A stretch of 64,000 nt of DNA from Phyllobates terribilis (taxonomy: Eukaryota), in assembly GCF_046119375.1 (NCBI RefSeq), contig NW_027362763.1, positions 569,780,001 through 569,844,000 of the forward strand, written 5' to 3'. The position numbers and the translations under genes are program-made. This document shows, piece after piece, positions 1-64,000 of this stretch. Below the pieces are notes generated by a model. It did no database searches and was not told the origin of the DNA. It saw nothing but the letters and a program-made list of their open reading frames with translations. Positions within the stretch are counted from its first letter, which is position 1, and the number at the start of each line of letters is the position of its first letter.

Positions 1-2442
1 TCAAATAGCCCTTACACAGCCTGGAGGTGTGTTTGGGGTCATTGTCCTGTTGAAAAATAAATGATGGTCCAACTAAACGCAAACCGGATGGAATAGCATG
101 CCGCTGCAAGATGCTGTGGTAGCCATGCTGGTTCAGTATGCCTTCAATTTTGAATAAATACCCAACAGTGTCACCAGCAAAGCACCCCCACACCATCACA
201 CCTCCTCCTCCAGGCTTCACGGTGGGAACCAGGCATGTAGAGTCCATCCGTTCACCTTTTCTGCGCAGCACAAAGACACGGTGGTTGGAACCAAAGATCT
301 CAAATTTGGACTCCTCAGACCAAAGCACAGATTTCCACTGGTCTAATGTCCATTCCTTGTATTCTTTAGCCCAAATGACGCGCCCCCAGAGCCGTGGGGT
401 ACTCGGCTGCCGGGCCTATGGGTGCTGGTGGGGGATATCATGGTGGCTGGCCCGGTCCGTGGCCCAGGGCGGTCAACAAAAAGAAAGGGGAAATTGGGTT
501 TTGGAAGTGTTCGTGACGCCACCTGTGGAATGCGGCCAAAGGGAGCCGCCGCTGCGGAGCAGTCCTCTGAAGCTGATGTTACTGCAGCAGGGATGGTATG
601 GCTCTCCACAGGAAGAGCTAGCTCCAGGGCAGTGTAGGGGTTGTTGGTTGCGCTGGGCATTGTAGTGCAGGGGGGGGAGATGACGCAGGTGAAATAATGG
701 ACTGAGGCAGTGCGGTGCAGTCATCCGAGTCTTTACTCACAGTTGTTAAGTTCCTCAGGTTGCACTGTCCAGCTTACAGCCTCCCACGTCGTGCTGAGTT
801 CACCAGAACGAGGGTTCAGCTCTTCCTCAGGTAGTTTAGGAGTATCTGACGGAACCCCGCTTTCTTGTGTTCCTCTCTCTAGACCGTCTTGATGCTGGGT
901 CTTCTCCCTCCTGCCCTGCGCTTCCCCACTCTCAGTCCCGCTCGGGTGCTCTGAAGTCCCTCCCATCTAACTGGAGTTCCCGGACCTGCTTGACCCTCAC
1001 AGAGATTAGAATGAGGCTTTGGCAACTGAACTATATAAGCCAGAAGCCTCCGGTTTTCCCAGCCGAGACTTGAAATAACACGGCTGGTCCAGGGGCCGGT
1101 CCCCTTCTTGCGGCCTACGATCCATCTGTCTTCAGACAGATTCGGGGCGTACGGGTGCCGTCCTGCACTCGCCGTACCCCCTGGGATCCCTTTAACAGAA
1201 CGGAGCCTACTCCTCTGCTCCCCTCCTGGGCCTCTAAGACTGGGCCCTACTTGTGGAGCAGAGCTCCTAAGAGACTCTGCTCCCCGACTGACTGTCCTCT
1301 CTCACTCAACTGTTCTGCCACCCTAAGATGGCTTCCCTTTTTATACCTACTACTATGGTGCTCCCCTAAACTACTTCCTCCACCCACACCCACTACTGGT
1401 TCCCCCTACCTTTGGGTTCCCCCCACTCCAGCCAGGGTCAGGGCTCAGCAATGCGCATGCATCTTGCCCTTCCAGCCGGCCTGGAGCAGTGTAGTGTTGA
1501 ATGCGGGTGTTGGGGTTCTGGGCAGCACTCCCTTCTCACCTGAGAGAAGGAGACACCACACCTCTGGGTGAGGTGCAGTACCTCTGTGGCGAATGAACTC
1601 TCAGGGGCGCCACACAAACAAGTCTCTTCTGCTTGTTGCCTGTCCTTAGCAGTGGTTTCCTAGCAGCTATTTTACCATGAAGGCCTGCTGCACAAAGTCT
1701 CCTCTTAACAGTTGTTGAAGAGATGTGTCTGCTGCTAGAACTCTGTGTGGCATTGACCTGGTCTCTAATCTGAGCTGCTGTTAACCTGCAATTTCTGCTG
1801 GCTGGTGACTCGGATCAACTTATCCTCAGAAGCAGAGGTGGCTCTTGGTCTTCCTTTCCTGGGGTGGTCCGCATGTGAGCCAGTTTCTTTGTAGCGCTTG
1901 ATGGTTTTTGCAACTGCACTTGGGGACACTTTCAAAGTTTGCCCAATTTTTCAGACTGACTGACCTTCATTTCTTAAAGTAATGATGGCCACTCATTTTT
2001 CTTTACTTAGCTGCTTTTTTCTTGCCATAATACAAATTCTAACAGTCTATTCAGTAGGACTATCAGCTGTGTATCCACCTGACTTCTGCACAACACAACT
2101 GATGGTCCCAACCCCATTTATAAGGCAAGAAATCCCACTTATTAAACCTGACAGGGCACACCTGTGAAGTGAAAACCATTTCCGATGACTACCTCTTGAA
2201 GCTCATCAAGAGAATGCCAAGAGCGTGCAAAGCAGTCATCAAAGCAAAAGGTGGCTACTTTGAAGAACCTAGAATATAAGACATATTTTCAGTTGTTTCA
2301 CACTGTTTTGTTAAGTATATAATTCCACATGTGTTAATTCATAGTTTTGATGCCTTCTGTGTGAATGTACAATTTTCATAGTCATGAAAATACAGAAAAA
2401 TCTTTAAATGAGAAGGTGTGTCCAAACTTTTGGTCTGTACTG
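1..2442 (-). mobile_element. Tc1-like DNA transposon, degenerate, truncated by the window start and split by a solo LTR at 376-1614
   Basis: Minus translation of 1-375 gives WKSVLWSEESKFEIFG...GGGVMVWGCF...FIFQQDNDPKHTSRLCKGYL. Start codon ~2028. Terminal repeat CAGTACAGACCAAAAGTTTGG (rc) ends at 2442 next to TA. Stops are present. Confidence 0.9.
376..1614 (-). mobile_element. Gypsy-type solo LTR (family A)
   Basis: Minus-strand termini TGTGGCGCCCC...GGGGGCGCGTCA. 4-bp TSD CAAA at 372-375 and 1615-1618. The flanks rejoin as contiguous Tc1 sequence. Homologous to 26341-27566. Confidence 0.92.
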
Positions 2443-2452
2443 TATATATACA

Positions 2453-3929
2453 CACTACCTTTCAAAAGTTTGGGGTCACCCAGACAATGTTGTGTTTTCC
2501 ATAAAAACTCAAACTTTTATTTATCAGACTTTTGGCATTCTAGCTGTTAATTTGCTAAGGTAATCTTGAGAAATTTCACCCCATGCTTCCTGAAGCCCCT
2601 CCCACAAGTTGGATTGGCTTGATGGGCACTTTTTGCGTACCATACGGTCAACCTGCTCCCACAACAGCTCAATGGGGTTGAGATCTGGTGACTGCGCTGG
2701 CCATTCCATTACAGATAGAATACCAGCTGCCTGCTTCTTCTCTAAATAGTTCATGCATAATTTGGAGGTGTGCTTTGGGTCATTGTCCTGTTGTAAGATG
2801 AAATTGGCTCCAATCAAGCGCTGTCCACAGGGTATGGCATGGCGTTGCAAAATGGAGTGACAGCCTTCCTTATTCAAAATCCCATTTACCTTGTACAAAT
2901 CTCCCAGTTTACCAGCACCAAAGCAATCCCAGACCATCACATTACCTCCAACATGCTTGACAGATGGCGTCAGGCACTATTCCAGCATCTTTTCAGTTGT
3001 TCTGCGTCTCACAAATGTTCTTGTGTGTGATCCAAACACCTCAAACTTTGATTCGTCTGTCCATAAAACTTTTTTCCATTCTTCCTCTGTCCAATATCTG
3101 TGTTCTTTTGCCCATATTATTTTTTTCCTTTTATTAGCCAGTCTCGGATATGGCTTTTTCTTTGCCACTTTGCCCTGAAGTCCAGCATCCCAGAGTCGCC
3201 TCTTCACTGTAGACGTTGACACTGGCTTTTTGCGTATACTATTTAATGAAGCTGCCAGTTGAGGAGCTGTGAGGCGTCGATTTCTCAAACTAGAGACTCT
3301 AATGTACTTGTCTTGTTGCTCAGTTGTGCAGCGGGGCCTCCCACTTCTCTTTCTACTCTGGTTAGAGCCAGTTTGTGCTCTCCTCTGAAGGGAGTAGCAC
3401 ACACCGTTGTAAGATATCTTCAGTTTCTTGGCCAATTCTTGCATGGAATAGCCTTCATTTCTAAGAACAAGAATAGACTGTCGAGTTTCACATGAAAGTT
3501 CTCTTTTTCTGGCCATTTTGAGAGTTTCATAGAACAAACAAATGTATTGCTCCAGATTCTCAACTAGCTCAAAAGGAAGGTCAATTTTATAGCTTCACAA
3601 ATCAGCCAAACCGTTTTCAGCTGGGCTAACATACTTGTGCAAGGGTTTTCTAGGGTTTTCTAAACATCCATTAGTCTTCTTACACAGTTAGCAAACACAA
3701 AGTACCATTAAAACACTGGAGTGGTGGTTGTTGGAAATGGGCCTCTATACACCTATGTAGATATTGCAATAAAAACAAGACGTTTGCAACTAGAATAGTA
3801 ATTTACCACATTAACAATGTATAGAGTGTATTTCTGATTTATTTATTGTTAGCTTCATTGAAAAAAAATGTGCTTTTCTTTCAAAAATAATGAAATTTCT
3901 AAATGGCCTCAAACTTTTGAATGGTAATG
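2453..3929 (-). mobile_element. Tc1-superfamily transposon with DD38E spacing (Intruder/IT-like)
   Basis: TIRs CACTACCTTTCAAAAGTTTG and rc CATTACCATTCAAAAGTTTG, with TA at the right end. Transposase lies on the minus strand. Confidence 0.88.
2524..3516 (-). pseudogene. Tc1-type transposase, DD38E; one in-frame TAG at ~2977 and C-terminus truncated
   Basis: MARKRELSCETRQSILVLRNEG (HTH), [26 protein letters not shown]; 38 residues between the 2nd D and E. ORFs 2977-3537 and 2524-2940 are in the same frame. Confidence 0.9.
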
Positions 3930-4325
3930 TATATATTTTATTATTATTTTGTGATTTTTTAAAAATATTTTTTCCTTTTTTTTTCCCCCCACTTTTCTTT
4001 ACTTTTTTACTTTGTCCCACTATGGGACTTTCACTTTTTGCAGTCTAATCGCTTATAAAGCATATCAATTGCTTTGCTTTATAAACTGTCAGCTCTGCAG
4101 ACAAACTTGCTATACCATGCTCTGAGCATGGTGTAACAAGTTTGCTAATTCTGGTGACCCGGTTGTTGTTATGACGACATCAGGTCACCATGGTTATGAT
4201 CGGGCCCTCGCGATGACGCCATTCGGAGAGCAGAGGGTGCTCCCTCCCTCTGCATGCTTGCTAAATGCTGCGATCCATATTGATTGCAGCATTTAAGGGG
4301 GTTAAAGTGACGGGAGCAGTGCAGG

Positions 4326-5647
4326 CAGGGCCGGCATCAGCACCCGGTGCACCCGGGCAAGTGCCGGGGCCCTGAGCAGGCGAGGGGGCCCACTCGCCGT
4401 CAGGCACCCCGCCGTGCTATGGGACCTGTGAGCGGAGGAGAGCGGTGCCAGTGCCCGCTCCCCCCCCGCTTGCCCAGGGCCCCGGCACCCGGCGCAATAC
4501 TTACCTCTCCCCGTGCCTCCGCAGCAGGTCCTGTCTCTTCCGCAGCTGCTGCACAGTGACGTCTCAGGTCAGAGGGAGCAGGGACGTCTTTCCACCGCGC
4601 TCTCTCCTGAGCAATCACAGCGCAGAGCGGGAAGACATTGGCGCGCGTGAGGAGTCCGGAGCAGCGGCAGCAGGTGAGAAGTGAGGTGAGTATTTGATTT
4701 TTTTTATTGCATGGAGGCATGGGGCATTATATGGTGGGGTAGGGTGGGGGAGTGTGACATCCTGCATGGGGCATTATAAGTGAGGGGGGGTTTGACATCC
4801 TGCATGGGGCATTATAAGGGAGGGGGGTTGTGACATCCTGCATGGGGCATTATAAGGGAGGGGGGGTGTGACATCCTGCATGGGGCATTATAATGGGGGG
4901 GTGACATCCTGCATGGGGCATTATAATGGGGGTGTGTGACATCCTGCATGGGGCATTATAAGGGAGGGGGTGTGTGTGACATCCTGCATGGGGCATTGTA
5001 TGGTGGGGTAGGGTGGAGGAGTGTGACATCCTACATGGGGCATTATAAGTGAGGGGGGGTGACATCCTGCATGGGGCATTATAAGGGAGGGGGTGTGTGT
5101 GACATCCTGCATAGGGCATTATAAAGGGGGGGTGACATCCTACATGGGGCATTATATGGGAGGAACAGCCTGCATGGGGCATTATGTGGGGGGAACAGCC
5201 TGCGTGGGGCTTTATGTGGCGGGAACAACCTGCATGAGGCATTATGTGGGGGGAACAGCCTGCATGTAGCATTATGTGGGGGCATAGCCTGCATGTAGGG
5301 TTATATGGGGGCCAGTATCCTGTATGGAGCGTTAAATGGGGGCCAGTATCCTGTATGGAGCGTTATATGGGGGCCAGTATCCTGTATGGAGCATTATATG
5401 GGGGCCAGTATCCTGTATGGAGCGTTATATGGGGGCCAGTATACTGTGTGGAGCAATTCTCCGGTTTCTGAGCCATTGAAGAATTTACAATAGATATCAC
5501 TCATGTAATGTAAGAAGTGAATTCTTTGGCCTTGTACTATATATATATTTCTCTGCGGTATTTGTGCATCATGAATCGTGGTATGTGTTAAAGGGGCCCA
5601 TTGAGACTCTTTCGCCCGGGGCCCAGAAAAACCTGGAGCCGTCCCTG
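4326..5647. mobile_element. Non-autonomous hAT-type element (MITE)
   Basis: TIRs CAGGGCCGGC / GCCGTCCCTG. 8-bp TSD AGTGCAGG (4318-4325) / AGTGCAGA (5648-5655). Confidence 0.8.
4730..5450. repeat. Minisatellite arrays (~40-bp then ~30-bp units) inside the hAT MITE
   Basis: Repeats of gtgtgacatcctgcatggggcattataagggagggggg, then gggggccagtatcctgtatggagcgttatat. Confidence 0.9.
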
Positions 5648-6264
5648 AGTGCAGACACCATTCCTGGCACTGAGTGCCGGTTGTCAGCTGTCAGAATCAG
5701 CTGCCACCCAGCTGCGATCGTGCATGCAGAGGATCGTGTGCACACGAAACCATACTTCCAAGGTTGCTTTGTGCTCACTACTCAACTGATGCCAAGTCAC
5801 TGTGCTGAGGTCATTAGTTCTTCTGTCTACTCAGGTGCTATGTCCTACACACTTGGTGAGGTAATCATGGCATCCCACATATACTCCTCTTATGCCGGCT
5901 GTGGGATAAAAGTACATTTTCAGCACTGCACACAGAATGAAGCATATGAGCGTACCCATAGTGTGTTGCAGTCAGCAAACAGTTTACATATAGTTTTAAA
6001 GGTGCCACTAAAGTATCATCTAGTAGGGGATCGGCTTGGAGGGCATATGCCCCTCTGCCCTTAGTCCAACTTGCCCGTGGGTGCAGCTCATTACTGAGCT
6101 TCATAAGGGTGATGCCAAAGGCTGTGGCTAGCTGCATGTGTCCGATGTCCACCATAATGCCCAATGGCCACAAGATCTTGAAATCAAATTGTATCACCAT
6201 TGGACATCCTGATGAGTAGTGTTTTGGAGGCATTCATCCTGCCAGTGTTTGTTGTCATCATTAA

Positions 6265-6706
6265 AAGGGAAACTATCACCAGGTTTTGCCATCTAATTTG
6301 AGAGCTGTATAATGTAGAGAAAGAAACCGTGATAACCCAGTAACTCAGGGTCACTTATTGAGCTGCTTGCTGTAGTTTTAATAAAATCACTGTTTTATCA
6401 GCAGAAGATTATCATTAGCGGACTAGTAGACCTACTGACAGCTCTGTGTAACCTCACTCCCACCACTGACCACTGCCATGTTTCTGCCTATACACGGTGT
6501 ATACTGATCGCTGTCAGTTATGTGGGTGGAGATAGAGAGAGCTCAGAATTCAGAAAACAGGTAGACCTGCAGCAGATAAACCACTGATTTTTATTAAAGC
6601 CACAGCAAGAAGTCTAGTAAGTGATACATTACTGGAATCAGGGCCTCTGCCCCTACTTCATGTTGCTCTCAGATGGGGCAGCAAAAAACCTGGTGAAAGA
6701 TTTCCT
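6265..6706. mobile_element. Kolobok/T2-type MITE
   Basis: TTAA on both sides. TIRs AAGGGAAACTATCACCAGGTTTT / AAAACCTGGTGAAAGATTTCCT. Same family as 31396-31836. Confidence 0.75.
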
Positions 6707-6725
6707 TTAAAGTTAGATACTAGTG

Positions 6726-6916
6726 CAGGGGTGGGCAATTAATTTTCCTGAGGGGCCACATGAGAGACCGTGACTGTTGTGGAGGGATGAACCAATAGGC
6801 TGAAATTAATTCTGCTCAATATTAATATCAATATATCAATGATAGTTATGATATTATTAATAATTAAATTAATATTAATTGCAACACTTAATATTGAGCA
6901 GAATTAAGTATGCTGA
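6726..6916. mobile_element. Left end of a hAT-type non-autonomous element that probably hosts the LTR and minisatellite that follow
   Basis: Starts CAGGGGTGGGCAATT, a typical hAT-type terminus. The right TIR was not found. Confidence 0.45.
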
Positions 6917-7863
6917 TGTAATAGTGGGGAAGGGCGTAGCCTTCCCTAGGCACTGAAGTAGTTAAGGAAAGTGTTCCCTTAATTAATCCTCTCTGAACTG
7001 TGGTAGGCCAAGCTAAGGGGTTAGCTCTGGCATAGTTCCTTGTGGGCTGCAGTACCTGTAATCAGCCACAAGATGCCACTGTCCTGGGTGCAGATGTCAG
7101 GTTGAGTCTGCTAGCAGTGTTATAGGCAGTGATGGGTTAAAGTTCTGTGATGACAGCTCACAGAGGGTGGGCACATTAGCAAAAAGCATCTGTTTTAGTG
7201 TCCAGAGGGCAGTTAGAGATAGGACAGTGACCATTACGGGCAGCCTGAATATATGTGGCTGCTAGGGTAGACGGGAGCTCCATACCCTCAGACAGTGGGA
7301 TCAATAGTGCAAAAGTCTCCCTACGCAAGAGCAAGAGTCCTGTTAGCCGGCCAGAGAAACTCAAAGGAAGTGTTGAGGACCCGGGGCACTTCTAGTCTGC
7401 AGGAAGCAGAGGAAGATAAAAAGGACTCCAGGCTAAGAAGTGGGGGAGAGATTGGATCCAGATCACTGTTAGTATTACAGAAGAGTCTCTTGGGCTAGAG
7501 ACAGAGTCACAGAGATGCTTCACTCAAAGAGTGAACCAGGGCTGAAGATGTTGCCAGCGCCTGTGAGAGAGATGATAACCTGTCGGGCCTTATCCATTAT
7601 ATCTGCCTGTAAATATTGTATATATTCCTCTTCCCCAAGTAAAGTTCAAGTTCTGGTTAAGAACCTTGTGTCCTCTGAATTTATTGCTGCCCTGGTCCCA
7701 GAAGAGAAATGCCAGGAGACAGCCGCGATCGGATGGCTTGAAGTAAGTGATGAGCACCACATAAACAGCCACACTTCAGAGGGAGGACACGTATTGTCTG
7801 TAGGGTGCCAGAGCGAGAGGGGGCTACAGCTCGCCCACGACTACCTCGCTGGGGCACCTTACA
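6917..7863 (+). mobile_element. Solo LTR (TGTAA...TTACA type)
   Basis: Termini TGTAAT...CTTACA. 4-bp TSD CTGA at 6913-6916 and 7864-7867. AGTAAA motif present. Orientation tentative. Confidence 0.8.
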
Positions 7864-8521
7864 CTGACATCCCCCTATGTACCGTTTGAACCCGAATACA
7901 GCCTCTTCTATACATCGTATGAGCCCCATCACAGCCCCTTATATACCGTAAGAGCCCACACAGCCTCCTTATATACAGCATGAGCCCCACACAGCCTCCT
8001 ATATACAGCATGAGCCCCACACAGCTTCCTATATACAACATGAGACCCACACAGTCTCCTATATACAGCATGAGAACCATACAGCCTTCTATATATAGCA
8101 TGAGCCCCACACAGCCTCCTATATACAGCATGAGACCCACACAGCCTCTTATCTACAGCATGAAGCCCACACAGTCTCCTATATACAGCATGAGCCCCCA
8201 CACAGCCTCCCCATATATAGCATGAGCCCCCACACAGCCTTCCTATCTACAGCATGAACCCAACACAGCCTTACTATCTACAGCATGAGCCCCACACAGT
8301 CTTCTTATCTACAGCATGAGCCCACACACAGCCCCCTATATACAGCATGAGACCCAAACAGCCTCCTATATACAGCATGAGCCCCACACATCCTTCTATA
8401 TACAACATGAGCCCCACCCAGCCTCCTATATACAGCATGAGCCCCACATAGCCTTCACATATATAGCTTGAGCCTCCCTATCTACAGTATGAGGCCCTCA
8501 CAGTCTCCTATATACAGCATG

Positions 8522-9617
8522 TGACGCGCCCCCTGGGCCGTGGGATACTCGACAGCCGTGCCACTGGTTGCCGGGGGATATCACGGTGGCTGGCCCGGTC
8601 CGTGACCCAGGGCGGTAAGTAAAAAGGGGGAGATTTATAGGGGATTTGGGAAAGTGTTTGTGACGCCACCTGTGGATTGCGGCTAGAGGGAGGCGCCGCT
8701 GCGGAGCAATCCTCTGGAGCTGGTGTTACGGCAGCAGGGATGGTGTGGCTCTCCACAGGTAGAGCTTGCTCCAGGGCAGCGTGGGGTGTAATGGATGGTG
8801 GTGCAGGGGAGAGACGGCAGGACGGTCCCGGAGGAAAGACGGACACTCACACGGGGGTAAGCTTCAGTACCTTTACTGGTGGTGTTGCCGGCACGGTCCA
8901 GGGTACTCCAGGCGAAGGGCACACTTTTGGACTCTCTCCCCAGTGAGCGGGTATAGGGCCTCCTGATCCATTGCTTTATTCTCTAACCTTCTGACCTGCC
9001 TGGAGCTAGGCCTAGCTTGGTTACTGTCTCTCTTTGCACCTGCTGACCAGGTGGTAGGGCCTTCTCTTTGGAAATCACTCTCCCTGGACGCTGGGACCTC
9101 CATGACTCCTAGCCCTGGTACTATAATCAGTGTTTGGTGAACCTGGGACCTGTAGTCCTCCAGGGGTTCCGGTGGTTCCTACTGGGTATAAAGGGTCCCT
9201 GTAGGCGAGGACCCGGTGTCCGGTATATATATCGGGGTGAGCCTGGTATGCTCCTCTGCCCCCTTGCTACTTCTTCCTTCTCCTCTCTGCCTTTGGCCCA
9301 CTCAAGGCCCTCACTAGGCTTTCACACGTGCTGTAGGCCTTGGCTCGCCTAGGCACAGCAGCCAGCTCGCTGCCTCTTCACTGCTCTCTGAGCGTCAGCA
9401 CGCTCTCTGCTCAACTCTGAGCTGTGTTCCTCTCTGTCTCTGAACACTAAACTGAGCTGCCTGGCTCCACCCTCTCTATATATATCCCTAACGGGCTCCC
9501 TCTGCTGGTCTGAGGTGGTAGGGTGGAGGTGTGTGAATGTGTGAGGGCCTCTTGTGGAGACGTCTGTCCATGCACCCTTCTGGGTTCTGTGGTACCTCTG
9601 CACAGCAGGGCGCCACA
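8522..9617 (-). mobile_element. Gypsy-type solo LTR (family A-like)
   Basis: Minus-strand termini TGTGGCGCCC...GGGGCGCGTCA. TSD CATG at 8518-8521 and 9618-9621. Confidence 0.9.
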
Positions 9618-10343
9618 CATGAGCCCCCACACAGCCTCCTCATATACAGCATGAAGCCCACACAGCCTTCCTATATACTGCATTAGCCCCACACAGCCTT
9701 CCTATCTACAGCATGAGCCCCACACAGCCTTCCTATCTACAGCATGTACCCCACACAGCCTTCCTATCTACAGCATGAACCCCACACAGCCTCCTATATA
9801 CAGCATGAGCCCCACACAGCATTCTATATGCAGCATGAGCCCCCACACAGCCTTCCCATATACAGCATGAGCCCCTCACAGCCTTCCTATCTACAGCATT
9901 AACCCCACACAGCCTCTATATACAGCATGAGCCCCCACACAGCCTCCTATATACAGCATGAGCCCCACACAGCCTCGTATCTACAGCATGAGCCCCACAC
10001 AGCCTCCTATATACAACATGAGTGTTGCAGAGTGCATCTTCTTACAGTCACCACTGTACTTATGAGAGCTTCAATCAGCAAGATATCTTGAGTAAACAGT
10101 ATTTACTTCATACTGGTTAAACATGAGATACAATTCAGTGTCACACAGTCCGTGTGCTGCTGACATAACACATTCAGGAAAAAAAAAGAAACACAGGAAG
10201 TAAGAAACAACCAACAATTGAGAGCTTTCCTCCCACCATTACAGCAAGCATATAACTTTGCACACTATCGCCATCTGCTGTCTGGTTAGTATAAAGTCCT
10301 CCTTTCACTTATAATAAGTCCTAATCTGTTGCATATGCCAACA

Positions 10344-10352
10344 CCCTTTCTC
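10344..10352 (-). promoter_or_regulatory. Copia polypurine tract
   Basis: GAGAAAGGG immediately before the 3' LTR start TGTTGG on the minus strand. Confidence 0.75.
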
Positions 10353-10364
10353 AACAATAAGGAC

Positions 10365-13300
10365 TTATTCAATCAAACCCAACTTTTTTATTAGGCTCTG
10401 CTGTTTATCAGCATTCAACGCCTTCGTGAAGATGTCTGCTGTCATTTCTTCAGTAGGACAATACTCTAACTTCAAGACTCTTTGTTCCTGATGAACTCTC
10501 AAGAAATGATATTTCACATCAATATGCTTGGTTCTTGGATTGACTCTTTACATCTGAGCAAGAACAAGACATCCTTGATTGTCCTCTTTCAGTTTTGTTG
10601 GTTCCAACTGTGGTTGTCCTAATTCTGTCAACAATTGTCTTAACCACAGTACTTCTTGACTCGCATGTGCTGCGGCAGCATATTCTGCTTCTGTTGAAGA
10701 CGGTGTCACAATTGACTGTTTCTTACTTGTCCAACTTATTGGTCCACTTGAGAGAAAAAAAATATGTTCACTGGTAGATCTTCTGTCAGTTGGATCTCCA
10801 GCCCAATCTGCATCAACATATCCTGTTAAAATGCAATTATCACTTGAGGTTAATTTCAGCTTAACATTGCTAGTTCCTTTCAAATAACGCATTACTATCT
10901 TCACGGCATTCCAATCAGCTTTATTTGGTTTTGATACCTTTCTACTCAGGATTACTACTGCTGCTGCGATGTCTGGTCTTGTAACGGTCGCTAGATACAG
11001 TAGTTTTCCCATTGCTGTTCTGTAGTCTTCATTATTTGGTAGCATATTTTTTTCACTGTTCATCTCTTTGCGATAATTAGTTTCCATTGGAGACTTTACT
11101 GTTTTTGCATCCTTTAACCCTAGAACTCATGACCATAAAAATCTACTTTTTCACATACCTGGGGCCTTTTAGGCCCGTGTGCAAATAACTTGGATTAACT
11201 CAAACAAAAATGACAAACAACTATATACCTGAGGAATACCTAGAGTTTCAAAATTCTAACTAAAGTACTCTTGCAGAAAATAGAAAACAATTAACAGGGC
11301 GGGCCTGCGAGGCCCCAGGTATGCGCTCTAGGGTTAATCCAAATTTTTCTGTTTTGTCTTGAATCATGTGATTTTGATTCAGTAGGAAACTTCCATCTTC
11401 TTCTCTTTCTACCTGTATTCCTAGGTACTGTTTTACATTTCCCAAGTCTTTGATTTCGAAATGTTGCTTCAGGATTTTTAGAATGTTTTCTTTATCCCTT
11501 TCTTGTTTAAAACAAATCAAAATGTCGTCTACATATATGAGTACATAAATCCATCTATTAATCAGCCTTTTTGTGTACAAGCATGGATCAGCTTTGCTTC
11601 TTTGAAATTTTTCATTTGTAAGTACTTCCGTGATTTTGTCATTCCACGCTTTAGCTGCTTGCTTTAAACCATATATGCTTTTCTGTAGTTTGCAAACTTT
11701 GTTTGGATTTCTTTCATCTTTGAATCCTGAAGGTTGTTCCATGTAAATGTCTTCTGTTAAATCTCCATTCAAAAAAGCTCTCTTTACATCCAGATGTCTC
11801 AGTTCCATCTGTTTCATTGCTGCAACTGTAAGTAAAGTTCTTATTGTAGTGTGTTTGACAACTGGAGCAAATGTCTCATCATAGTCTTCTCCATATTTTT
11901 GAGAATACCCTTTAGCTACGAGTCTTACTCGGTATCTTTCAGCTGTTTGGTATTTTACTTTAAAAATCCATTTACATCCTATGGCTTTTCTTCCTTCTGG
12001 CAAATCTGTTAGTGTCCATGTATTTGAATCATGCATGGATTTAATTTCTGTTTCTGTTGCTTCTATCCATTTATTAGCTTCTTCTTCAGGAAGTTTAGAT
12101 ATGTCTTCCCAAGAGGTAGGCTCATAGATTTTTCTTATGCTTGTCTTGTATGGGAGATGTTTTGGTGGTTTTCCTTTGTTCTCTCTCATTGAACGTCTTG
12201 GTTCTGTGTCTGTTTGTAGTTGTGATTCTTCACTTTCAGTATTTTGTTCTTCATTGATTTCTACTTCTTTCTCATCAGATATTTCTTCAGTTATGTCACT
12301 ATTGTTTTTCTCATTTTTTGTTTCAACTGAAATCATAATGTCTTCATTTAAATCTTCAATGAATGTCACACTGTTACTCACCGTAACTCTGTCTGTTTTT
12401 GGATCTAGGATTCTATATCCTTTGCAATTTTCACTATATCCAACGAATATTCCTTCCATGGATCTGTTTTGAAGTTTGGAACGTTTTTCTGTTGGAATGA
12501 ATATAAAAACTTTACACCCAAAAACTTTTAAATGATTGACACTTGGTTTCATACCTTGCCACAGGTCATATGGAGTTTTCGTCAGTTTTCTGGAAAAAAG
12601 TCGGTTCTGTAGATATGTAGCTGTCATTGCTGCCTCACCCCAATATTTCTCTGGTAGTTTGGAATCCGTCAGCATACATCTTATCATTTCTGTTAGAGTT
12701 CTGTTTTTCCTTTCTGCTACTCCATTTTGTTCAGGTGTGTATGGAACAGTTTTCTGGTGTTCTATTCCATTTTGTCTTAAGTATTCTTCTATTCTGTGAC
12801 CTGTAAATTCACCTCCATTATCACTTCTGATGACAATTGGCTTCCTTTGAAATTTGTTACTTGATCTTGTTACATAGTCTACAAGTTTATCAAAAACTTC
12901 ACTTTTGTTCTTAATTAAGTATGTGACTGTGTATCTTGAGTAGTCGTCTATAAAAGTCAACATGTATCTATTGCCTCCTGATGTAGTCACTTTCATGGGT
13001 CCACATACGTCAGTATGCACCAAATCAAGTGGTCTTTCGCTTTTCATCTCACTTTCTTTTGGAATAGATATCCTTGTGGCTTTGGATTTTATACAACATT
13101 CACATCTTACGGTAATTGAGCAATCTGATATCTTTAAATCTTTTGTCAATTCTTTTCTCTGTAGTTCCCTTATACTGTCAGGGTGTTTATGTCCTAGACG
13201 TCTATGCCACATGTGAATACAGTTTTTGTGATCATGTGTACATACCTTCATCTGTTCCTTTGGTGTGTCAAAATGATATAATTGTTCATCTGCCTTGACT

Positions 13301-14445
13301 TTGGTTATCACCTTGTTTCCTGCAATAATTGCACACTCATTGTCTTTGAATTTTACTGTAAATCCTTTTGCTGTTAAACGTTTCACAGATAATAATCCGC
13401 CTTTCAATTTTGGAACATACAACACATCCTGTACAAGTATCTTTGAATCTTGTCCGAACTTGTTTGAACAATTTAGCATACCTTGTCCGATACCTTCTGC
13501 GGTTATTTTGCTTCCATCTGCAAGATAAATGGCTTCTTTCTTATCTAAATCAAGATCAGTAAAGAAATTCTTGTCACTTGTCATATGACTCGTTGCTCCT
13601 GAATCAATAAACCAACCAAGTGATGATTTCTTGTCTGTTACTTTAAATGTGCCATTCCAATTATTCTCACATGAATTGGAAATTGTGTTTTTTACTTTCT
13701 GTGTATGCTTTTTATGTTGTAATTTTTGTTGTTCTGCTTTCCATATGGTACAGTCTTTCTTTAAATGACCTTTTTTCTTACATCTGAAGCATTCTTTTGT
13801 CTCTTTATTATAGGGTTTTTTAAATTCTGTAGCTTTAAGAGCGTTTTCACTGTCCTTTTCAGTAGAAGAATCATTTCTTTGTTCTTTTCTTCTCTGATAT
13901 TCATCTATTAGTCTTGTTTTCACAAAATCTAATGTAATGTCAGTTTCTGGTCTCGTCTCAAGGGCATTTATCAAGGCTGTATACGAATCTGGTAAACTGC
14001 ATAATAATATAGCTGCTACATGACTTTCTTTAATGTCTTCACCAATAGATCTTAGCTGTGATATCACTTCCATCATTGAGAATATGTGCTTCTGCATGTC
14101 GTCATTTGCACTCAATCTCATACTGTAAAGCTTTCTTAATAAATATAACTTGTGATTCAAGCTAGGTCTTTCATACAGTTTTCTTAATTCTTCCCACATT
14201 CCTTTAGCTGTTTCTTCATTTCTTATATGTATCAATTGAGCATCATCCACTAATAAGATAATGGTGGCTCTCGCTTGTCTATTCTTCTTATCCCATGTCT
14301 GATTATCTTGATCTGGTCTTTCTGTAACAATTACTTCCCATAAATCATCCTTGGATAACAACATCTCTACTTTGAATTTCCATAACTGATAATTTTCACT
14401 ATTCAGTTTAGCTACTGTGAATTTCAGTTCTGTGTTACTCATCAT
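10365..14445 (-). pseudogene. gag-pol: Copia gag-pol polyprotein (~1286 codons when repaired); broken by a 220-bp insertion and one in-frame TAA at 10548-10550
   Basis: CFRCKKKGHLKKDC knuckle, IDSGATSHM protease, HRRLGH..CECC/HTDVCGP/RSDNGGEF/GVAERKNR integrase, YVDD RT, GYVDADWAGD/EAEY RNase H. The frame continues past the TAA to ...KKLGLIE* at 10365. Confidence 0.95.
11118..11333. mobile_element. 216-bp piggyBac-type MITE inserted in the Copia RT
   Basis: TTAA TSD at 11114-11117 and 11334-11337. TIR CCCTAGA/TCTAGGG plus an internal inverted repeat (catacctggggcc..ggccc). Removing it restores KFGL-KDAKTVKSPM in frame. Confidence 0.88.
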
Positions 14446-14687
14446 CTTTATATAGTCTTACTTGTTTAGAGAGTTGTACTGAAGATATTCTCCTGTTTTT
14501 CTTGCTGATAGTTCCTGTATGTCCTGCCTGCGTTGAATTCTCTGTAATTATATCCAGCTCCTGGGATCATGAATTCCTCTGTCACTCTGTATCTGGATTT
14601 ATTTCCTTCTGTTCACAGAGCTTATCTGTGTGCTCCGTTATCTGGGGTTATAAACCAGGATCCTCTTGTAGTGCGGGCCTGTAGTGT

Positions 14688-14701
14688 CTGGGCCCATAAC
14701 C
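14688..14701 (-). promoter_or_regulatory. Copia primer-binding site complementary to the anticodon region of tRNAi-Met (half-tRNA priming)
   Basis: GGTTATGGGCCCAG directly follows the 5' LTR end. It is the reverse complement of CTGGGCCCATAACC in vertebrate tRNAi-Met, the PBS type known from Drosophila copia. Confidence 0.85.
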
Positions 14702-15015
14702 TGTCGCAGAGTGCATCTTCTTACAGTCACCACTGTACTTACGAAAGCTTCAATCAGCAAGATATCTTGAGTAAACAGTATTTACTTCATACTGGTTAAA
14801 CATGAGATACAATTCAGTGTCACACAGTCAGTGTGCTGCTGACATAACACATTCAGGAAAAAAAAAAGAAACATAGGAAGTAAGAAACAACCAACAATTG
14901 AGAACTTTCCTCCCACCATTACAGCAAACATATAACTTTGCACACTATCGCCATCTGCTGTCTGGTTAGTATAAAGTCCTCCTTTCACTTATAATAAGTC
15001 CTAATCTGTTGCATA

Positions 15016-16061
15016 TGACGCGCCTCCTGGGCCTGTGCTGTGCAGGGGGATACCCGGAGCCTGATCGCTGGGGGTTGTAGTCCTCCGTGGCGGTGACCCG
15101 GTCCGTGCCCAGGGCGGTCAAACCAGTGGCAGTCTGAGTGTGATAACAATGTCCGACTATGCCACCCGTGGATTGCGGTCAGTGGGGACCGCCGCTGCGC
15201 TGCCGACCGCTGAGGCTGATGTTGTTTGCGCAGCCGAGTAAGGGATAACTCCCCACGGGAGAAGTATTGCCTCAGGGCAGCTAGTGTGGATGATGGGAGT
15301 GACGGTGTGAGCGTCCCAGTAGTAATGGTGCTGGTGCGGCGATGAAACACAGAGACGTGTGGTGCAGTTCAGGGTCTTTACTGATGGTATAACACAGACC
15401 CTCCCGGGAGTACTGGTTAGCAGTAGGGGCCTGGTCAGTCTGTAAGCAAGTAGGATCTCCCCTGGCCAGGTGGAGTTGTAGGCCTCCCCGACTATCTGCA
15501 CTCTTTCCTGGCTACCTTGCTCTATGCAGGTAGAAGTAGCCCACGTCCCTGAGTATACCGTGTGGTGCTCACCCGTATGGCCGGTGACTTGGGGCCTTCC
15601 GTTAGCCTTCACGATGGCGGTGCTGGTCCCTTGCTTGTGACCGTGCCTCCGGGCTTCTAAGGCCAGAGGACATGGAATCCCCTGCCGGTTGGATTCTGCT
15701 GCTGGACCTGGATGTCCCCACAGCCTCGGACTCCGTGTCCGGGTTTAGTGTCTTCAACCAGGGCGAACTCTGCTCAGCTCCAGCCCCTGGTATTCAGCTA
15801 CTGTTCCTACAGAGCTCCTAGTTCTTGCTTTCCCTCTGTCTGCTGTCCTCCAGACCTGACTGTGTCTCTGTCTGGGACTTCACTCCAGGCTCTGACTAAC
15901 TTAATCCCGCCCCAGACCCAGTTTATAAGGGCAGATTCCTCCCCTCCCAGGTCTGGGTGGGCCGTGTTGCATGCTTAGGGCTCCTGACCAGAGAAACCTC
16001 CCACTTACTCTCAGACATAATATTTCTATTACTGTGGCAACCAGACCCCTGGGGTGCCACA
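15016..16061 (-). mobile_element. Gypsy-type solo LTR (family B-like) inserted inside the Copia 5' LTR
   Basis: Minus-strand termini TGTGGCACCCC...GGCGCGTCA. TSD CATA at 15012-15015 and 16062-16065. The remaining 8 bp of Copia LTR (TGCCAACA) follow. Confidence 0.92.
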
Positions 16062-17430
16062 CATATGCCAACAATGAGCACAACACAGCCTCCCTATATA
16101 CTGCATGAGCACCATACAGCCTTTTATATACAGCATGAGCCCCACACAGCCTCCCTATATGCTGCATGAGCACCAAACAGCCTCCTATTTAAAACATGAG
16201 CCCCACACAGCCTCCTATCTACAGCATGAGCCCCACACAGCCTCCCCATATACTGCATGAGCCCACAGCCTCCTCATAACCACCACATGTCAAGCATGAG
16301 ACTCCCATAGCCTCCCAATGTCCAGCAGGAGACCCTCATAGCCTTCCCATGTCCAGCATGACAGCCCCATAGCCCCCCTATATACAGCATGAGAGCTCCA
16401 TAGCCTCCCCAAGTCCAGTATGAGAACCCCATAGCCTCCCTATATATAGCATGAGAGCCTACAGCATGAGAGCCCCATAGCCTCCCCATGTCCAGGATGA
16501 GACCCCAATACCCTCTCTATGTCTCTATGAATTCAATGGGAGGCAAAACCAAATGCATAGACAACACCTTCAGGCATCAAAAGTGGCATCAATTGACCCA
16601 CAGTAGAAATTTTATAATGGCACCTCAGCAGTAAGCCATGGGCCATGCATAAGGTATCAGGGTCTGGGCCAGCATTTACGGCTTTGAATTTAACTTCAAT
16701 TTAAGATGAGGTGGGTGAGGGACCGGTGTAGGCCTGCTGTGCTGGGAGCCCTGATACCACATGCAACAGCTCAAGCTGCTTTTCTGCTTTGCGGGCACCA
16801 TAATGAATATTGAAGGGGCCAGGGACTGCGAGAGTTAAAAGGCTGTAAGGGATGGTGAATAGGATGTGAGGTAGGCTTGAGGTGAGCAAAAGGACGGATT
16901 GGCTTTGGGAAAGAGGGAGGGTCAAGAGTGGTATATAAGGTTAGGAGAGGGGGAAAATCTCCCTCTTCCACCTCTGACCTGAGGACAACACGCACCCTCC
17001 CTCCCCCTTGGTTATGGGGTTTTGATTGTTATAAAGGGAATTGTCACAGCTGGCGGAAAGCTTTGGCTCCTAAATTACATGCTCACTGGTTATCAGTCAC
17101 AGGCATGTGCTTTATAGGAGCATAAAATTATGGTGTGCTATATAAATTTTTAAATAAAGCTGTGGCCACTGCTTTACCTAACAAAGCCGTTTCAGTTTGA
17201 GTTATTAAATTCGGTAAGAACAACATCCCTGGGTCACCGGCGTGATCTAAGCAGTCCAGCTACACTCAGGTGCACAAATATCAGTTTTGTAGACTACCAT
17301 TGCTAGAAAAATTTAAGGATAGTTGATTGAAAGTAAGTGCAGGCCTGCTGGTCTGGGAGCTACAGGCAACACGCATGAAGGAGATCCAACTTAGAGAGGT
17401 GTCCACATTAGAAAAAAATAGGGGCAGACA

Positions 17431-17690
17431 CCACTAAAGTGGCATCAATTTCTTCAGAGTAGAAATAGTATAATGGGGCTTTGACACCCCTTCCACTACA
17501 GGAAACATACCAGATGGAGACTCAACCAGGAGTCTCCACATTTCAAAAAAATATTGCCATACACCACTAAAGTGGCATCAATTTTACCAGAATAGAAATA
17601 GTATAATAGGGCACTGACACCCCTTCCACTACAGAAAACAGAGACCCAACCAGGAGTCTCCACATTTCAAAAAATTATTGATAACATCAG
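17431..17690. repeat. Two ~133-bp direct repeats downstream of the degraded hAT ORF
   Basis: ccactaaagtggcatcaatt...gacaccccttccactacag...ccaggagtctccacatttcaaaaaa occurs twice; a partial copy lies near 16575. Confidence 0.7.
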
Positions 17691-19857
17691 CAGCAGTAGC
17701 AACAGCAGGCACAGAAGCTACGACAAAGGTGTCACAGACTGCAATAACGCAAGATCAATGCAGCACACTAAAAATTACACCATCACCTAGTCTGCACAGT
17801 CTGAGATTGGGGTGCAAAAGTTCTTGGAGATCCATGACTTGTTTATCTTGATGAAAGTTAGGCAGTCTACACTTTCAGGGTACAGCCTGATGTGCTGATC
17901 CATCAGAACACCACCAACAGCACTGAAGACACGTTCTGAGAGAACGCTGGCTGCCGGCCATGAAAAATTTCCAAGGCATGAAAGGCGAGCTTAGGCCACT
18001 CTTCCATTTTTGATGACTGAAATGCAAACGGGTCCAAACCCTCCCTGATGGCATTGATATTGAGCTTGAGATACTCCTGCACCATCCTTTCCAGTCGTTC
18101 ACTACGTGTCAGACTTGTACTCTGTTCTGCTGGTGCACGGGCTGGTCTAAAAAATGTGTGAAACGACTCACAGAAATTGCTTCTGCAACTTACACTGCTG
18201 CTGCTGCTGATGTTTTTACATTGACGAATTGACGTTCCCGGGGTTGGAAGTCTACAACTGCAATGCACACTGTATGCCTCACTGCTGTCTTGGGGAAAAC
18301 CACTCTTAACTCCTTTAAAGCCCATGACGTACTATTCCGTACCTGCGCCCTGGGCTTTAAGAGCCTGGTATGGAATAGCACGTCATGGCGATCGCGCCCG
18401 CACACAGGCTGTGTGGGCGCGATCGTCTGCGGGTGTCAGCTGATTGTCACAGCTTACACCCGGTACTACATGCAGGGAGCGATCCTGCACCGCTCCCGGC
18501 ACATTAACCCCCGCAATGCTGCGATCGAAGTCGAAGGGGAGGTGATCGGGATACTCACCTCCTCTTCCGGCCTCCAGCGCTGTCTGCAGCGGCTTCCTGG
18601 ATGTTGCCATGACGACCCGTTGTCGTCATGACAACATCCGGGTCACCAGACAGCAGTAAGATAGTTTGGTCATGCGCAGTGCATGACCAAACGATCTTCT
18701 CCCTGTGCAGCGCTGACAGCCTGCATAGCACAGGAATGGTGCTCCATTTCTGTGCTATGCAGCTGATCAGAATAAAAAAACTGAAAGTCCCATAGTGGGA
18801 CAAAGTATAAAAGTAAAAAAAAGTATCGGAAAGTGAAAAAAAAAATAAAAAAAAAAATTGTAAAAATATAAAAAAAAAAATAGTAACCCATCAAAAATAA
18901 AAATATAATGTACCCATCAATAAATATTATTATGAAAAAAAACAAAGCAAAACAATAAAAGTACACACATTTGGTATCGCCGCGTCTGGAACAATCTGAC
19001 CTATAAAATTGGCCCACTATTTAACCCCTTCAGTGAACACAGTTAAAAAAATAAATAAAAAACGATGCAAAAAACAATGCTTTATCACCATACCGCCAAA
19101 CAAAAAATGGAATAACACGCGATCAAAAAGACGAATATAAATAAAAATGGTACCGCTGAAAACGTCATGTTGTCTCGCAAAAAACAAGCCGCCACACAGC
19201 TCCATTAGCTGAAAAATAAAAAAGTTCCAGCTCTCAGAATAAAGCGATGCAAAAAATATTTTTTTCTATAAAATAGCTTTTATTGTGTAAAAGCGCCAAA
19301 ACATAGAAAAATGATATAAATATGGTACCGCTGTAAACGTACTGACCCGAAGAATAACACTGCCTTATCAATTTTACCACATGCGGAACAGCATAAAAAA
19401 AATAAGAAAAAAACAATTCCTGAATTGTTGTTTTTTTTTTTTCTGCCTCTCAAAAAACGGAATAGAAAGCGATCAAAAATGTCACGTGCCCGAAAATGGC
19501 ACCAATAAGAATGTCAACTCATCCCGCAAAAAACAAGCCGTCACATGACTCTGTTGGCCAAAAACTTATAGCTCTCAAAATATAGCAGTGCAAAAACTAG
19601 ATTTTACAAAAAAGGTGTCTTTTAGTGTCTGACAGCTGTCAATCATAAAAACCCGATATGAATCTGGTATCGCTGTAATCGCACCGACCCGAAGAACAAA
19701 GACGTCTAATCACTTATACCGCACGAGGAACGGCGCGGCGTAAAAAATAAACTCTCGGGTTAGGGTTGTGCTAGGGCTAGGGTTGGGTTGGGGCTTGGGT
19801 TAGGATTTGGATTTTTTTCAAAAGTAAAAAAAAAAAAAAAGATGACTATATGGCGAC

Positions 19858-20156
19858 TAGTGTTGAGCGCAAGTGCTCGCTACTTGACTTTGCATCGGGT
19901 GCTCGGGTATGCGCTGAGTATCGCGGGTGCTCGAGTGACATGCTCGAGTCTCCGCCCCGTATGCTTCAGGGCCAAAAAATCCTTGCGGGGATTGCCTGCC
20001 ATGCACGAGCGATCCCCGCATGTTTTTTTTGGGTGTCTAATAACCGTGAAACATGTGGGTGGGGACTCGAACATGTCACTCAAGCACCCGCAATACATGG
20101 TGCATACCTGAGTATCCGATGCAAACTCAATTAGCAAGCACTTGCGCTCAAGACTA
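19858..20156. mobile_element. hAT-type MITE nested in the piggyBac-like element
   Basis: TIRs TAGTGTTGAGCGCAAGTGC / GCACTTGCGCTCAAGACTA. Degenerate 8-bp TSD ATGGCGAC / ATGACAAC. Confidence 0.75.
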
Positions 20157-20234
20157 ATGACAACTTATTCAATATGATGACCTAATGTTATCAAATTCTG
20201 CGTCGTACCTCTGGGTTCAAAATGTTCACTATAT

Positions 20235-21450
20235 CCCTTGACAAAATCCTTGAGGGGTGTAGTTTCCAAAATGGGGTCACTTGTGGGGGGTTTCCAATAT
20301 TTAGGCACATCAGGGGCTCTCCAAACGCGACATGGTGTCCGTTCTCGATTCCAGCCAATTTTGCGTTCAAAAAGTCACACAGTTCTCCTTCACCCCTGAA
20401 CCCTGCCGTGCGCCCAAACACTGTATTTTCCCCACATATAGGGTATTGGTGTACTCAGGAGACATTGCACAAAAGTTTTTGGGGTCCATTTTCTCCTCTT
20501 ACCCTTTTAAAAAAAAAAAATTGTGGCTAAAACATTATTTTTGTGGAAAAAGTTTGATTTTTTTATTTTCACGGCTCCATGTTATAAACTTCTGTAAAGG
20601 ACTTGGGGGTTCAGAGTGCTCACCACACATTTAGATAAGTTCCCTGAGGGGTCTAGTTTCCAAAATGGTATCACTTGTGGGGGTTTTCCACTGTTTAGGC
20701 ACATCAGGGGCACATCCGCTAATTATTCAAGCAAATTTTACATTCAAAAAGTCAAATGGCGTTCCTTCCTTTCCAAACCCTGCCGTATGCACAAGCAGTG
20801 GTTTTCCCCCACATATTGGGTATCTGCTTACTCAGGGGAAATTGTAAAACAAACTGCATGGTGCAATTTCTCCTGTTACCCTTATGAAAATGCAAAATTG
20901 GGGGCTGAAAAACATTTTTGTGGTAAAAATGTGAAAATTTTATTTTTACGGCTCAATGTTCTAAACTTCTGTGAAGCACCTGGGGGTTTAAGGTGCTCAA
21001 CACACATCTAGATAAGTTCCCTGAGGGGTCTAGTTTCCAAAATGGTGTCACTTGTGGGGGGTTTCCACTGTTTAGGCACATCAGGGGCTCTCCAAACGCA
21101 ACATGGCGTCCGATAATTATTCAAGCAAATTTTACAATCAAAAAGTCAAATGGTTCTCCTTCTCTTCCAAACCCTGCCGTGCGCTCAAACAGTGTTTTAT
21201 CCCCACATATGGGGTATCTGAGTGCTCAAGGGAAATTGCACAACAAATTATGGGGTCCATTTTTTCCTGTTACCCCTGTGAAAATAAAAAAAAATGGGTT
21301 TAAAATAACATTTTTGTGAAAAAAGTTAATTGTTAATTTTTTTCTTCCACATTCCAAAAATTCCTATGAAGCACCTGAAGGGTTAATAAAGTTCTTGAAT
21401 GTGGTTTTGAGCACCCTGAGGGGTGCACTTTTTAGAATGGTGTCAATTTT
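20235..21450. repeat. ~385-bp tandem repeat, about three copies, internal to the piggyBac-like element
   Basis: tagataagttccctgaggggtctagtttccaaaatgg...tcacttgtggggg recurs at ~20240, 20630 and 21008, and degenerate at ~21410. Confidence 0.8.
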
Positions 21451-24400
21451 TGGTATTTTCTGTCATAAAGACCCCTCAAAGTCACTTCAAATGTGATGTG
21501 GTCCCTAAAAAAATGGTTTTGTAAATTTTGCTGGAAAAATGAGAAATCCCTGGTTAACTTTTAACCCTTATAGCTCCCTAATAAAAAAGATGTTGGTTCC
21601 AAAATTGTGCTGATGTAAAGTAGACATGTGGAAAATGTTATTTATTAACTCTTTTGTGTGACATATCTCTCTGATTTAACGGTATAAAAATTCTAATTTT
21701 GAAAATTGCAAAATTTTCGCCAAATTTCAAGTGATATCAAGTGATAATTTCAAGTGATATAGAAGAAATTTTACCACAATCATGAAGTACAATATGTCAC
21801 GAAAAAACAATCTCAGAATCAGGGGGATCCATTGAAGCGTTTCAGAGTAATTACCTCATAAAGTGACAGTGGTCAGAATTGTAAAAATTGGCCTGGTCAT
21901 TAACGTGCAAACCACCCTTGGGGGTAAAGGGGTTAAGATGCGTATTTCGATACTCCAGCATGCGCGCGTCCCTTTCCAGGGAGGGAAGCATCAGGCAAAA
22001 TTTACTCTTGTACCGTGGATCTAACAGAGTGTCAACCCAATAGTATGCACTATTTCGAATCCTAACAATATGGAGATCATGTTGCAGATAGTGCAGCAAG
22101 AAGGCGCTCATGTGACCGGCCCTTCCATGAGGTCCAAGTCCATGGTGTATTGGTGGCAGGGTAACACTGAAACTTGTTTCCTCCGTCCCCTCTCGCCAAT
22201 CATCGACAACAGAGATGGGGTCATTATCCTCTTCATCTCCTGACTTTTGCGCGCCCATCACCTCTTCCTCCTTGACCTCTTTCATTTGTTCCTTGGTTCC
22301 TGCACCTTCACTAAACAGTTTGTCTGGTACCATGAGCCCCCCACGATCACTGTAATCCACCCTCCCTTGGCACCAGCCTGTGCAATGACAGTCTGGAGCT
22401 TAGAGATATTGCTAACCCTTCCCCATCCTCCTCTACTTCTCATCTTCCTCTGGGACCACCACCTCCGCCCGCAGAGTATTCAAAGTGTGCACCAACATCT
22501 AGATGACCGGAATAGTGATGCTGATGATGGCATCGTTAGCACTAACCATTTTTGTAGCCATTTCGAAACTGTGCAGAAGGGTGCAGAAGTCCTTAATCTG
22601 TGCCCACTCTGCACCACGTCTGTACTGCGTTGGCCCAGGCTATGCAAAATGAGATACTTCATCAGGGCTCATCGCTGCTGCCACAGTCGCTGCTACATCT
22701 GCAGAGTGGAATTCTACCATGTCAGCACATCACATATCAACCGGTTAACCAGTAGGGCCAAAGACCTATGTAGCGATGCAAGTCGATGACACGTGGGGTG
22801 CAAACAGCTGAAGTGAGCACACAGCGACTGTGCTTTCTGCAGCAGCGCATCCAGGTCGGGTTAGTGGCGTAGAAATTGCTGTACCTCCAGTTTGAGGATG
22901 TGAGCCATGCAGGGTCGCCACCAGCATTGCACCCTTATCGCACACGGCCTTCCCTGGCTCCAAGTTCAGTGGAGACATCGATTGCTCAAACTCGGCCTGG
23001 ATAGCTATTCACATTTCTTGAGCTGTATGACTGTGATCTCCAAGGTATATTAATTTTAGCACTGCCTGATTGTGTTGAGCCCTGACTGTGCAGTACGGAG
23101 GTGGAGGGAATTCTCTCTGCACTGTTGGAACGCATGTCTCATTAAGGCACATGTTGAGGGTGCAGGTGGCGGCCCTACAGGAGGGGGAGGAGGCAGAAGC
23201 AGTGGAAGAATTGTTAGATACAGAGGTTTGTCCCGCAAGCCTTGGGGATTCCAATACTTGTGGAGCAGCCCCTTTCCCGCCTGCCCCCACAGTCACCCAA
23301 TGCCCAGTCAGTGAGATGTAACACCCCTGGCCATGCTTGCTCATTCAGGAGTTTGTGGTGGAATGCACCCTGGCAGACAGATTTTTTCAAGGAACGGGTG
23401 ATGTTGTCTGCAAAATGCTGGTGTAGCACCGGCACAGCTTTCTTAGAGAAGTAATGGTGACTGGGCAACTGGTACTGGGGGACTACAACAAACATCAGCT
23501 TTTGGAAACCATCTGTATCCACAAGGCGGAAAGGCAGCATTTCCGTGGCCAACAGATTGGAGATGGTGGAGAACAAACTCTTAGCTTTGGCATGTGCAGG
23601 AGGAAACTATCTTTTACGTGACCACAACTGCGGGGTCGAGGGCTGGCTGCTGTGCTGAGAGAGGGTGAGTGCGACAAACTGCTGGACTGTGAGTGAGGTG
23701 CAGGTGGAGATATTATGGTGGATTGAGAAAGATGTGGTGTGCGCGGTGAAACAAACACAGCAGGCTTGTCCACTTCCGTAACAGCTGATGGGCTCTCACT
23801 GACCCTGACTATAGCATGTAAACAAGTGGAGGTTCTTCAGCCGGAGCCCTGTGTGAGAACACTTGCCACGGTGACTGAGGAGGAATAAGAGGCAGATGCG
23901 GTTGATGGGGCGGCCAGTGGTTGGCGAGGCCCACTAGTCCGCATTTTATCGCAGTGAATTCCCAGACTAATTTTTTCCTCTACTGAGTCGTTTTTTACAA
24001 AGTTGGCAGATAACATGAGTTGGGTCATCCTTTTTCGTCTCAAAAAAGGCTCAGGCTAGGCAACCCTTGCCGCCACTGCGAACTGCAGACCCGTGATCGC
24101 TGCTGGCCACAGCCACAGTTGTGGCTGAGGATGCAGTGCTTGTCGTGGTTGCATCACACCGTGTCTGTGCCGGAGGCCGCAAAGTAACCTTTTAGTCTTC
24201 CTCCTCCTCCACCACCTCTGCTGAGCTACTTAGCTGCGTGCCTCTGGGTTCACACTGAGTGGGATCTACAACCTCATTGTTATCCTCTCTGTTCTCCCAC
24301 TCCTCGCCTTGAGAGTCACCCTCCTCCTTGAGTTGTGATGCAGGGGGAAATGGGTAATTGAGGTAACACCTCTGAGTACTGTACTGTGTGTGAAGTTAAG

Positions 24401-26324
24401 GTGGAGGAAGAGGAGGAGAGGCCACTTAATGCAGCGTCTGCCATCCACTGCAGCAGATGCTCTTTCTAGCCCTCATCTACAAGGCGTACCACTGTGCGGT
24501 TGCCAATGGAAGAGAGTGGAGTAGCCTGTCCAGTTACAGAAGTTGTCAGTTGTCTTTGGATAGGACGTGACAGTGTTTGTTCAGTAGAGCTTTCACTAAC
24601 ATTAGCACCTACCCCACGTACAACCTTGAACACCAAGCCTATCCCCCCTTTTACCACAACTTCACTTTTTCCCACTCATGTTGGATATACCCTTCCCCTC
24701 TTAACCAGCTGTTTCACAGATCTAGGCTTAGACCTGTCAGCCACCTGTCATTAAATAACCAGTCAGTATTTATTTGCTCAGATAGTGTGGCTGGAGCACA
24801 CTATTACCAACTAAAATTCAGATTTTCTAGTGTGGACCCTGGATGAAGCATAATATCAGCACAAAAGAATTCAAAGCTGAAATGTATGTATTGACAAAAG
24901 CCTTGGATAGGCTGAAACGTTTTGTATGTTCGACCTCCATTAAAAATAACTTTTCATCAACACGTGAGTCCTGGGATTGGTCATTTTATGTATGCTGTTA
25001 CTTCTCCACGTGCACCACAGCGTTCCTACGGAGTGCCGACCTTTGTTGAAATCTTGATCTACTATTCACCAGAGCTGTCACTCAAGGAGGAGTGCCCACC
25101 CTGCCAGAAACCAGGAAGTAAGGAAACTAAGGAGATTGCATTTCTCCTAACTGCTCAAAAGACAATTTGTGATTACCCATTTAAGAACCAGGAAATATTT
25201 CATTTTTCTGCTTTAGTTTTTCCTTCCAAGAGCCATAACTACTTTAATTTTCCATTAACATAGACGTTTGAGCGCTTTTTTTTTCCAGAAAGAGTTGTAG
25301 TTTTAAATTACACTATTCATTTTACCATATTATGTGCTGAAAAATGTGAAAAAAAAATTTCAAGCACGATGAATTGGTGAAAAAATCCAATTCCACCATA
25401 GAATATGATTTTTTAGGTCAGTATGATCGTGGCAATAAAAAAACCTAAATGGTTTTTGTTTTTTTAAGTGGTTAAAAAAATTTAGTTTTCAAAAAAATTT
25501 GGTTTCTGTTGCCATGATGTTGCCATAACGGTAACTTTTTTATTCTTCTATCGATATAGCTGCCACTTGCTTTTTGCGCATCAAGCAGTAATTTTTATTG
25601 ATATAATTTAGGGATACATGCAATGTTTTGATTGTTTTTATAGTATAATGTGAAGGAATTGTGGCGATCAGAAAATGTCAATTTAATCTTTAGATTTTTG
25701 TTTTTACCATTTGTGAGTTTATCATTTAGGGTGAGTATTTTTATATTTTATTAGTTTAGGCAATAATGCATGCAGAAATACCAAATATGCAATTTTTTCA
25801 GTGCATTATATGGTAAAATGAATAGTGTTATTCAAAACTAAAACTCGTTTTGGAAAATACAAGCTCTCACATGGCTATATTAATAGAAAACTAAAATAGT
25901 TATATTCCTTACAAGAAGGGGAGGGAAAAACAAAAGCACAAAAATGAAATATTTCTTTGTTCTTAAAATGGTATTCTTCTGGTAGGGGGAGGAGCAGAGC
26001 AGCTGGGTCAGGAGTTGAAGAGGAGGAGGGGCTGGGCTGCCAGGGACTTTGCATTGAGGTAGAATTGTAGAACCCCTTCACCCCCGGGCCAATTTCCATT
26101 CTTTCCTCCCCTTCTTCCAAGAGCCATAACTTTTTTATATTTCCGTCAAAATAGCCAAATGAGGGCTAGTTTTTGGCAGGACGAGTTGTACTTTTGAATG
26201 ACACCATTGATTTTATCGTATAGTGTACCAGAAAACAGGAAAAAAATTCCAAGTGTGGTGAAATTGCAAAAAAAGTGCAACTCAACAATTGTTTTTTGGA
26301 TTTTTTTACTTACCATGTTCACTA

Positions 26325-28778
26325 CAGTGGCTTACGAAAGTGTGGCGCCCCTGAGGGTTCAGTCGCCACAGAGGTACTGCACCTCACCCAAAGGTGTGAT
26401 GTCTCCTTCTCTCAGGTAAGGAGGGAGTGCTGCCCGGAACCCCAACACCCACATTCAACACTACACTGCTCCAGGCCGGCTGGAAGGGCAAGATGCAATG
26501 TGTTTTCCTGCTGAGCCCTGTCCCTGGCTGGAGTGGGGGGAACCCAAAGGTAGGGGGAACCAGTAGTGGGTGTAGGTGGAGGAAGTAGATTAGGGGAGCA
26601 CCATAGAAGGAGGTATATAAAGGGAAGCCATCTTAGGGTGGCAGAACAGTAGGAGAAGTTAGTCAGTCAGGGAGAAGAGGGGCCTAGTGATAGAGGCCCA
26701 GGAGGGGAGCAGAGGAGGAAGGCTCCGTTTTAGTAAAGGGATCCCAGGGGGTACGGCGAGTGCAGGACGGCCCCCGTACGCCCCGAATCTGTCAGAAGAC
26801 AGAGGGATCGTAGGCCGCAAGAAGGGGACTGGCCCCTGGACCAGCCGTGTTACTTCAAGTCTCGGCTGGGAAAACCGGAGGCTTCTGGCTTATATAGTTC
26901 AGTTGCCAAAGCCTCATTCTAATCTCCGTGAGGGTCAAGCAGGTCCGGGAACTCCGGTTAGACAGGAGGGACTTCAGAGCACCTGAGCGGGACTGAGAGT
27001 GGGGAAGCGCAGGGCAGGAGGGAGAAGACCCAGCTTGAAGACCGTCTAGAGAGGAACACAAGAAAGCGGGGTTCCGTCAGGTGCTCCTAATCTGCCTGAG
27101 GAAGAGCTGAACCCCTGCCTGGTGAACGCAGCATGACGTGGGAGGCTGATACCGGTACAGCGCACCAGTGGAACTTGCATAAAGAACTGTGAGTAAAGAC
27201 TCGGATGACTGCACCGCACTGCCTCCATCCATTATTTCAGCTGCGCCATCTTTCCCCCTGCACTACAACGCCCAGCACCACCCACCATCTACACTGCCCT
27301 GGAGCTAGCTCTTCCTGTGGAGAGCCACACCATCCCTGCTGCAGTAACATCAGCTTCAGAGGACTGCTCCGCAGCGGCGGCTCCCTCTGGCCGCATTCCA
27401 CAGGTGGCGTCACGAACACTTCCCAAAAACTACAAACCCCTTACAAATAACAAATCCCCTTTTTGTTGACCGCCCTGGGCCACGGACCGGGCCAGCCACC
27501 GTGATATCCCCCACCAGCAACCATAGGCCCGGCTGCCGAGTACCCCACGGCTCTAGGGGTGCGACAAAAATATTCCCCCCTTGGCTTATTATTTGTTACA
27601 CTACAACCGGTGTTTAAATATTTTTGTTATCCAATTTGTGTGTGATGCATCAGCACTAGTCTAAGTTGGTGAAGTGAAGTAAGAAAAATGTAGGCATAAA
27701 TTCAATTTATGGGATCAAGAGAGGGCCGCACACCAACACTCTCAGGAGGGCATCAGAGGGCTAGCACAGAGCCCAAAGATAACCCTGAAGGCGCTACAGA
27801 GTTCCCAAGCAGAGACTGGAGTATCTGTCCATACGACCACAATAAGCTGTACACCCCATAGAGGTGGCCTTTATTAAAGAGTGCCCAGAAAAAAAGCCTT
27901 TACTTACACACAAAAATTCTAAGGCTCATTTTTAGTTTGCCAAAAGACATGTGGGAGACTCTCCAAATGCATGAAGGAAGGTGCTGTGGTCAGATGAGAC
28001 CAATATTTAACTTTTTGGCCATCAAGGTAAACGCTATGTCTGGCACCAAACCAACACAGCTCATCACCCCAAGAACTCCATTCCCTAACTTAAACATGAT
28101 GGTGGCAGCATCATGCTGTGGGGATGTTTTGCGCCAGCAGGGACAGGGAAAATGGTCTGAGTTGAAGGGAAGATGGATGGTGAGAAATACAGGGAGATTC
28201 TTGAGAAAAACTTATTTCAGTCTGTCAGTGATTTGAGACTGGGACAGAGGTTCACCTTCCAACAAGACAATGACCCAACGCATACTGCTGAAGCAACACT
28301 CGAGTGGTTTAAGGGGACACATGTAAATGTTTTGGAGTGGCTTAGTCAAAGCCCAGACATTAATCCAATTGAGAATCTGTGGTCTGACTTGAAAATTGCT
28401 GTTCACCCAAAGAAGCCATCTAACTTGAAGGAGCTGGAGCAGTTTTGCCTTGATGAATGGGCAACAATCCCAGTGTCAAGATGTGGAAAGCTCATAGAGA
28501 CTTATCCAAAGCTACTTGCAGCTATAATTGTCGCAAAAAGAGACTCTACAAAGTATTGACTCTGGGAGGGAGGATGAATAGTTATGCACACTGAAGTTTT
28601 CAGTTATTTTGTCCACTTTGTTGTTTGCTTCACAGTAAAAAGAAAAGCAAATGTTCACAGTTGTAGGCATGTTCTTTACATGAACTGATGCAAACCCTCA
28701 AAAAAACTGAAATTCCAGGTTGTGAGGTAGCAAAACATGAAAAATGCCAAAGGGTGTGAATACTTTCACAAGCCACTG
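26325..28778 (+). mobile_element. Tc1-like transposon (DD34E), degenerate, left TIR split by a solo LTR
   Basis: TA-CAGTGGCTTACGAAAG|TATTCCCCCCTTGGC and rc CAGTGGCTTGTGAAAGTATTCACACCC-TA. ORF 28173-28559 has FQQDNDPTH...SPDINPIE with 34 residues between D and E. Confidence 0.9.
26341..27566 (+). mobile_element. Gypsy-type solo LTR (family A)
   Basis: TGTGGCGCCCC...GGGGTGCGACA. TSD AAAG/AAAA (one mismatch). Homologous, in inverted orientation, to 376-1614. Confidence 0.9.
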
Positions 28779-29189
28779 TATATGGTAAAACTGACCTGGC
28801 AGTATGATTCCCCAGGTCAGTATGAGTACGCAGATACTAAACATGTATAGTTTATTTTTTATTTAACTGGTGAAAAAAATTCCAAAATTTGTACAAAAAA
28901 GGCACATGACACCTGATTAAATCAGCTGTCATGTGCAGGGAAAGATCAGGGGCACGACAAATGATGTAAATATACGTCATATGTCATCTTTGAGTTAATG
29001 ACATGATGTCATAGACCTAATGGAAAAGAGAAGAATTAACTGGGTAGAAGAGCAAAATGAGCATTTTTAAGTACACAGTGCCATATGGTGACTGCAATAT
29101 ATTAAGAGGATACAAACTTTGATGGGAGGGCTTATATAATTAAAGTGTATTTTGTTCATGTGATAACCCCTTTAATGATATCCACTATA

Positions 29190-29760
29190 TATTTGGGGTA
29201 GTTTTCCTGCTACGGAATAAATTTGGAACTAATCAAATGCATCCCCAATGGTATTGAATGATGGAGTATCTGTCTGTATCTCTCATCATTGAGGACATCA
29301 TTAAACCTGACCAAATCTTCAACTCGATTTGCTAAAATACAATCCCAAACTTGCAAAGAACCTCGACCATGATTTACTGTTGCCTGCAGAAACACACTAT
29401 TAGGCCACGGTAACATGATCAGTATTTGGTCAGTATTTTTCATCAGTATTTGTAAGCCACAACCAGGAGTGGGTGATAAATACAGAAGTGGGGACGTGTT
29501 TCTATTATACATTTCCTCTGATTGTTCCTCACCTAGGTTTGGCTTACAAATACTGACCAAATATTGATAGTGTGACCAAAGCTTTATACCGCTCTCCAGC
29601 CCTTCAGTGAATAGACTGACTTCTGTTACAGCTGAATATTTCAAATTTTGACTCATCCGTTCAGGACACTTGCTGACATTTTTTTGCAACCCAGTACCTA
29701 TGTTTGTATAATTTAGTCACTTGGCCTTGTTTTGGTTTTTGGCAAGCTATGCACAATAGT
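29190..29760 (-). mobile_element. Old Tc1 transposase fragment interrupted by a Harbinger-type MITE (~29403-29585)
   Basis: Minus translation TVNHGRGSLQVWDCILANRVEDLVRFNDVLNDERYRQILHHSIP resembles the Tc1 catalytic region. Confidence 0.7.
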
Positions 29761-31395
29761 CGGCATCTACCGTGCGCCGAGAGAGATTAGGCCGAGTCCT
29801 CAATGCAACCCAGCAATTGCGAACAGTTACTGTATGTCATATTGTGCTAAAAGGGTTAAAGCTTAAATTCCTTTATGATTAAGCTCTGATATAAGTTCTG
29901 ATATGTGTTCAAAAGTAATTTCAGGAATGGACTCAAGTGGTGACAAAACGCAAAATGATGAAATAATGTAATACACTATCCAGTGGCTAGGGAGACTTGA
30001 TTTTTCAACCTAAGACATTGGGTTATGTATGGGAAGCTATGGGCATTCATCCTTGCTTGGATTTGTTGCTATGTGTGAATCATTATAAATTGTATGGACA
30101 TATATTACACACACAGAGCTGCAGTAATTAAAGTATGTAGTATCAAATCTCGCCTCAATAATTAGACTTACATTGTGTAATATCAAAGAGGAACACTGTC
30201 ACTTTTAGTGAAGTGAACAAACTTTTTAAATTCTTCTTGAGAATCCTCAGCTGACTGAAATAAATAATGTTTTTCATAATTCAAGCTTTTCTAAAGGTGA
30301 AATATGTTTTAATAATTTTTTCAACTGTGATCCTTACAAAGGCATGTCAATCTTTGGCAAAAAATCTGAAAGCTGTCACAAGTATTGTTTGATTCATCAA
30401 TGTGTTTTTGCCAGAAATCTGGCGTAAAACACTTACATAAGTTTTCACGCCAGTTCTGCGAAAATTGGTGGAGCTGGGGTGGAACCGGGATGTGACACCC
30501 AGTTTGTCTAATTCATGACATGTTGTAGCATACCTTATGCCAGAGATCTTACTTCAGTCCTTGACTGGAGTAAGATTTGCAATGAGGCACACGGAGGCAT
30601 ATTCATCTTAATGAATCAGGAGTGTCTGTCTCCAACACGGCCCCTCATCAAAACTAGCATGAACAACACTGGTTCTGATGAATCGGGGCCTGAATTTTTG
30701 ATAATCATAATATTTTTTATGCATTTTCCATACAAACTGTGGAACACACATATATAAATTTATATTTTCAGACATATACACATCCATATCAGTTCAAAAG
30801 TCAGGACAACCCATGCAAATATGTGAAAAATAAATTTGAAACATGTACAAATTACCCCTCCAAGTATGACTTTAGAAATGGTAAGGATAGGCTGGTATCT
30901 GTTGGCATACACAAGAACGACGCAACCCCTTATCACACTGTAGGCTGAGTTGATACATTACTGATGAAATATAGTCATAGGCAGTAAAATTGTTTAGATC
31001 CTGCAATGGATAGGTGATAATTTGCTACCTTGTAGCCTGAGTTGCTGTCTTGATGTCTTCAACTCCTCTGTTTTTTCTGGCTCCCATCTTCTTTACCAAG
31101 ACAAATTTCTCATGGCGCCATCGAGTGTGGTCTTCAAATGTAATCTTCTGCACCCCCAAAAATAATTGTGGCACAAATAGGGCCCAGTGTTTATAGCTGC
31201 CATGCTGAGTGTCTTCTGTTGAAATAAAGCTCCCGTAAAAAGTGACATCATAGTGCTCCCTATAATTATTTCATATGTGCCATAATTGTGCCCCCTGTAA
31301 AAAAACACAATCATAGTATCCCTTGTAAATATCTGTCATTGCTATGTCCCTTGGCAATAAGCATAATAGTGTCCATGTCTGTTCCCTGTTATTAA

Positions 31396-31836
31396 AGGGA
31401 ATATGTCACAAGGATTTTGCTATCCCCATCTGAGAGCAGCATAATGTAGGGGCAGAGACCCTGAATCCAGTGATATATCACTTGCTGGGCTCCTTGCTAT
31501 ATTTTTTGATAAATTTTGTTTTGTTTGCAGCAGATCTATCAGTTCTCTGAATGCTGAGCCATGTATAACCCCCTCACACCACTGATTGACAGAGGTCTCA
31601 GTACATTGTGCATAGGCAGAAAAGCTGCCCGACAATGGTGGAGGCAGGGTTATATAGAGTTCATGAATATGGAGGACTATATAGCACAGGTTTTCTACAC
31701 CTCTACTGATAATCTCCTGCTGATAAAACAATGACTCGATCAAAACTGCGGCAGTTAGTGACAGATCGCTGGATTCAGGGTCTCTGTATTATGGTGCTTT
31801 CAGATTAGGTGGCAAAATCCTGGTGACCGCTTTCCT
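31396..31836. mobile_element. Kolobok/T2-type MITE
   Basis: TTAA-AGGGAATATGTCACAAGGATTTT ... AAAATCCTGGTGACCGCTTTCCT. The interior matches 6265-6706 in the opposite orientation. Confidence 0.75.
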
Positions 31837-32190
31837 TTTACAGGATCTTTAGAGGAGAGGCAGCATCTGTCTGTGCTATGTTCAACATTTCATACATTCA
31901 CCAATTCATTAAAATTCTGCTTTTCTTGAAATGTGATCCTCCCTGGGATTTGAACTCACACTCTCTTACATGGCAGGTGGAAAGCTTCATTGCTGAGGTT
32001 AGGAGGATTTGCTCTGCTTTAATTTCAAAATGATGTTCTTCTTCTTTATAAGCCCGTTGTACTGATATATAGTGATAAAACTCTATATGCCAATACACCT
32101 CTGTATACTAAATGTATATATTTACATTTCACTATATGTTTTTACAATTTTCCACAGTGTTTGTGCATATAGATATATGTACGTTGTATA

Positions 32191-33788
32191 CAGTGGGGAA
32201 AATAAATATTTGATACACTGCAGATTTTGCAATTTTTCACACCTACAAAAAATGGAGAGATCTGTAATTTTTATCGTAGGTACACTTCAACTGTTAGAGG
32301 CAGAATATTAAAAAAAATCCATAAAAATCACATTGTATGATTTTTACACAATTAATTTGCATTTTATGGCATGAAATAAGTATTTGATACAATAGAAAAA
32401 CAGAACTTAATATTTGGCACAGAAACCTTTGCTTGCAAATACAGAGGTCAGACGTTTCCTGTAGTTCTTTACCACATCTGCACACACTGCAGCAGGGATT
32501 TTGGCCCACTCCTCCATACAGATCTTCTCCAGATCTTTCAGGTTTTGGGGCAGTCGCTGGGCAACATTGAGTTTCAGCTCCCTCCAAAGATTTTCTATTG
32601 GGTTCAGGTCTGGAGACTGGCTAGGCCACTCCAGGACCTTGAAATGCTTCTTACGGAGCCACTCCTTAGTTACCCTGGCTGTGTGTTTCGGGTCATTGTC
32701 ATGCTGGAAGACCCAGCCATGAACCATCTTCAATGTTCTTACTGAGGGAAGAAGATGGTTGGGCAAAATCTCATGATACATGACCCCATCCACCCTCCCT
32801 TCAATACGGTGCAGTCAATCTGTCCCCTTTGCAGAAAAGCACCCACAAAGTATGATGTTTCCCCTACCATACTTCACGATTGGGATGGTGTTCTTGGGGT
32901 TGTACTCATCCTTCTTCTTCCTCCAAACATGGCGAGTGGAGTTGATACCAAAAAATTCTATTTTGGTCTCATCTAATACATTACCTACTCTCATGCCTCC
33001 TCTGGATCATCCAGATGGTCATTGGTGAACTTCAAAAGGGCCTGGACACGTGCTGGTATGAGCAGGGGGACCTTGCGTGCACTGCAGGATTTTAATCCAC
33101 AACGGCGTAGTGTGTTACTAATGGTAATGTTTGAGACTGTGGTCCCAACTCTCTTCATTGACCAGGTCCTCCTGTGTAGTTCTGAGCTGATTCCTGAGCT
33201 TTCTCAGAATCATCCTTACCCCACAAGACGAGATCTTGCATGAAGCCCCAGACAGAGGAATATTGACAGTCATCTTGCGTTTCTACCCTTTTCTAATAAT
33301 TGTGCCAACAGTTGTTGCCTTCTCACCAATCTGCTTGCTATTGTCCTGTAGCCCATCCCAGCCTTGTGCTGGTCTACAATTTTGCACCTGGTGTCCTTAG
33401 ACAGCTCTTTGGTCTTAGCCATGGTGGAGAGGTTGGAGTGTGATTGATTGAGTATGTGGACAGGTGTCTTTTATACAGGAAATGAGTTCAAACAGGTGCA
33501 ATTAATACAGGTAATGAGTGCAAAGTAGGAGGGTTTCTTGAAGAAAAAACTAACAGGTCTGTGAGAGCCAGAAATCTTTCTGGTTGGTAGGTGATCAAAT
33601 ACTTATTTCATGCAATAAAATGCAATTTAATTGTTTAAAAATCAATGTGATTTTCAGTTTTTTTATTTCTAGATTCTGTCTCTCATACTTGAAGTGTACC
33701 TACGATAAAAATTACAGACCTCTTCGTTCTTTGTAGGTGGGAAAACTTGCTAAATCGGCAATGTATCAAATACTTATTTTCCCCACTG
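32191..33788 (-). mobile_element. Tc1-like transposon (DD34E) with long IR/DR-type TIRs, degenerate
   Basis: TA-CAGTGGGGAAAATAA at both ends. ~200-bp TIRs carry outer and inner AAATAAGTATTTGAT repeats. Transposase runs ~33422 to 32407; FQHDNDPKH...SPDLNPIE with 34 residues between D and E. Confidence 0.92.
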
Positions 33789-35866
33789 TATATGTTCTGC
33801 ACTTTAACTCTCTAAGGAGCAGCAATTTTTCGGTTTTGTGCTTTTGTCATTTTCTTCTCTGAGTAAGGCTCAGTATTAGAGCAGATATGTCACCTTCCTT
33901 TTGGCATGGAATAAACATTGAAGGATGTGCATTTTTGTTTAGCTAAAATGGAGGCAGCATATCCTTCAGCATTGAAATGTGCGGTTTCCCTGCACCTTTT
34001 TCACACTACCTCTGCCGATATCACTGCAGGTCCTCCGCATTCAATGGGAACATAGACTATTGTTTTTTTTTTTGCTTTTCCTTAATGACTACTTGACGTA
34101 TACAATGTTGGTAGTCACAGACACTACTCTCGGAATGGCTAGTGTTGTTTACATTAGTAGATCTTGCCAATCTGTGAACTGAAGTGTCTTGTACTTCTCA
34201 GCAGAGTCGGACTGGCCTGGCGGGCAACAGGTGAAATGCTTAGTGGGCCCCAGAGAAAAGGAAAAAAAAAAGTTTTTAGTGGCGCAGGCCCTTTAAAAAC
34301 GCATGAGGCAGGGGCGCGCACACACAGACCTGACCATGGCCGGTGTCAGCACCTGGCGCACCCAGGCAAGTACCGGGGCTGAGGGGGGAACGCAAGTACC
34401 GGGACCCAAGGGCGCTCTGCTCTGTGACAGGCCGTGCGCTGACGTCACATAGCAGTTACGTTAAATGGCCGCGGGCCTATCAGAGGCCGCACGCTGACGC
34501 CTGCAGCCTCTGATAGCAGTGACATTGAAAGGCCGCCAGCCTATGTGACATCAGTGCGGCCTGTCACAGAGCAGAGCGCCCCCCGTCACAGCTGCAGTCG
34601 GGGGCCATTTTAATGACCACGCCGAATATGAAGCCACTAGAGGACACCGGGGGAGTGCAGGAAGGTGAGAAGAATCTTTTTTTTTTTTCCCCCTCAGTGA
34701 TTAGGCAGGGTAGTGGACATACAGGCTGACATACGGGCCTACGATGGGGACATTATTACTGGAAGGGGCCCAGGATGGGGACATTGTTAAAGTAGACGTA
34801 GATGGGGGAAACATAGGGGTCTAGGATGGGGACACTAAGGTGCCCAGGATCTGGGACCTTATTTAATAAAGGGGTTACATAATTACTGTATGGGGGTCAG
34901 GATGAGGAACATACATTATTGGTTTATGGTGTCAAGTGGGGACATAATTACTGTAGGGGCCAGTCAGGGGACATTGTTACTGCTTTAATTTGATTTACTT
35001 TTGAAGATACTGTCTTCCATGAGAGGTAAAAAAAAGGGGGGGTCCTGTTACTGTGCAGGGCGGCACTGTAGTTTTTTTTTCTTCATCTGACTGGAAGTCG
35101 GGGAAAAAGTGGGGAATGTGCTCTAGAAGTGATCAGCTATTTATAACTGTGTCATATTTTCTGCAGAGATGAGTACTGACTGGATAAAGTGATGGCGGTC
35201 TGTGTCAGATGAAGAAGAAAAGCGAAGATGAAGGACTTCAACTGCTGACGTCACTGGTGAGGCAGTGTGTTACCTGTACACTGACACTATACACTGTATA
35301 CTATGTACAGATGTGCTATGTATAATGTCACTGATGCTCACTGTATTACCTGTACACTATATATAGAGCTTCTGTGTATAATGGCTCTGGTGATCACTGT
35401 ATTACCTGTATACTACATATACATGATCTCTGTATATGCTGTAATGTCACCGGTGATCCCTATATTACCTGTACACTGAAACTATATACAGAGCTCCTGT
35501 GTATAATGTCACCAGTGGTAATATTAGTGTTATTAGTATTGTGGTTTTTATTAATGATCAGTATTGTAGTATTCGGTCACTATGTGGTGGTAATATCTGA
35601 TCTGGTCAAGGTATGGCAGTATTTGTCCCTAGTATGTGGTATTATTCGGTCACTATGAGGTGGTAATATGTGATCTGGTAACGGTGTGGCAGTATTTCTC
35701 GCTTGTATGTGGCATTTTTAGGTCATTATGTGGTGATAATATGTAGTCTGGTCATGGTGTAGCAGTATTTGTTCCCTGTATGTGGTATTGGTCTTGGTAT
35801 AGTGGATTGTGCTGTGTATGCACTTGCAGGTGTTCTACGATGAAAACAAGTAGCCACCTATCCTAT

Positions 35867-36047
35867 GGCCATGTTCACACATTCGGTATTTGGTCAGGAT
35901 TTGTAAGCCAAAAGCAGTAGTGGGTGATAAATGCAGAAGTGGTGTCATGTTTCTATTATACTTTTCCTCTGATTGTTCCATGCCTGATTTTGGCATACAA
36001 ATACTGATGTAAAATACTGACCAAATACTGAACGTGTGAACGTGGCC
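35867..36047. mobile_element. Harbinger/PIF-type MITE (relatives at ~29403, 36514 and ~39200-39361)
   Basis: TIRs GGCCATGTTCACAC / GTGTGAACGTGGCC. Shared core cagtatttggtca...aggagtgggtgataaatacagaagtgg. Confidence 0.7.
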
Positions 36048-36630
36048 AAAGGATAACTGATAATTCTTATTGCTTGGTGGGGGTCCAACTGCTTGGACCT
36101 GCACCGATTTGCAGAATGTGAAACTTTTATCCCCATTAGTATGGAGCGGTATGTACGACTCGACCACTGATCATTCATTCCCTAAGGAGCTGCGCTTGGC
36201 TTTTTCTGAAAACCCCCAAAAAGGATGAATGCAGCTGTGGTCAGACATCCCATCTGCCGCTCCATTTTAAAATGGGGATAAAAGTGTCCTGTCAGGGATA
36301 AAAGTTCCCCATTCTTCCGATCGGTGCGGTTTCCAATGGTTGAATTCCACTGATCAATAAGCCATCACCTACCTAACCTGTGGATCGGTGATAACTTGTT
36401 TTCATAAAAGAACCCTTTAAAGCAAACTACAGTAATTGTATATCCCAGTTATTGGGTGCACACAGTAGATGTGCCAGAGTCACCTGTGTTTTACAGTCGA
36501 TGCTCCACTATAAGGCCATGGCCCCACTATCAGTATTTGGTTAGTATTCAGTCATATATTTTCTCAGGAGTGGGAGCCAAAATCAGGAGTGGGTAATAAA
36601 TGCAGAATTGGTGACTTGTTTCTATTATAC

Positions 36631-38746
36631 TATAAGCAGGTACCAGAACGTAACAGCAGAGACACAGGCGGAGCAAAATTATATTTCTTTTATTTAACAA
36701 CTAATATTAATTGTAAAACATGTATTATATGGTAACAATTGCTTTACAATGTTTGATAGTAAAATAAGCAGTAAATCACATAACAGAATAAATTATCAGA
36801 ATACACTAGAATTCAGGGGCTGGTAGTTTAAAATGATCTACTGGAGGGAAGGAGAACTAGATTGTCATTAACTATACTGGGTGAGGGGCAGTCTTTTAAA
36901 GCTTTGGCAATACTCTGTTCCTATCACAACTCGCTGCCTGTTTCCCCTGTAACTCTCTATCCACTTTTGCAATGTTGGCATCTGGTGTCTGCTGGTCCCC
37001 GTCTGACTACTGTCTTTCCCTCTATCCGGGCCCGGTACCATATGTCTCTTTCAGAGGTAACGGCCGGTCTCGCGTGTCCTTCCTGGTTGCCAGCCCGACT
37101 GTGAATCTCTGATCTGACGCCTCCGGAGCTTCTGCAACGTCCTGTCACTGGTGCACACGTCTGAGAACCGTGCCGCCGCATCATGTTTCCGTTCTGTCGA
37201 CCGACGTTAAGGTTCCTCACCCGAGTGACTAGCGTCGCTCAGATCTTTGGGGCTTGACTGTCGACGTCTGCACTGGGAACCTAGACTGGCGTCGCTCAGG
37301 TCTTCGGGGCTTGACTGTCGACGTCTGGGTGGATAAGTGTGGCACCCCGAGGGCTCGGTTGCTACAGAGGTATCGCATCTCAGTTAGAGGTGTGGTATCT
37401 CACTTCCAGGTAAGGATGGAGTGTGGATCAAGACCCTGACGGCTGCATGCATTACACCACATTTCCGGGGGACAGCTCGACGGTGCTCCCAGCAGCGAGC
37501 ACGACAGACCATGTCCCTGGCTGGAGTGGGAGGGAGGGAACACCCAGAACAGGGGGAACCCAGTAGTGCAGGAGCAGAGAGGAAGCAGTTCCTGGATGCA
37601 CAAGAGAGAGATATAAAAGGTGGGGACCATCTTAGGGAGTGAGTTCTGTCAGAGGAGAAGGCAGGGAGCAGAGCTGCTGCATGGGCTCTGCTCCCTGGGC
37701 AGGCCTAGCACAGAGGCCAGAGCCTGAGGGAAGAAAGAAGGGGAGCAGGGAGGCTCCAGGAACACCGAGGAAGGAGGGACCCCAGGGGTGCAGAATGGTC
37801 AGTAGCCACTGCACGCCCGAATTCACCTGAGTGGAGGGGTCAGGCCGCAGAAGGGGAACCGGATCCCTAAATTGATGGAGGAGAAACTACACTCAGCCAA
37901 GAACCGGAGGTTGCGACCATTCATTGGTGCAGCCCCCTGCTAAACCTTATAGGAAGGCACCACATAGGGCCCAGGGAAAACGGCTGGCACGTTATCCCGA
38001 CAAGGTCCGAGGCAGCCGGACAGAAGTGAGGTCACTGGTGGGGTATGAGAGGCCAGAGAAAGGAAACATAAAGGGGCCCTGTGAAGCGCTTCTAAATTAC
38101 CTGGTGGTTGATCGAGCCCCTCACCTGGTGAGCGCAGCACGGCTCGGGAAGTCCTTGCTGACAGAAGTGACCTGGATAACAACTGTGAGTAAAAGACCCT
38201 GGACTGCATCATTGGACTCTGTGTGATTACTGCTGCGCCTGTACCATCACTCCCATCCTCCACTTACACTGCCCTGGGGCTACACTCCTCCCGTGGGGAG
38301 TTATACCATTCCTGTGCTGCACACCAACACCAGCCTCAGCGGCCTGCTTGCAGTGGCGGTCATCCCTGACCGCAATCCACGGGTGGCGTAGTCGGACATT
38401 CAAAACACTGATAAATAGACTGCCACAATTTGGTCTGACCACCCTGAGCCACGGGATCGGGTTGCCACTACTACCCCAGCATCGTACAGAAGCCCGGTTC
38501 TGGGTGCCCCACGGCCCAGGGGGTGAGTCATAAGCGGCACTTTTCTTCCTGACAGGAGCACTGGACACTGCTGTTGCTCCTCCCATATCTCTCTTCGGCA
38601 TCAGAATCACCTCAGAACTTGCACACGTGCTGTTTTTCTCCACAGATCATTTCCCTTACAACAATGTACCTAGAGTCCTGATCAAACTGCTCCCCTCTGC
38701 CACGCCGCCATGCTGTTCTGGTTCCACAGTGCCTTGTCTCCTTACA
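36631..38746. mobile_element. Solo LTR (~920 bp net, TGTAAG/CTTACA type) interrupted by another solo LTR
   Basis: TSD ATAC at 36627-36630 and 38747-38750. Termini TATAAG (TG mutated) ... CTTACA. Short internal duplication at 37228-37327. Confidence 0.72.
37338..38530 (+). mobile_element. Gypsy-type solo LTR (family B)
   Basis: TGTGGCACCCC...GGGTGAGTCA. TSD TAAG at 37334-37337 and 38531-38534. TATAAAA at ~37613. 3' part homologous to the LTRs of the 47228 element. Confidence 0.92.
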
Positions 38747-40977
38747 ATACCTTTTCTCTATTTGTTCCTCACCTGGTTTTGGCTCCCACACCTGAGAAAA
38801 AATACTGACCGAATACTGACCAAATACTAATAGTGGGGCCTTGGCCTAACAGGGATAATGGCTAACAGGTATTTGCATATAGCTGTAGGGTAAGCCCCTA
38901 GAGTCAATTTTCCCTGTGGGCCCCAGACACCCCAGTCCAACCCTGCTTTTGAGGCACAACAAGAATGGTGATTTTAAAATTTCACAGATTTCACAAGACT
39001 TCATCTAAAAAATCCTTTAACCTATGTCAGCCTGAAAAATAGTAGCCTCCTTTTTCTTTTTAAATTTATACACAAGAAGGGTGACATTACATTTCTATGA
39101 AATACCAAAGCCCTGAAAGAAAAAGAAGACTTTCACCCAGTCTGAAACAAAAGTAGAACAAAGAAGGTAGCAAATTAATTGGTTTGTTAATTTGGTATAA
39201 CATGTTCAGTATTTGGTGAGATTTTTACATCAGTATTTATAAGCCAAATCCAGGAGTGGGTGATGAATACAGAAGTGGTGGCGTGTTTCTATTATACTTT
39301 TCCTCTGGCTTATAAATACTGAGGTAAAAACTCACCAAATACTCCACGTGTGCACGTGGCCTTAGGACAATTCTTCCTAGGAAAATGCATACAAAATAGT
39401 TCTCTAGAAGGAAGGAAGGAAACTATTTTTTTTTCTTTCTGTAGGAAGTAGACCCAATCTTTGCTGAAAGTAGACGAAGAACATTTCACTGAGCCAACAG
39501 GCAAAAAAGGAATTTAAAAGATTATAAAAACTTTGCTGCTTTCGTACATAAGTTCTGTCTGCTATTGCAATTCCACTCCTCTGAGGAAAATGGAGCTGAT
39601 CTTCAAAATCACTCAAAGCCTTTGGACAGGTGTGGCACTGTTTTTAGAATGCCGCCATAGTTTCTTATCCAATACAATCCTTTTATTATTTACTCAGGCA
39701 TTTGTTTGCATCATAGTCACATTGACAGCTTGAAGATTTAGTAGACAAAAAATTAAACATAGCTGCAAATGTCAGGCAGCTGCTGCCAAGCCAAATATAA
39801 CAATGGGATGTGTCAAAAATGGTTTAGGCACACACTAACATTGTTTTAACCTTAAATATGTAAAAAACATGGTACTAAGGCCCCAGCAGGAAGACTTATA
39901 CCGGATCACAGAGTTTACATACAACACCCCCTTTTCTCTTCTTGTAGGGTTTTGGTGCATTTACTAATTAGAAAAAGAAACTATGGTGAGAAAGGTAAAG
40001 GAGCAAGTCCAATCATAAGTAAAGATATGGCACCAAGTAGAATAGCAGATATAAAGACACAAGGCTAGCTGTGGTTAAAACACTGGGTAGTCGGAAGTCC
40101 ATCGCAGTATAGGGGGCAGAGACCAAAACATAGATGAAAACTTGCTGTGGTTGGTAAATGCAATCCAGTTAAGGTGCATAAGGGCCACAGACAGGTGTTA
40201 TGCTCTGTCACTTCTGATTAAAAATGGAAATTTACAAAGAACTGATAAATCATGGTAAATAGGAGGTTATAGAACAATATAAATCGACAACTATTAAAAC
40301 AGTCACTTTCTCTATTGAGGTTGACATCTGATCCTGATTTCTGACAAAGGAAAAAGGCTTGCTATGTTTTACCATTAGCCCAACCTCATGATTGCTGACA
40401 TTGTAAAGCCGACAGTCCTCGGCTGTCCAGTAATAACACGTGTTAGGGCATTCCTTAGTGTTTTATGTACATTAAAGGCTGGAATGTATTAGAATTACAG
40501 ATATTTCACTCTCCGACAGCTAAAAGATCGAAGGTCCTCTAGTGGGAATAAAAAAAATAAATTACCTTAATCAAAATGAAATAACTAATTATGTAAATAC
40601 AAAATAAAGTTATGAAATAGATAAATGCTCCCAATGCCATTCTGTGCAGGCCCAAACCATATGGGCACAGAATTGCTTATCTGATGGGAAAACTACATGT
40701 GAGCAGCCAGACTCAGAGAGAAGACTAATGGCACACAGTTTAGGAGCAGGGTCAGACAAGTACTGAGGGTGCATGTCTCTGGGATCCCCATAGGTCAGGA
40801 GTCCCTTGAGACCTGTTGGGCACTCCACATTCACTTGTATGATTATAAGGCTGTTTCTAATTGTCGGTTTTATTGTTACTATGTACAATAATTAATAATA
40901 TGGAATATAAACACAGCAACATCCATTTTATGTAGAAACCTATAAGTGGGCTATATATTAAGGCACTCCTGACAAAT

Positions 40978-41449
40978 ATGAATAATAGTAAAAGGCAGTC
41001 AATCAAGCAAATAAGGCCCAAAGGAGAGTAAATTTCTCATATACATAGTTAGTATCTACAGGAAACACCCCTCACACACATTTCGCCATCAGCTTCATCG
41101 AGGGGTGGAAGAAGCTGACGGCGAAACGTGCGTCAGGGTGTTTCCCGTTGGACCAACACACTGGTTTGCCTCTTTATTGTTTCCTTTTGACATTATTATT
41201 TTGCTATATGTACATACTCTTGTCCCTCCCAGCATGAATGACTTTGCATATCTTTAGGTGCCGTGTGGGATCTGATGCATACATGCGTGCTGTTTACTGT
41301 AGATACTAACTATGTAACACTAGCTTTGATTCTGCATGCTGGTTGCATCATATCCCACAGTGTTACTTTCAGCTATATTGTATATGAGAAATTTCCTCTC
41401 CGTTGGGCCTTATTTGCTTGATTGACTGCATCTTACTATTATTCATATG
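40978..41449. repeat. Nested inverted repeat, probably a Penelope-like element terminal remnant
   Basis: Arms ~40978-41060 and ~41297-41449 are reverse complements. Inner hairpin 41062-41144 contains GAAGAAGCTGACGGCGAAACGTGCGTCAGGG. Confidence 0.6.
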
Positions 41450-43545
41450 AAGGGGTTTATGACTCATCTGTCTATGATAGGCACATTGCACATGTGAGCC
41501 CATGCATGTTATTGGGATATTGATTTACTTAAACTTCGATAGCTAATAAATGATCTTGTCTGATTGGGGCAGATGATAAATATGCTATACGTGCTCTGAG
41601 GCATCCATTTCTGTTTTATATCTCCTTTCAAACTTTTTTTAAATGTATGTTTTTTATTGTGTGTTATTTAATAAACTGACTGTTTTTGATTCTGGCTGTG
41701 ATGCTCCATGTTTGATGTAGGAACCAATTTATATGCTTTGGTAACTTCTGTGTGGATTTCAATAAATGCAGCAGCTGCTGTCACCCACTGTAAAATAAAG
41801 AAAATTTGAAGAATTCTAAAAAAAAATTATAATATGTCTATGCTACATCACAATAAAATAAAAGTATAAGTGATCATATTGCAACCTGCAAGTTGCTGCG
41901 CCTGCAGCAGACAAGACACAAGAAATCTTACAGCTTTGGCTTTTTTTTGTAATTTATATATGTTGAGATTACCGCATTCACTTTCATCATATAATGTAGC
42001 ATAGGCATATGAACTTGTTGCCAATGCAATATGCCACTGCCAAAGTAGATATGTAGCCCTATTGCCCAATTTCACTGATCAGCACTAAAGGGGGAATTCC
42101 CATCACAGAAAGTGACAGTATATTGCTGGGATATACTTTCTCTACTTGATTGATGGGGGGTCCGACATTTAGGTACCTCACCAATCCGCAGGATGATGTT
42201 GATGATCTTCTTCACAGATTTTTGCTCATATTCACTGATTGGGGTGTTCCTCAGTTTCTATACAATCAGTGAACAGAACTGTGTTGCAGACATTTGCACA
42301 TTCTACTGATGACCACCTTCCTCCTGCGATCGAGGGGTGGGAAAATGTGCCATAACATTAATAAATGGAAAAACCGGTTTCGGCTGCCAATACAGCACAT
42401 TTGGGTGACATCTTATAACCTATGGTGAGTTATGCCAGCAGTACATCTATATATACCAGTGATGACCGTCACACATTATCTTATTCTTACAGCACAGACA
42501 CCATAACCATAAATTAGGGTAGTATCTCTTTAAATGATTATATCAGAGGACTGGGTGCTTATTGGAAGGAGTTGGTGTCATTTCTCAAATTATTTCTAAC
42601 AGTATCAAATTATTTTACTTATGCAATTTATACAGTAAATTCAGTCTGTCACAAAACTGGTGTTATCTACGCTATCTTACCTAAAAATTGACTCCATTTT
42701 GAGAAAATAGAGCATCTATATATTTCAATCTTCTCATCGAGTGAAGGGAATAAACCAAACAATTACATACATATTTCTCTCCCCATCAAGTCATTATCTG
42801 TACCCACATGAACACTTCTTTTATCATATCAGACTGATAGAACCGAGTCATAAAGAGTGACTTTATCTGCATTATAATCTGGAGGTGTGTCATAGAGAAA
42901 AATGTAGCCGAATACTGTTTTCTACTCTTCCCCTAATACGTACATGACATAACTTTCTTCAGCCTCCATTGTTGCTGCTTGTTAGCTAAACCTAATTATG
43001 ACACCTTATATACTACATATATTAACATTTTTCTTTAAAAATCTATTTTAATTCTTCACTATAACTGTATGAAAGAAAAATGTCATTTTTGCATTCGGCA
43101 CAAATATAGCAAAAGCATTCATGTACCATCATAGTGATCGTCACCATATTCTCATTATTATGTACTCCTGTTAACAAATATTTAGGCCTACATGTAAAAA
43201 AGGGCTAAACACATAAAAAACACCAAACAAATCACTTGCCTTCTAAATAAAAAAGTAGCAAGCATTTATTACACAGATTGGTAGATCATACCATTTCCAT
43301 TCTTTTTAAAAGTTGTTAGCTTTGTAGACCATTACAACCCCCTCTAAGGTCCCCTAATTCCATCCACTAATGTCTTTTCCCCATACAATGAAAATAGTCT
43401 TTCCCAATCCATTATTATAAGGAAACATAACTAGGAATGTGCAGAAACATTACTGTTGCCCATGCATACCATCAAAGAGAGAGAGGATGGCATTCTTTAC
43501 CTGGCTCGGCCGTGTCCAGCCCTGTTTGGGGGGTAGCACACTCAC

Positions 43546-43656
43546 TGTCTGTTGCTTTGCGTTTCTTCGACATCTGCAGAGTGATCTTCGAATTGTGGTG
43601 CTTCAGGGATGACGGATTGATTGAATGGTAGTGTGAGATGACAAGAATACTCTTTG
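43546..43656 (-). other. Candidate 111-nt exon of an unidentified transcript
   Basis: Acceptor ctctctctccccatag and donor GTGAGT. One frame is open (KEYSCHLTLPFNQSVIPEAPQFEDHSADVEETQSNR). No homology recognised. Confidence 0.3.
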
Positions 43657-44296
43657 CTATGGGGAGAGAGAGACTTTGGAGTGGCTGGAGAGCAAGTAGG
43701 AGGCAGGGACTATGAGGAGAAATTCTACAAATCACAATTCCATCAATGCAATTCTCTATTCTATTTCTCTCCTGTTTTCCCGCTGCTGGAGATAAAACAT
43801 AGGAGTGATTGGGAGTGAAGGCATGGACATAGTCCTCACTAGCAGTGGGCATTCTTTACTGGAAAATTGGAGAAGTGCTGAAACATCGTCACTCAAATTC
43901 TAGTTTTCCAAGTTCCTGATAATAGGTCACGTGTCTTTTTCGCCACTATAGCACATCTCAAGGTAAGTCTCAGATAGAGAGGCGACAGTGTCCTACTGCC
44001 TACTCCACATATGGCTCCAACACTGCACCTGCAGTCAGCAGTACTCATCTTCATAGACTTCCTGGGAGCTGGATCCATCAACCTGTCATTGACCCTCCTT
44101 CCAGTCAAAGCCAACAGTGTGCTCTGTGATGAAAAATTACTATCAAATAAGTTCAACTCCAAAGTTACAGAACACATACACACATAGATACACAAATACA
44201 TACATGCATATATGTTGTACTGGATGACTTTGTAGAGAACTCCTAGGCTGCTGCTATAAATGGTATCAATTGTAACCAAGCAAAAGTGCCAGTTAC

Positions 44297-44378
44297 CTGT
44301 GTTAATGAGGCATCTGCTCCTTTCTTCATTGGCTTCTGTTGGAGGAGATCTTCAGCTGCATCTGACTGTACGGCGATC
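44297..44378 (-). other. Candidate 82-nt exon of an unidentified transcript
   Basis: ttaatttag acceptor and CAG|GTAACT donor. Open frame IAVQSDAAEDLLQQKPMKKGADASLTQ. No homology recognised. Confidence 0.3.
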
Positions 44379-44597
44379 CTAAATTAAAGTGTCTGTGTAT
44401 CGTTATATATGTAATATATGGAAATGCACTATATAAACTGCCCTTCCAGCAACAGAATAACGGCAGAAATCAGTTAAGCAGTAGTCCTGGCAGTGCCAGT
44501 GTTATCCTTGGAGCTGCCTGGCGTCTCTGTGAAGTTAGGAGTTTGTCTTGTGCAAGAAACTGAGGTTTGGGCGAATCTCATGTCCAACAGGAGGCAA

Positions 44598-44943
44598 TGA
44601 CGTCAGCATCTCCACTGCTACAGCTGCCATTCATTGAAATGTTAATGGATCACAGACGCAAGCAGCCGGAACGCGTCATGATGGCAAGCACTCTCACCGT
44701 GGCTATAAGATGCCAGGTCAAAAGCTCGGTTCCATGTAGCTCATTGTGATACCATTGGCAGAAAGTTTACACACACTGAGACGCACCTACTATATGTGTA
44801 TTTGAGTTAATACGTATTTACGTATATGTTCCACTGCTTTCTACAACATTTTCCCACAGTGCAAGGCTTTCTGCACACAAGAGCAGTGCCTCCCAGAAGC
44901 TCCTCTCCCCCCCACCACTTCTCTGCAGCCTGTGCTGACGTCA
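44598..44943. promoter_or_regulatory. Two full CRE palindromes in unique sequence; possible promoter/enhancer
   Basis: TGACGTCA at 44598-44605 and 44936-44943, extra CGTCA half sites, and TATATAAA near 44429. Confidence 0.3.
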
Positions 44944-45267
44944 GAGATGTCTGCGTCAATGCCGCCTCCAGTGACATAAATGGCCCCCACTCTCCTGTGC
45001 TCCCTTTTCTGAATGAGAGCCTAATGGGATTTTTATTATTCCTTATCGTCCTCCGGCAGTATGCTGGTATATTCTTTTACCCTGTAACCAACAGAAGAGA
45101 CAAAGTTAATAAGCAAATGAAGCAAGCAATGAAACATAACCACAGCCATATATCCCCATAAAACTATGTCCCAAAAAAATCACAATCACATTTTTTTTCT
45201 TCTGCATTATTGGCAGAAGAATTTATTTTTTCTATTTTTTTATCTTCTTTTTTCCCCTTTCTTTTAG

Positions 45268-45419
45268 GTTCAAGCTCCCAAAAGTGTTCTGATGTGCATT
45301 ATGTTCATTTCTCCCTTGCAAGTGTTTGCTGCGGGAAGAGTTAACAGCTTTCAGGAGGCGGCACCACAAGCTCACACTGACAAGTGCATCAGCCCTTCCA
45401 GTCTGTTCCCTGTCTTAAG
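45268..45419 (+). other. Candidate plus-strand exon (152 nt)
   Basis: Very long polypyrimidine tract ending ttttag and AAG|GTACTG donor. Upstream strong donor AAG|GTAAGT at 43962/43963. Confidence 0.25.
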
Positions 45420-45882
45420 GTACTGGTTATAATGGAGTAACTCAGCCAAATAAGCGGGGCCAGGATCCAGGATTGTAAAGCTCAGCATATAGAGAATGTG
45501 TACTCTGCTCTAATGAACCTCCTTTGAAACCTTCTTTAGCTCATTTTCCCTAGGACTAGTGATTTCTAGTCAGTATGCTACTGGTGTACCTAAGCCCCAG
45601 AATAGGTTATCATTCTTGGGGCCCACCATACAGCTAAATAGAAATAATGTAAGACATGACAAAGAATGCAACAGAAAAAAAAATGAACACAGTAACTGTT
45701 TCGTTGGGACAAAGCTTACGGAAGTAACTTTAAAAAAAAAGGTTTAATAGTAGCACAACTCCCCATTTATCTATACAGCTAATAAGTTAAAAAAAAACAC
45801 AGAACACCAACTGTTGGAAAAAATGGCTTACAATGTTAATTAAGGGTTACTTTAATGTACTTTGTTGAATAAATATTAAACC

Positions 45883-46605
45883 CAGGGGCGTACCGTACAT
45901 AGAGGCAGCCCATGCAGCTGCTATGGGGCCCCGTGAGACAGGGGGGCCCGATGTGAAACAACATCAGACCCCTCCATCCCGCATCACAATCCTAAGGATG
46001 CAGATACTGTTGAAAACAAACAGGCTCGTTCAGAACCACCAGAAACGCTTAAAAAACACATGGTAGAAGGCCTGCCATGTTCCCCAATGATAATCCCCAT
46101 GTGCTGTGCACATGCTGCGGAAATTTCCGCTGCAGATTATCATTGCGGAAAAAAATGCAGCACTACCAATTATTTTGCGCAAGTGCTGCGTTTTCACCGC
46201 CATAGACTTGCATTAGACCGCATGGATTATGCATCACTGTATATGTAGATGCGCATTCCATGCGTTCTAATGTGCGGATGGTACCCATGTCTAGAGAAAA
46301 GGAGACTCTCCTCCGGACCCTGGTACCATAGAAACTGTAAAAAAAAGAATAAAATAAAAAATAAATATATACTTACCTTCTGGCGGCTCCTGCTGCACTC
46401 CTCCTTGCTTGCTGGCAGTTCGCAATGTACTGAAGGACCTGCGCTGACGTCAGAGTCATGTGACGGATCACGCAACGCTGACGTCGGCAGGTCCTTCAGT
46501 CTACTGCTGTCGGCAGCCGGGACAGTGAAGCAAGACAGCGCGGGCCATCGGAGGGTAAGTATAGATTTATTTTTTTAGTTTTTGACATTTTCTCGGGTCA
46601 CACTA
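45883..46605. mobile_element. Left part of a hAT-type MITE into which the DD37E element inserted
   Basis: Begins CAGGGGCGTAC. The interior resembles other GC-rich MITE interiors in the window (e.g. 34430-34670). The right end is not seen. Confidence 0.5.
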
Positions 46606-47360
46606 CACTGTGTTCCAAATTATTATGCAAGAAGTGTTTAGGAGTGATAAGGTAAGAATTTTTTTGTTTGTCAGTTAAACTCATTGATGGTGATGTGTGT
46701 CATGGCTCTTTATATCACTGTAAGCAATTGCAGACATCTGTGCTAGATAGTTTGGCAGGTGTGTCCAATGAAAGGCAAGACTACTTAAGAAGGCTGTCCC
46801 ACATTATTAAGCAGCCTACATTTTCTGTCAAAATGGGAAAGAAAAAGGATATGTTGGCTGCTGAGAAGCAACAAATTGTGGAGTGTTTAGGTCAAGGCAT
46901 GACTACAATCAACATTGCCAAGACACTTCATCGTGATCATCGCACAATCAAGAAGTATGTAGCTGATTCACAGTACACACGTGTGCGTGCTGATAAGGGA
47001 AAATTGAGGACTCTTTCCTACAGGCAATTACGTCAGGTTAAAAGAGCAGCAGCAAAAAAGCCTTGTCATAGCAGCAGACAAGTTTTTGAAGCTGCTGGTG
47101 CCTCCAACGTCACCCGAACAACAAGATGCAGGGTCCTTCAGAGGTTTGCAGCTGTGCGTAAGCCATCCTGTCGACCTCCTCTATCCACTGTACACCAGCA
47201 GAAACGGCTCCAGTGGGCCAAACAATATGTGTCACCCTGGCCTGGATGCCACAAGTGTAATTAAAGCTGTGTCTGAGAGCAAGGGGGCCCTTCTCTAGTC
47301 AGGGGAACATTAGCATGCAATGCCTCCTGTCTCAGGCCAGTAGGGGGAGCTGGCTGCCCC

Positions 47361-47368
47361 TATAAAAG
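47361..47368 (+). promoter_or_regulatory. TATA box of the Gypsy 5' LTR
   Basis: TATAAAAG; the 3' LTR has TATTAAAG at the same position. Confidence 0.55.
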
Positions 47369-48273
47369 CTGGTGCTGGGGGCAGGGTTAGGGAGAACTTG
47401 ACGGCCTGTCTCAGGACTGAGACTTGTCCCAGAGCAGAGCAGGGACAGACAGTTGCACTGCACCTAAGAGGAAGTGTGGCAGGAGGAGAGCCACAAGCCA
47501 GAGACAAGAGGCGAAGAGAGCCTGTCTTGGCAGAAAGAGGACTTAATTTACCAGACTTTGGTGTCTGAAGCTGGAAGGATTCCACATCCCCCAGCAGATA
47601 ACCAGTCCGCAAGGGACTGTATATTCCTTGGCCTAAGAAGCCTGGAGGCCCTGCCACAACCGAAGGGACCAGTAAAGCCGTACCAGGCTGGGAGCAGAAA
47701 GGAACCCACGTCGCAGGCCATACAGGCGGGAATACACGGAAAGCTCGGAAACGTGGGCTGTTACCCTATAACGAGGAGATAGCCAGAAGGAGCGCAGAAA
47801 GCACGGTAGGCCTACACCCTCACCCTGACCAGGGCCAATTTCCCCGTTGCTCTCAAACATCCAGGTCCCCTCCTAGCTGGGACTGTTTATGGGTCAGTTT
47901 ACCTGTTTCAGTAAAGACCCTGGACTGCAACCTATTGTCTGTGTGCTCCTTCGCGCCTCCAGCACTACCGGTACTGGGACTCTCACCACCATCACTCCCA
48001 CCATCCATTATACTGCCCTGGGGCCGCACTCTTCCCGTGGGGAGTCATACTACCCTAGCTGCACACCTCATCAGCCCCAGCGGTCTGCATGCAGCGGCGG
48101 TTCCTAATAACCACAATCCACGGGTGGCGTAGTCGGACATAATCAACAACACGTAACGGACTACCACTGGCCTGACCACCCTGAGCCACGGAACCGGGTT
48201 GCCACTACTACTCCCATCGTTCCCCCTATTGCCCGGATCCGAGTGCCCCACGGCCCAGGGGGCGAGTCAGCTT

Positions 48274-48291
48274 TGGCGTAGTCGGCAGGAT
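48274..48291 (+). promoter_or_regulatory. Gypsy primer-binding site, tRNA-Ser (AGA/UGA type)
   Basis: TGGCGTAGTCGGCAGGAT starts after a 4-nt spacer (GCTT) from the 5' LTR. It is the complement of the 3' end ...AUCCUGCCGACUACGCCA of vertebrate tRNA-Ser (recalled, not looked up). Confidence 0.85.
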
Positions 48292-48716
48292 TTCGTGCCC
48301 GCAACCACCGGGTACTGCATGCCTGAAAAAGACTTTTGTAACTTACCTGTGGCGAAGTTTCCCGCCGTCCGGAGTCGTTTCCCGCCATCCGGAGCCGATT
48401 CCCGCCATCAGACGCCATCTTGGACCGTTTCCCGCCATCTTCTGCCGTCTTCCCGCCATCCGCAGCTGCTTCCCGCCATCGGACGCCATCTTCAGAACGC
48501 CGAGCAGGAAGAAGAGGGGCGTGGACGCCGAAAGCGCGCGAGACCCGAAGCTCCGCCCCACGCACCGACGCTGCGCAAGGTCCTGGAAGGGAGAGAGCAA
48601 TGCTGACGTCATCAGGACGCGACGCAAGGTCCTCGTCCAGAGCATCAGCAGCGGAGCCGCGACCTACAGATGAGGATCGTCGGAAGGTAGGCCACGCTTA
48701 ACTAGGGGGGAGGAAG

Positions 48717-49709
48717 ATGTCGGACACAGAGGCACCCACTACCACCAACGCAGCTGCAGCAGCAGTGATGCCCTTTTCCCTGCCCTACATCCCTGGAGCG
48801 GCCTGGCTGCCCAAGTACTCAGGGGAGCCCCATGCCCTAACTGACTTTAAGGAAAGGCTGTACAGTTTGTTCCAAGTTTACCCCCTGACAGAAGAACAGA
48901 AGGTCAGCATACTAACAGGGCAGTTAATTGGCGCAGCCCAAAGGGAGGTAAAATCATGGCCCACTGAGGAGAAAAGGACTGTGAAGGGTATTCTGGCCCG
49001 GCTGCGGGGTACCTTTGACACACGTACCTTCGCTGAGATTAAAATGAGGTTCTATGGATGTAAGCAGCGGGCACAGGACAGCATCAGAGACTATGCCCTA
49101 AATCTGCTGGAAGCCTTGAGGGCTATTCAACAAACTGACCCTGGCAGTGTGCAGGAAACGGATAAGCTGCTAACAGAACAATTCATAGAAGGTCTGCTGT
49201 CTAGCGCCCACAAGGCCCAACTGCGCCTCATGTTCTTTCAGAACCCCGACCTGACCTTTGCCCAATTTAAGGACAGGGCCATAAGGGTGCTCCGTGAATC
49301 TGCAACCAGTGGCGCTATAAACCCCCGGCGCCCTGCTCTCACCTACCACCAGGAGGCGGCGCCCTCCTCTATGGACTCCGTGGGGACTGATGCACAGGCC
49401 CTGAATCAAGCCCCGTCGAAAGACCTGCACCACCAAGTCCTGGAGCTGACCAGGAGCGTCACGGTGTTGACCAGGACCGTCCAGGCATTGCAAGTGGACC
49501 CGTCAAGACCCATCGAGCTGGCTTCAAGTCCGGAGGATGTCCCGTGGCGTCGACAGAGGAGGATCCCGTCGTTCCGAGGGAGGCCCACAGACCGCTACGC
49601 AGAGGATGGACAGCCCATTTGCCGTCGGTGCAACCAGCCCGGACACATTTCCAGGTACTGTAATTTAAACGGGTCCAACCTGGGGCAGAGGGCCAACCCC
49701 CAGGCATAA
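48717..49709 (+). CDS. gag: Gypsy Gag, 330 aa, open reading frame intact
   Basis: WLPKYSG capsid-like start and C-terminal CRRCNQPGHISRYC (CX2CX4HX4C) knuckle. Confidence 0.92.
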   Translation: MSDTEAPTTTNAAAAAVMPFSLPYIPGAAWLPKYSGEPHALTDFKERLYSLFQVYPLTEEQKVSILTGQLIGAAQREVKSWPTEEKRTVKGILARLRGTFDTRTFAEIKMRFYGCKQRAQDSIRDYALNLLEALRAIQQTDPGSVQETDKLLTEQFIEGLLSSAHKAQLRLMFFQNPDLTFAQFKDRAIRVLRESATSGAINPRRPALTYHQEAAPSSMDSVGTDAQALNQAPSKDLHHQVLELTRSVTVLTRTVQALQVDPSRPIELASSPEDVPWRRQRRIPSFRGRPTDRYAEDGQPICRRCNQPGHISRYCNLNGSNLGQRANPQA

Positions 49710-49724
49710 GATCACCAGGCCCTT
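49664..49724 (+). promoter_or_regulatory. -1 programmed ribosomal frameshift signal (T TTA AAC plus predicted pseudoknot)
   Basis: The heptamer is in gag frame. The -1 frame is open into pol. Stem CCTGGGG/CCCCAGG starts after an 8-nt spacer. Confidence 0.8.
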
Positions 49725-52700
49725 ATAATTGGCGTTATAAGTACTTTGGGGGGCGCCCGGTTTTACCCGTGGTGCTGGACGGTATCCCCATGAGCGCCTT
49801 GCTGGATACTGGGTCGCAAGTAACCACTATCCCTTATGTACTTTTTAAGCAGTATTGGACTGATGCTGATATCACACGGTATCCAGACAGTAACTTGAGC
49901 ATCATCACCAGTAATGGCTTACCCGTGCCGCAGATGGGGTTCAAGGAGATGACCATTAAGATTGGTAAAGTTGAACTGCCGGCACAGGGAGTAATTATTG
50001 TGGACATTGACCGTCGTGAAAGTCACCCTAAAATAACTGTGGGTACTAATGTAATTGAAAATTGTCTTTCAGAGGTAAATGTAATTCTACAACAGGTGGC
50101 GGTGAATGCTAGTTCCAGCCAACAGAGAGTCCTCAACAAGGAGATAAAAGCCCTGATGAGACGGCAGCAGGTAGAACTGTCTGGTGGTGAGATCGGTAGC
50201 GTAAGACTGAGTGACCCATTCGCCATTTCCATGCCTCCCAAAAGTGAAATGATGATCTGGTGTCGGACTGCAATCGGGTTGAGAGGTAGGGACTACCAAG
50301 CCATGGTAGAATCCGTGTACACAGACAGCAGGCCCACCATTTTGACAGCCCGGGGGGTGGTTGATGTCCGTCATGGGAGGGTGCCCGTCCGCATTCTCAA
50401 CATCGGGGAGAGGGAAGTACACTTACCCAGGTACGCTACACTCGCCAAACTGTTTGTTGTCGAACACAAAGCCATCAGGGCCGTGGAACCCTTGCCTCCA
50501 TCTCCACAGGCGGAGGGTAATGGCTCCCAGAAACAAAAGGAGGACTGGTGCCAGAAACTCCATGTGGGTGCTGACTCCACTCCCCTGCACCAAAAACAAG
50601 GAGTCTACCGGGTGGTACAGGAGTACGAGAGAGTCTTTAGTAAGCACCCGCTAGACTTCGGCAGAGTAAAGGGGATAGAACACCACATCCCCACAGGGAG
50701 TCACCCACCAATAAAAGAGAGACACAGGCCTGTACCCCCTGCACATTATCAGAACGCCAAGGGCCTGCTAAGAGAAATGAAAGAAGCTGGGGTTATTAGA
50801 GACAGCTGTAGCCCCTGGGCAGCCCCCTTGGTTCTGGTCAAAAAGAAAGACGGCACCATGAGAATGTGCGTGGACTATAGACAAATCAACCGTATCACCC
50901 ACAAAGACGCATATCCGCTGCCTAGAATAGAGGAGTCTTTAGCTGCACTAAAATCAGCTAACTTCTTTTCTACTTTGGACCTTACTAGCGGGTACTGGCA
51001 GCTTCCTGTGGCAGAGGCTGACAAGGAGAAGACCGCCTTCACCACCCCGATGGGACTGAGTGAGTTCAACTGTATGCCCTTCGGGCTCTGCAACGCACCA
51101 GGGACCTTCCAGAGGCTGATGGAATGCTGTCTAGGGCACCAAAACTTCGAGACGGTCCTCCTTTACCTGGACGACGTGATCGTCTATTCGAAGACCTACG
51201 AGGACCACCTAAAGCACCTGGCCGAGGTGTTCGAAGCCCTGGCAGGCTATGGCCTGAAGGTGAAACCATCGTAGTGTCACCTGCTGAAACCAAAGGTCCA
51301 GTATCTAGGGCACGTGGTAAGCGCGGAAGGAGTGGCCCCCGACCCTGACAAGGTCACGGCAATCAAGAGCTGGCCAAGCCCCTCGAACATCAAAGAGGTG
51401 AGACAGTTTCTCGGGTTGGTAGGCTACTACCGAAGGCTCATCCCCGGGTTCACTAAGATGGCAGCTCCTATGCAGGACCTCCTGATCGGACAGTCTAAGT
51501 CCAGAAGTCAAAAGCCACCCTTCAAGTGGGATAAGCCGGAAGAGGAGTCCTTCCGCCAGTTGAAGATGGCCCTCACGGGGGATGAGATCCTGGCCTACCC
51601 TGATTATGGTCAGCCTTTCATTCTCCACACAGAGGCCAGTAATGTGGGACTGGGAGCCGTACTGTCCCAAAACCAACAGGGCAGAGAACGGGTGATCGCG
51701 TACGCCAGCCGGAAGCTGAGGCCCACCGAGAGGAACCCGGAGAATTACAGCTCCTTCAAGCTAGAATTCTTGGCGGTGGTGTGGGCCGTGACGGAACGCT
51801 TCAAGCATTACCTGGCCTCCGCAAAGTTCACAGTGTACACGGACAGCAACCCATTGACACACCTAGACAATGCAAGACTGGGTGCCCTAGAACAGCGGTG
51901 GATGGCCCGTCTCTCCAACTATGACTTCGTGATCAAGTACCGGGCAGGCAAAACCAATGCCAACGCGGACGCCCTATCAAGAATGCCTCACTTACCTGAA
52001 GGTGACGAAGACCCAGAAGAGATGGAGGAGGTAGAACTCCCCGCGTTTCACCGGTATGGAGCCGCTCAATACTCCCACCGCGTGAAAGAGGAGGATCTAA
52101 CAACCGTGATGATCAATCCCCTACCTCACCACAGCTGGGCCGAGACCCAAGATAGCGACCCTGCCATCCGTCTGGTGAAAGAACTGCTGACCCAGGAAGA
52201 CGCCCGCATGGATCAGGATGCTCCAGAGGAAGCCAAGCAGCTATGGAAGGAGAAGAGCAAGCTGTTCCTCTACGAAGGCAAGTTGTGCAGAAGGATTGTC
52301 AACCACCGGACGCACGAGCTGACCTGGCAAGTCGTGGTTCCAAGGCGGGATGCAGCTATGGTCCTGGGAGCTTACCGGGACACTTTGGTTGGAAGAAACT
52401 GGAGTTCCTGCTAAGAGGAAGGTTCTTTTGGGTCGGCATGAGAGGAGCTGTAGAAAAATGGTGCAGAGACTGTGGCCCTTGTCACCTGAGGAGGAAGGAC
52501 CGCACCAGCCAGAAGACACCCTTGAGGCCCATCGTCACCACGCAGCCTCTTGAGCTGGTAGCTCTGGACCACGTCAAATTGGCTCCAAGCCGGTCAGGAT
52601 ACATCTATGCCCTGACAATCGTGGACCACTATTCCCGTTTTCTAGTGGTGGTCCCGGTAAAGGACTTGACAGCCCAAACAGCGGCCAGAGCCTTCCAGCA

Positions 52701-53823
52701 ATATTTCTGCCGTCCACACGGGTATCCGGAACAGGTCCTGACAGACCAGGGTCCAGCGTTCGAGGCTGAAATCTTCCAGGAGTTCTGCAACCTCTATGGC
52801 TGTAAGAAGATTCGTACAACGCCTTACCACCCACAAACCAACGGGATGTGTGAGAAGATGAACAATATAGTCATTGATCTCCTGAAGACGTTGCCCCTGG
52901 AGGAACGCAGCCTGTGGCCAGAAAAACTGCCGGACCTGATAGACCTATACAACAATATCCCGGTGAATGCTACAAACTGCACCCCGGCTTACCTAATGCG
53001 AGCTAGACCAGGTAAGCTGCCCGTAGACCTGGAGATGGGAGTCTTAATACCTGAGGACACCTCCCCGGATGCGGACTGGGATACGGAAAGGCAACTGCAG
53101 TACAAGAAGGTACAGGAGAGTGTGGAGAGGAGCCTGGCCCAGGTGAGAGAAAGGCAAGAAAGACTCTTCAACCAACACGCCCCTGCTGGTCCCCTAGAAC
53201 CTGGTGAGCAAGTCCTAAAGCGAAAAAGAAGGCTACATAAGTTGGACGACCAGTGGGAAAGGGAACCCTACACCGTACTGCAGTCTGATCACGACAACCC
53301 GAAGGTGTGCGTGATCACCAAGGACGGAGGAGAAACCACTAGCACCGTCTCCAGAGACCACCTCAAAAGATGCCCCGAGCAACTCCGTAGTGCAGAAGAG
53401 GATCAGAGTGACCTTGAACCCGCAGAGGACAAGGAAGAAATGATCAGCACCGTTCTCGGAGAGTTCCCTCAGTCCTGGACTCACATAAATGATGCCATAG
53501 TGCTACCTGTCCTGCATTTCCTGCAACCGGCACAGCAACAACCAACACCAGAGCCGGAAGGTGAAGAGGAGCAAGCGGTTCCAGAGGCAGAAGAGCCTGA
53601 ACCAGCAGCCCAGGAGAATCAAACCTCTGCTGACAGTGAGCCTGCCATGCCTGCGGTAAGCCAAAGAACCCGCAGACAGCTGCCTGCCCTACCTGTACAC
53701 CCAGCTGGTAGCTGTACCCCTAACGCTAGTGGGAAAAGCAGAGTCAGTCCACCACCAGACAGTGGGTTAAGGAGGTCAACCAGGAGCACAAAGGGGCAGA
53801 TACCCGCTCGCTGGAGAATATAG
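49664..53823 (+). pseudogene. pol: Gypsy Pol (PR-RT-RNaseH-IN) with in-frame TAG at 51272-51274 and a frameshift near 52375
   Basis: LLDTGSQ, LDLTSGYWQ, MPFGLCNAP, YLDD, TEAS (catalytic D changed to E), GHFG..CRDCGPC, ALDHV/TDQG/CEKMN integrase triad. Confidence 0.95.
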
Positions 53824-54200
53824 GATGTACTAAAATTGTAAATAACCCTGTTGCCAAATGTTGAATCGTTTGCAAAGTTACATGCATGTTTGGTAATACT
53901 CTGTTTCAGTTTCTTGCAGCTACCGTAAGGACTCACAGGTTATGGACTTTTTATAACCAGGACCTTGCATGGACTGCGTTCGGAGCCTAACCCAGGAATG
54001 AACTAAGACTGTGAAGGACTTGGGGTAGGACAGACCCCCACCTGGTTAAGGCTCCCCGTTGTATTGGTGATATGGACACCCGGTCACAGGCCACACTGTG
54101 ACCTTAAGAACTCAATTTGTGCGTTGTCTGTCTATTAATGTTTTATTGTTATGCATATTGTCTTTGTTTACTGTTTAGTCCTGGAGTACTAAATTTCACT

Positions 54201-54209
54201 AGGGGGGGA
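54201..54209 (+). promoter_or_regulatory. Gypsy polypurine tract
   Basis: AGGGGGGGA abuts the 3' LTR TG. Confidence 0.85.
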
Positions 54210-56864
54210 TGTGTCACCCTGGCCTGGATGCCACAAATGTAATTAAAGCTGTGTCTGAGAGCAAGGGGGAGGTTCTCTATTCAGGGGAACATTAGCATGC
54301 AATGCCTCCTGTCTCAGGCCAGTAGGGGGAGCTGGCTGCCCCTATTAAAGCTGGTGCTGGGGGCAGGGTTAGGGAGAACTTGACGGCCTGTCTCAGGACT
54401 GAGACTTGTCCCAGAGCAGAGCAGGGACAGACAGTTGCACTGCACCTAAGAGGAAGTGTGGCAGGAGGAGAGCCACAAGCCAGAGACAAGAGGCGAAGAG
54501 AGCCTGTCTTGGCAGAAAGAGGACTTAATTTACCAGACTTTGGTGTCTGAGGCTGGAAGGATTCCACATCCCCCAGCAGATAACCAGTCCGCAAGGGACT
54601 GTATATTCCTTGGCCTAAGAAGCCTGGAGGCCCTGCCACAACCGAAGGGACCAGTAAAGGCGTACCAGGCTGGGAGCAGAAAGGAACCCACGTCGCAGGC
54701 CATACAGGCGGGAATACACGGAAAGCTCGGAAACGTGGGCTGTTACCCTATAACGAGGAGATAGCCAGAAGGAGCGCAGAAAGCACAGTAGGCCTACACC
54801 CTCACCCTGACCAGGGCCAATTTCCCCGTTGCTCTCAAACATCCAGGTCCCCTCCTAGCTGGGACTGTTTATGGGTCAGTTTACCTGTTTCAGTAAAGAC
54901 CCTGGACTGCAACCTATTGTCTGTGTGCTCCTTCGCGCCTCCAGCACTACCGGTACTGGGACTCTCACCACCATCACTCCCACCATCCATTATACTGCCC
55001 TGGGGCCGCACTTTTCTCGTGGGGAGTCACACTACCCTAGCTGCACACCTCATCAGCCCCAGCGGTCTGCATGCAGCGGCGGTTCCTAATAACCGCAATC
55101 CACAGGTGGCGTAGTCGGACATAATCAACAACACGTAGCGGACTACCACTGGCCTGACCACCCTGAGCCACGGAACCGGGTTGCCACTAGTACTCCCATC
55201 GTTCCCCCTATTGCCCGGATCCGAGTGCCCCACGGCCCAGGGGGCGAGTCAAATACATGAAGACTGACTTCAAAACTGTTTTGTTCACCGATGAGTGCCA
55301 TGCAACGCTCGATGGTCCAGATGGATGGAATGGAGGATGGCTGGTTGATGTACACCCCATGCAAACACGGCTACGGCGCCAACAAGGAGGAGGCGGAGTA
55401 ATGTTTTGGGCTGGAATCATGGGGAGAGAGATTGTCGGCCCCTTTAGGATCCCTGAAGGGGTAAAGATGAACTCCATAATGTATGATGAGTTTCTCAAAC
55501 AGCACTTCCTGCCATGGTTCAAGAAGAAGAACCGTGCATTCTGCAGCAAGATCATTTTCATGCATGATAATGCACCGTCTCATGCTGCACATAACACATC
55601 TGCATCTCTGGCTGCTATGGGCATAAAAGGGGACAAACTTATGGTGTGGCCCCCATGCTCTCCTGACCTCAACCCCATTGAGAACCTCTGGAGCATCATC
55701 AAAAGGAGTGTCTATGATGGCGGGAGGCAGTTCACATCTAAGCAACAGCTCTGGGAGGGTATTCTGTCCTCATGCAAAACAATTGAAGCAGAAACCATCC
55801 AAAACCTGACAAATTCAATGGACGAGAGAGTTCAGAAGCTCCTTTCGAACAAGGGGTCCTATGTGCAAATGTAACATCACCTAGAATAAAGTTTTGAGTT
55901 GAAAACTGTTTGATTTCAGTTTGTAATAACCTACTAATGCTTATAATTAGAGATGAGCGTTGTTCTACTCGAACTGTTCGCCAATCTCAAATTCGAGCTG
56001 TTTTGGGCGGTGTTCGAGCCGGTCGGCGAACACGAACAATTTGAGAAAAATTCGGCTGTTCGAGGTTATGTTCGATAACTGTTCGTGCACCAAAATCATA
56101 ACTGGATTTTTTCTCAGTAATGATGAAAATTAATGTTAATACGCAGTTTGAGTGTACAGCGGGGCGGGGGGAGGGGCAGGGGATGGATCTCTGCAGGAAC
56201 AATGAAGATCTCCATTTTTTTTTCTCTTTCCCGCATTTGCAGTGGGGAGGTGCAATCTGTCAGCCTATCAGCAGCGCACACACGGAGCGAAGTGCTTTTT
56301 TTCACACAAGCAAGGGCATGTGTGATTGGCAGTGTATGTCACATGTCCTTGCCCTATAAGACCAAGCCATTTTCCCCGTCGCCACCATTTTCTCACTGCT
56401 GCAGCTGCGTGTTAGACGGCACCGCTGTTGCTGTGTGCGCTATACCTTGTTAATTTCAAGCCAATTTTCGCACAAATATACAGATAGCTTGGGAGTAGGG
56501 AATAGTTGTGATTGCAGTCCTTTTAAGGACTAGGTTACAGCATTTCCTACGACTTTTATCAAGCAGGTCTGTGCTCTTAAATAGATAGATTGTGGGAGTA
56601 AAGACTAATTGTAATTGGAGTCCTTTTCAGGACTAGGTTACATCAGTTCCTATCAGTTTTTGCCAGGCAGGTCTGTGCCAGTGCTGTGCAAGTTTTTTTC
56701 ACAGCATTTGGCTGAATCTAGCAAAGCTAATCCTTTTTGGCCTATTGCAGAGTGTGTTAGTCAGTGGAGTAGCCTATCTGTGTTGCAAGATATACCACCT
56801 GTGTATAGAATACCAATTTTTTTACTGCACCTAGTGAAGTAAAATCTTTTGGGCATAGCATCAT

Positions 56865-57590
56865 TCTATTAGTCCATCTATACTGACCTCCATCAGGTTG
56901 CAAATTAAAAATAATTTTTTTCTGCATCTAGCTCTGAAAAAATATTTGGGCTTCTAGCAGTGTGTGGGACTTGGTCTATTAGTCCATCTATACTGACCTC
57001 CATCAGGTTGCAAATTAAAAATAATTTTTTTCTGCATCTAGCTCTGAAAAAATATTTGGGCTTCTAGCAGTGTGTGGGACTTGGTCTATTAGTCCATCTA
57101 TACTGACCTCCATCAGGTTGCAAATTAAAAATAATTTTTTTCTTCATTTAGCTCTGAAAAAATATTTGGGCTTCTAGCAGTGTGTGGGACTTGTTCTATT
57201 AGTCCTTCTATACTGACCTCCAGCAGGTTGCAAATTGAATATAATTTTTTTCTGCATCTAGCTCTGAAAAAATATTTGGGCTTCTAGCGGTGTGTGGGAC
57301 TTGGTCTATTAGTCCATCTATACTGACCTCCATCAGGTTGCAAATTAAAAATAATTTTTTTCTGCATCTAGCTCTGAAAAAATATTTGGGCTTCTAGCAG
57401 TGTGTGGGACTTGGTCTATTAGTCCATCTATACTGACCTCCATCAGGTTGCAAATTGAATAAAAAAAATTTCTGCATCTAGCTCTGAAAAAATATTTGGG
57501 CTTCTAGCGGTGTGTGGGACTTGGTCTATTAGTCCATCTATACTGACCTCCATCAGGTTGCAAATTAAAAATAATTTTTTTCTGCATCTA
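56865..57590 (+). repeat. 110-bp tandem repeat, ~6.6 copies, upstream of the hAT ORF
   Basis: Units start at 56865, 56975, 57085, 57195, 57305, 57415 and 57525 and are nearly identical. Confidence 0.95.
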
Positions 57591-57706
57591 ACCCAGCCAA
57601 TAGTTTTGGCCTAATACCACAGTTTGGCCACTCAGCTCTGCTCGGTTACCATCCATTGTTTTTTTGTGCAAACAACTCCAGAGTTGTGAATTAGTTAACC
57701 ACCAAA

Positions 57707-60700
57707 ATGAGTGGAAAAAGGCCTGCTGCTGGTGGAAAGGGGAATAGGCGTGTTGGGAAGGGGAAAAAAGGTTGTGTCCGTGGGGTAGGTGCAGAAGAAA
57801 GACCATCTTCCAGCCAAACTAAAATGTCTACTTCTTTTAGCGGACAATGTGATAAGATCCCTTTCTTACGGCCACGCCAATCGCTACAAATTCCAGATGA
57901 GGCACAAAAACAGCAGGTGCTTCAACGGATATCAAGTGCTCCTTTAAGTGGGCTCTCCTCCACATCAACTTCAACATCACAAATACTCCAGTCCTCAAAG
58001 GTGTCACCCAAATCGCACTTGCTTCCTCACAGCCCCCAAATCTCCAGCTGCCCGTCTGAGTATGAGGTAGAACAGATGGTTGAGTCTGCAGAGCTGTTTA
58101 CTCATACTATAGCCTGGGAATCAGAGGTTGACTCCAGCGCTTCTGTGAATCCAGACGAGGAAATGATCTGCACTGATGCCCAGAATCTTTATGAGTCGGA
58201 TCCAGGACCAGACGCAGAAGGTTCTGACCATAATGTAGACCCTCATTCCCAAACTGTAACTCCTGTTGGTGGAGACAATGAGGAAGACGATGATAAGACT
58301 CAAATACCTGATTGGAGCGACAACTTTAGTTTTTTGTCAGGGCAGGAACAGGTTGGCTCTGAGGACGACGGGTGTGATAACGCACAGGGTGATGATGATG
58401 AGGTCGGAGATCCCACTTACTGTCAACCCACAGTCAGCCAAGAGATGAGGTCAGCAGAGGAGGTGGAGGAAGATGCTAGTGACGACGAGGTCAGGTTGCG
58501 CCTTCCTGGACAGAGACGTAGTACTGGAAGCACGTCAACAACTGCATCCTCAAACACAACTCTGCCTCTCACCACAAGTCGTGGTGGCTCTTCAGGTCGC
58601 ATGGGTGCTAAGCCTTGCATAGCCTGGGCATTTTTTCAGATCGATAAAGATGACCCAACTCGTGTTATCTGTAACATTTGTCAGCAAAAGCTAAGTAGAG
58701 GCCAAAAAATACATAGTTTGAGTACTTCATGCATGAACCGGCACATGGACATGAAGCATAAGTTGCAGTGGGAAGCTCAGTGTGCTACAATGCGGCCTAG
58801 CCGGCCGGGCCAACCACCGTCTGCCATATCTTGTGCATCCGCGGCCTCTTCATCCTCTGTGACTGGGGGGACAGCAGTCACACCTGTTTTGGGGCGCAGA
58901 CCTGTCACCTCTTTACCCGCAACAGCCAGCGTGATTGGCAGGTCATCATTTTCTTTGGAGGTGGTAACACCAGCTGGTCTTGAGCGCTGTCCGACATCGA
59001 TAGCACCACCTTTGGATCAAGGCAACCTAACATGTCCGCCTGCATCTTCCTCACAGACCGGCAGTTTGCCGGGGACACCCTTATCAACCCCGTCTAAGCA
59101 CAATAGCCAGCCCTCGGTCCCTCAGATGTGGACAAGTAAAAGACCATTTCCTCCTAGCCATGAGAAAGCTAAGAGGTTGAATTTCACCATCTGCAAGCTC
59201 TTGGCTACAGAAATGCTGCCTTTCCGCCTGGTGGACACAGAGGATTTTCGAGACCTTATGTCCGTCGCAGTGCCCCAGTACCAGATGCCCAGTCGGCACT
59301 ACTTCTCAAAGAAAGGTGTGCCTGCGCTCCACCAGCATGTCGCACACAACATCACCGCTTCTTTGAGAAACTCTGTGTGTGACAGGGTGCATTTCACCAC
59401 AGACACTTGGACGAGTAGGCATGGACAGGGGCGTTTTATGTCGCTGACTGGGCTCTGGGTAACTATGGTGACAGCAGGACAAGGGGCTGCTGTCCAAGTC
59501 TTGCCGTCCCCACGAGTTGTGCGTCAATCCTCTTTATGTCAAAGTTCCTCCACTGCTTCTGCCTCCTCAACCTCCTCTCGGTCTTCCACCTGCACCCAAA
59601 GCCTGTCTGGTCATGCCACAAGCTTTCTAACTGCGCAGAAGGGATCCTGCACACCTCCTTACTATGCTGGCAGTAGGGCTCAACGTCATCAGGCGGTTTT
59701 TACATTGAAATGTCTGGGAAATGTGAGTCACACAGCTGAGGAGTTGTGGTCAGCTCTGGAGAACCAATTTCATGAATGGTTGTCTCCACTGAACCTGAAA
59801 CCAGGGAAGGCCGTGTGCGACAATGCTGCAAACCTGGGTGCGGCCCTTCGCCGGGGCAATGTCACACACGTGCCTTGTATGGCTCACGTGTTGAACCTGG
59901 TTGTCCAGCAATTTTTAGCCCACTATCCCAGACTAGATGGCCTTCTGCAGAGGGCACGGTCGCTGTGTGCTCACTTCCGCCGTTCGCATCCCGCAGCTCA
60001 GCGACTTACATCTCTACAGAAGTCGTTGGGCCTGCCACTTCACCGGCTAAAATGCGATGTGCCTACCCGGTGGAATTCAACTCTGCACATGTTGCAGCGA
60101 CTGTGGCAGCACCGACAAGCCCTGGTGCAATACGTTCTGACGTATAGCCTGGGCCAACGAGATTCAGAGGTGGGGCAAATCACGCTGGAGGAGTGGTCTC
60201 AGATCAGGGACCTATGCACCCTTCTGCACAGTTTTGAAATGGCGACGAAGATGTTTAGTGCTGACGATGCCATTATCAGCATGACTATTCCGGTGATTTA
60301 CAAGCTGGAGCACATGTTAAACAGAATTCGGAGTCAGGTGGTGGCACAAGAGAAGGTGGAGGAAGTAGAGGAGGAGGAGTTGTATGCGGAAGGGCTAACA
60401 TCTGCAAGGTCCAGACGGTCGGCAGCACCAAGGCGGCAGGCATGTGAGGGTGGGGGAGATGATTTTACCAGGGCGCATGGTAGCAGCCAAACTAGTGAGG
60501 AAGGTGCAGGAGCCCAGGAAGAAGTGGAGGACGAATTGATGGAAGACTCATCAGATGAGGGAGACCTTGATCACATTTCTGTTGTGCGAGGTTGGGGGGA
60601 GAGGACAGAGGAAGGAAGCATGATTGTTACCTCGCCACCAACACAACAGGGACTTGGTGCTCCTGGATGCGCAACACACATGAGTGCCTTCTTGCTGCAC

Positions 60701-61387
60701 TACCTGCAACATGACCCTCGAATTGTGAGAATTAGAAATAATCCTGACTACTGGGTTGCCACACTGTTAGATCCCCGGTACAAAAGTAAATTTGCAGAAA
60801 TTATTCCTGCCATAGAAAGGGATGCACGCATGCAGGAGTATCAGCAGAGACTGTTGCAGAATCTTACATGTGCTTTTCCACAAAATACCAGTGGTGCACG
60901 TAGTGAATCTCACAGTTCCAACTTGCCAACCGTGGGACCGTCAAGTGTTCAGCACTCAAACCGTAACAGAACCACAGTATCTGCTGGTAACATCAATTTT
61001 GCGGAATCATTTCACCACTTTTTTAGCCCATCCTTTGCAAGGCCACAGGAGACAAGAAGTCTGACACATAGTCAACGCCTAGAGACGATGGTACAGGAGT
61101 ATCTCCAAGTAAACATTGAAGCCACGACTGTGTCACTGGACCCTTGCTCTTTTTGGGCTTCCAATCTGGATAAATGGCCGGAGCTAGCCACTTACGCCTT
61201 GGAGATCTTGTCATGCCCCGCAGCCAGCGTTCTGTCTGAACGTGTGTTCAGCGCTGCTGGTGGTGTGCTGACAGATAAGCGCACGCGGCTCTCCACTGAT
61301 AATGTAGACAGACTCACGTTCATAAAGATGAACAAATCATGGATCCAAAATGACTTTTCTACCCCTGTGTCATCCTGGGGAGAGTAA
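57707..61387 (+). CDS. hAT-superfamily (Ac/ZBED-like) transposase, 1226 aa, uninterrupted
   Basis: BED finger (AWAFF..CNIC..HMDMKH), FTTDTWT (D), VCDNAANL (D), CMAHVLNL, TRWNS, SERVFS (E) and C-terminal hAT dimerisation motif. Confidence 0.93.
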   Translation: MSGKRPAAGGKGNRRVGKGKKGCVRGVGAEERPSSSQTKMSTSFSGQCDKIPFLRPRQSLQIPDEAQKQQVLQRISSAPLSGLSSTSTSTSQILQSSKVSPKSHLLPHSPQISSCPSEYEVEQMVESAELFTHTIAWESEVDSSASVNPDEEMICTDAQNLYESDPGPDAEGSDHNVDPHSQTVTPVGGDNEEDDDKTQIPDWSDNFSFLSGQEQVGSEDDGCDNAQGDDDEVGDPTYCQPTVSQEMRSAEEVEEDASDDEVRLRLPGQRRSTGSTSTTASSNTTLPLTTSRGGSSGRMGAKPCIAWAFFQIDKDDPTRVICNICQQKLSRGQKIHSLSTSCMNRHMDMKHKLQWEAQCATMRPSRPGQPPSAISCASAASSSSVTGGTAVTPVLGRRPVTSLPATASVIGRSSFSLEVVTPAGLERCPTSIAPPLDQGNLTCPPASSSQTGSLPGTPLSTPSKHNSQPSVPQMWTSKRPFPPSHEKAKRLNFTICKLLATEMLPFRLVDTEDFRDLMSVAVPQYQMPSRHYFSKKGVPALHQHVAHNITASLRNSVCDRVHFTTDTWTSRHGQGRFMSLTGLWVTMVTAGQGAAVQVLPSPRVVRQSSLCQSSSTASASSTSSRSSTCTQSLSGHATSFLTAQKGSCTPPYYAGSRAQRHQAVFTLKCLGNVSHTAEELWSALENQFHEWLSPLNLKPGKAVCDNAANLGAALRRGNVTHVPCMAHVLNLVVQQFLAHYPRLDGLLQRARSLCAHFRRSHPAAQRLTSLQKSLGLPLHRLKCDVPTRWNSTLHMLQRLWQHRQALVQYVLTYSLGQRDSEVGQITLEEWSQIRDLCTLLHSFEMATKMFSADDAIISMTIPVIYKLEHMLNRIRSQVVAQEKVEEVEEEELYAEGLTSARSRRSAAPRRQACEGGGDDFTRAHGSSQTSEEGAGAQEEVEDELMEDSSDEGDLDHISVVRGWGERTEEGSMIVTSPPTQQGLGAPGCATHMSAFLLHYLQHDPRIVRIRNNPDYWVATLLDPRYKSKFAEIIPAIERDARMQEYQQRLLQNLTCAFPQNTSGARSESHSSNLPTVGPSSVQHSNRNRTTVSAGNINFAESFHHFFSPSFARPQETRSLTHSQRLETMVQEYLQVNIEATTVSLDPCSFWASNLDKWPELATYALEILSCPAASVLSERVFSAAGGVLTDKRTRLSTDNVDRLTFIKMNKSWIQNDFSTPVSSWGE

Positions 61388-61599
61388 AAGCTTGATGATT
61401 GGTTAAAATCACCCTACCAACCGTTTTAAGCTTTCAAATTACTAATCATGTTTATCTGTATCTTGACTGGAAAATAATTTGGGCTTTGTAGCAGTGTGCA
61501 GCACTGATCCTATTAGGCCATCTATAATAAGCTTCACCAGATTTAAAATTAAAAATAATTTTTAGCTGCATCTAGCCCGGAAAATAATTTTGGGGCTCC

Positions 61600-63156
61600 G
61601 AGATGTGCAAGACACATAAGTGCCTTCTTGCTGCACTACCTGCAGCATGACCCTCATATTGTCAGAATTCAAAGTAATCATGACTACTGGGTTGCCACAC
61701 TCTTAGATCCCCCAAACTTTTCGATCAACCTTTTCATTTTAATAAAGACCAAAAAAATGGTCATTTTTGAAATTATAAGCATTAGCAGGTTGTTAGAAAC
61801 TGAAATCAAACAGTTTTCAACTCAAAACTTTATTCTAGGTGATGTTACATTTTCACATAGGACCCCTTGTTCGAAAGGAGCTTCTGAACTCTCTCGTCCA
61901 TTGAATTTGTCAGGTTTTGGATGGTTTCTGCTTCAATTGTTTTGCATGAGGACAGAATACCCTCCCAGAGCTGTTGCTTAGATGTGAACTGCCTCCCGCC
62001 ATCATAGACACTCCTTTTAATGATGCTCCAAAGGTTCTGAATGGGGTAGAGGTCAGGGGAGCATGGGGGTCACACCATAAGTTTGTCCCCTTTTATGCCC
62101 ATATCAGCCAGAGATGCAGATGTTTTATGTGCAGCATGAGATGGTGCATTATCATGCAGAAAAATGATCTTGCTGTGAAATACACGGTTCTTCTTCTTGA
62201 ACCATGGCAGGAAGTGCTGTTTGAGAAAATCCACATACATTATGGAGTTCATCTTTAGCGCCTTCAGGGATCCTAAAGGGGCCGACAATCTCTCTCCCCA
62301 TGATTCCAGCCCAAAACATTACTCCACCTCCTCCTTGTTGGCGCTGTAGCCGTGTTTGCGTGGGGTGTCCATCAACCAGCCATCCTCCACTCCATTCATC
62401 TGGACCATCGAGCGCTGCACGGCACTCATCCGTGAACAAAACAGTTTTGAAATCAGTCTTCATGTAATGTTTGGCCCACTGGAGCCGTTTCTGCTTGTGT
62501 GAAGTGGATAGAGGAGGTCGACAGGATGGCGTATGCACAGCTGCAAACCTCTGAAGGACCCTGCATCTTGTTGTTCGAGGGACGTTGGAGGCACAAGCAG
62601 CTTCAAAAACTTGTCTGCTGCTATGACAAGGCTTTTTTGCCGCTGCTCTTTCAACCTGACGTAATTGCCTGTAGGAAAGAGTCCTCAATTTGCCCTTATC
62701 AGCACGCACACGTGTGTACTGTGAATCAGCTACATACTTCTTGATTGCCAAGACACTTCATCCTGATCATCGCACAATGTTGATTGTAGTCATGCCTTGA
62801 CCTAAACACTCCACAATTTGTTGCTTCTCAGCAGCCGACACATCCTTTTTCTTTCCCATTTTGGCAGAAAATGTAGGCTGCTTAATAATGTGAGAGAGCC
62901 TTCTTAAGTAGTCTTGCCTTTCATTGGACACACCAGCCAAACTAATTAGCACAGGTGTCTGCAATTGTTTACAGTGATATAAAGAGCCCTGACACACATC
63001 ACCATCAATGAGTTTAACTGACAAACAAACAAATTCTTCCCTTATCACTCCTAAACACTTTTTGCATAATAATTTGGAACGCGGTGTACATGTGCTTTTC
63101 CACAAAACACCAGTGGTTCACGTAGTGAATCTTACAGTTCTAACTTGCCAACCGTG
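61600..63156 (+). mobile_element. Diverged second hAT fragment (61600-61710 and 63087-63156) split by a DD37E copy
   Basis: Matches 60660-60775 and 60865-60933 with scattered substitutions. Confidence 0.75.
61711..63086 (-). mobile_element. Second DD37E (TRT-like) copy, degenerate, right TIR deleted
   Basis: rc TIR CACCGCGTTCCAAATTATTATGCAA next to TA. Transposase 62859 to 61845, with a frameshift and a micro-inversion. Confidence 0.9.
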
Positions 63157-63608
63157 GTCTGTATGGAATTGTTCAATAAAGGGCCCAAAATTAAGATAAC
63201 ATAGATGGGAGAGGTCTCTATGAATAGGAATTCCTAAGTATTTGATACCCTGTGAGGGCCAGGCAAAGGGAAAGTTGGACTGGATGGAATCCTATATGGA
63301 TTTAGGGAGGGAGACATCGAGGGCCTCAGACTTTGCTGCATTGATTTTAAAATTTTACCATGTAACAAAGTGATCTATTTCAGCCATAACAGCAGGGATG
63401 GATATATGTGATTGAGTAATATATACTAGGACATCATCAGCAAATAGAGAGCACTTGTACTCGGTGCCTCCCACCTCAATCCACCTAATATTGGGGTTAT
63501 GGCGAATTGATGAGAGCAGGTGCTCCGTCACTAGGATGTATAAGAGAGGGGACAGAGGACATCCCTGCCTTGTCCCATTGGTGATTGTGAAAGGTGATGA
63601 AAATGTTC
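63157..63608 (-). mobile_element. L1-clade LINE reverse-transcriptase fragment
   Basis: NGTRQGCPLSPLLY, SLFADD; downstream NFKINAAKSEAL and IKYLGI motifs. Confidence 0.88.
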
Positions 63609-64000
63609 TGACGCACCCCCTGGGCCTTGGGACACCCGGAGCCGGACCCTTTTTGGTGGATGCTGGTGGTTGTAGTCTTCGTGGCGGTGATCCGGTTCCG
63701 TGGCTCAGGGCGGTCAAACCAGTGGCGGAACTATTTATGTGGTTTTGATGTTTAAATGTCCGACTACGCCACCCGTGGATTGCGGTCAGAGTGAACCGCC
63801 GCTACAGGGCAGACCGCTAAGGCTGGTGTTGTGGGTGCAGCAGAGCGTAGCATAACTCCCCACGGGAGGAGTATAGCCTCAGGGCAGTGTATGCGGAGGA
63901 TGGGGGTGATGGTGCAGGGCAGCAGCAGTAACGACACGGAGTCAGTGATGCAGTTCAGGGCCTTTACTCACAGTTCTTATTATCCAGACCACGTCTGCAG
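63609..64000 (-). mobile_element. 3' part of a Gypsy-type LTR (family B), running off the window
   Basis: Minus-strand end GGGGGTGCGTCA. Homologous to the U5 of the 47228 LTRs and to 15016-15380. Confidence 0.85.

Follow-up and report, generated by a model that had tools for sequence, protein, structure and literature searches.

A structured, selected cis-element matching primer tRNA-Ser in the LTRs of a Gypsy clade from Phyllobates terribilis

To our knowledge, detailed accounts of how an LTR element selects, opens and places its primer tRNA, and how it obtains that tRNA uncharged, are limited to a few retroviruses and the yeast Ty elements. The U3-R tRNA-like sequence of HIV-1 provides LTR-encoded complementarity to the primer besides the PBS. 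In bacteria, the T-box antiterminator pairs a UGGN sequence with the NCCA end of a tRNA beside a helix, over 4 bp and with the Stem I specifier needed. The HIV-1 PAS and the U5-tRNA contacts of HIV-2 are further LTR-encoded complementarities to the primer; they involve the T-stem 5' strand and the anticodon loop, and the excerpts of PMC3185550 that describe them contain no duplicate 3'-end site. In the FIV initiation complex the 5' end of tRNA-Lys3 pairs with a U5 stem-loop, and the passage of PMC3230847 that reports this (from Miller et al. 2001) includes neither a second 3'-end site nor a pseudoknot module. According to excerpts of PMC4974528, segments of yeast Ty1 and Ty3 pair with the T and D arms of the tRNA, supplementing a PBS that is short, and Ty1 requires a 5' pseudoknot for efficient reverse transcription. 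Drosophila gypsy has a second, 11-nt site for its primer tRNA, which lies near the 3' end of the genome, matches the anticodon and T stems and has no priming role in the account given in an excerpt of PMC1635307.

Here we describe an element in the LTRs of a frog Gypsy clade, found in a 64,000-nucleotide stretch of the P. terribilis genome (the window). It resembles Ty1 and Ty3 in having tRNA-binding segments beyond the PBS, and its gag has one CCHC knuckle, as the Ty3 nucleocapsid has a single CCHC (PMC4974528, excerpt). Unlike in Ty1 and Ty3, the PBS is already 18 nt long and the extra site duplicates the 3'-end complement within the LTR, and the predicted fold, in contrast to the Ty1 pseudoknot, is a double pseudoknot abutting this extra site. 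The frog site would lie in U5 and match the acceptor 3' strand, which sets it apart from the second site of Drosophila gypsy. FIV offers a precedent for contact between the tRNA 5' end and U5, whereas in the frog Gypsy this predicted pairing spans 11-12 nt and covaries with the primer switch. The likeness to the T-box is one of analogy only, as the frog pairing would cover 10-13 bp and open the acceptor stem, and the module has no Rfam match. Extended primer-template contacts are thus already known, and the new part is the duplicate 3'-end complement together with a double pseudoknot inside the LTR. No description of a second 3'-end complement set against a double pseudoknot inside an LTR was found in the literature searched, with Repbase Reports, most subscription journals and supplements outside its scope; the main text of a paper on poison-frog transposable elements contains neither 'PBS' nor 'primer binding' (PMC6278860), and 'PBS-like' in PMC4580426 refers to an ordinary PBS.

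The element at 47228-55251 is a full-length Ty3/Gypsy with two LTRs, TG...CA ends and a TSD. It has gag followed by PR-RT-RNase H-IN, a PBS matching a host tRNA, and a PPT:

47228..48269, plus strand: 5' LTR (TGTGTC...GAGTCA), 4-bp TSD AATA, 98.5% identity with the 3' LTR
47910..47915, plus strand: AGTAAA, then a GT-rich tract, a probable poly(A) signal by sequence motif
48274..48291, plus strand: true PBS, 18 nt, tRNA-Ser(AGA/TGA), 4 nt past the LTR end
48717..49709, plus strand: gag, one CCHC knuckle, weak PNMA-like match below the Pfam cut-off
49664..53823, plus strand: pol in the Gypsy order PR-RT-RNase H-IN (Pfam)
54201..54209, plus strand: polypurine tract
54210..55251, plus strand: 3' LTR with the same module and an internal site at 55107-55118

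The pol region is split over three ORFs by a stop inside RT and a frame change near the RNase H/IN junction, and the nearest gag homologues come from dendrobatid and related frogs. Contigs from four sequencing runs of three organisms span the stretch. The window also contains five solo LTRs from this clade and one LTR cut off at the window end; type B matches tRNA-Ser(AGA/TGA) and type A matches tRNA-Ser(CGA):

376..1614, minus strand: solo LTR, type A, TSD TTTG, internal site 508-521
8522..9617, minus strand: solo LTR, type A, TSD CATG, internal site 8655-8668
15016..16061, minus strand: solo LTR, type B, TSD TATG, internal site 15153-15164
26341..27566, plus strand: solo LTR, type A, flanks AAAG/AAAA, internal site 27405
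37338..38530, plus strand: solo LTR, type B, TSD TAAG, internal site 38384
63609..64000, minus strand: 3' part of a type-B LTR that runs off the window, internal site 63760-63771

An AGTAAA-like hexamer lies 196-298 nt upstream of the internal site in 8/8 window LTRs. From the poly(A) motif only, with the probable signal at 47910, we infer that the module lies in U5, so that each genomic RNA would carry one copy just 5' of the PBS. The spacer between LTR end and PBS (48270-48273 in the window) varies from 3 to 9 or more nt across subfamilies (L007-L066), and the leader between PBS and gag carries several short TTCCCGCCATC-like repeats at 48366-48440. The full element is nested in a repeat, whose two halves at 46604-47227 and 55254-55948 match one inverted copy at 61771-63088 with ~95% identity. 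The window also holds a Copia-type element on the minus strand at 10023-15017 (1065-aa ORF at 11260-14457, terminal repeats 98% identical), and at 56754-61387 a 1230-aa ORF for a hAT transposase that includes a BED finger and follows a 110-bp tandem array.

The earlier note on this DNA had claimed that all eight related LTRs of the window carry a second, PBS-like tRNA-Ser site, and this was borne out. The context sequence CRCAWTCCACRGG has exactly 8 zero-mismatch matches in the window, each immediately upstream of a site, and the sites begin 145-163 nt upstream of the LTR end, as had been stated. The type-B motif TGGCGTAGTCGG, which is also the beginning of the true PBS at 48274, was located at 48125, 55107, 38384 and rc 63760-63771, with one change at rc 15153-15164; the type-A motif TGGCGTCACGAACA was located at 27405 and rc 508-521, with one change at rc 8655-8668. 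Searching the window for TGGCGTAGTCGG with <=2 mismatches gave 8 matches against 1.72 expected, and 0/100 shuffles reached that number. The site of the full-length element is:

48125..48136, plus strand: internal site, complement of the tRNA-Ser(AGA/TGA) 3' end (CCA, discriminator, acceptor 3' strand), with no gap to the pseudoknot helix PK2

Matches to host tRNA 3' ends, as proposed in the note, were found for both types: ARAGORN called Ser(AGA) in 5/20 and Ser(TGA) in 2/20 fetched places with the type-B 3' end, and Ser(CGA) in 1/25 loci with the type-A 3' end. The match itself is real, but its fixed length of 12 or 14 nt did not hold, since the internal site complements the 3' 10-13 nt of the tRNA, with 10-11 nt in type B and 12-13 nt in type A across subfamilies. 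The upstream context was likewise described as constant; it is exact in the window but varies elsewhere with compensation, reading CAACGGG in some B subfamilies and including a CACCAG-type hairpin in some type-A subfamilies. A decay of the site at the rate of flanking U5 was not observed, and the site is kept far better than the U5 behind it. Column conservation among A and B representatives was 0.94-0.98 over the first 11 nt and 0.45-0.48 at positions 14-40, the latter computed unaligned; in the further family B' (6 rows) the values were 0.97 and 0.75. The sharp edge at 11 nt corresponds to the eleven nucleotides of the tRNA NCCA end plus acceptor 3' strand. The match reaches only 10 nt in some B subfamilies, G10 is lost in 8/28 A copies, and G15 and G16 are matched in 0-2 of 28 A copies and 0/29 B copies.

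Upstream of the internal site, a mutual-information scan of 154 complete module copies (of 188 profile matches) revealed two long-range helices and two hairpins. The predicted fold in the window copy is as follows:

48016..48124, plus strand: predicted double-pseudoknot RNA module (mutual-information scan, alignment and pair counts; RNAalifold for the nested stems)
48016-48024 with 48074-48083, plus strand: predicted pseudoknot helix PK1
48028-48032/48041-48045, plus strand: predicted hairpin, whose loop 48034-48040 pairs with 48118-48124 as PK2
48058-48062/48091-48095, plus strand: predicted stem
48097-48102/48109-48114, plus strand: predicted hairpin

The 33 pairs of five helices were paired in 96.2% of 1,799 cells (55 representatives), and double changes occurred at 15/33 pairs, spread over all five helices. 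On four of five covariation measures 0/500 shuffles were as high, and slid controls were 35-55% paired, in a test where the fold was derived from the very sequences used to score it; the fifth measure, further pair types, was not above shuffles (37 vs 38.4). RNAalifold independently recovered the three nested stems. The CCACRGG context turned out to be the 3' strand of PK2, which changes as CCTGTGG/CCACAGG, CCCGTGG/CCACGGG and CCCGTTG/CAACGGG. TGGCGT follows PK2 directly, with no gap, in 153/154 complete module copies of a profile that was itself seeded on site-bearing copies. Several unpaired bases in the module are invariant, for example A at 48052. An Rfam scan of 47200-48700 at E<=10 returned three chance matches, far under the cut-offs, with no match to the T-box model and, as a retrozyme test, none to any hammerhead model. 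HDV-like ribozymes form a nested double pseudoknot in the order P1-5', P2-5', P1-3', P4, J4/2, P2-3', with a core of P3/L3/P1.1 and a conserved catalytic C in J4/2. The module has a similar strand order but two extra helices; against an HDV-like ribozyme, this core is absent, the 3-nt linker varies (AAT, ATA, ACA, AAG, GTA) and Rfam gave no match. A CYA:TGG helix and an extra pair to the T of TGG were discarded, being unconserved (21/54 unpaired). These results indicate that a structured, selected cis-element in this Gypsy LTR is real.

Downstream of the internal site, the final ~97 nt of the LTR are predicted to fold as a long hairpin:

48173..48269, plus strand: predicted U5 terminal hairpin (TGAC...GTCA), inner stem and large open loop, from single-sequence folds of 61 representatives
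48201..48211, plus strand: loop segment complementing tRNA-Ser nucleotides 1-11, with one mismatch in this copy, which switches with the tRNA type

The loop was less paired than the remaining hairpin in 56/61 folds. Neither this complement of the tRNA 5' end nor the pseudoknot module had been noticed in the earlier note. Its complement of tRNA nt 1-11/12 reads GCCACCGTGAC in type A and GGCCACGACTGC, with wobble variants, in B', while the main B clade has GCCAC-(1-5 nt)-GACTAC. The cognate tRNA 5' end was favoured in 50/57 A and 86/88 B copies, with no loop call in 8/153; the two B exceptions are the basal copies L138 and L203, which keep an A-type segment extended by TAC and look like intermediates. 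Loop pairing averaged about -19 kcal/mol, and shuffled loops gave -9 to -11. In A and B' the pairing is uninterrupted over 11-12 bp and takes in tRNA nt 8-11, a register absent from both PBS and internal site, and the order of the loop halves matches the tRNA 5' end rather than either of these. In the main B clade a 1-5 nt bulge splits the pairing and weakens it to about -16. For the window copy the loop value was -15.5, near the -13.9 of loop/PBS pairing, and for a type-A copy it was -24 kcal/mol. The G-U wobbles of the B' loop fit pairing by the plus-strand RNA; a minus-strand tRNA mimic was rejected because these wobbles would become A-C mismatches on that strand. A PAS-like reading of the type-A loop (ACCTGTG against the tRNA T-stem 5' strand) was also set aside, as the main B loop follows the pseudoknot and not the tRNA. 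Separately, GGGCACG/GGGTACGGG in U5 can pair with CGTGCCC just past the PBS in L043, L030 and related loci, as a possible U5-leader stem that is not present in every subfamily.

A type-A PBS had been predicted and covariation of internal site and PBS proposed as a test, and both were found. Exact genome matches numbered 8,117 for the type-A PBS and 69,769 for the type-B PBS (77,886 together). Genome-wide patterns gave 58,707 concordant copies (4,123 A/A and 54,584 B/B) vs 4 discordant ones (3 A/B and 1 B/A), where the concordant copies are not independent events but go back to about two switches, which involve no more than two tRNA-Ser species; the four discordant copies look like single recombinant or mis-primed copies. 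In the first 30 PBS loci listed on one contig for each type, the internal-site type equalled the PBS type in 28/30 A and 29/30 B loci, with 3 uncalled and 0 discordant. Over all PBS copies in the fetched loci, 100 were concordant, 0 discordant and 11 uncalled, among the last L005, an unrelated LTR that uses the same PBS without the module. The internal site, the U5 loop and the PBS are thus three tRNA-matching segments that change together.

The RT tree contained the clades A1, A2 and B, and in the mostly non-coding family B' the sites are of B type while the module resembles that of A1. A tree of U5 from 68 representatives out of 132 usable copies, built after removal of the tRNA-matching segments, showed B and B' as separate clades among A lineages. 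Holding B and B' together was rejected at a borderline level (AU p = 0.040), with the B' label drawing on a structural feature inside the tree alignment. Together, the separate clades and this test suggest about two independent primer switches. Among 17 fetched B' loci pol was found in one, L201, where it is a nested type-A insertion; its place on the RT tree is no evidence about a B' reverse transcriptase, and it was rejected as such. The module profile had 188 matches in 1.08 Mb of loci, all type A, type B, or broken/partial, a biased sample in which the absence of a third primer tRNA should be read accordingly. Viral contigs gave 0 matches, and the module was not found in 78 distant metagenome Gypsy loci (40-54% RT identity).

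The internal site almost never acts as a functional PBS or LTR boundary. The full 18-mer follows CCACRGG in 3 copies genome-wide, compared with 77,886 exact PBS copies; as regards possible internal priming in these three, L067 has a full-length 3' LTR, and L068 and L069 have none in the fetched stretches. Junctions of a tRNA 3' end with element sequence were recognised in 43/51 loci read, 0/43 of them at the internal site, and several run into the tRNA past 18 nt, which identifies the host tRNA as primer. A pattern for type-A LTRs ending at CCACA had 66 matches, and none of the 30 read was TSD-bounded; the module was present in 8/30 of these truncation loci, 7 with small internal deletions that kept the rest of U5 and 1 running into an unrelated repeat. 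The small deletions (L169, L173, L179, L186, L187, L188, L191) drop the internal site and spare the module and the remaining U5, and several lie between CA repeats. Copies of the primer tRNA extending far past 18 nt were seen in L001, L004, L081, L084, L096, L097 and L154, reaching the anticodon loop in some, and L154 has three tandem junctions 3.39 kb apart. In L067 and L004 a full 18-nt PBS stands at the internal position with the remaining U5 after it, which may reflect rare annealing of tRNA at this position or a conversion with the true PBS as donor.

Many short non-coding two-LTR derivatives (L136-L151, L197-L213) have LTRs 93-99.9% identical, and this near-identity points to recent mobilisation in trans. 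The pseudoknot strand and matching site were kept in 20/20 short two-LTR elements without a gag/pol match, which argues for a cis role in mobilisation and not in translation.

To account for these features, we lean, at slightly better than even confidence, towards a model in which the U5 of this Gypsy clade is a docking platform that captures primer tRNA-Ser and opens it for the true PBS. In this model the tRNA NCCA end and acceptor 3' strand would first pair with the internal site (10-13 bp), stacking on PK2. The template bases needed next by RT would sit in PK2, and the docked tRNA would not be extended. The freed tRNA 5' strand (nt 1-11/12) would then pair with the open U5 loop, so that the acceptor stem stays open. 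Finally, the 3' end would shift to the stabler 18-nt PBS, probably with the help of CCHC Gag/NC, and priming would begin there. Computed tRNA pairing was about -25 kcal/mol at the internal site vs about -38 at the PBS; the greater stability of the PBS duplex makes the hand-over energetically allowed. Nested MFE folds, by a method unable to form pseudoknots, have the internal site largely paired intramolecularly, with values of 0.25 and 0.51 for its unpaired probability. The steps and their sequence are proposed as a model. A stronger version, in which the module covers the CCA terminus of the tRNA, chooses or generates tRNA-Ser in uncharged form, keeps the acceptor stem open by a second contact with the tRNA 5' end and hands the tRNA on to the PBS, we regard as unlikely. 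Of the explanations offered in the earlier note, the duplicate or bipartite primer site is retained for its tie to the primer tRNA, the best supported part, but not as a classical bipartite PBS or as a site used in priming. A bipartite PBS has its second segment on a different tRNA region, as the U5 loop does, whereas the internal site matches the very segment of the tRNA that pairs with the PBS and so is not one.

Alternatively, a second tRNA might stay at the internal site, or one tRNA might bridge two genomes with its 3' end on one and its 5' end on the loop of the other, in dimerisation, packaging or Gag recognition with no hand-over. The same covariation and adjacency data fit, and the non-coding elements keep the site as they would a packaging signal. 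In excerpts of the respective papers, tRNA bridges are reported in Drosophila gypsy (PMC1635307) and proposed in Ty3 (PMC4974528). However, a tRNA with a structural role would have no need to follow a change of primer, while here it appears to have done so about twice, and the excerpt on Ty3 states that deletion of its bipartite PBS did not block packaging (PMC4974528); we consider this alternative unlikely.

In another reading, which seems to us rather improbable, the internal copy never binds tRNA and acts as an intramolecular switch, pairing with the U5 loop or another anti-PBS sequence to keep it away from the PBS and so gate the primer. Such a switch would likewise covary with the PBS. 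Between internal site and loop, 6-7 bases are complementary (-11.7 and -13.3 kcal/mol), and GACTRCCAC near the site can fold back on it in many B copies; this fold-back partner, however, is missing in types A and B', and the tRNA duplexes are about twice as stable as the loop/internal-site pairing. The loop register suits the tRNA 5' end and not the internal site, and the invariant TGGC and the boundary at the end of the acceptor strand would be left unexplained.

It is very unlikely that the module senses the end of the docked tRNA or catalyses a reaction on it, for example to select or produce uncharged tRNA, or that it is a self-cleaving ribozyme. A primer requires a free 3'-OH, the module is a compact double pseudoknot with invariant unpaired bases, and the NCCA end would stack on a helix much as in the T-box antiterminator; the lack of an Rfam match and of an HDV-like core stands against this reading.

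The remaining two explanations, both raised in the earlier note, we judge extremely improbable, since the internal site hardly ever serves as the end of an LTR or as a working PBS. As a neutral fossil, the site would be an older LTR end plus PBS or a whole reverse-transcribed tRNA. The type-A CCACA-GG-TGG does look like an att site joined to a PBS, the stretch that begins with the internal site and closes with the loop has a median length of 91-97 nt, close to the 85 nt of the tRNA, and the rare copies L004 and L067 have a PBS copied to the internal position. Against persistence as a relic, CCACRGG covaries with the upstream loop, and the site is strongly conserved relative to its flanks and switches with the PBS; the whole-tRNA version was rejected, as the middle has no similarity to a tRNA complement (mean z -0.79, -0.54, 0.46). 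The fossil reading is refuted as a neutral relic but can describe the origin of the site, which may be an ancient duplication. As for a 3'-tRF target through which the element or transcripts of solo LTRs would be silenced or tuned, an excerpt of PMC12853362 has 3'-tRFs repressing LTR elements via PBS complementarity, with seed pairing maybe dispensable, but a replicating element should lose a target imposed by its host and not maintain it through two primer switches, the internal site lacks the bases that would pair with an 18-nt tRF at its 5' end, and the pseudoknot and 5'-end loop would stay unexplained.

The tens of thousands of copies and about two natural switches allow the contacts between element and primer to be mapped by covariation, and narrow them to a roughly 290-nt non-coding RNA testable in vitro. 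The module adds a large, well-supported structured RNA without any Rfam family. If the stronger version of the docking model were true, it would be a eukaryotic, retroelement-borne counterpart to the T-box sensor, and there is a small chance that the module stands for a class of its own among tRNA-handling RNAs. When the primer switched, three separate sites changed to match it, and this may be one reason for the evolutionary stability of primer identity. With every solo LTR of the family, moreover, a structured site complementary to tRNA is dispersed through the 10.6-Gb genome of the host.
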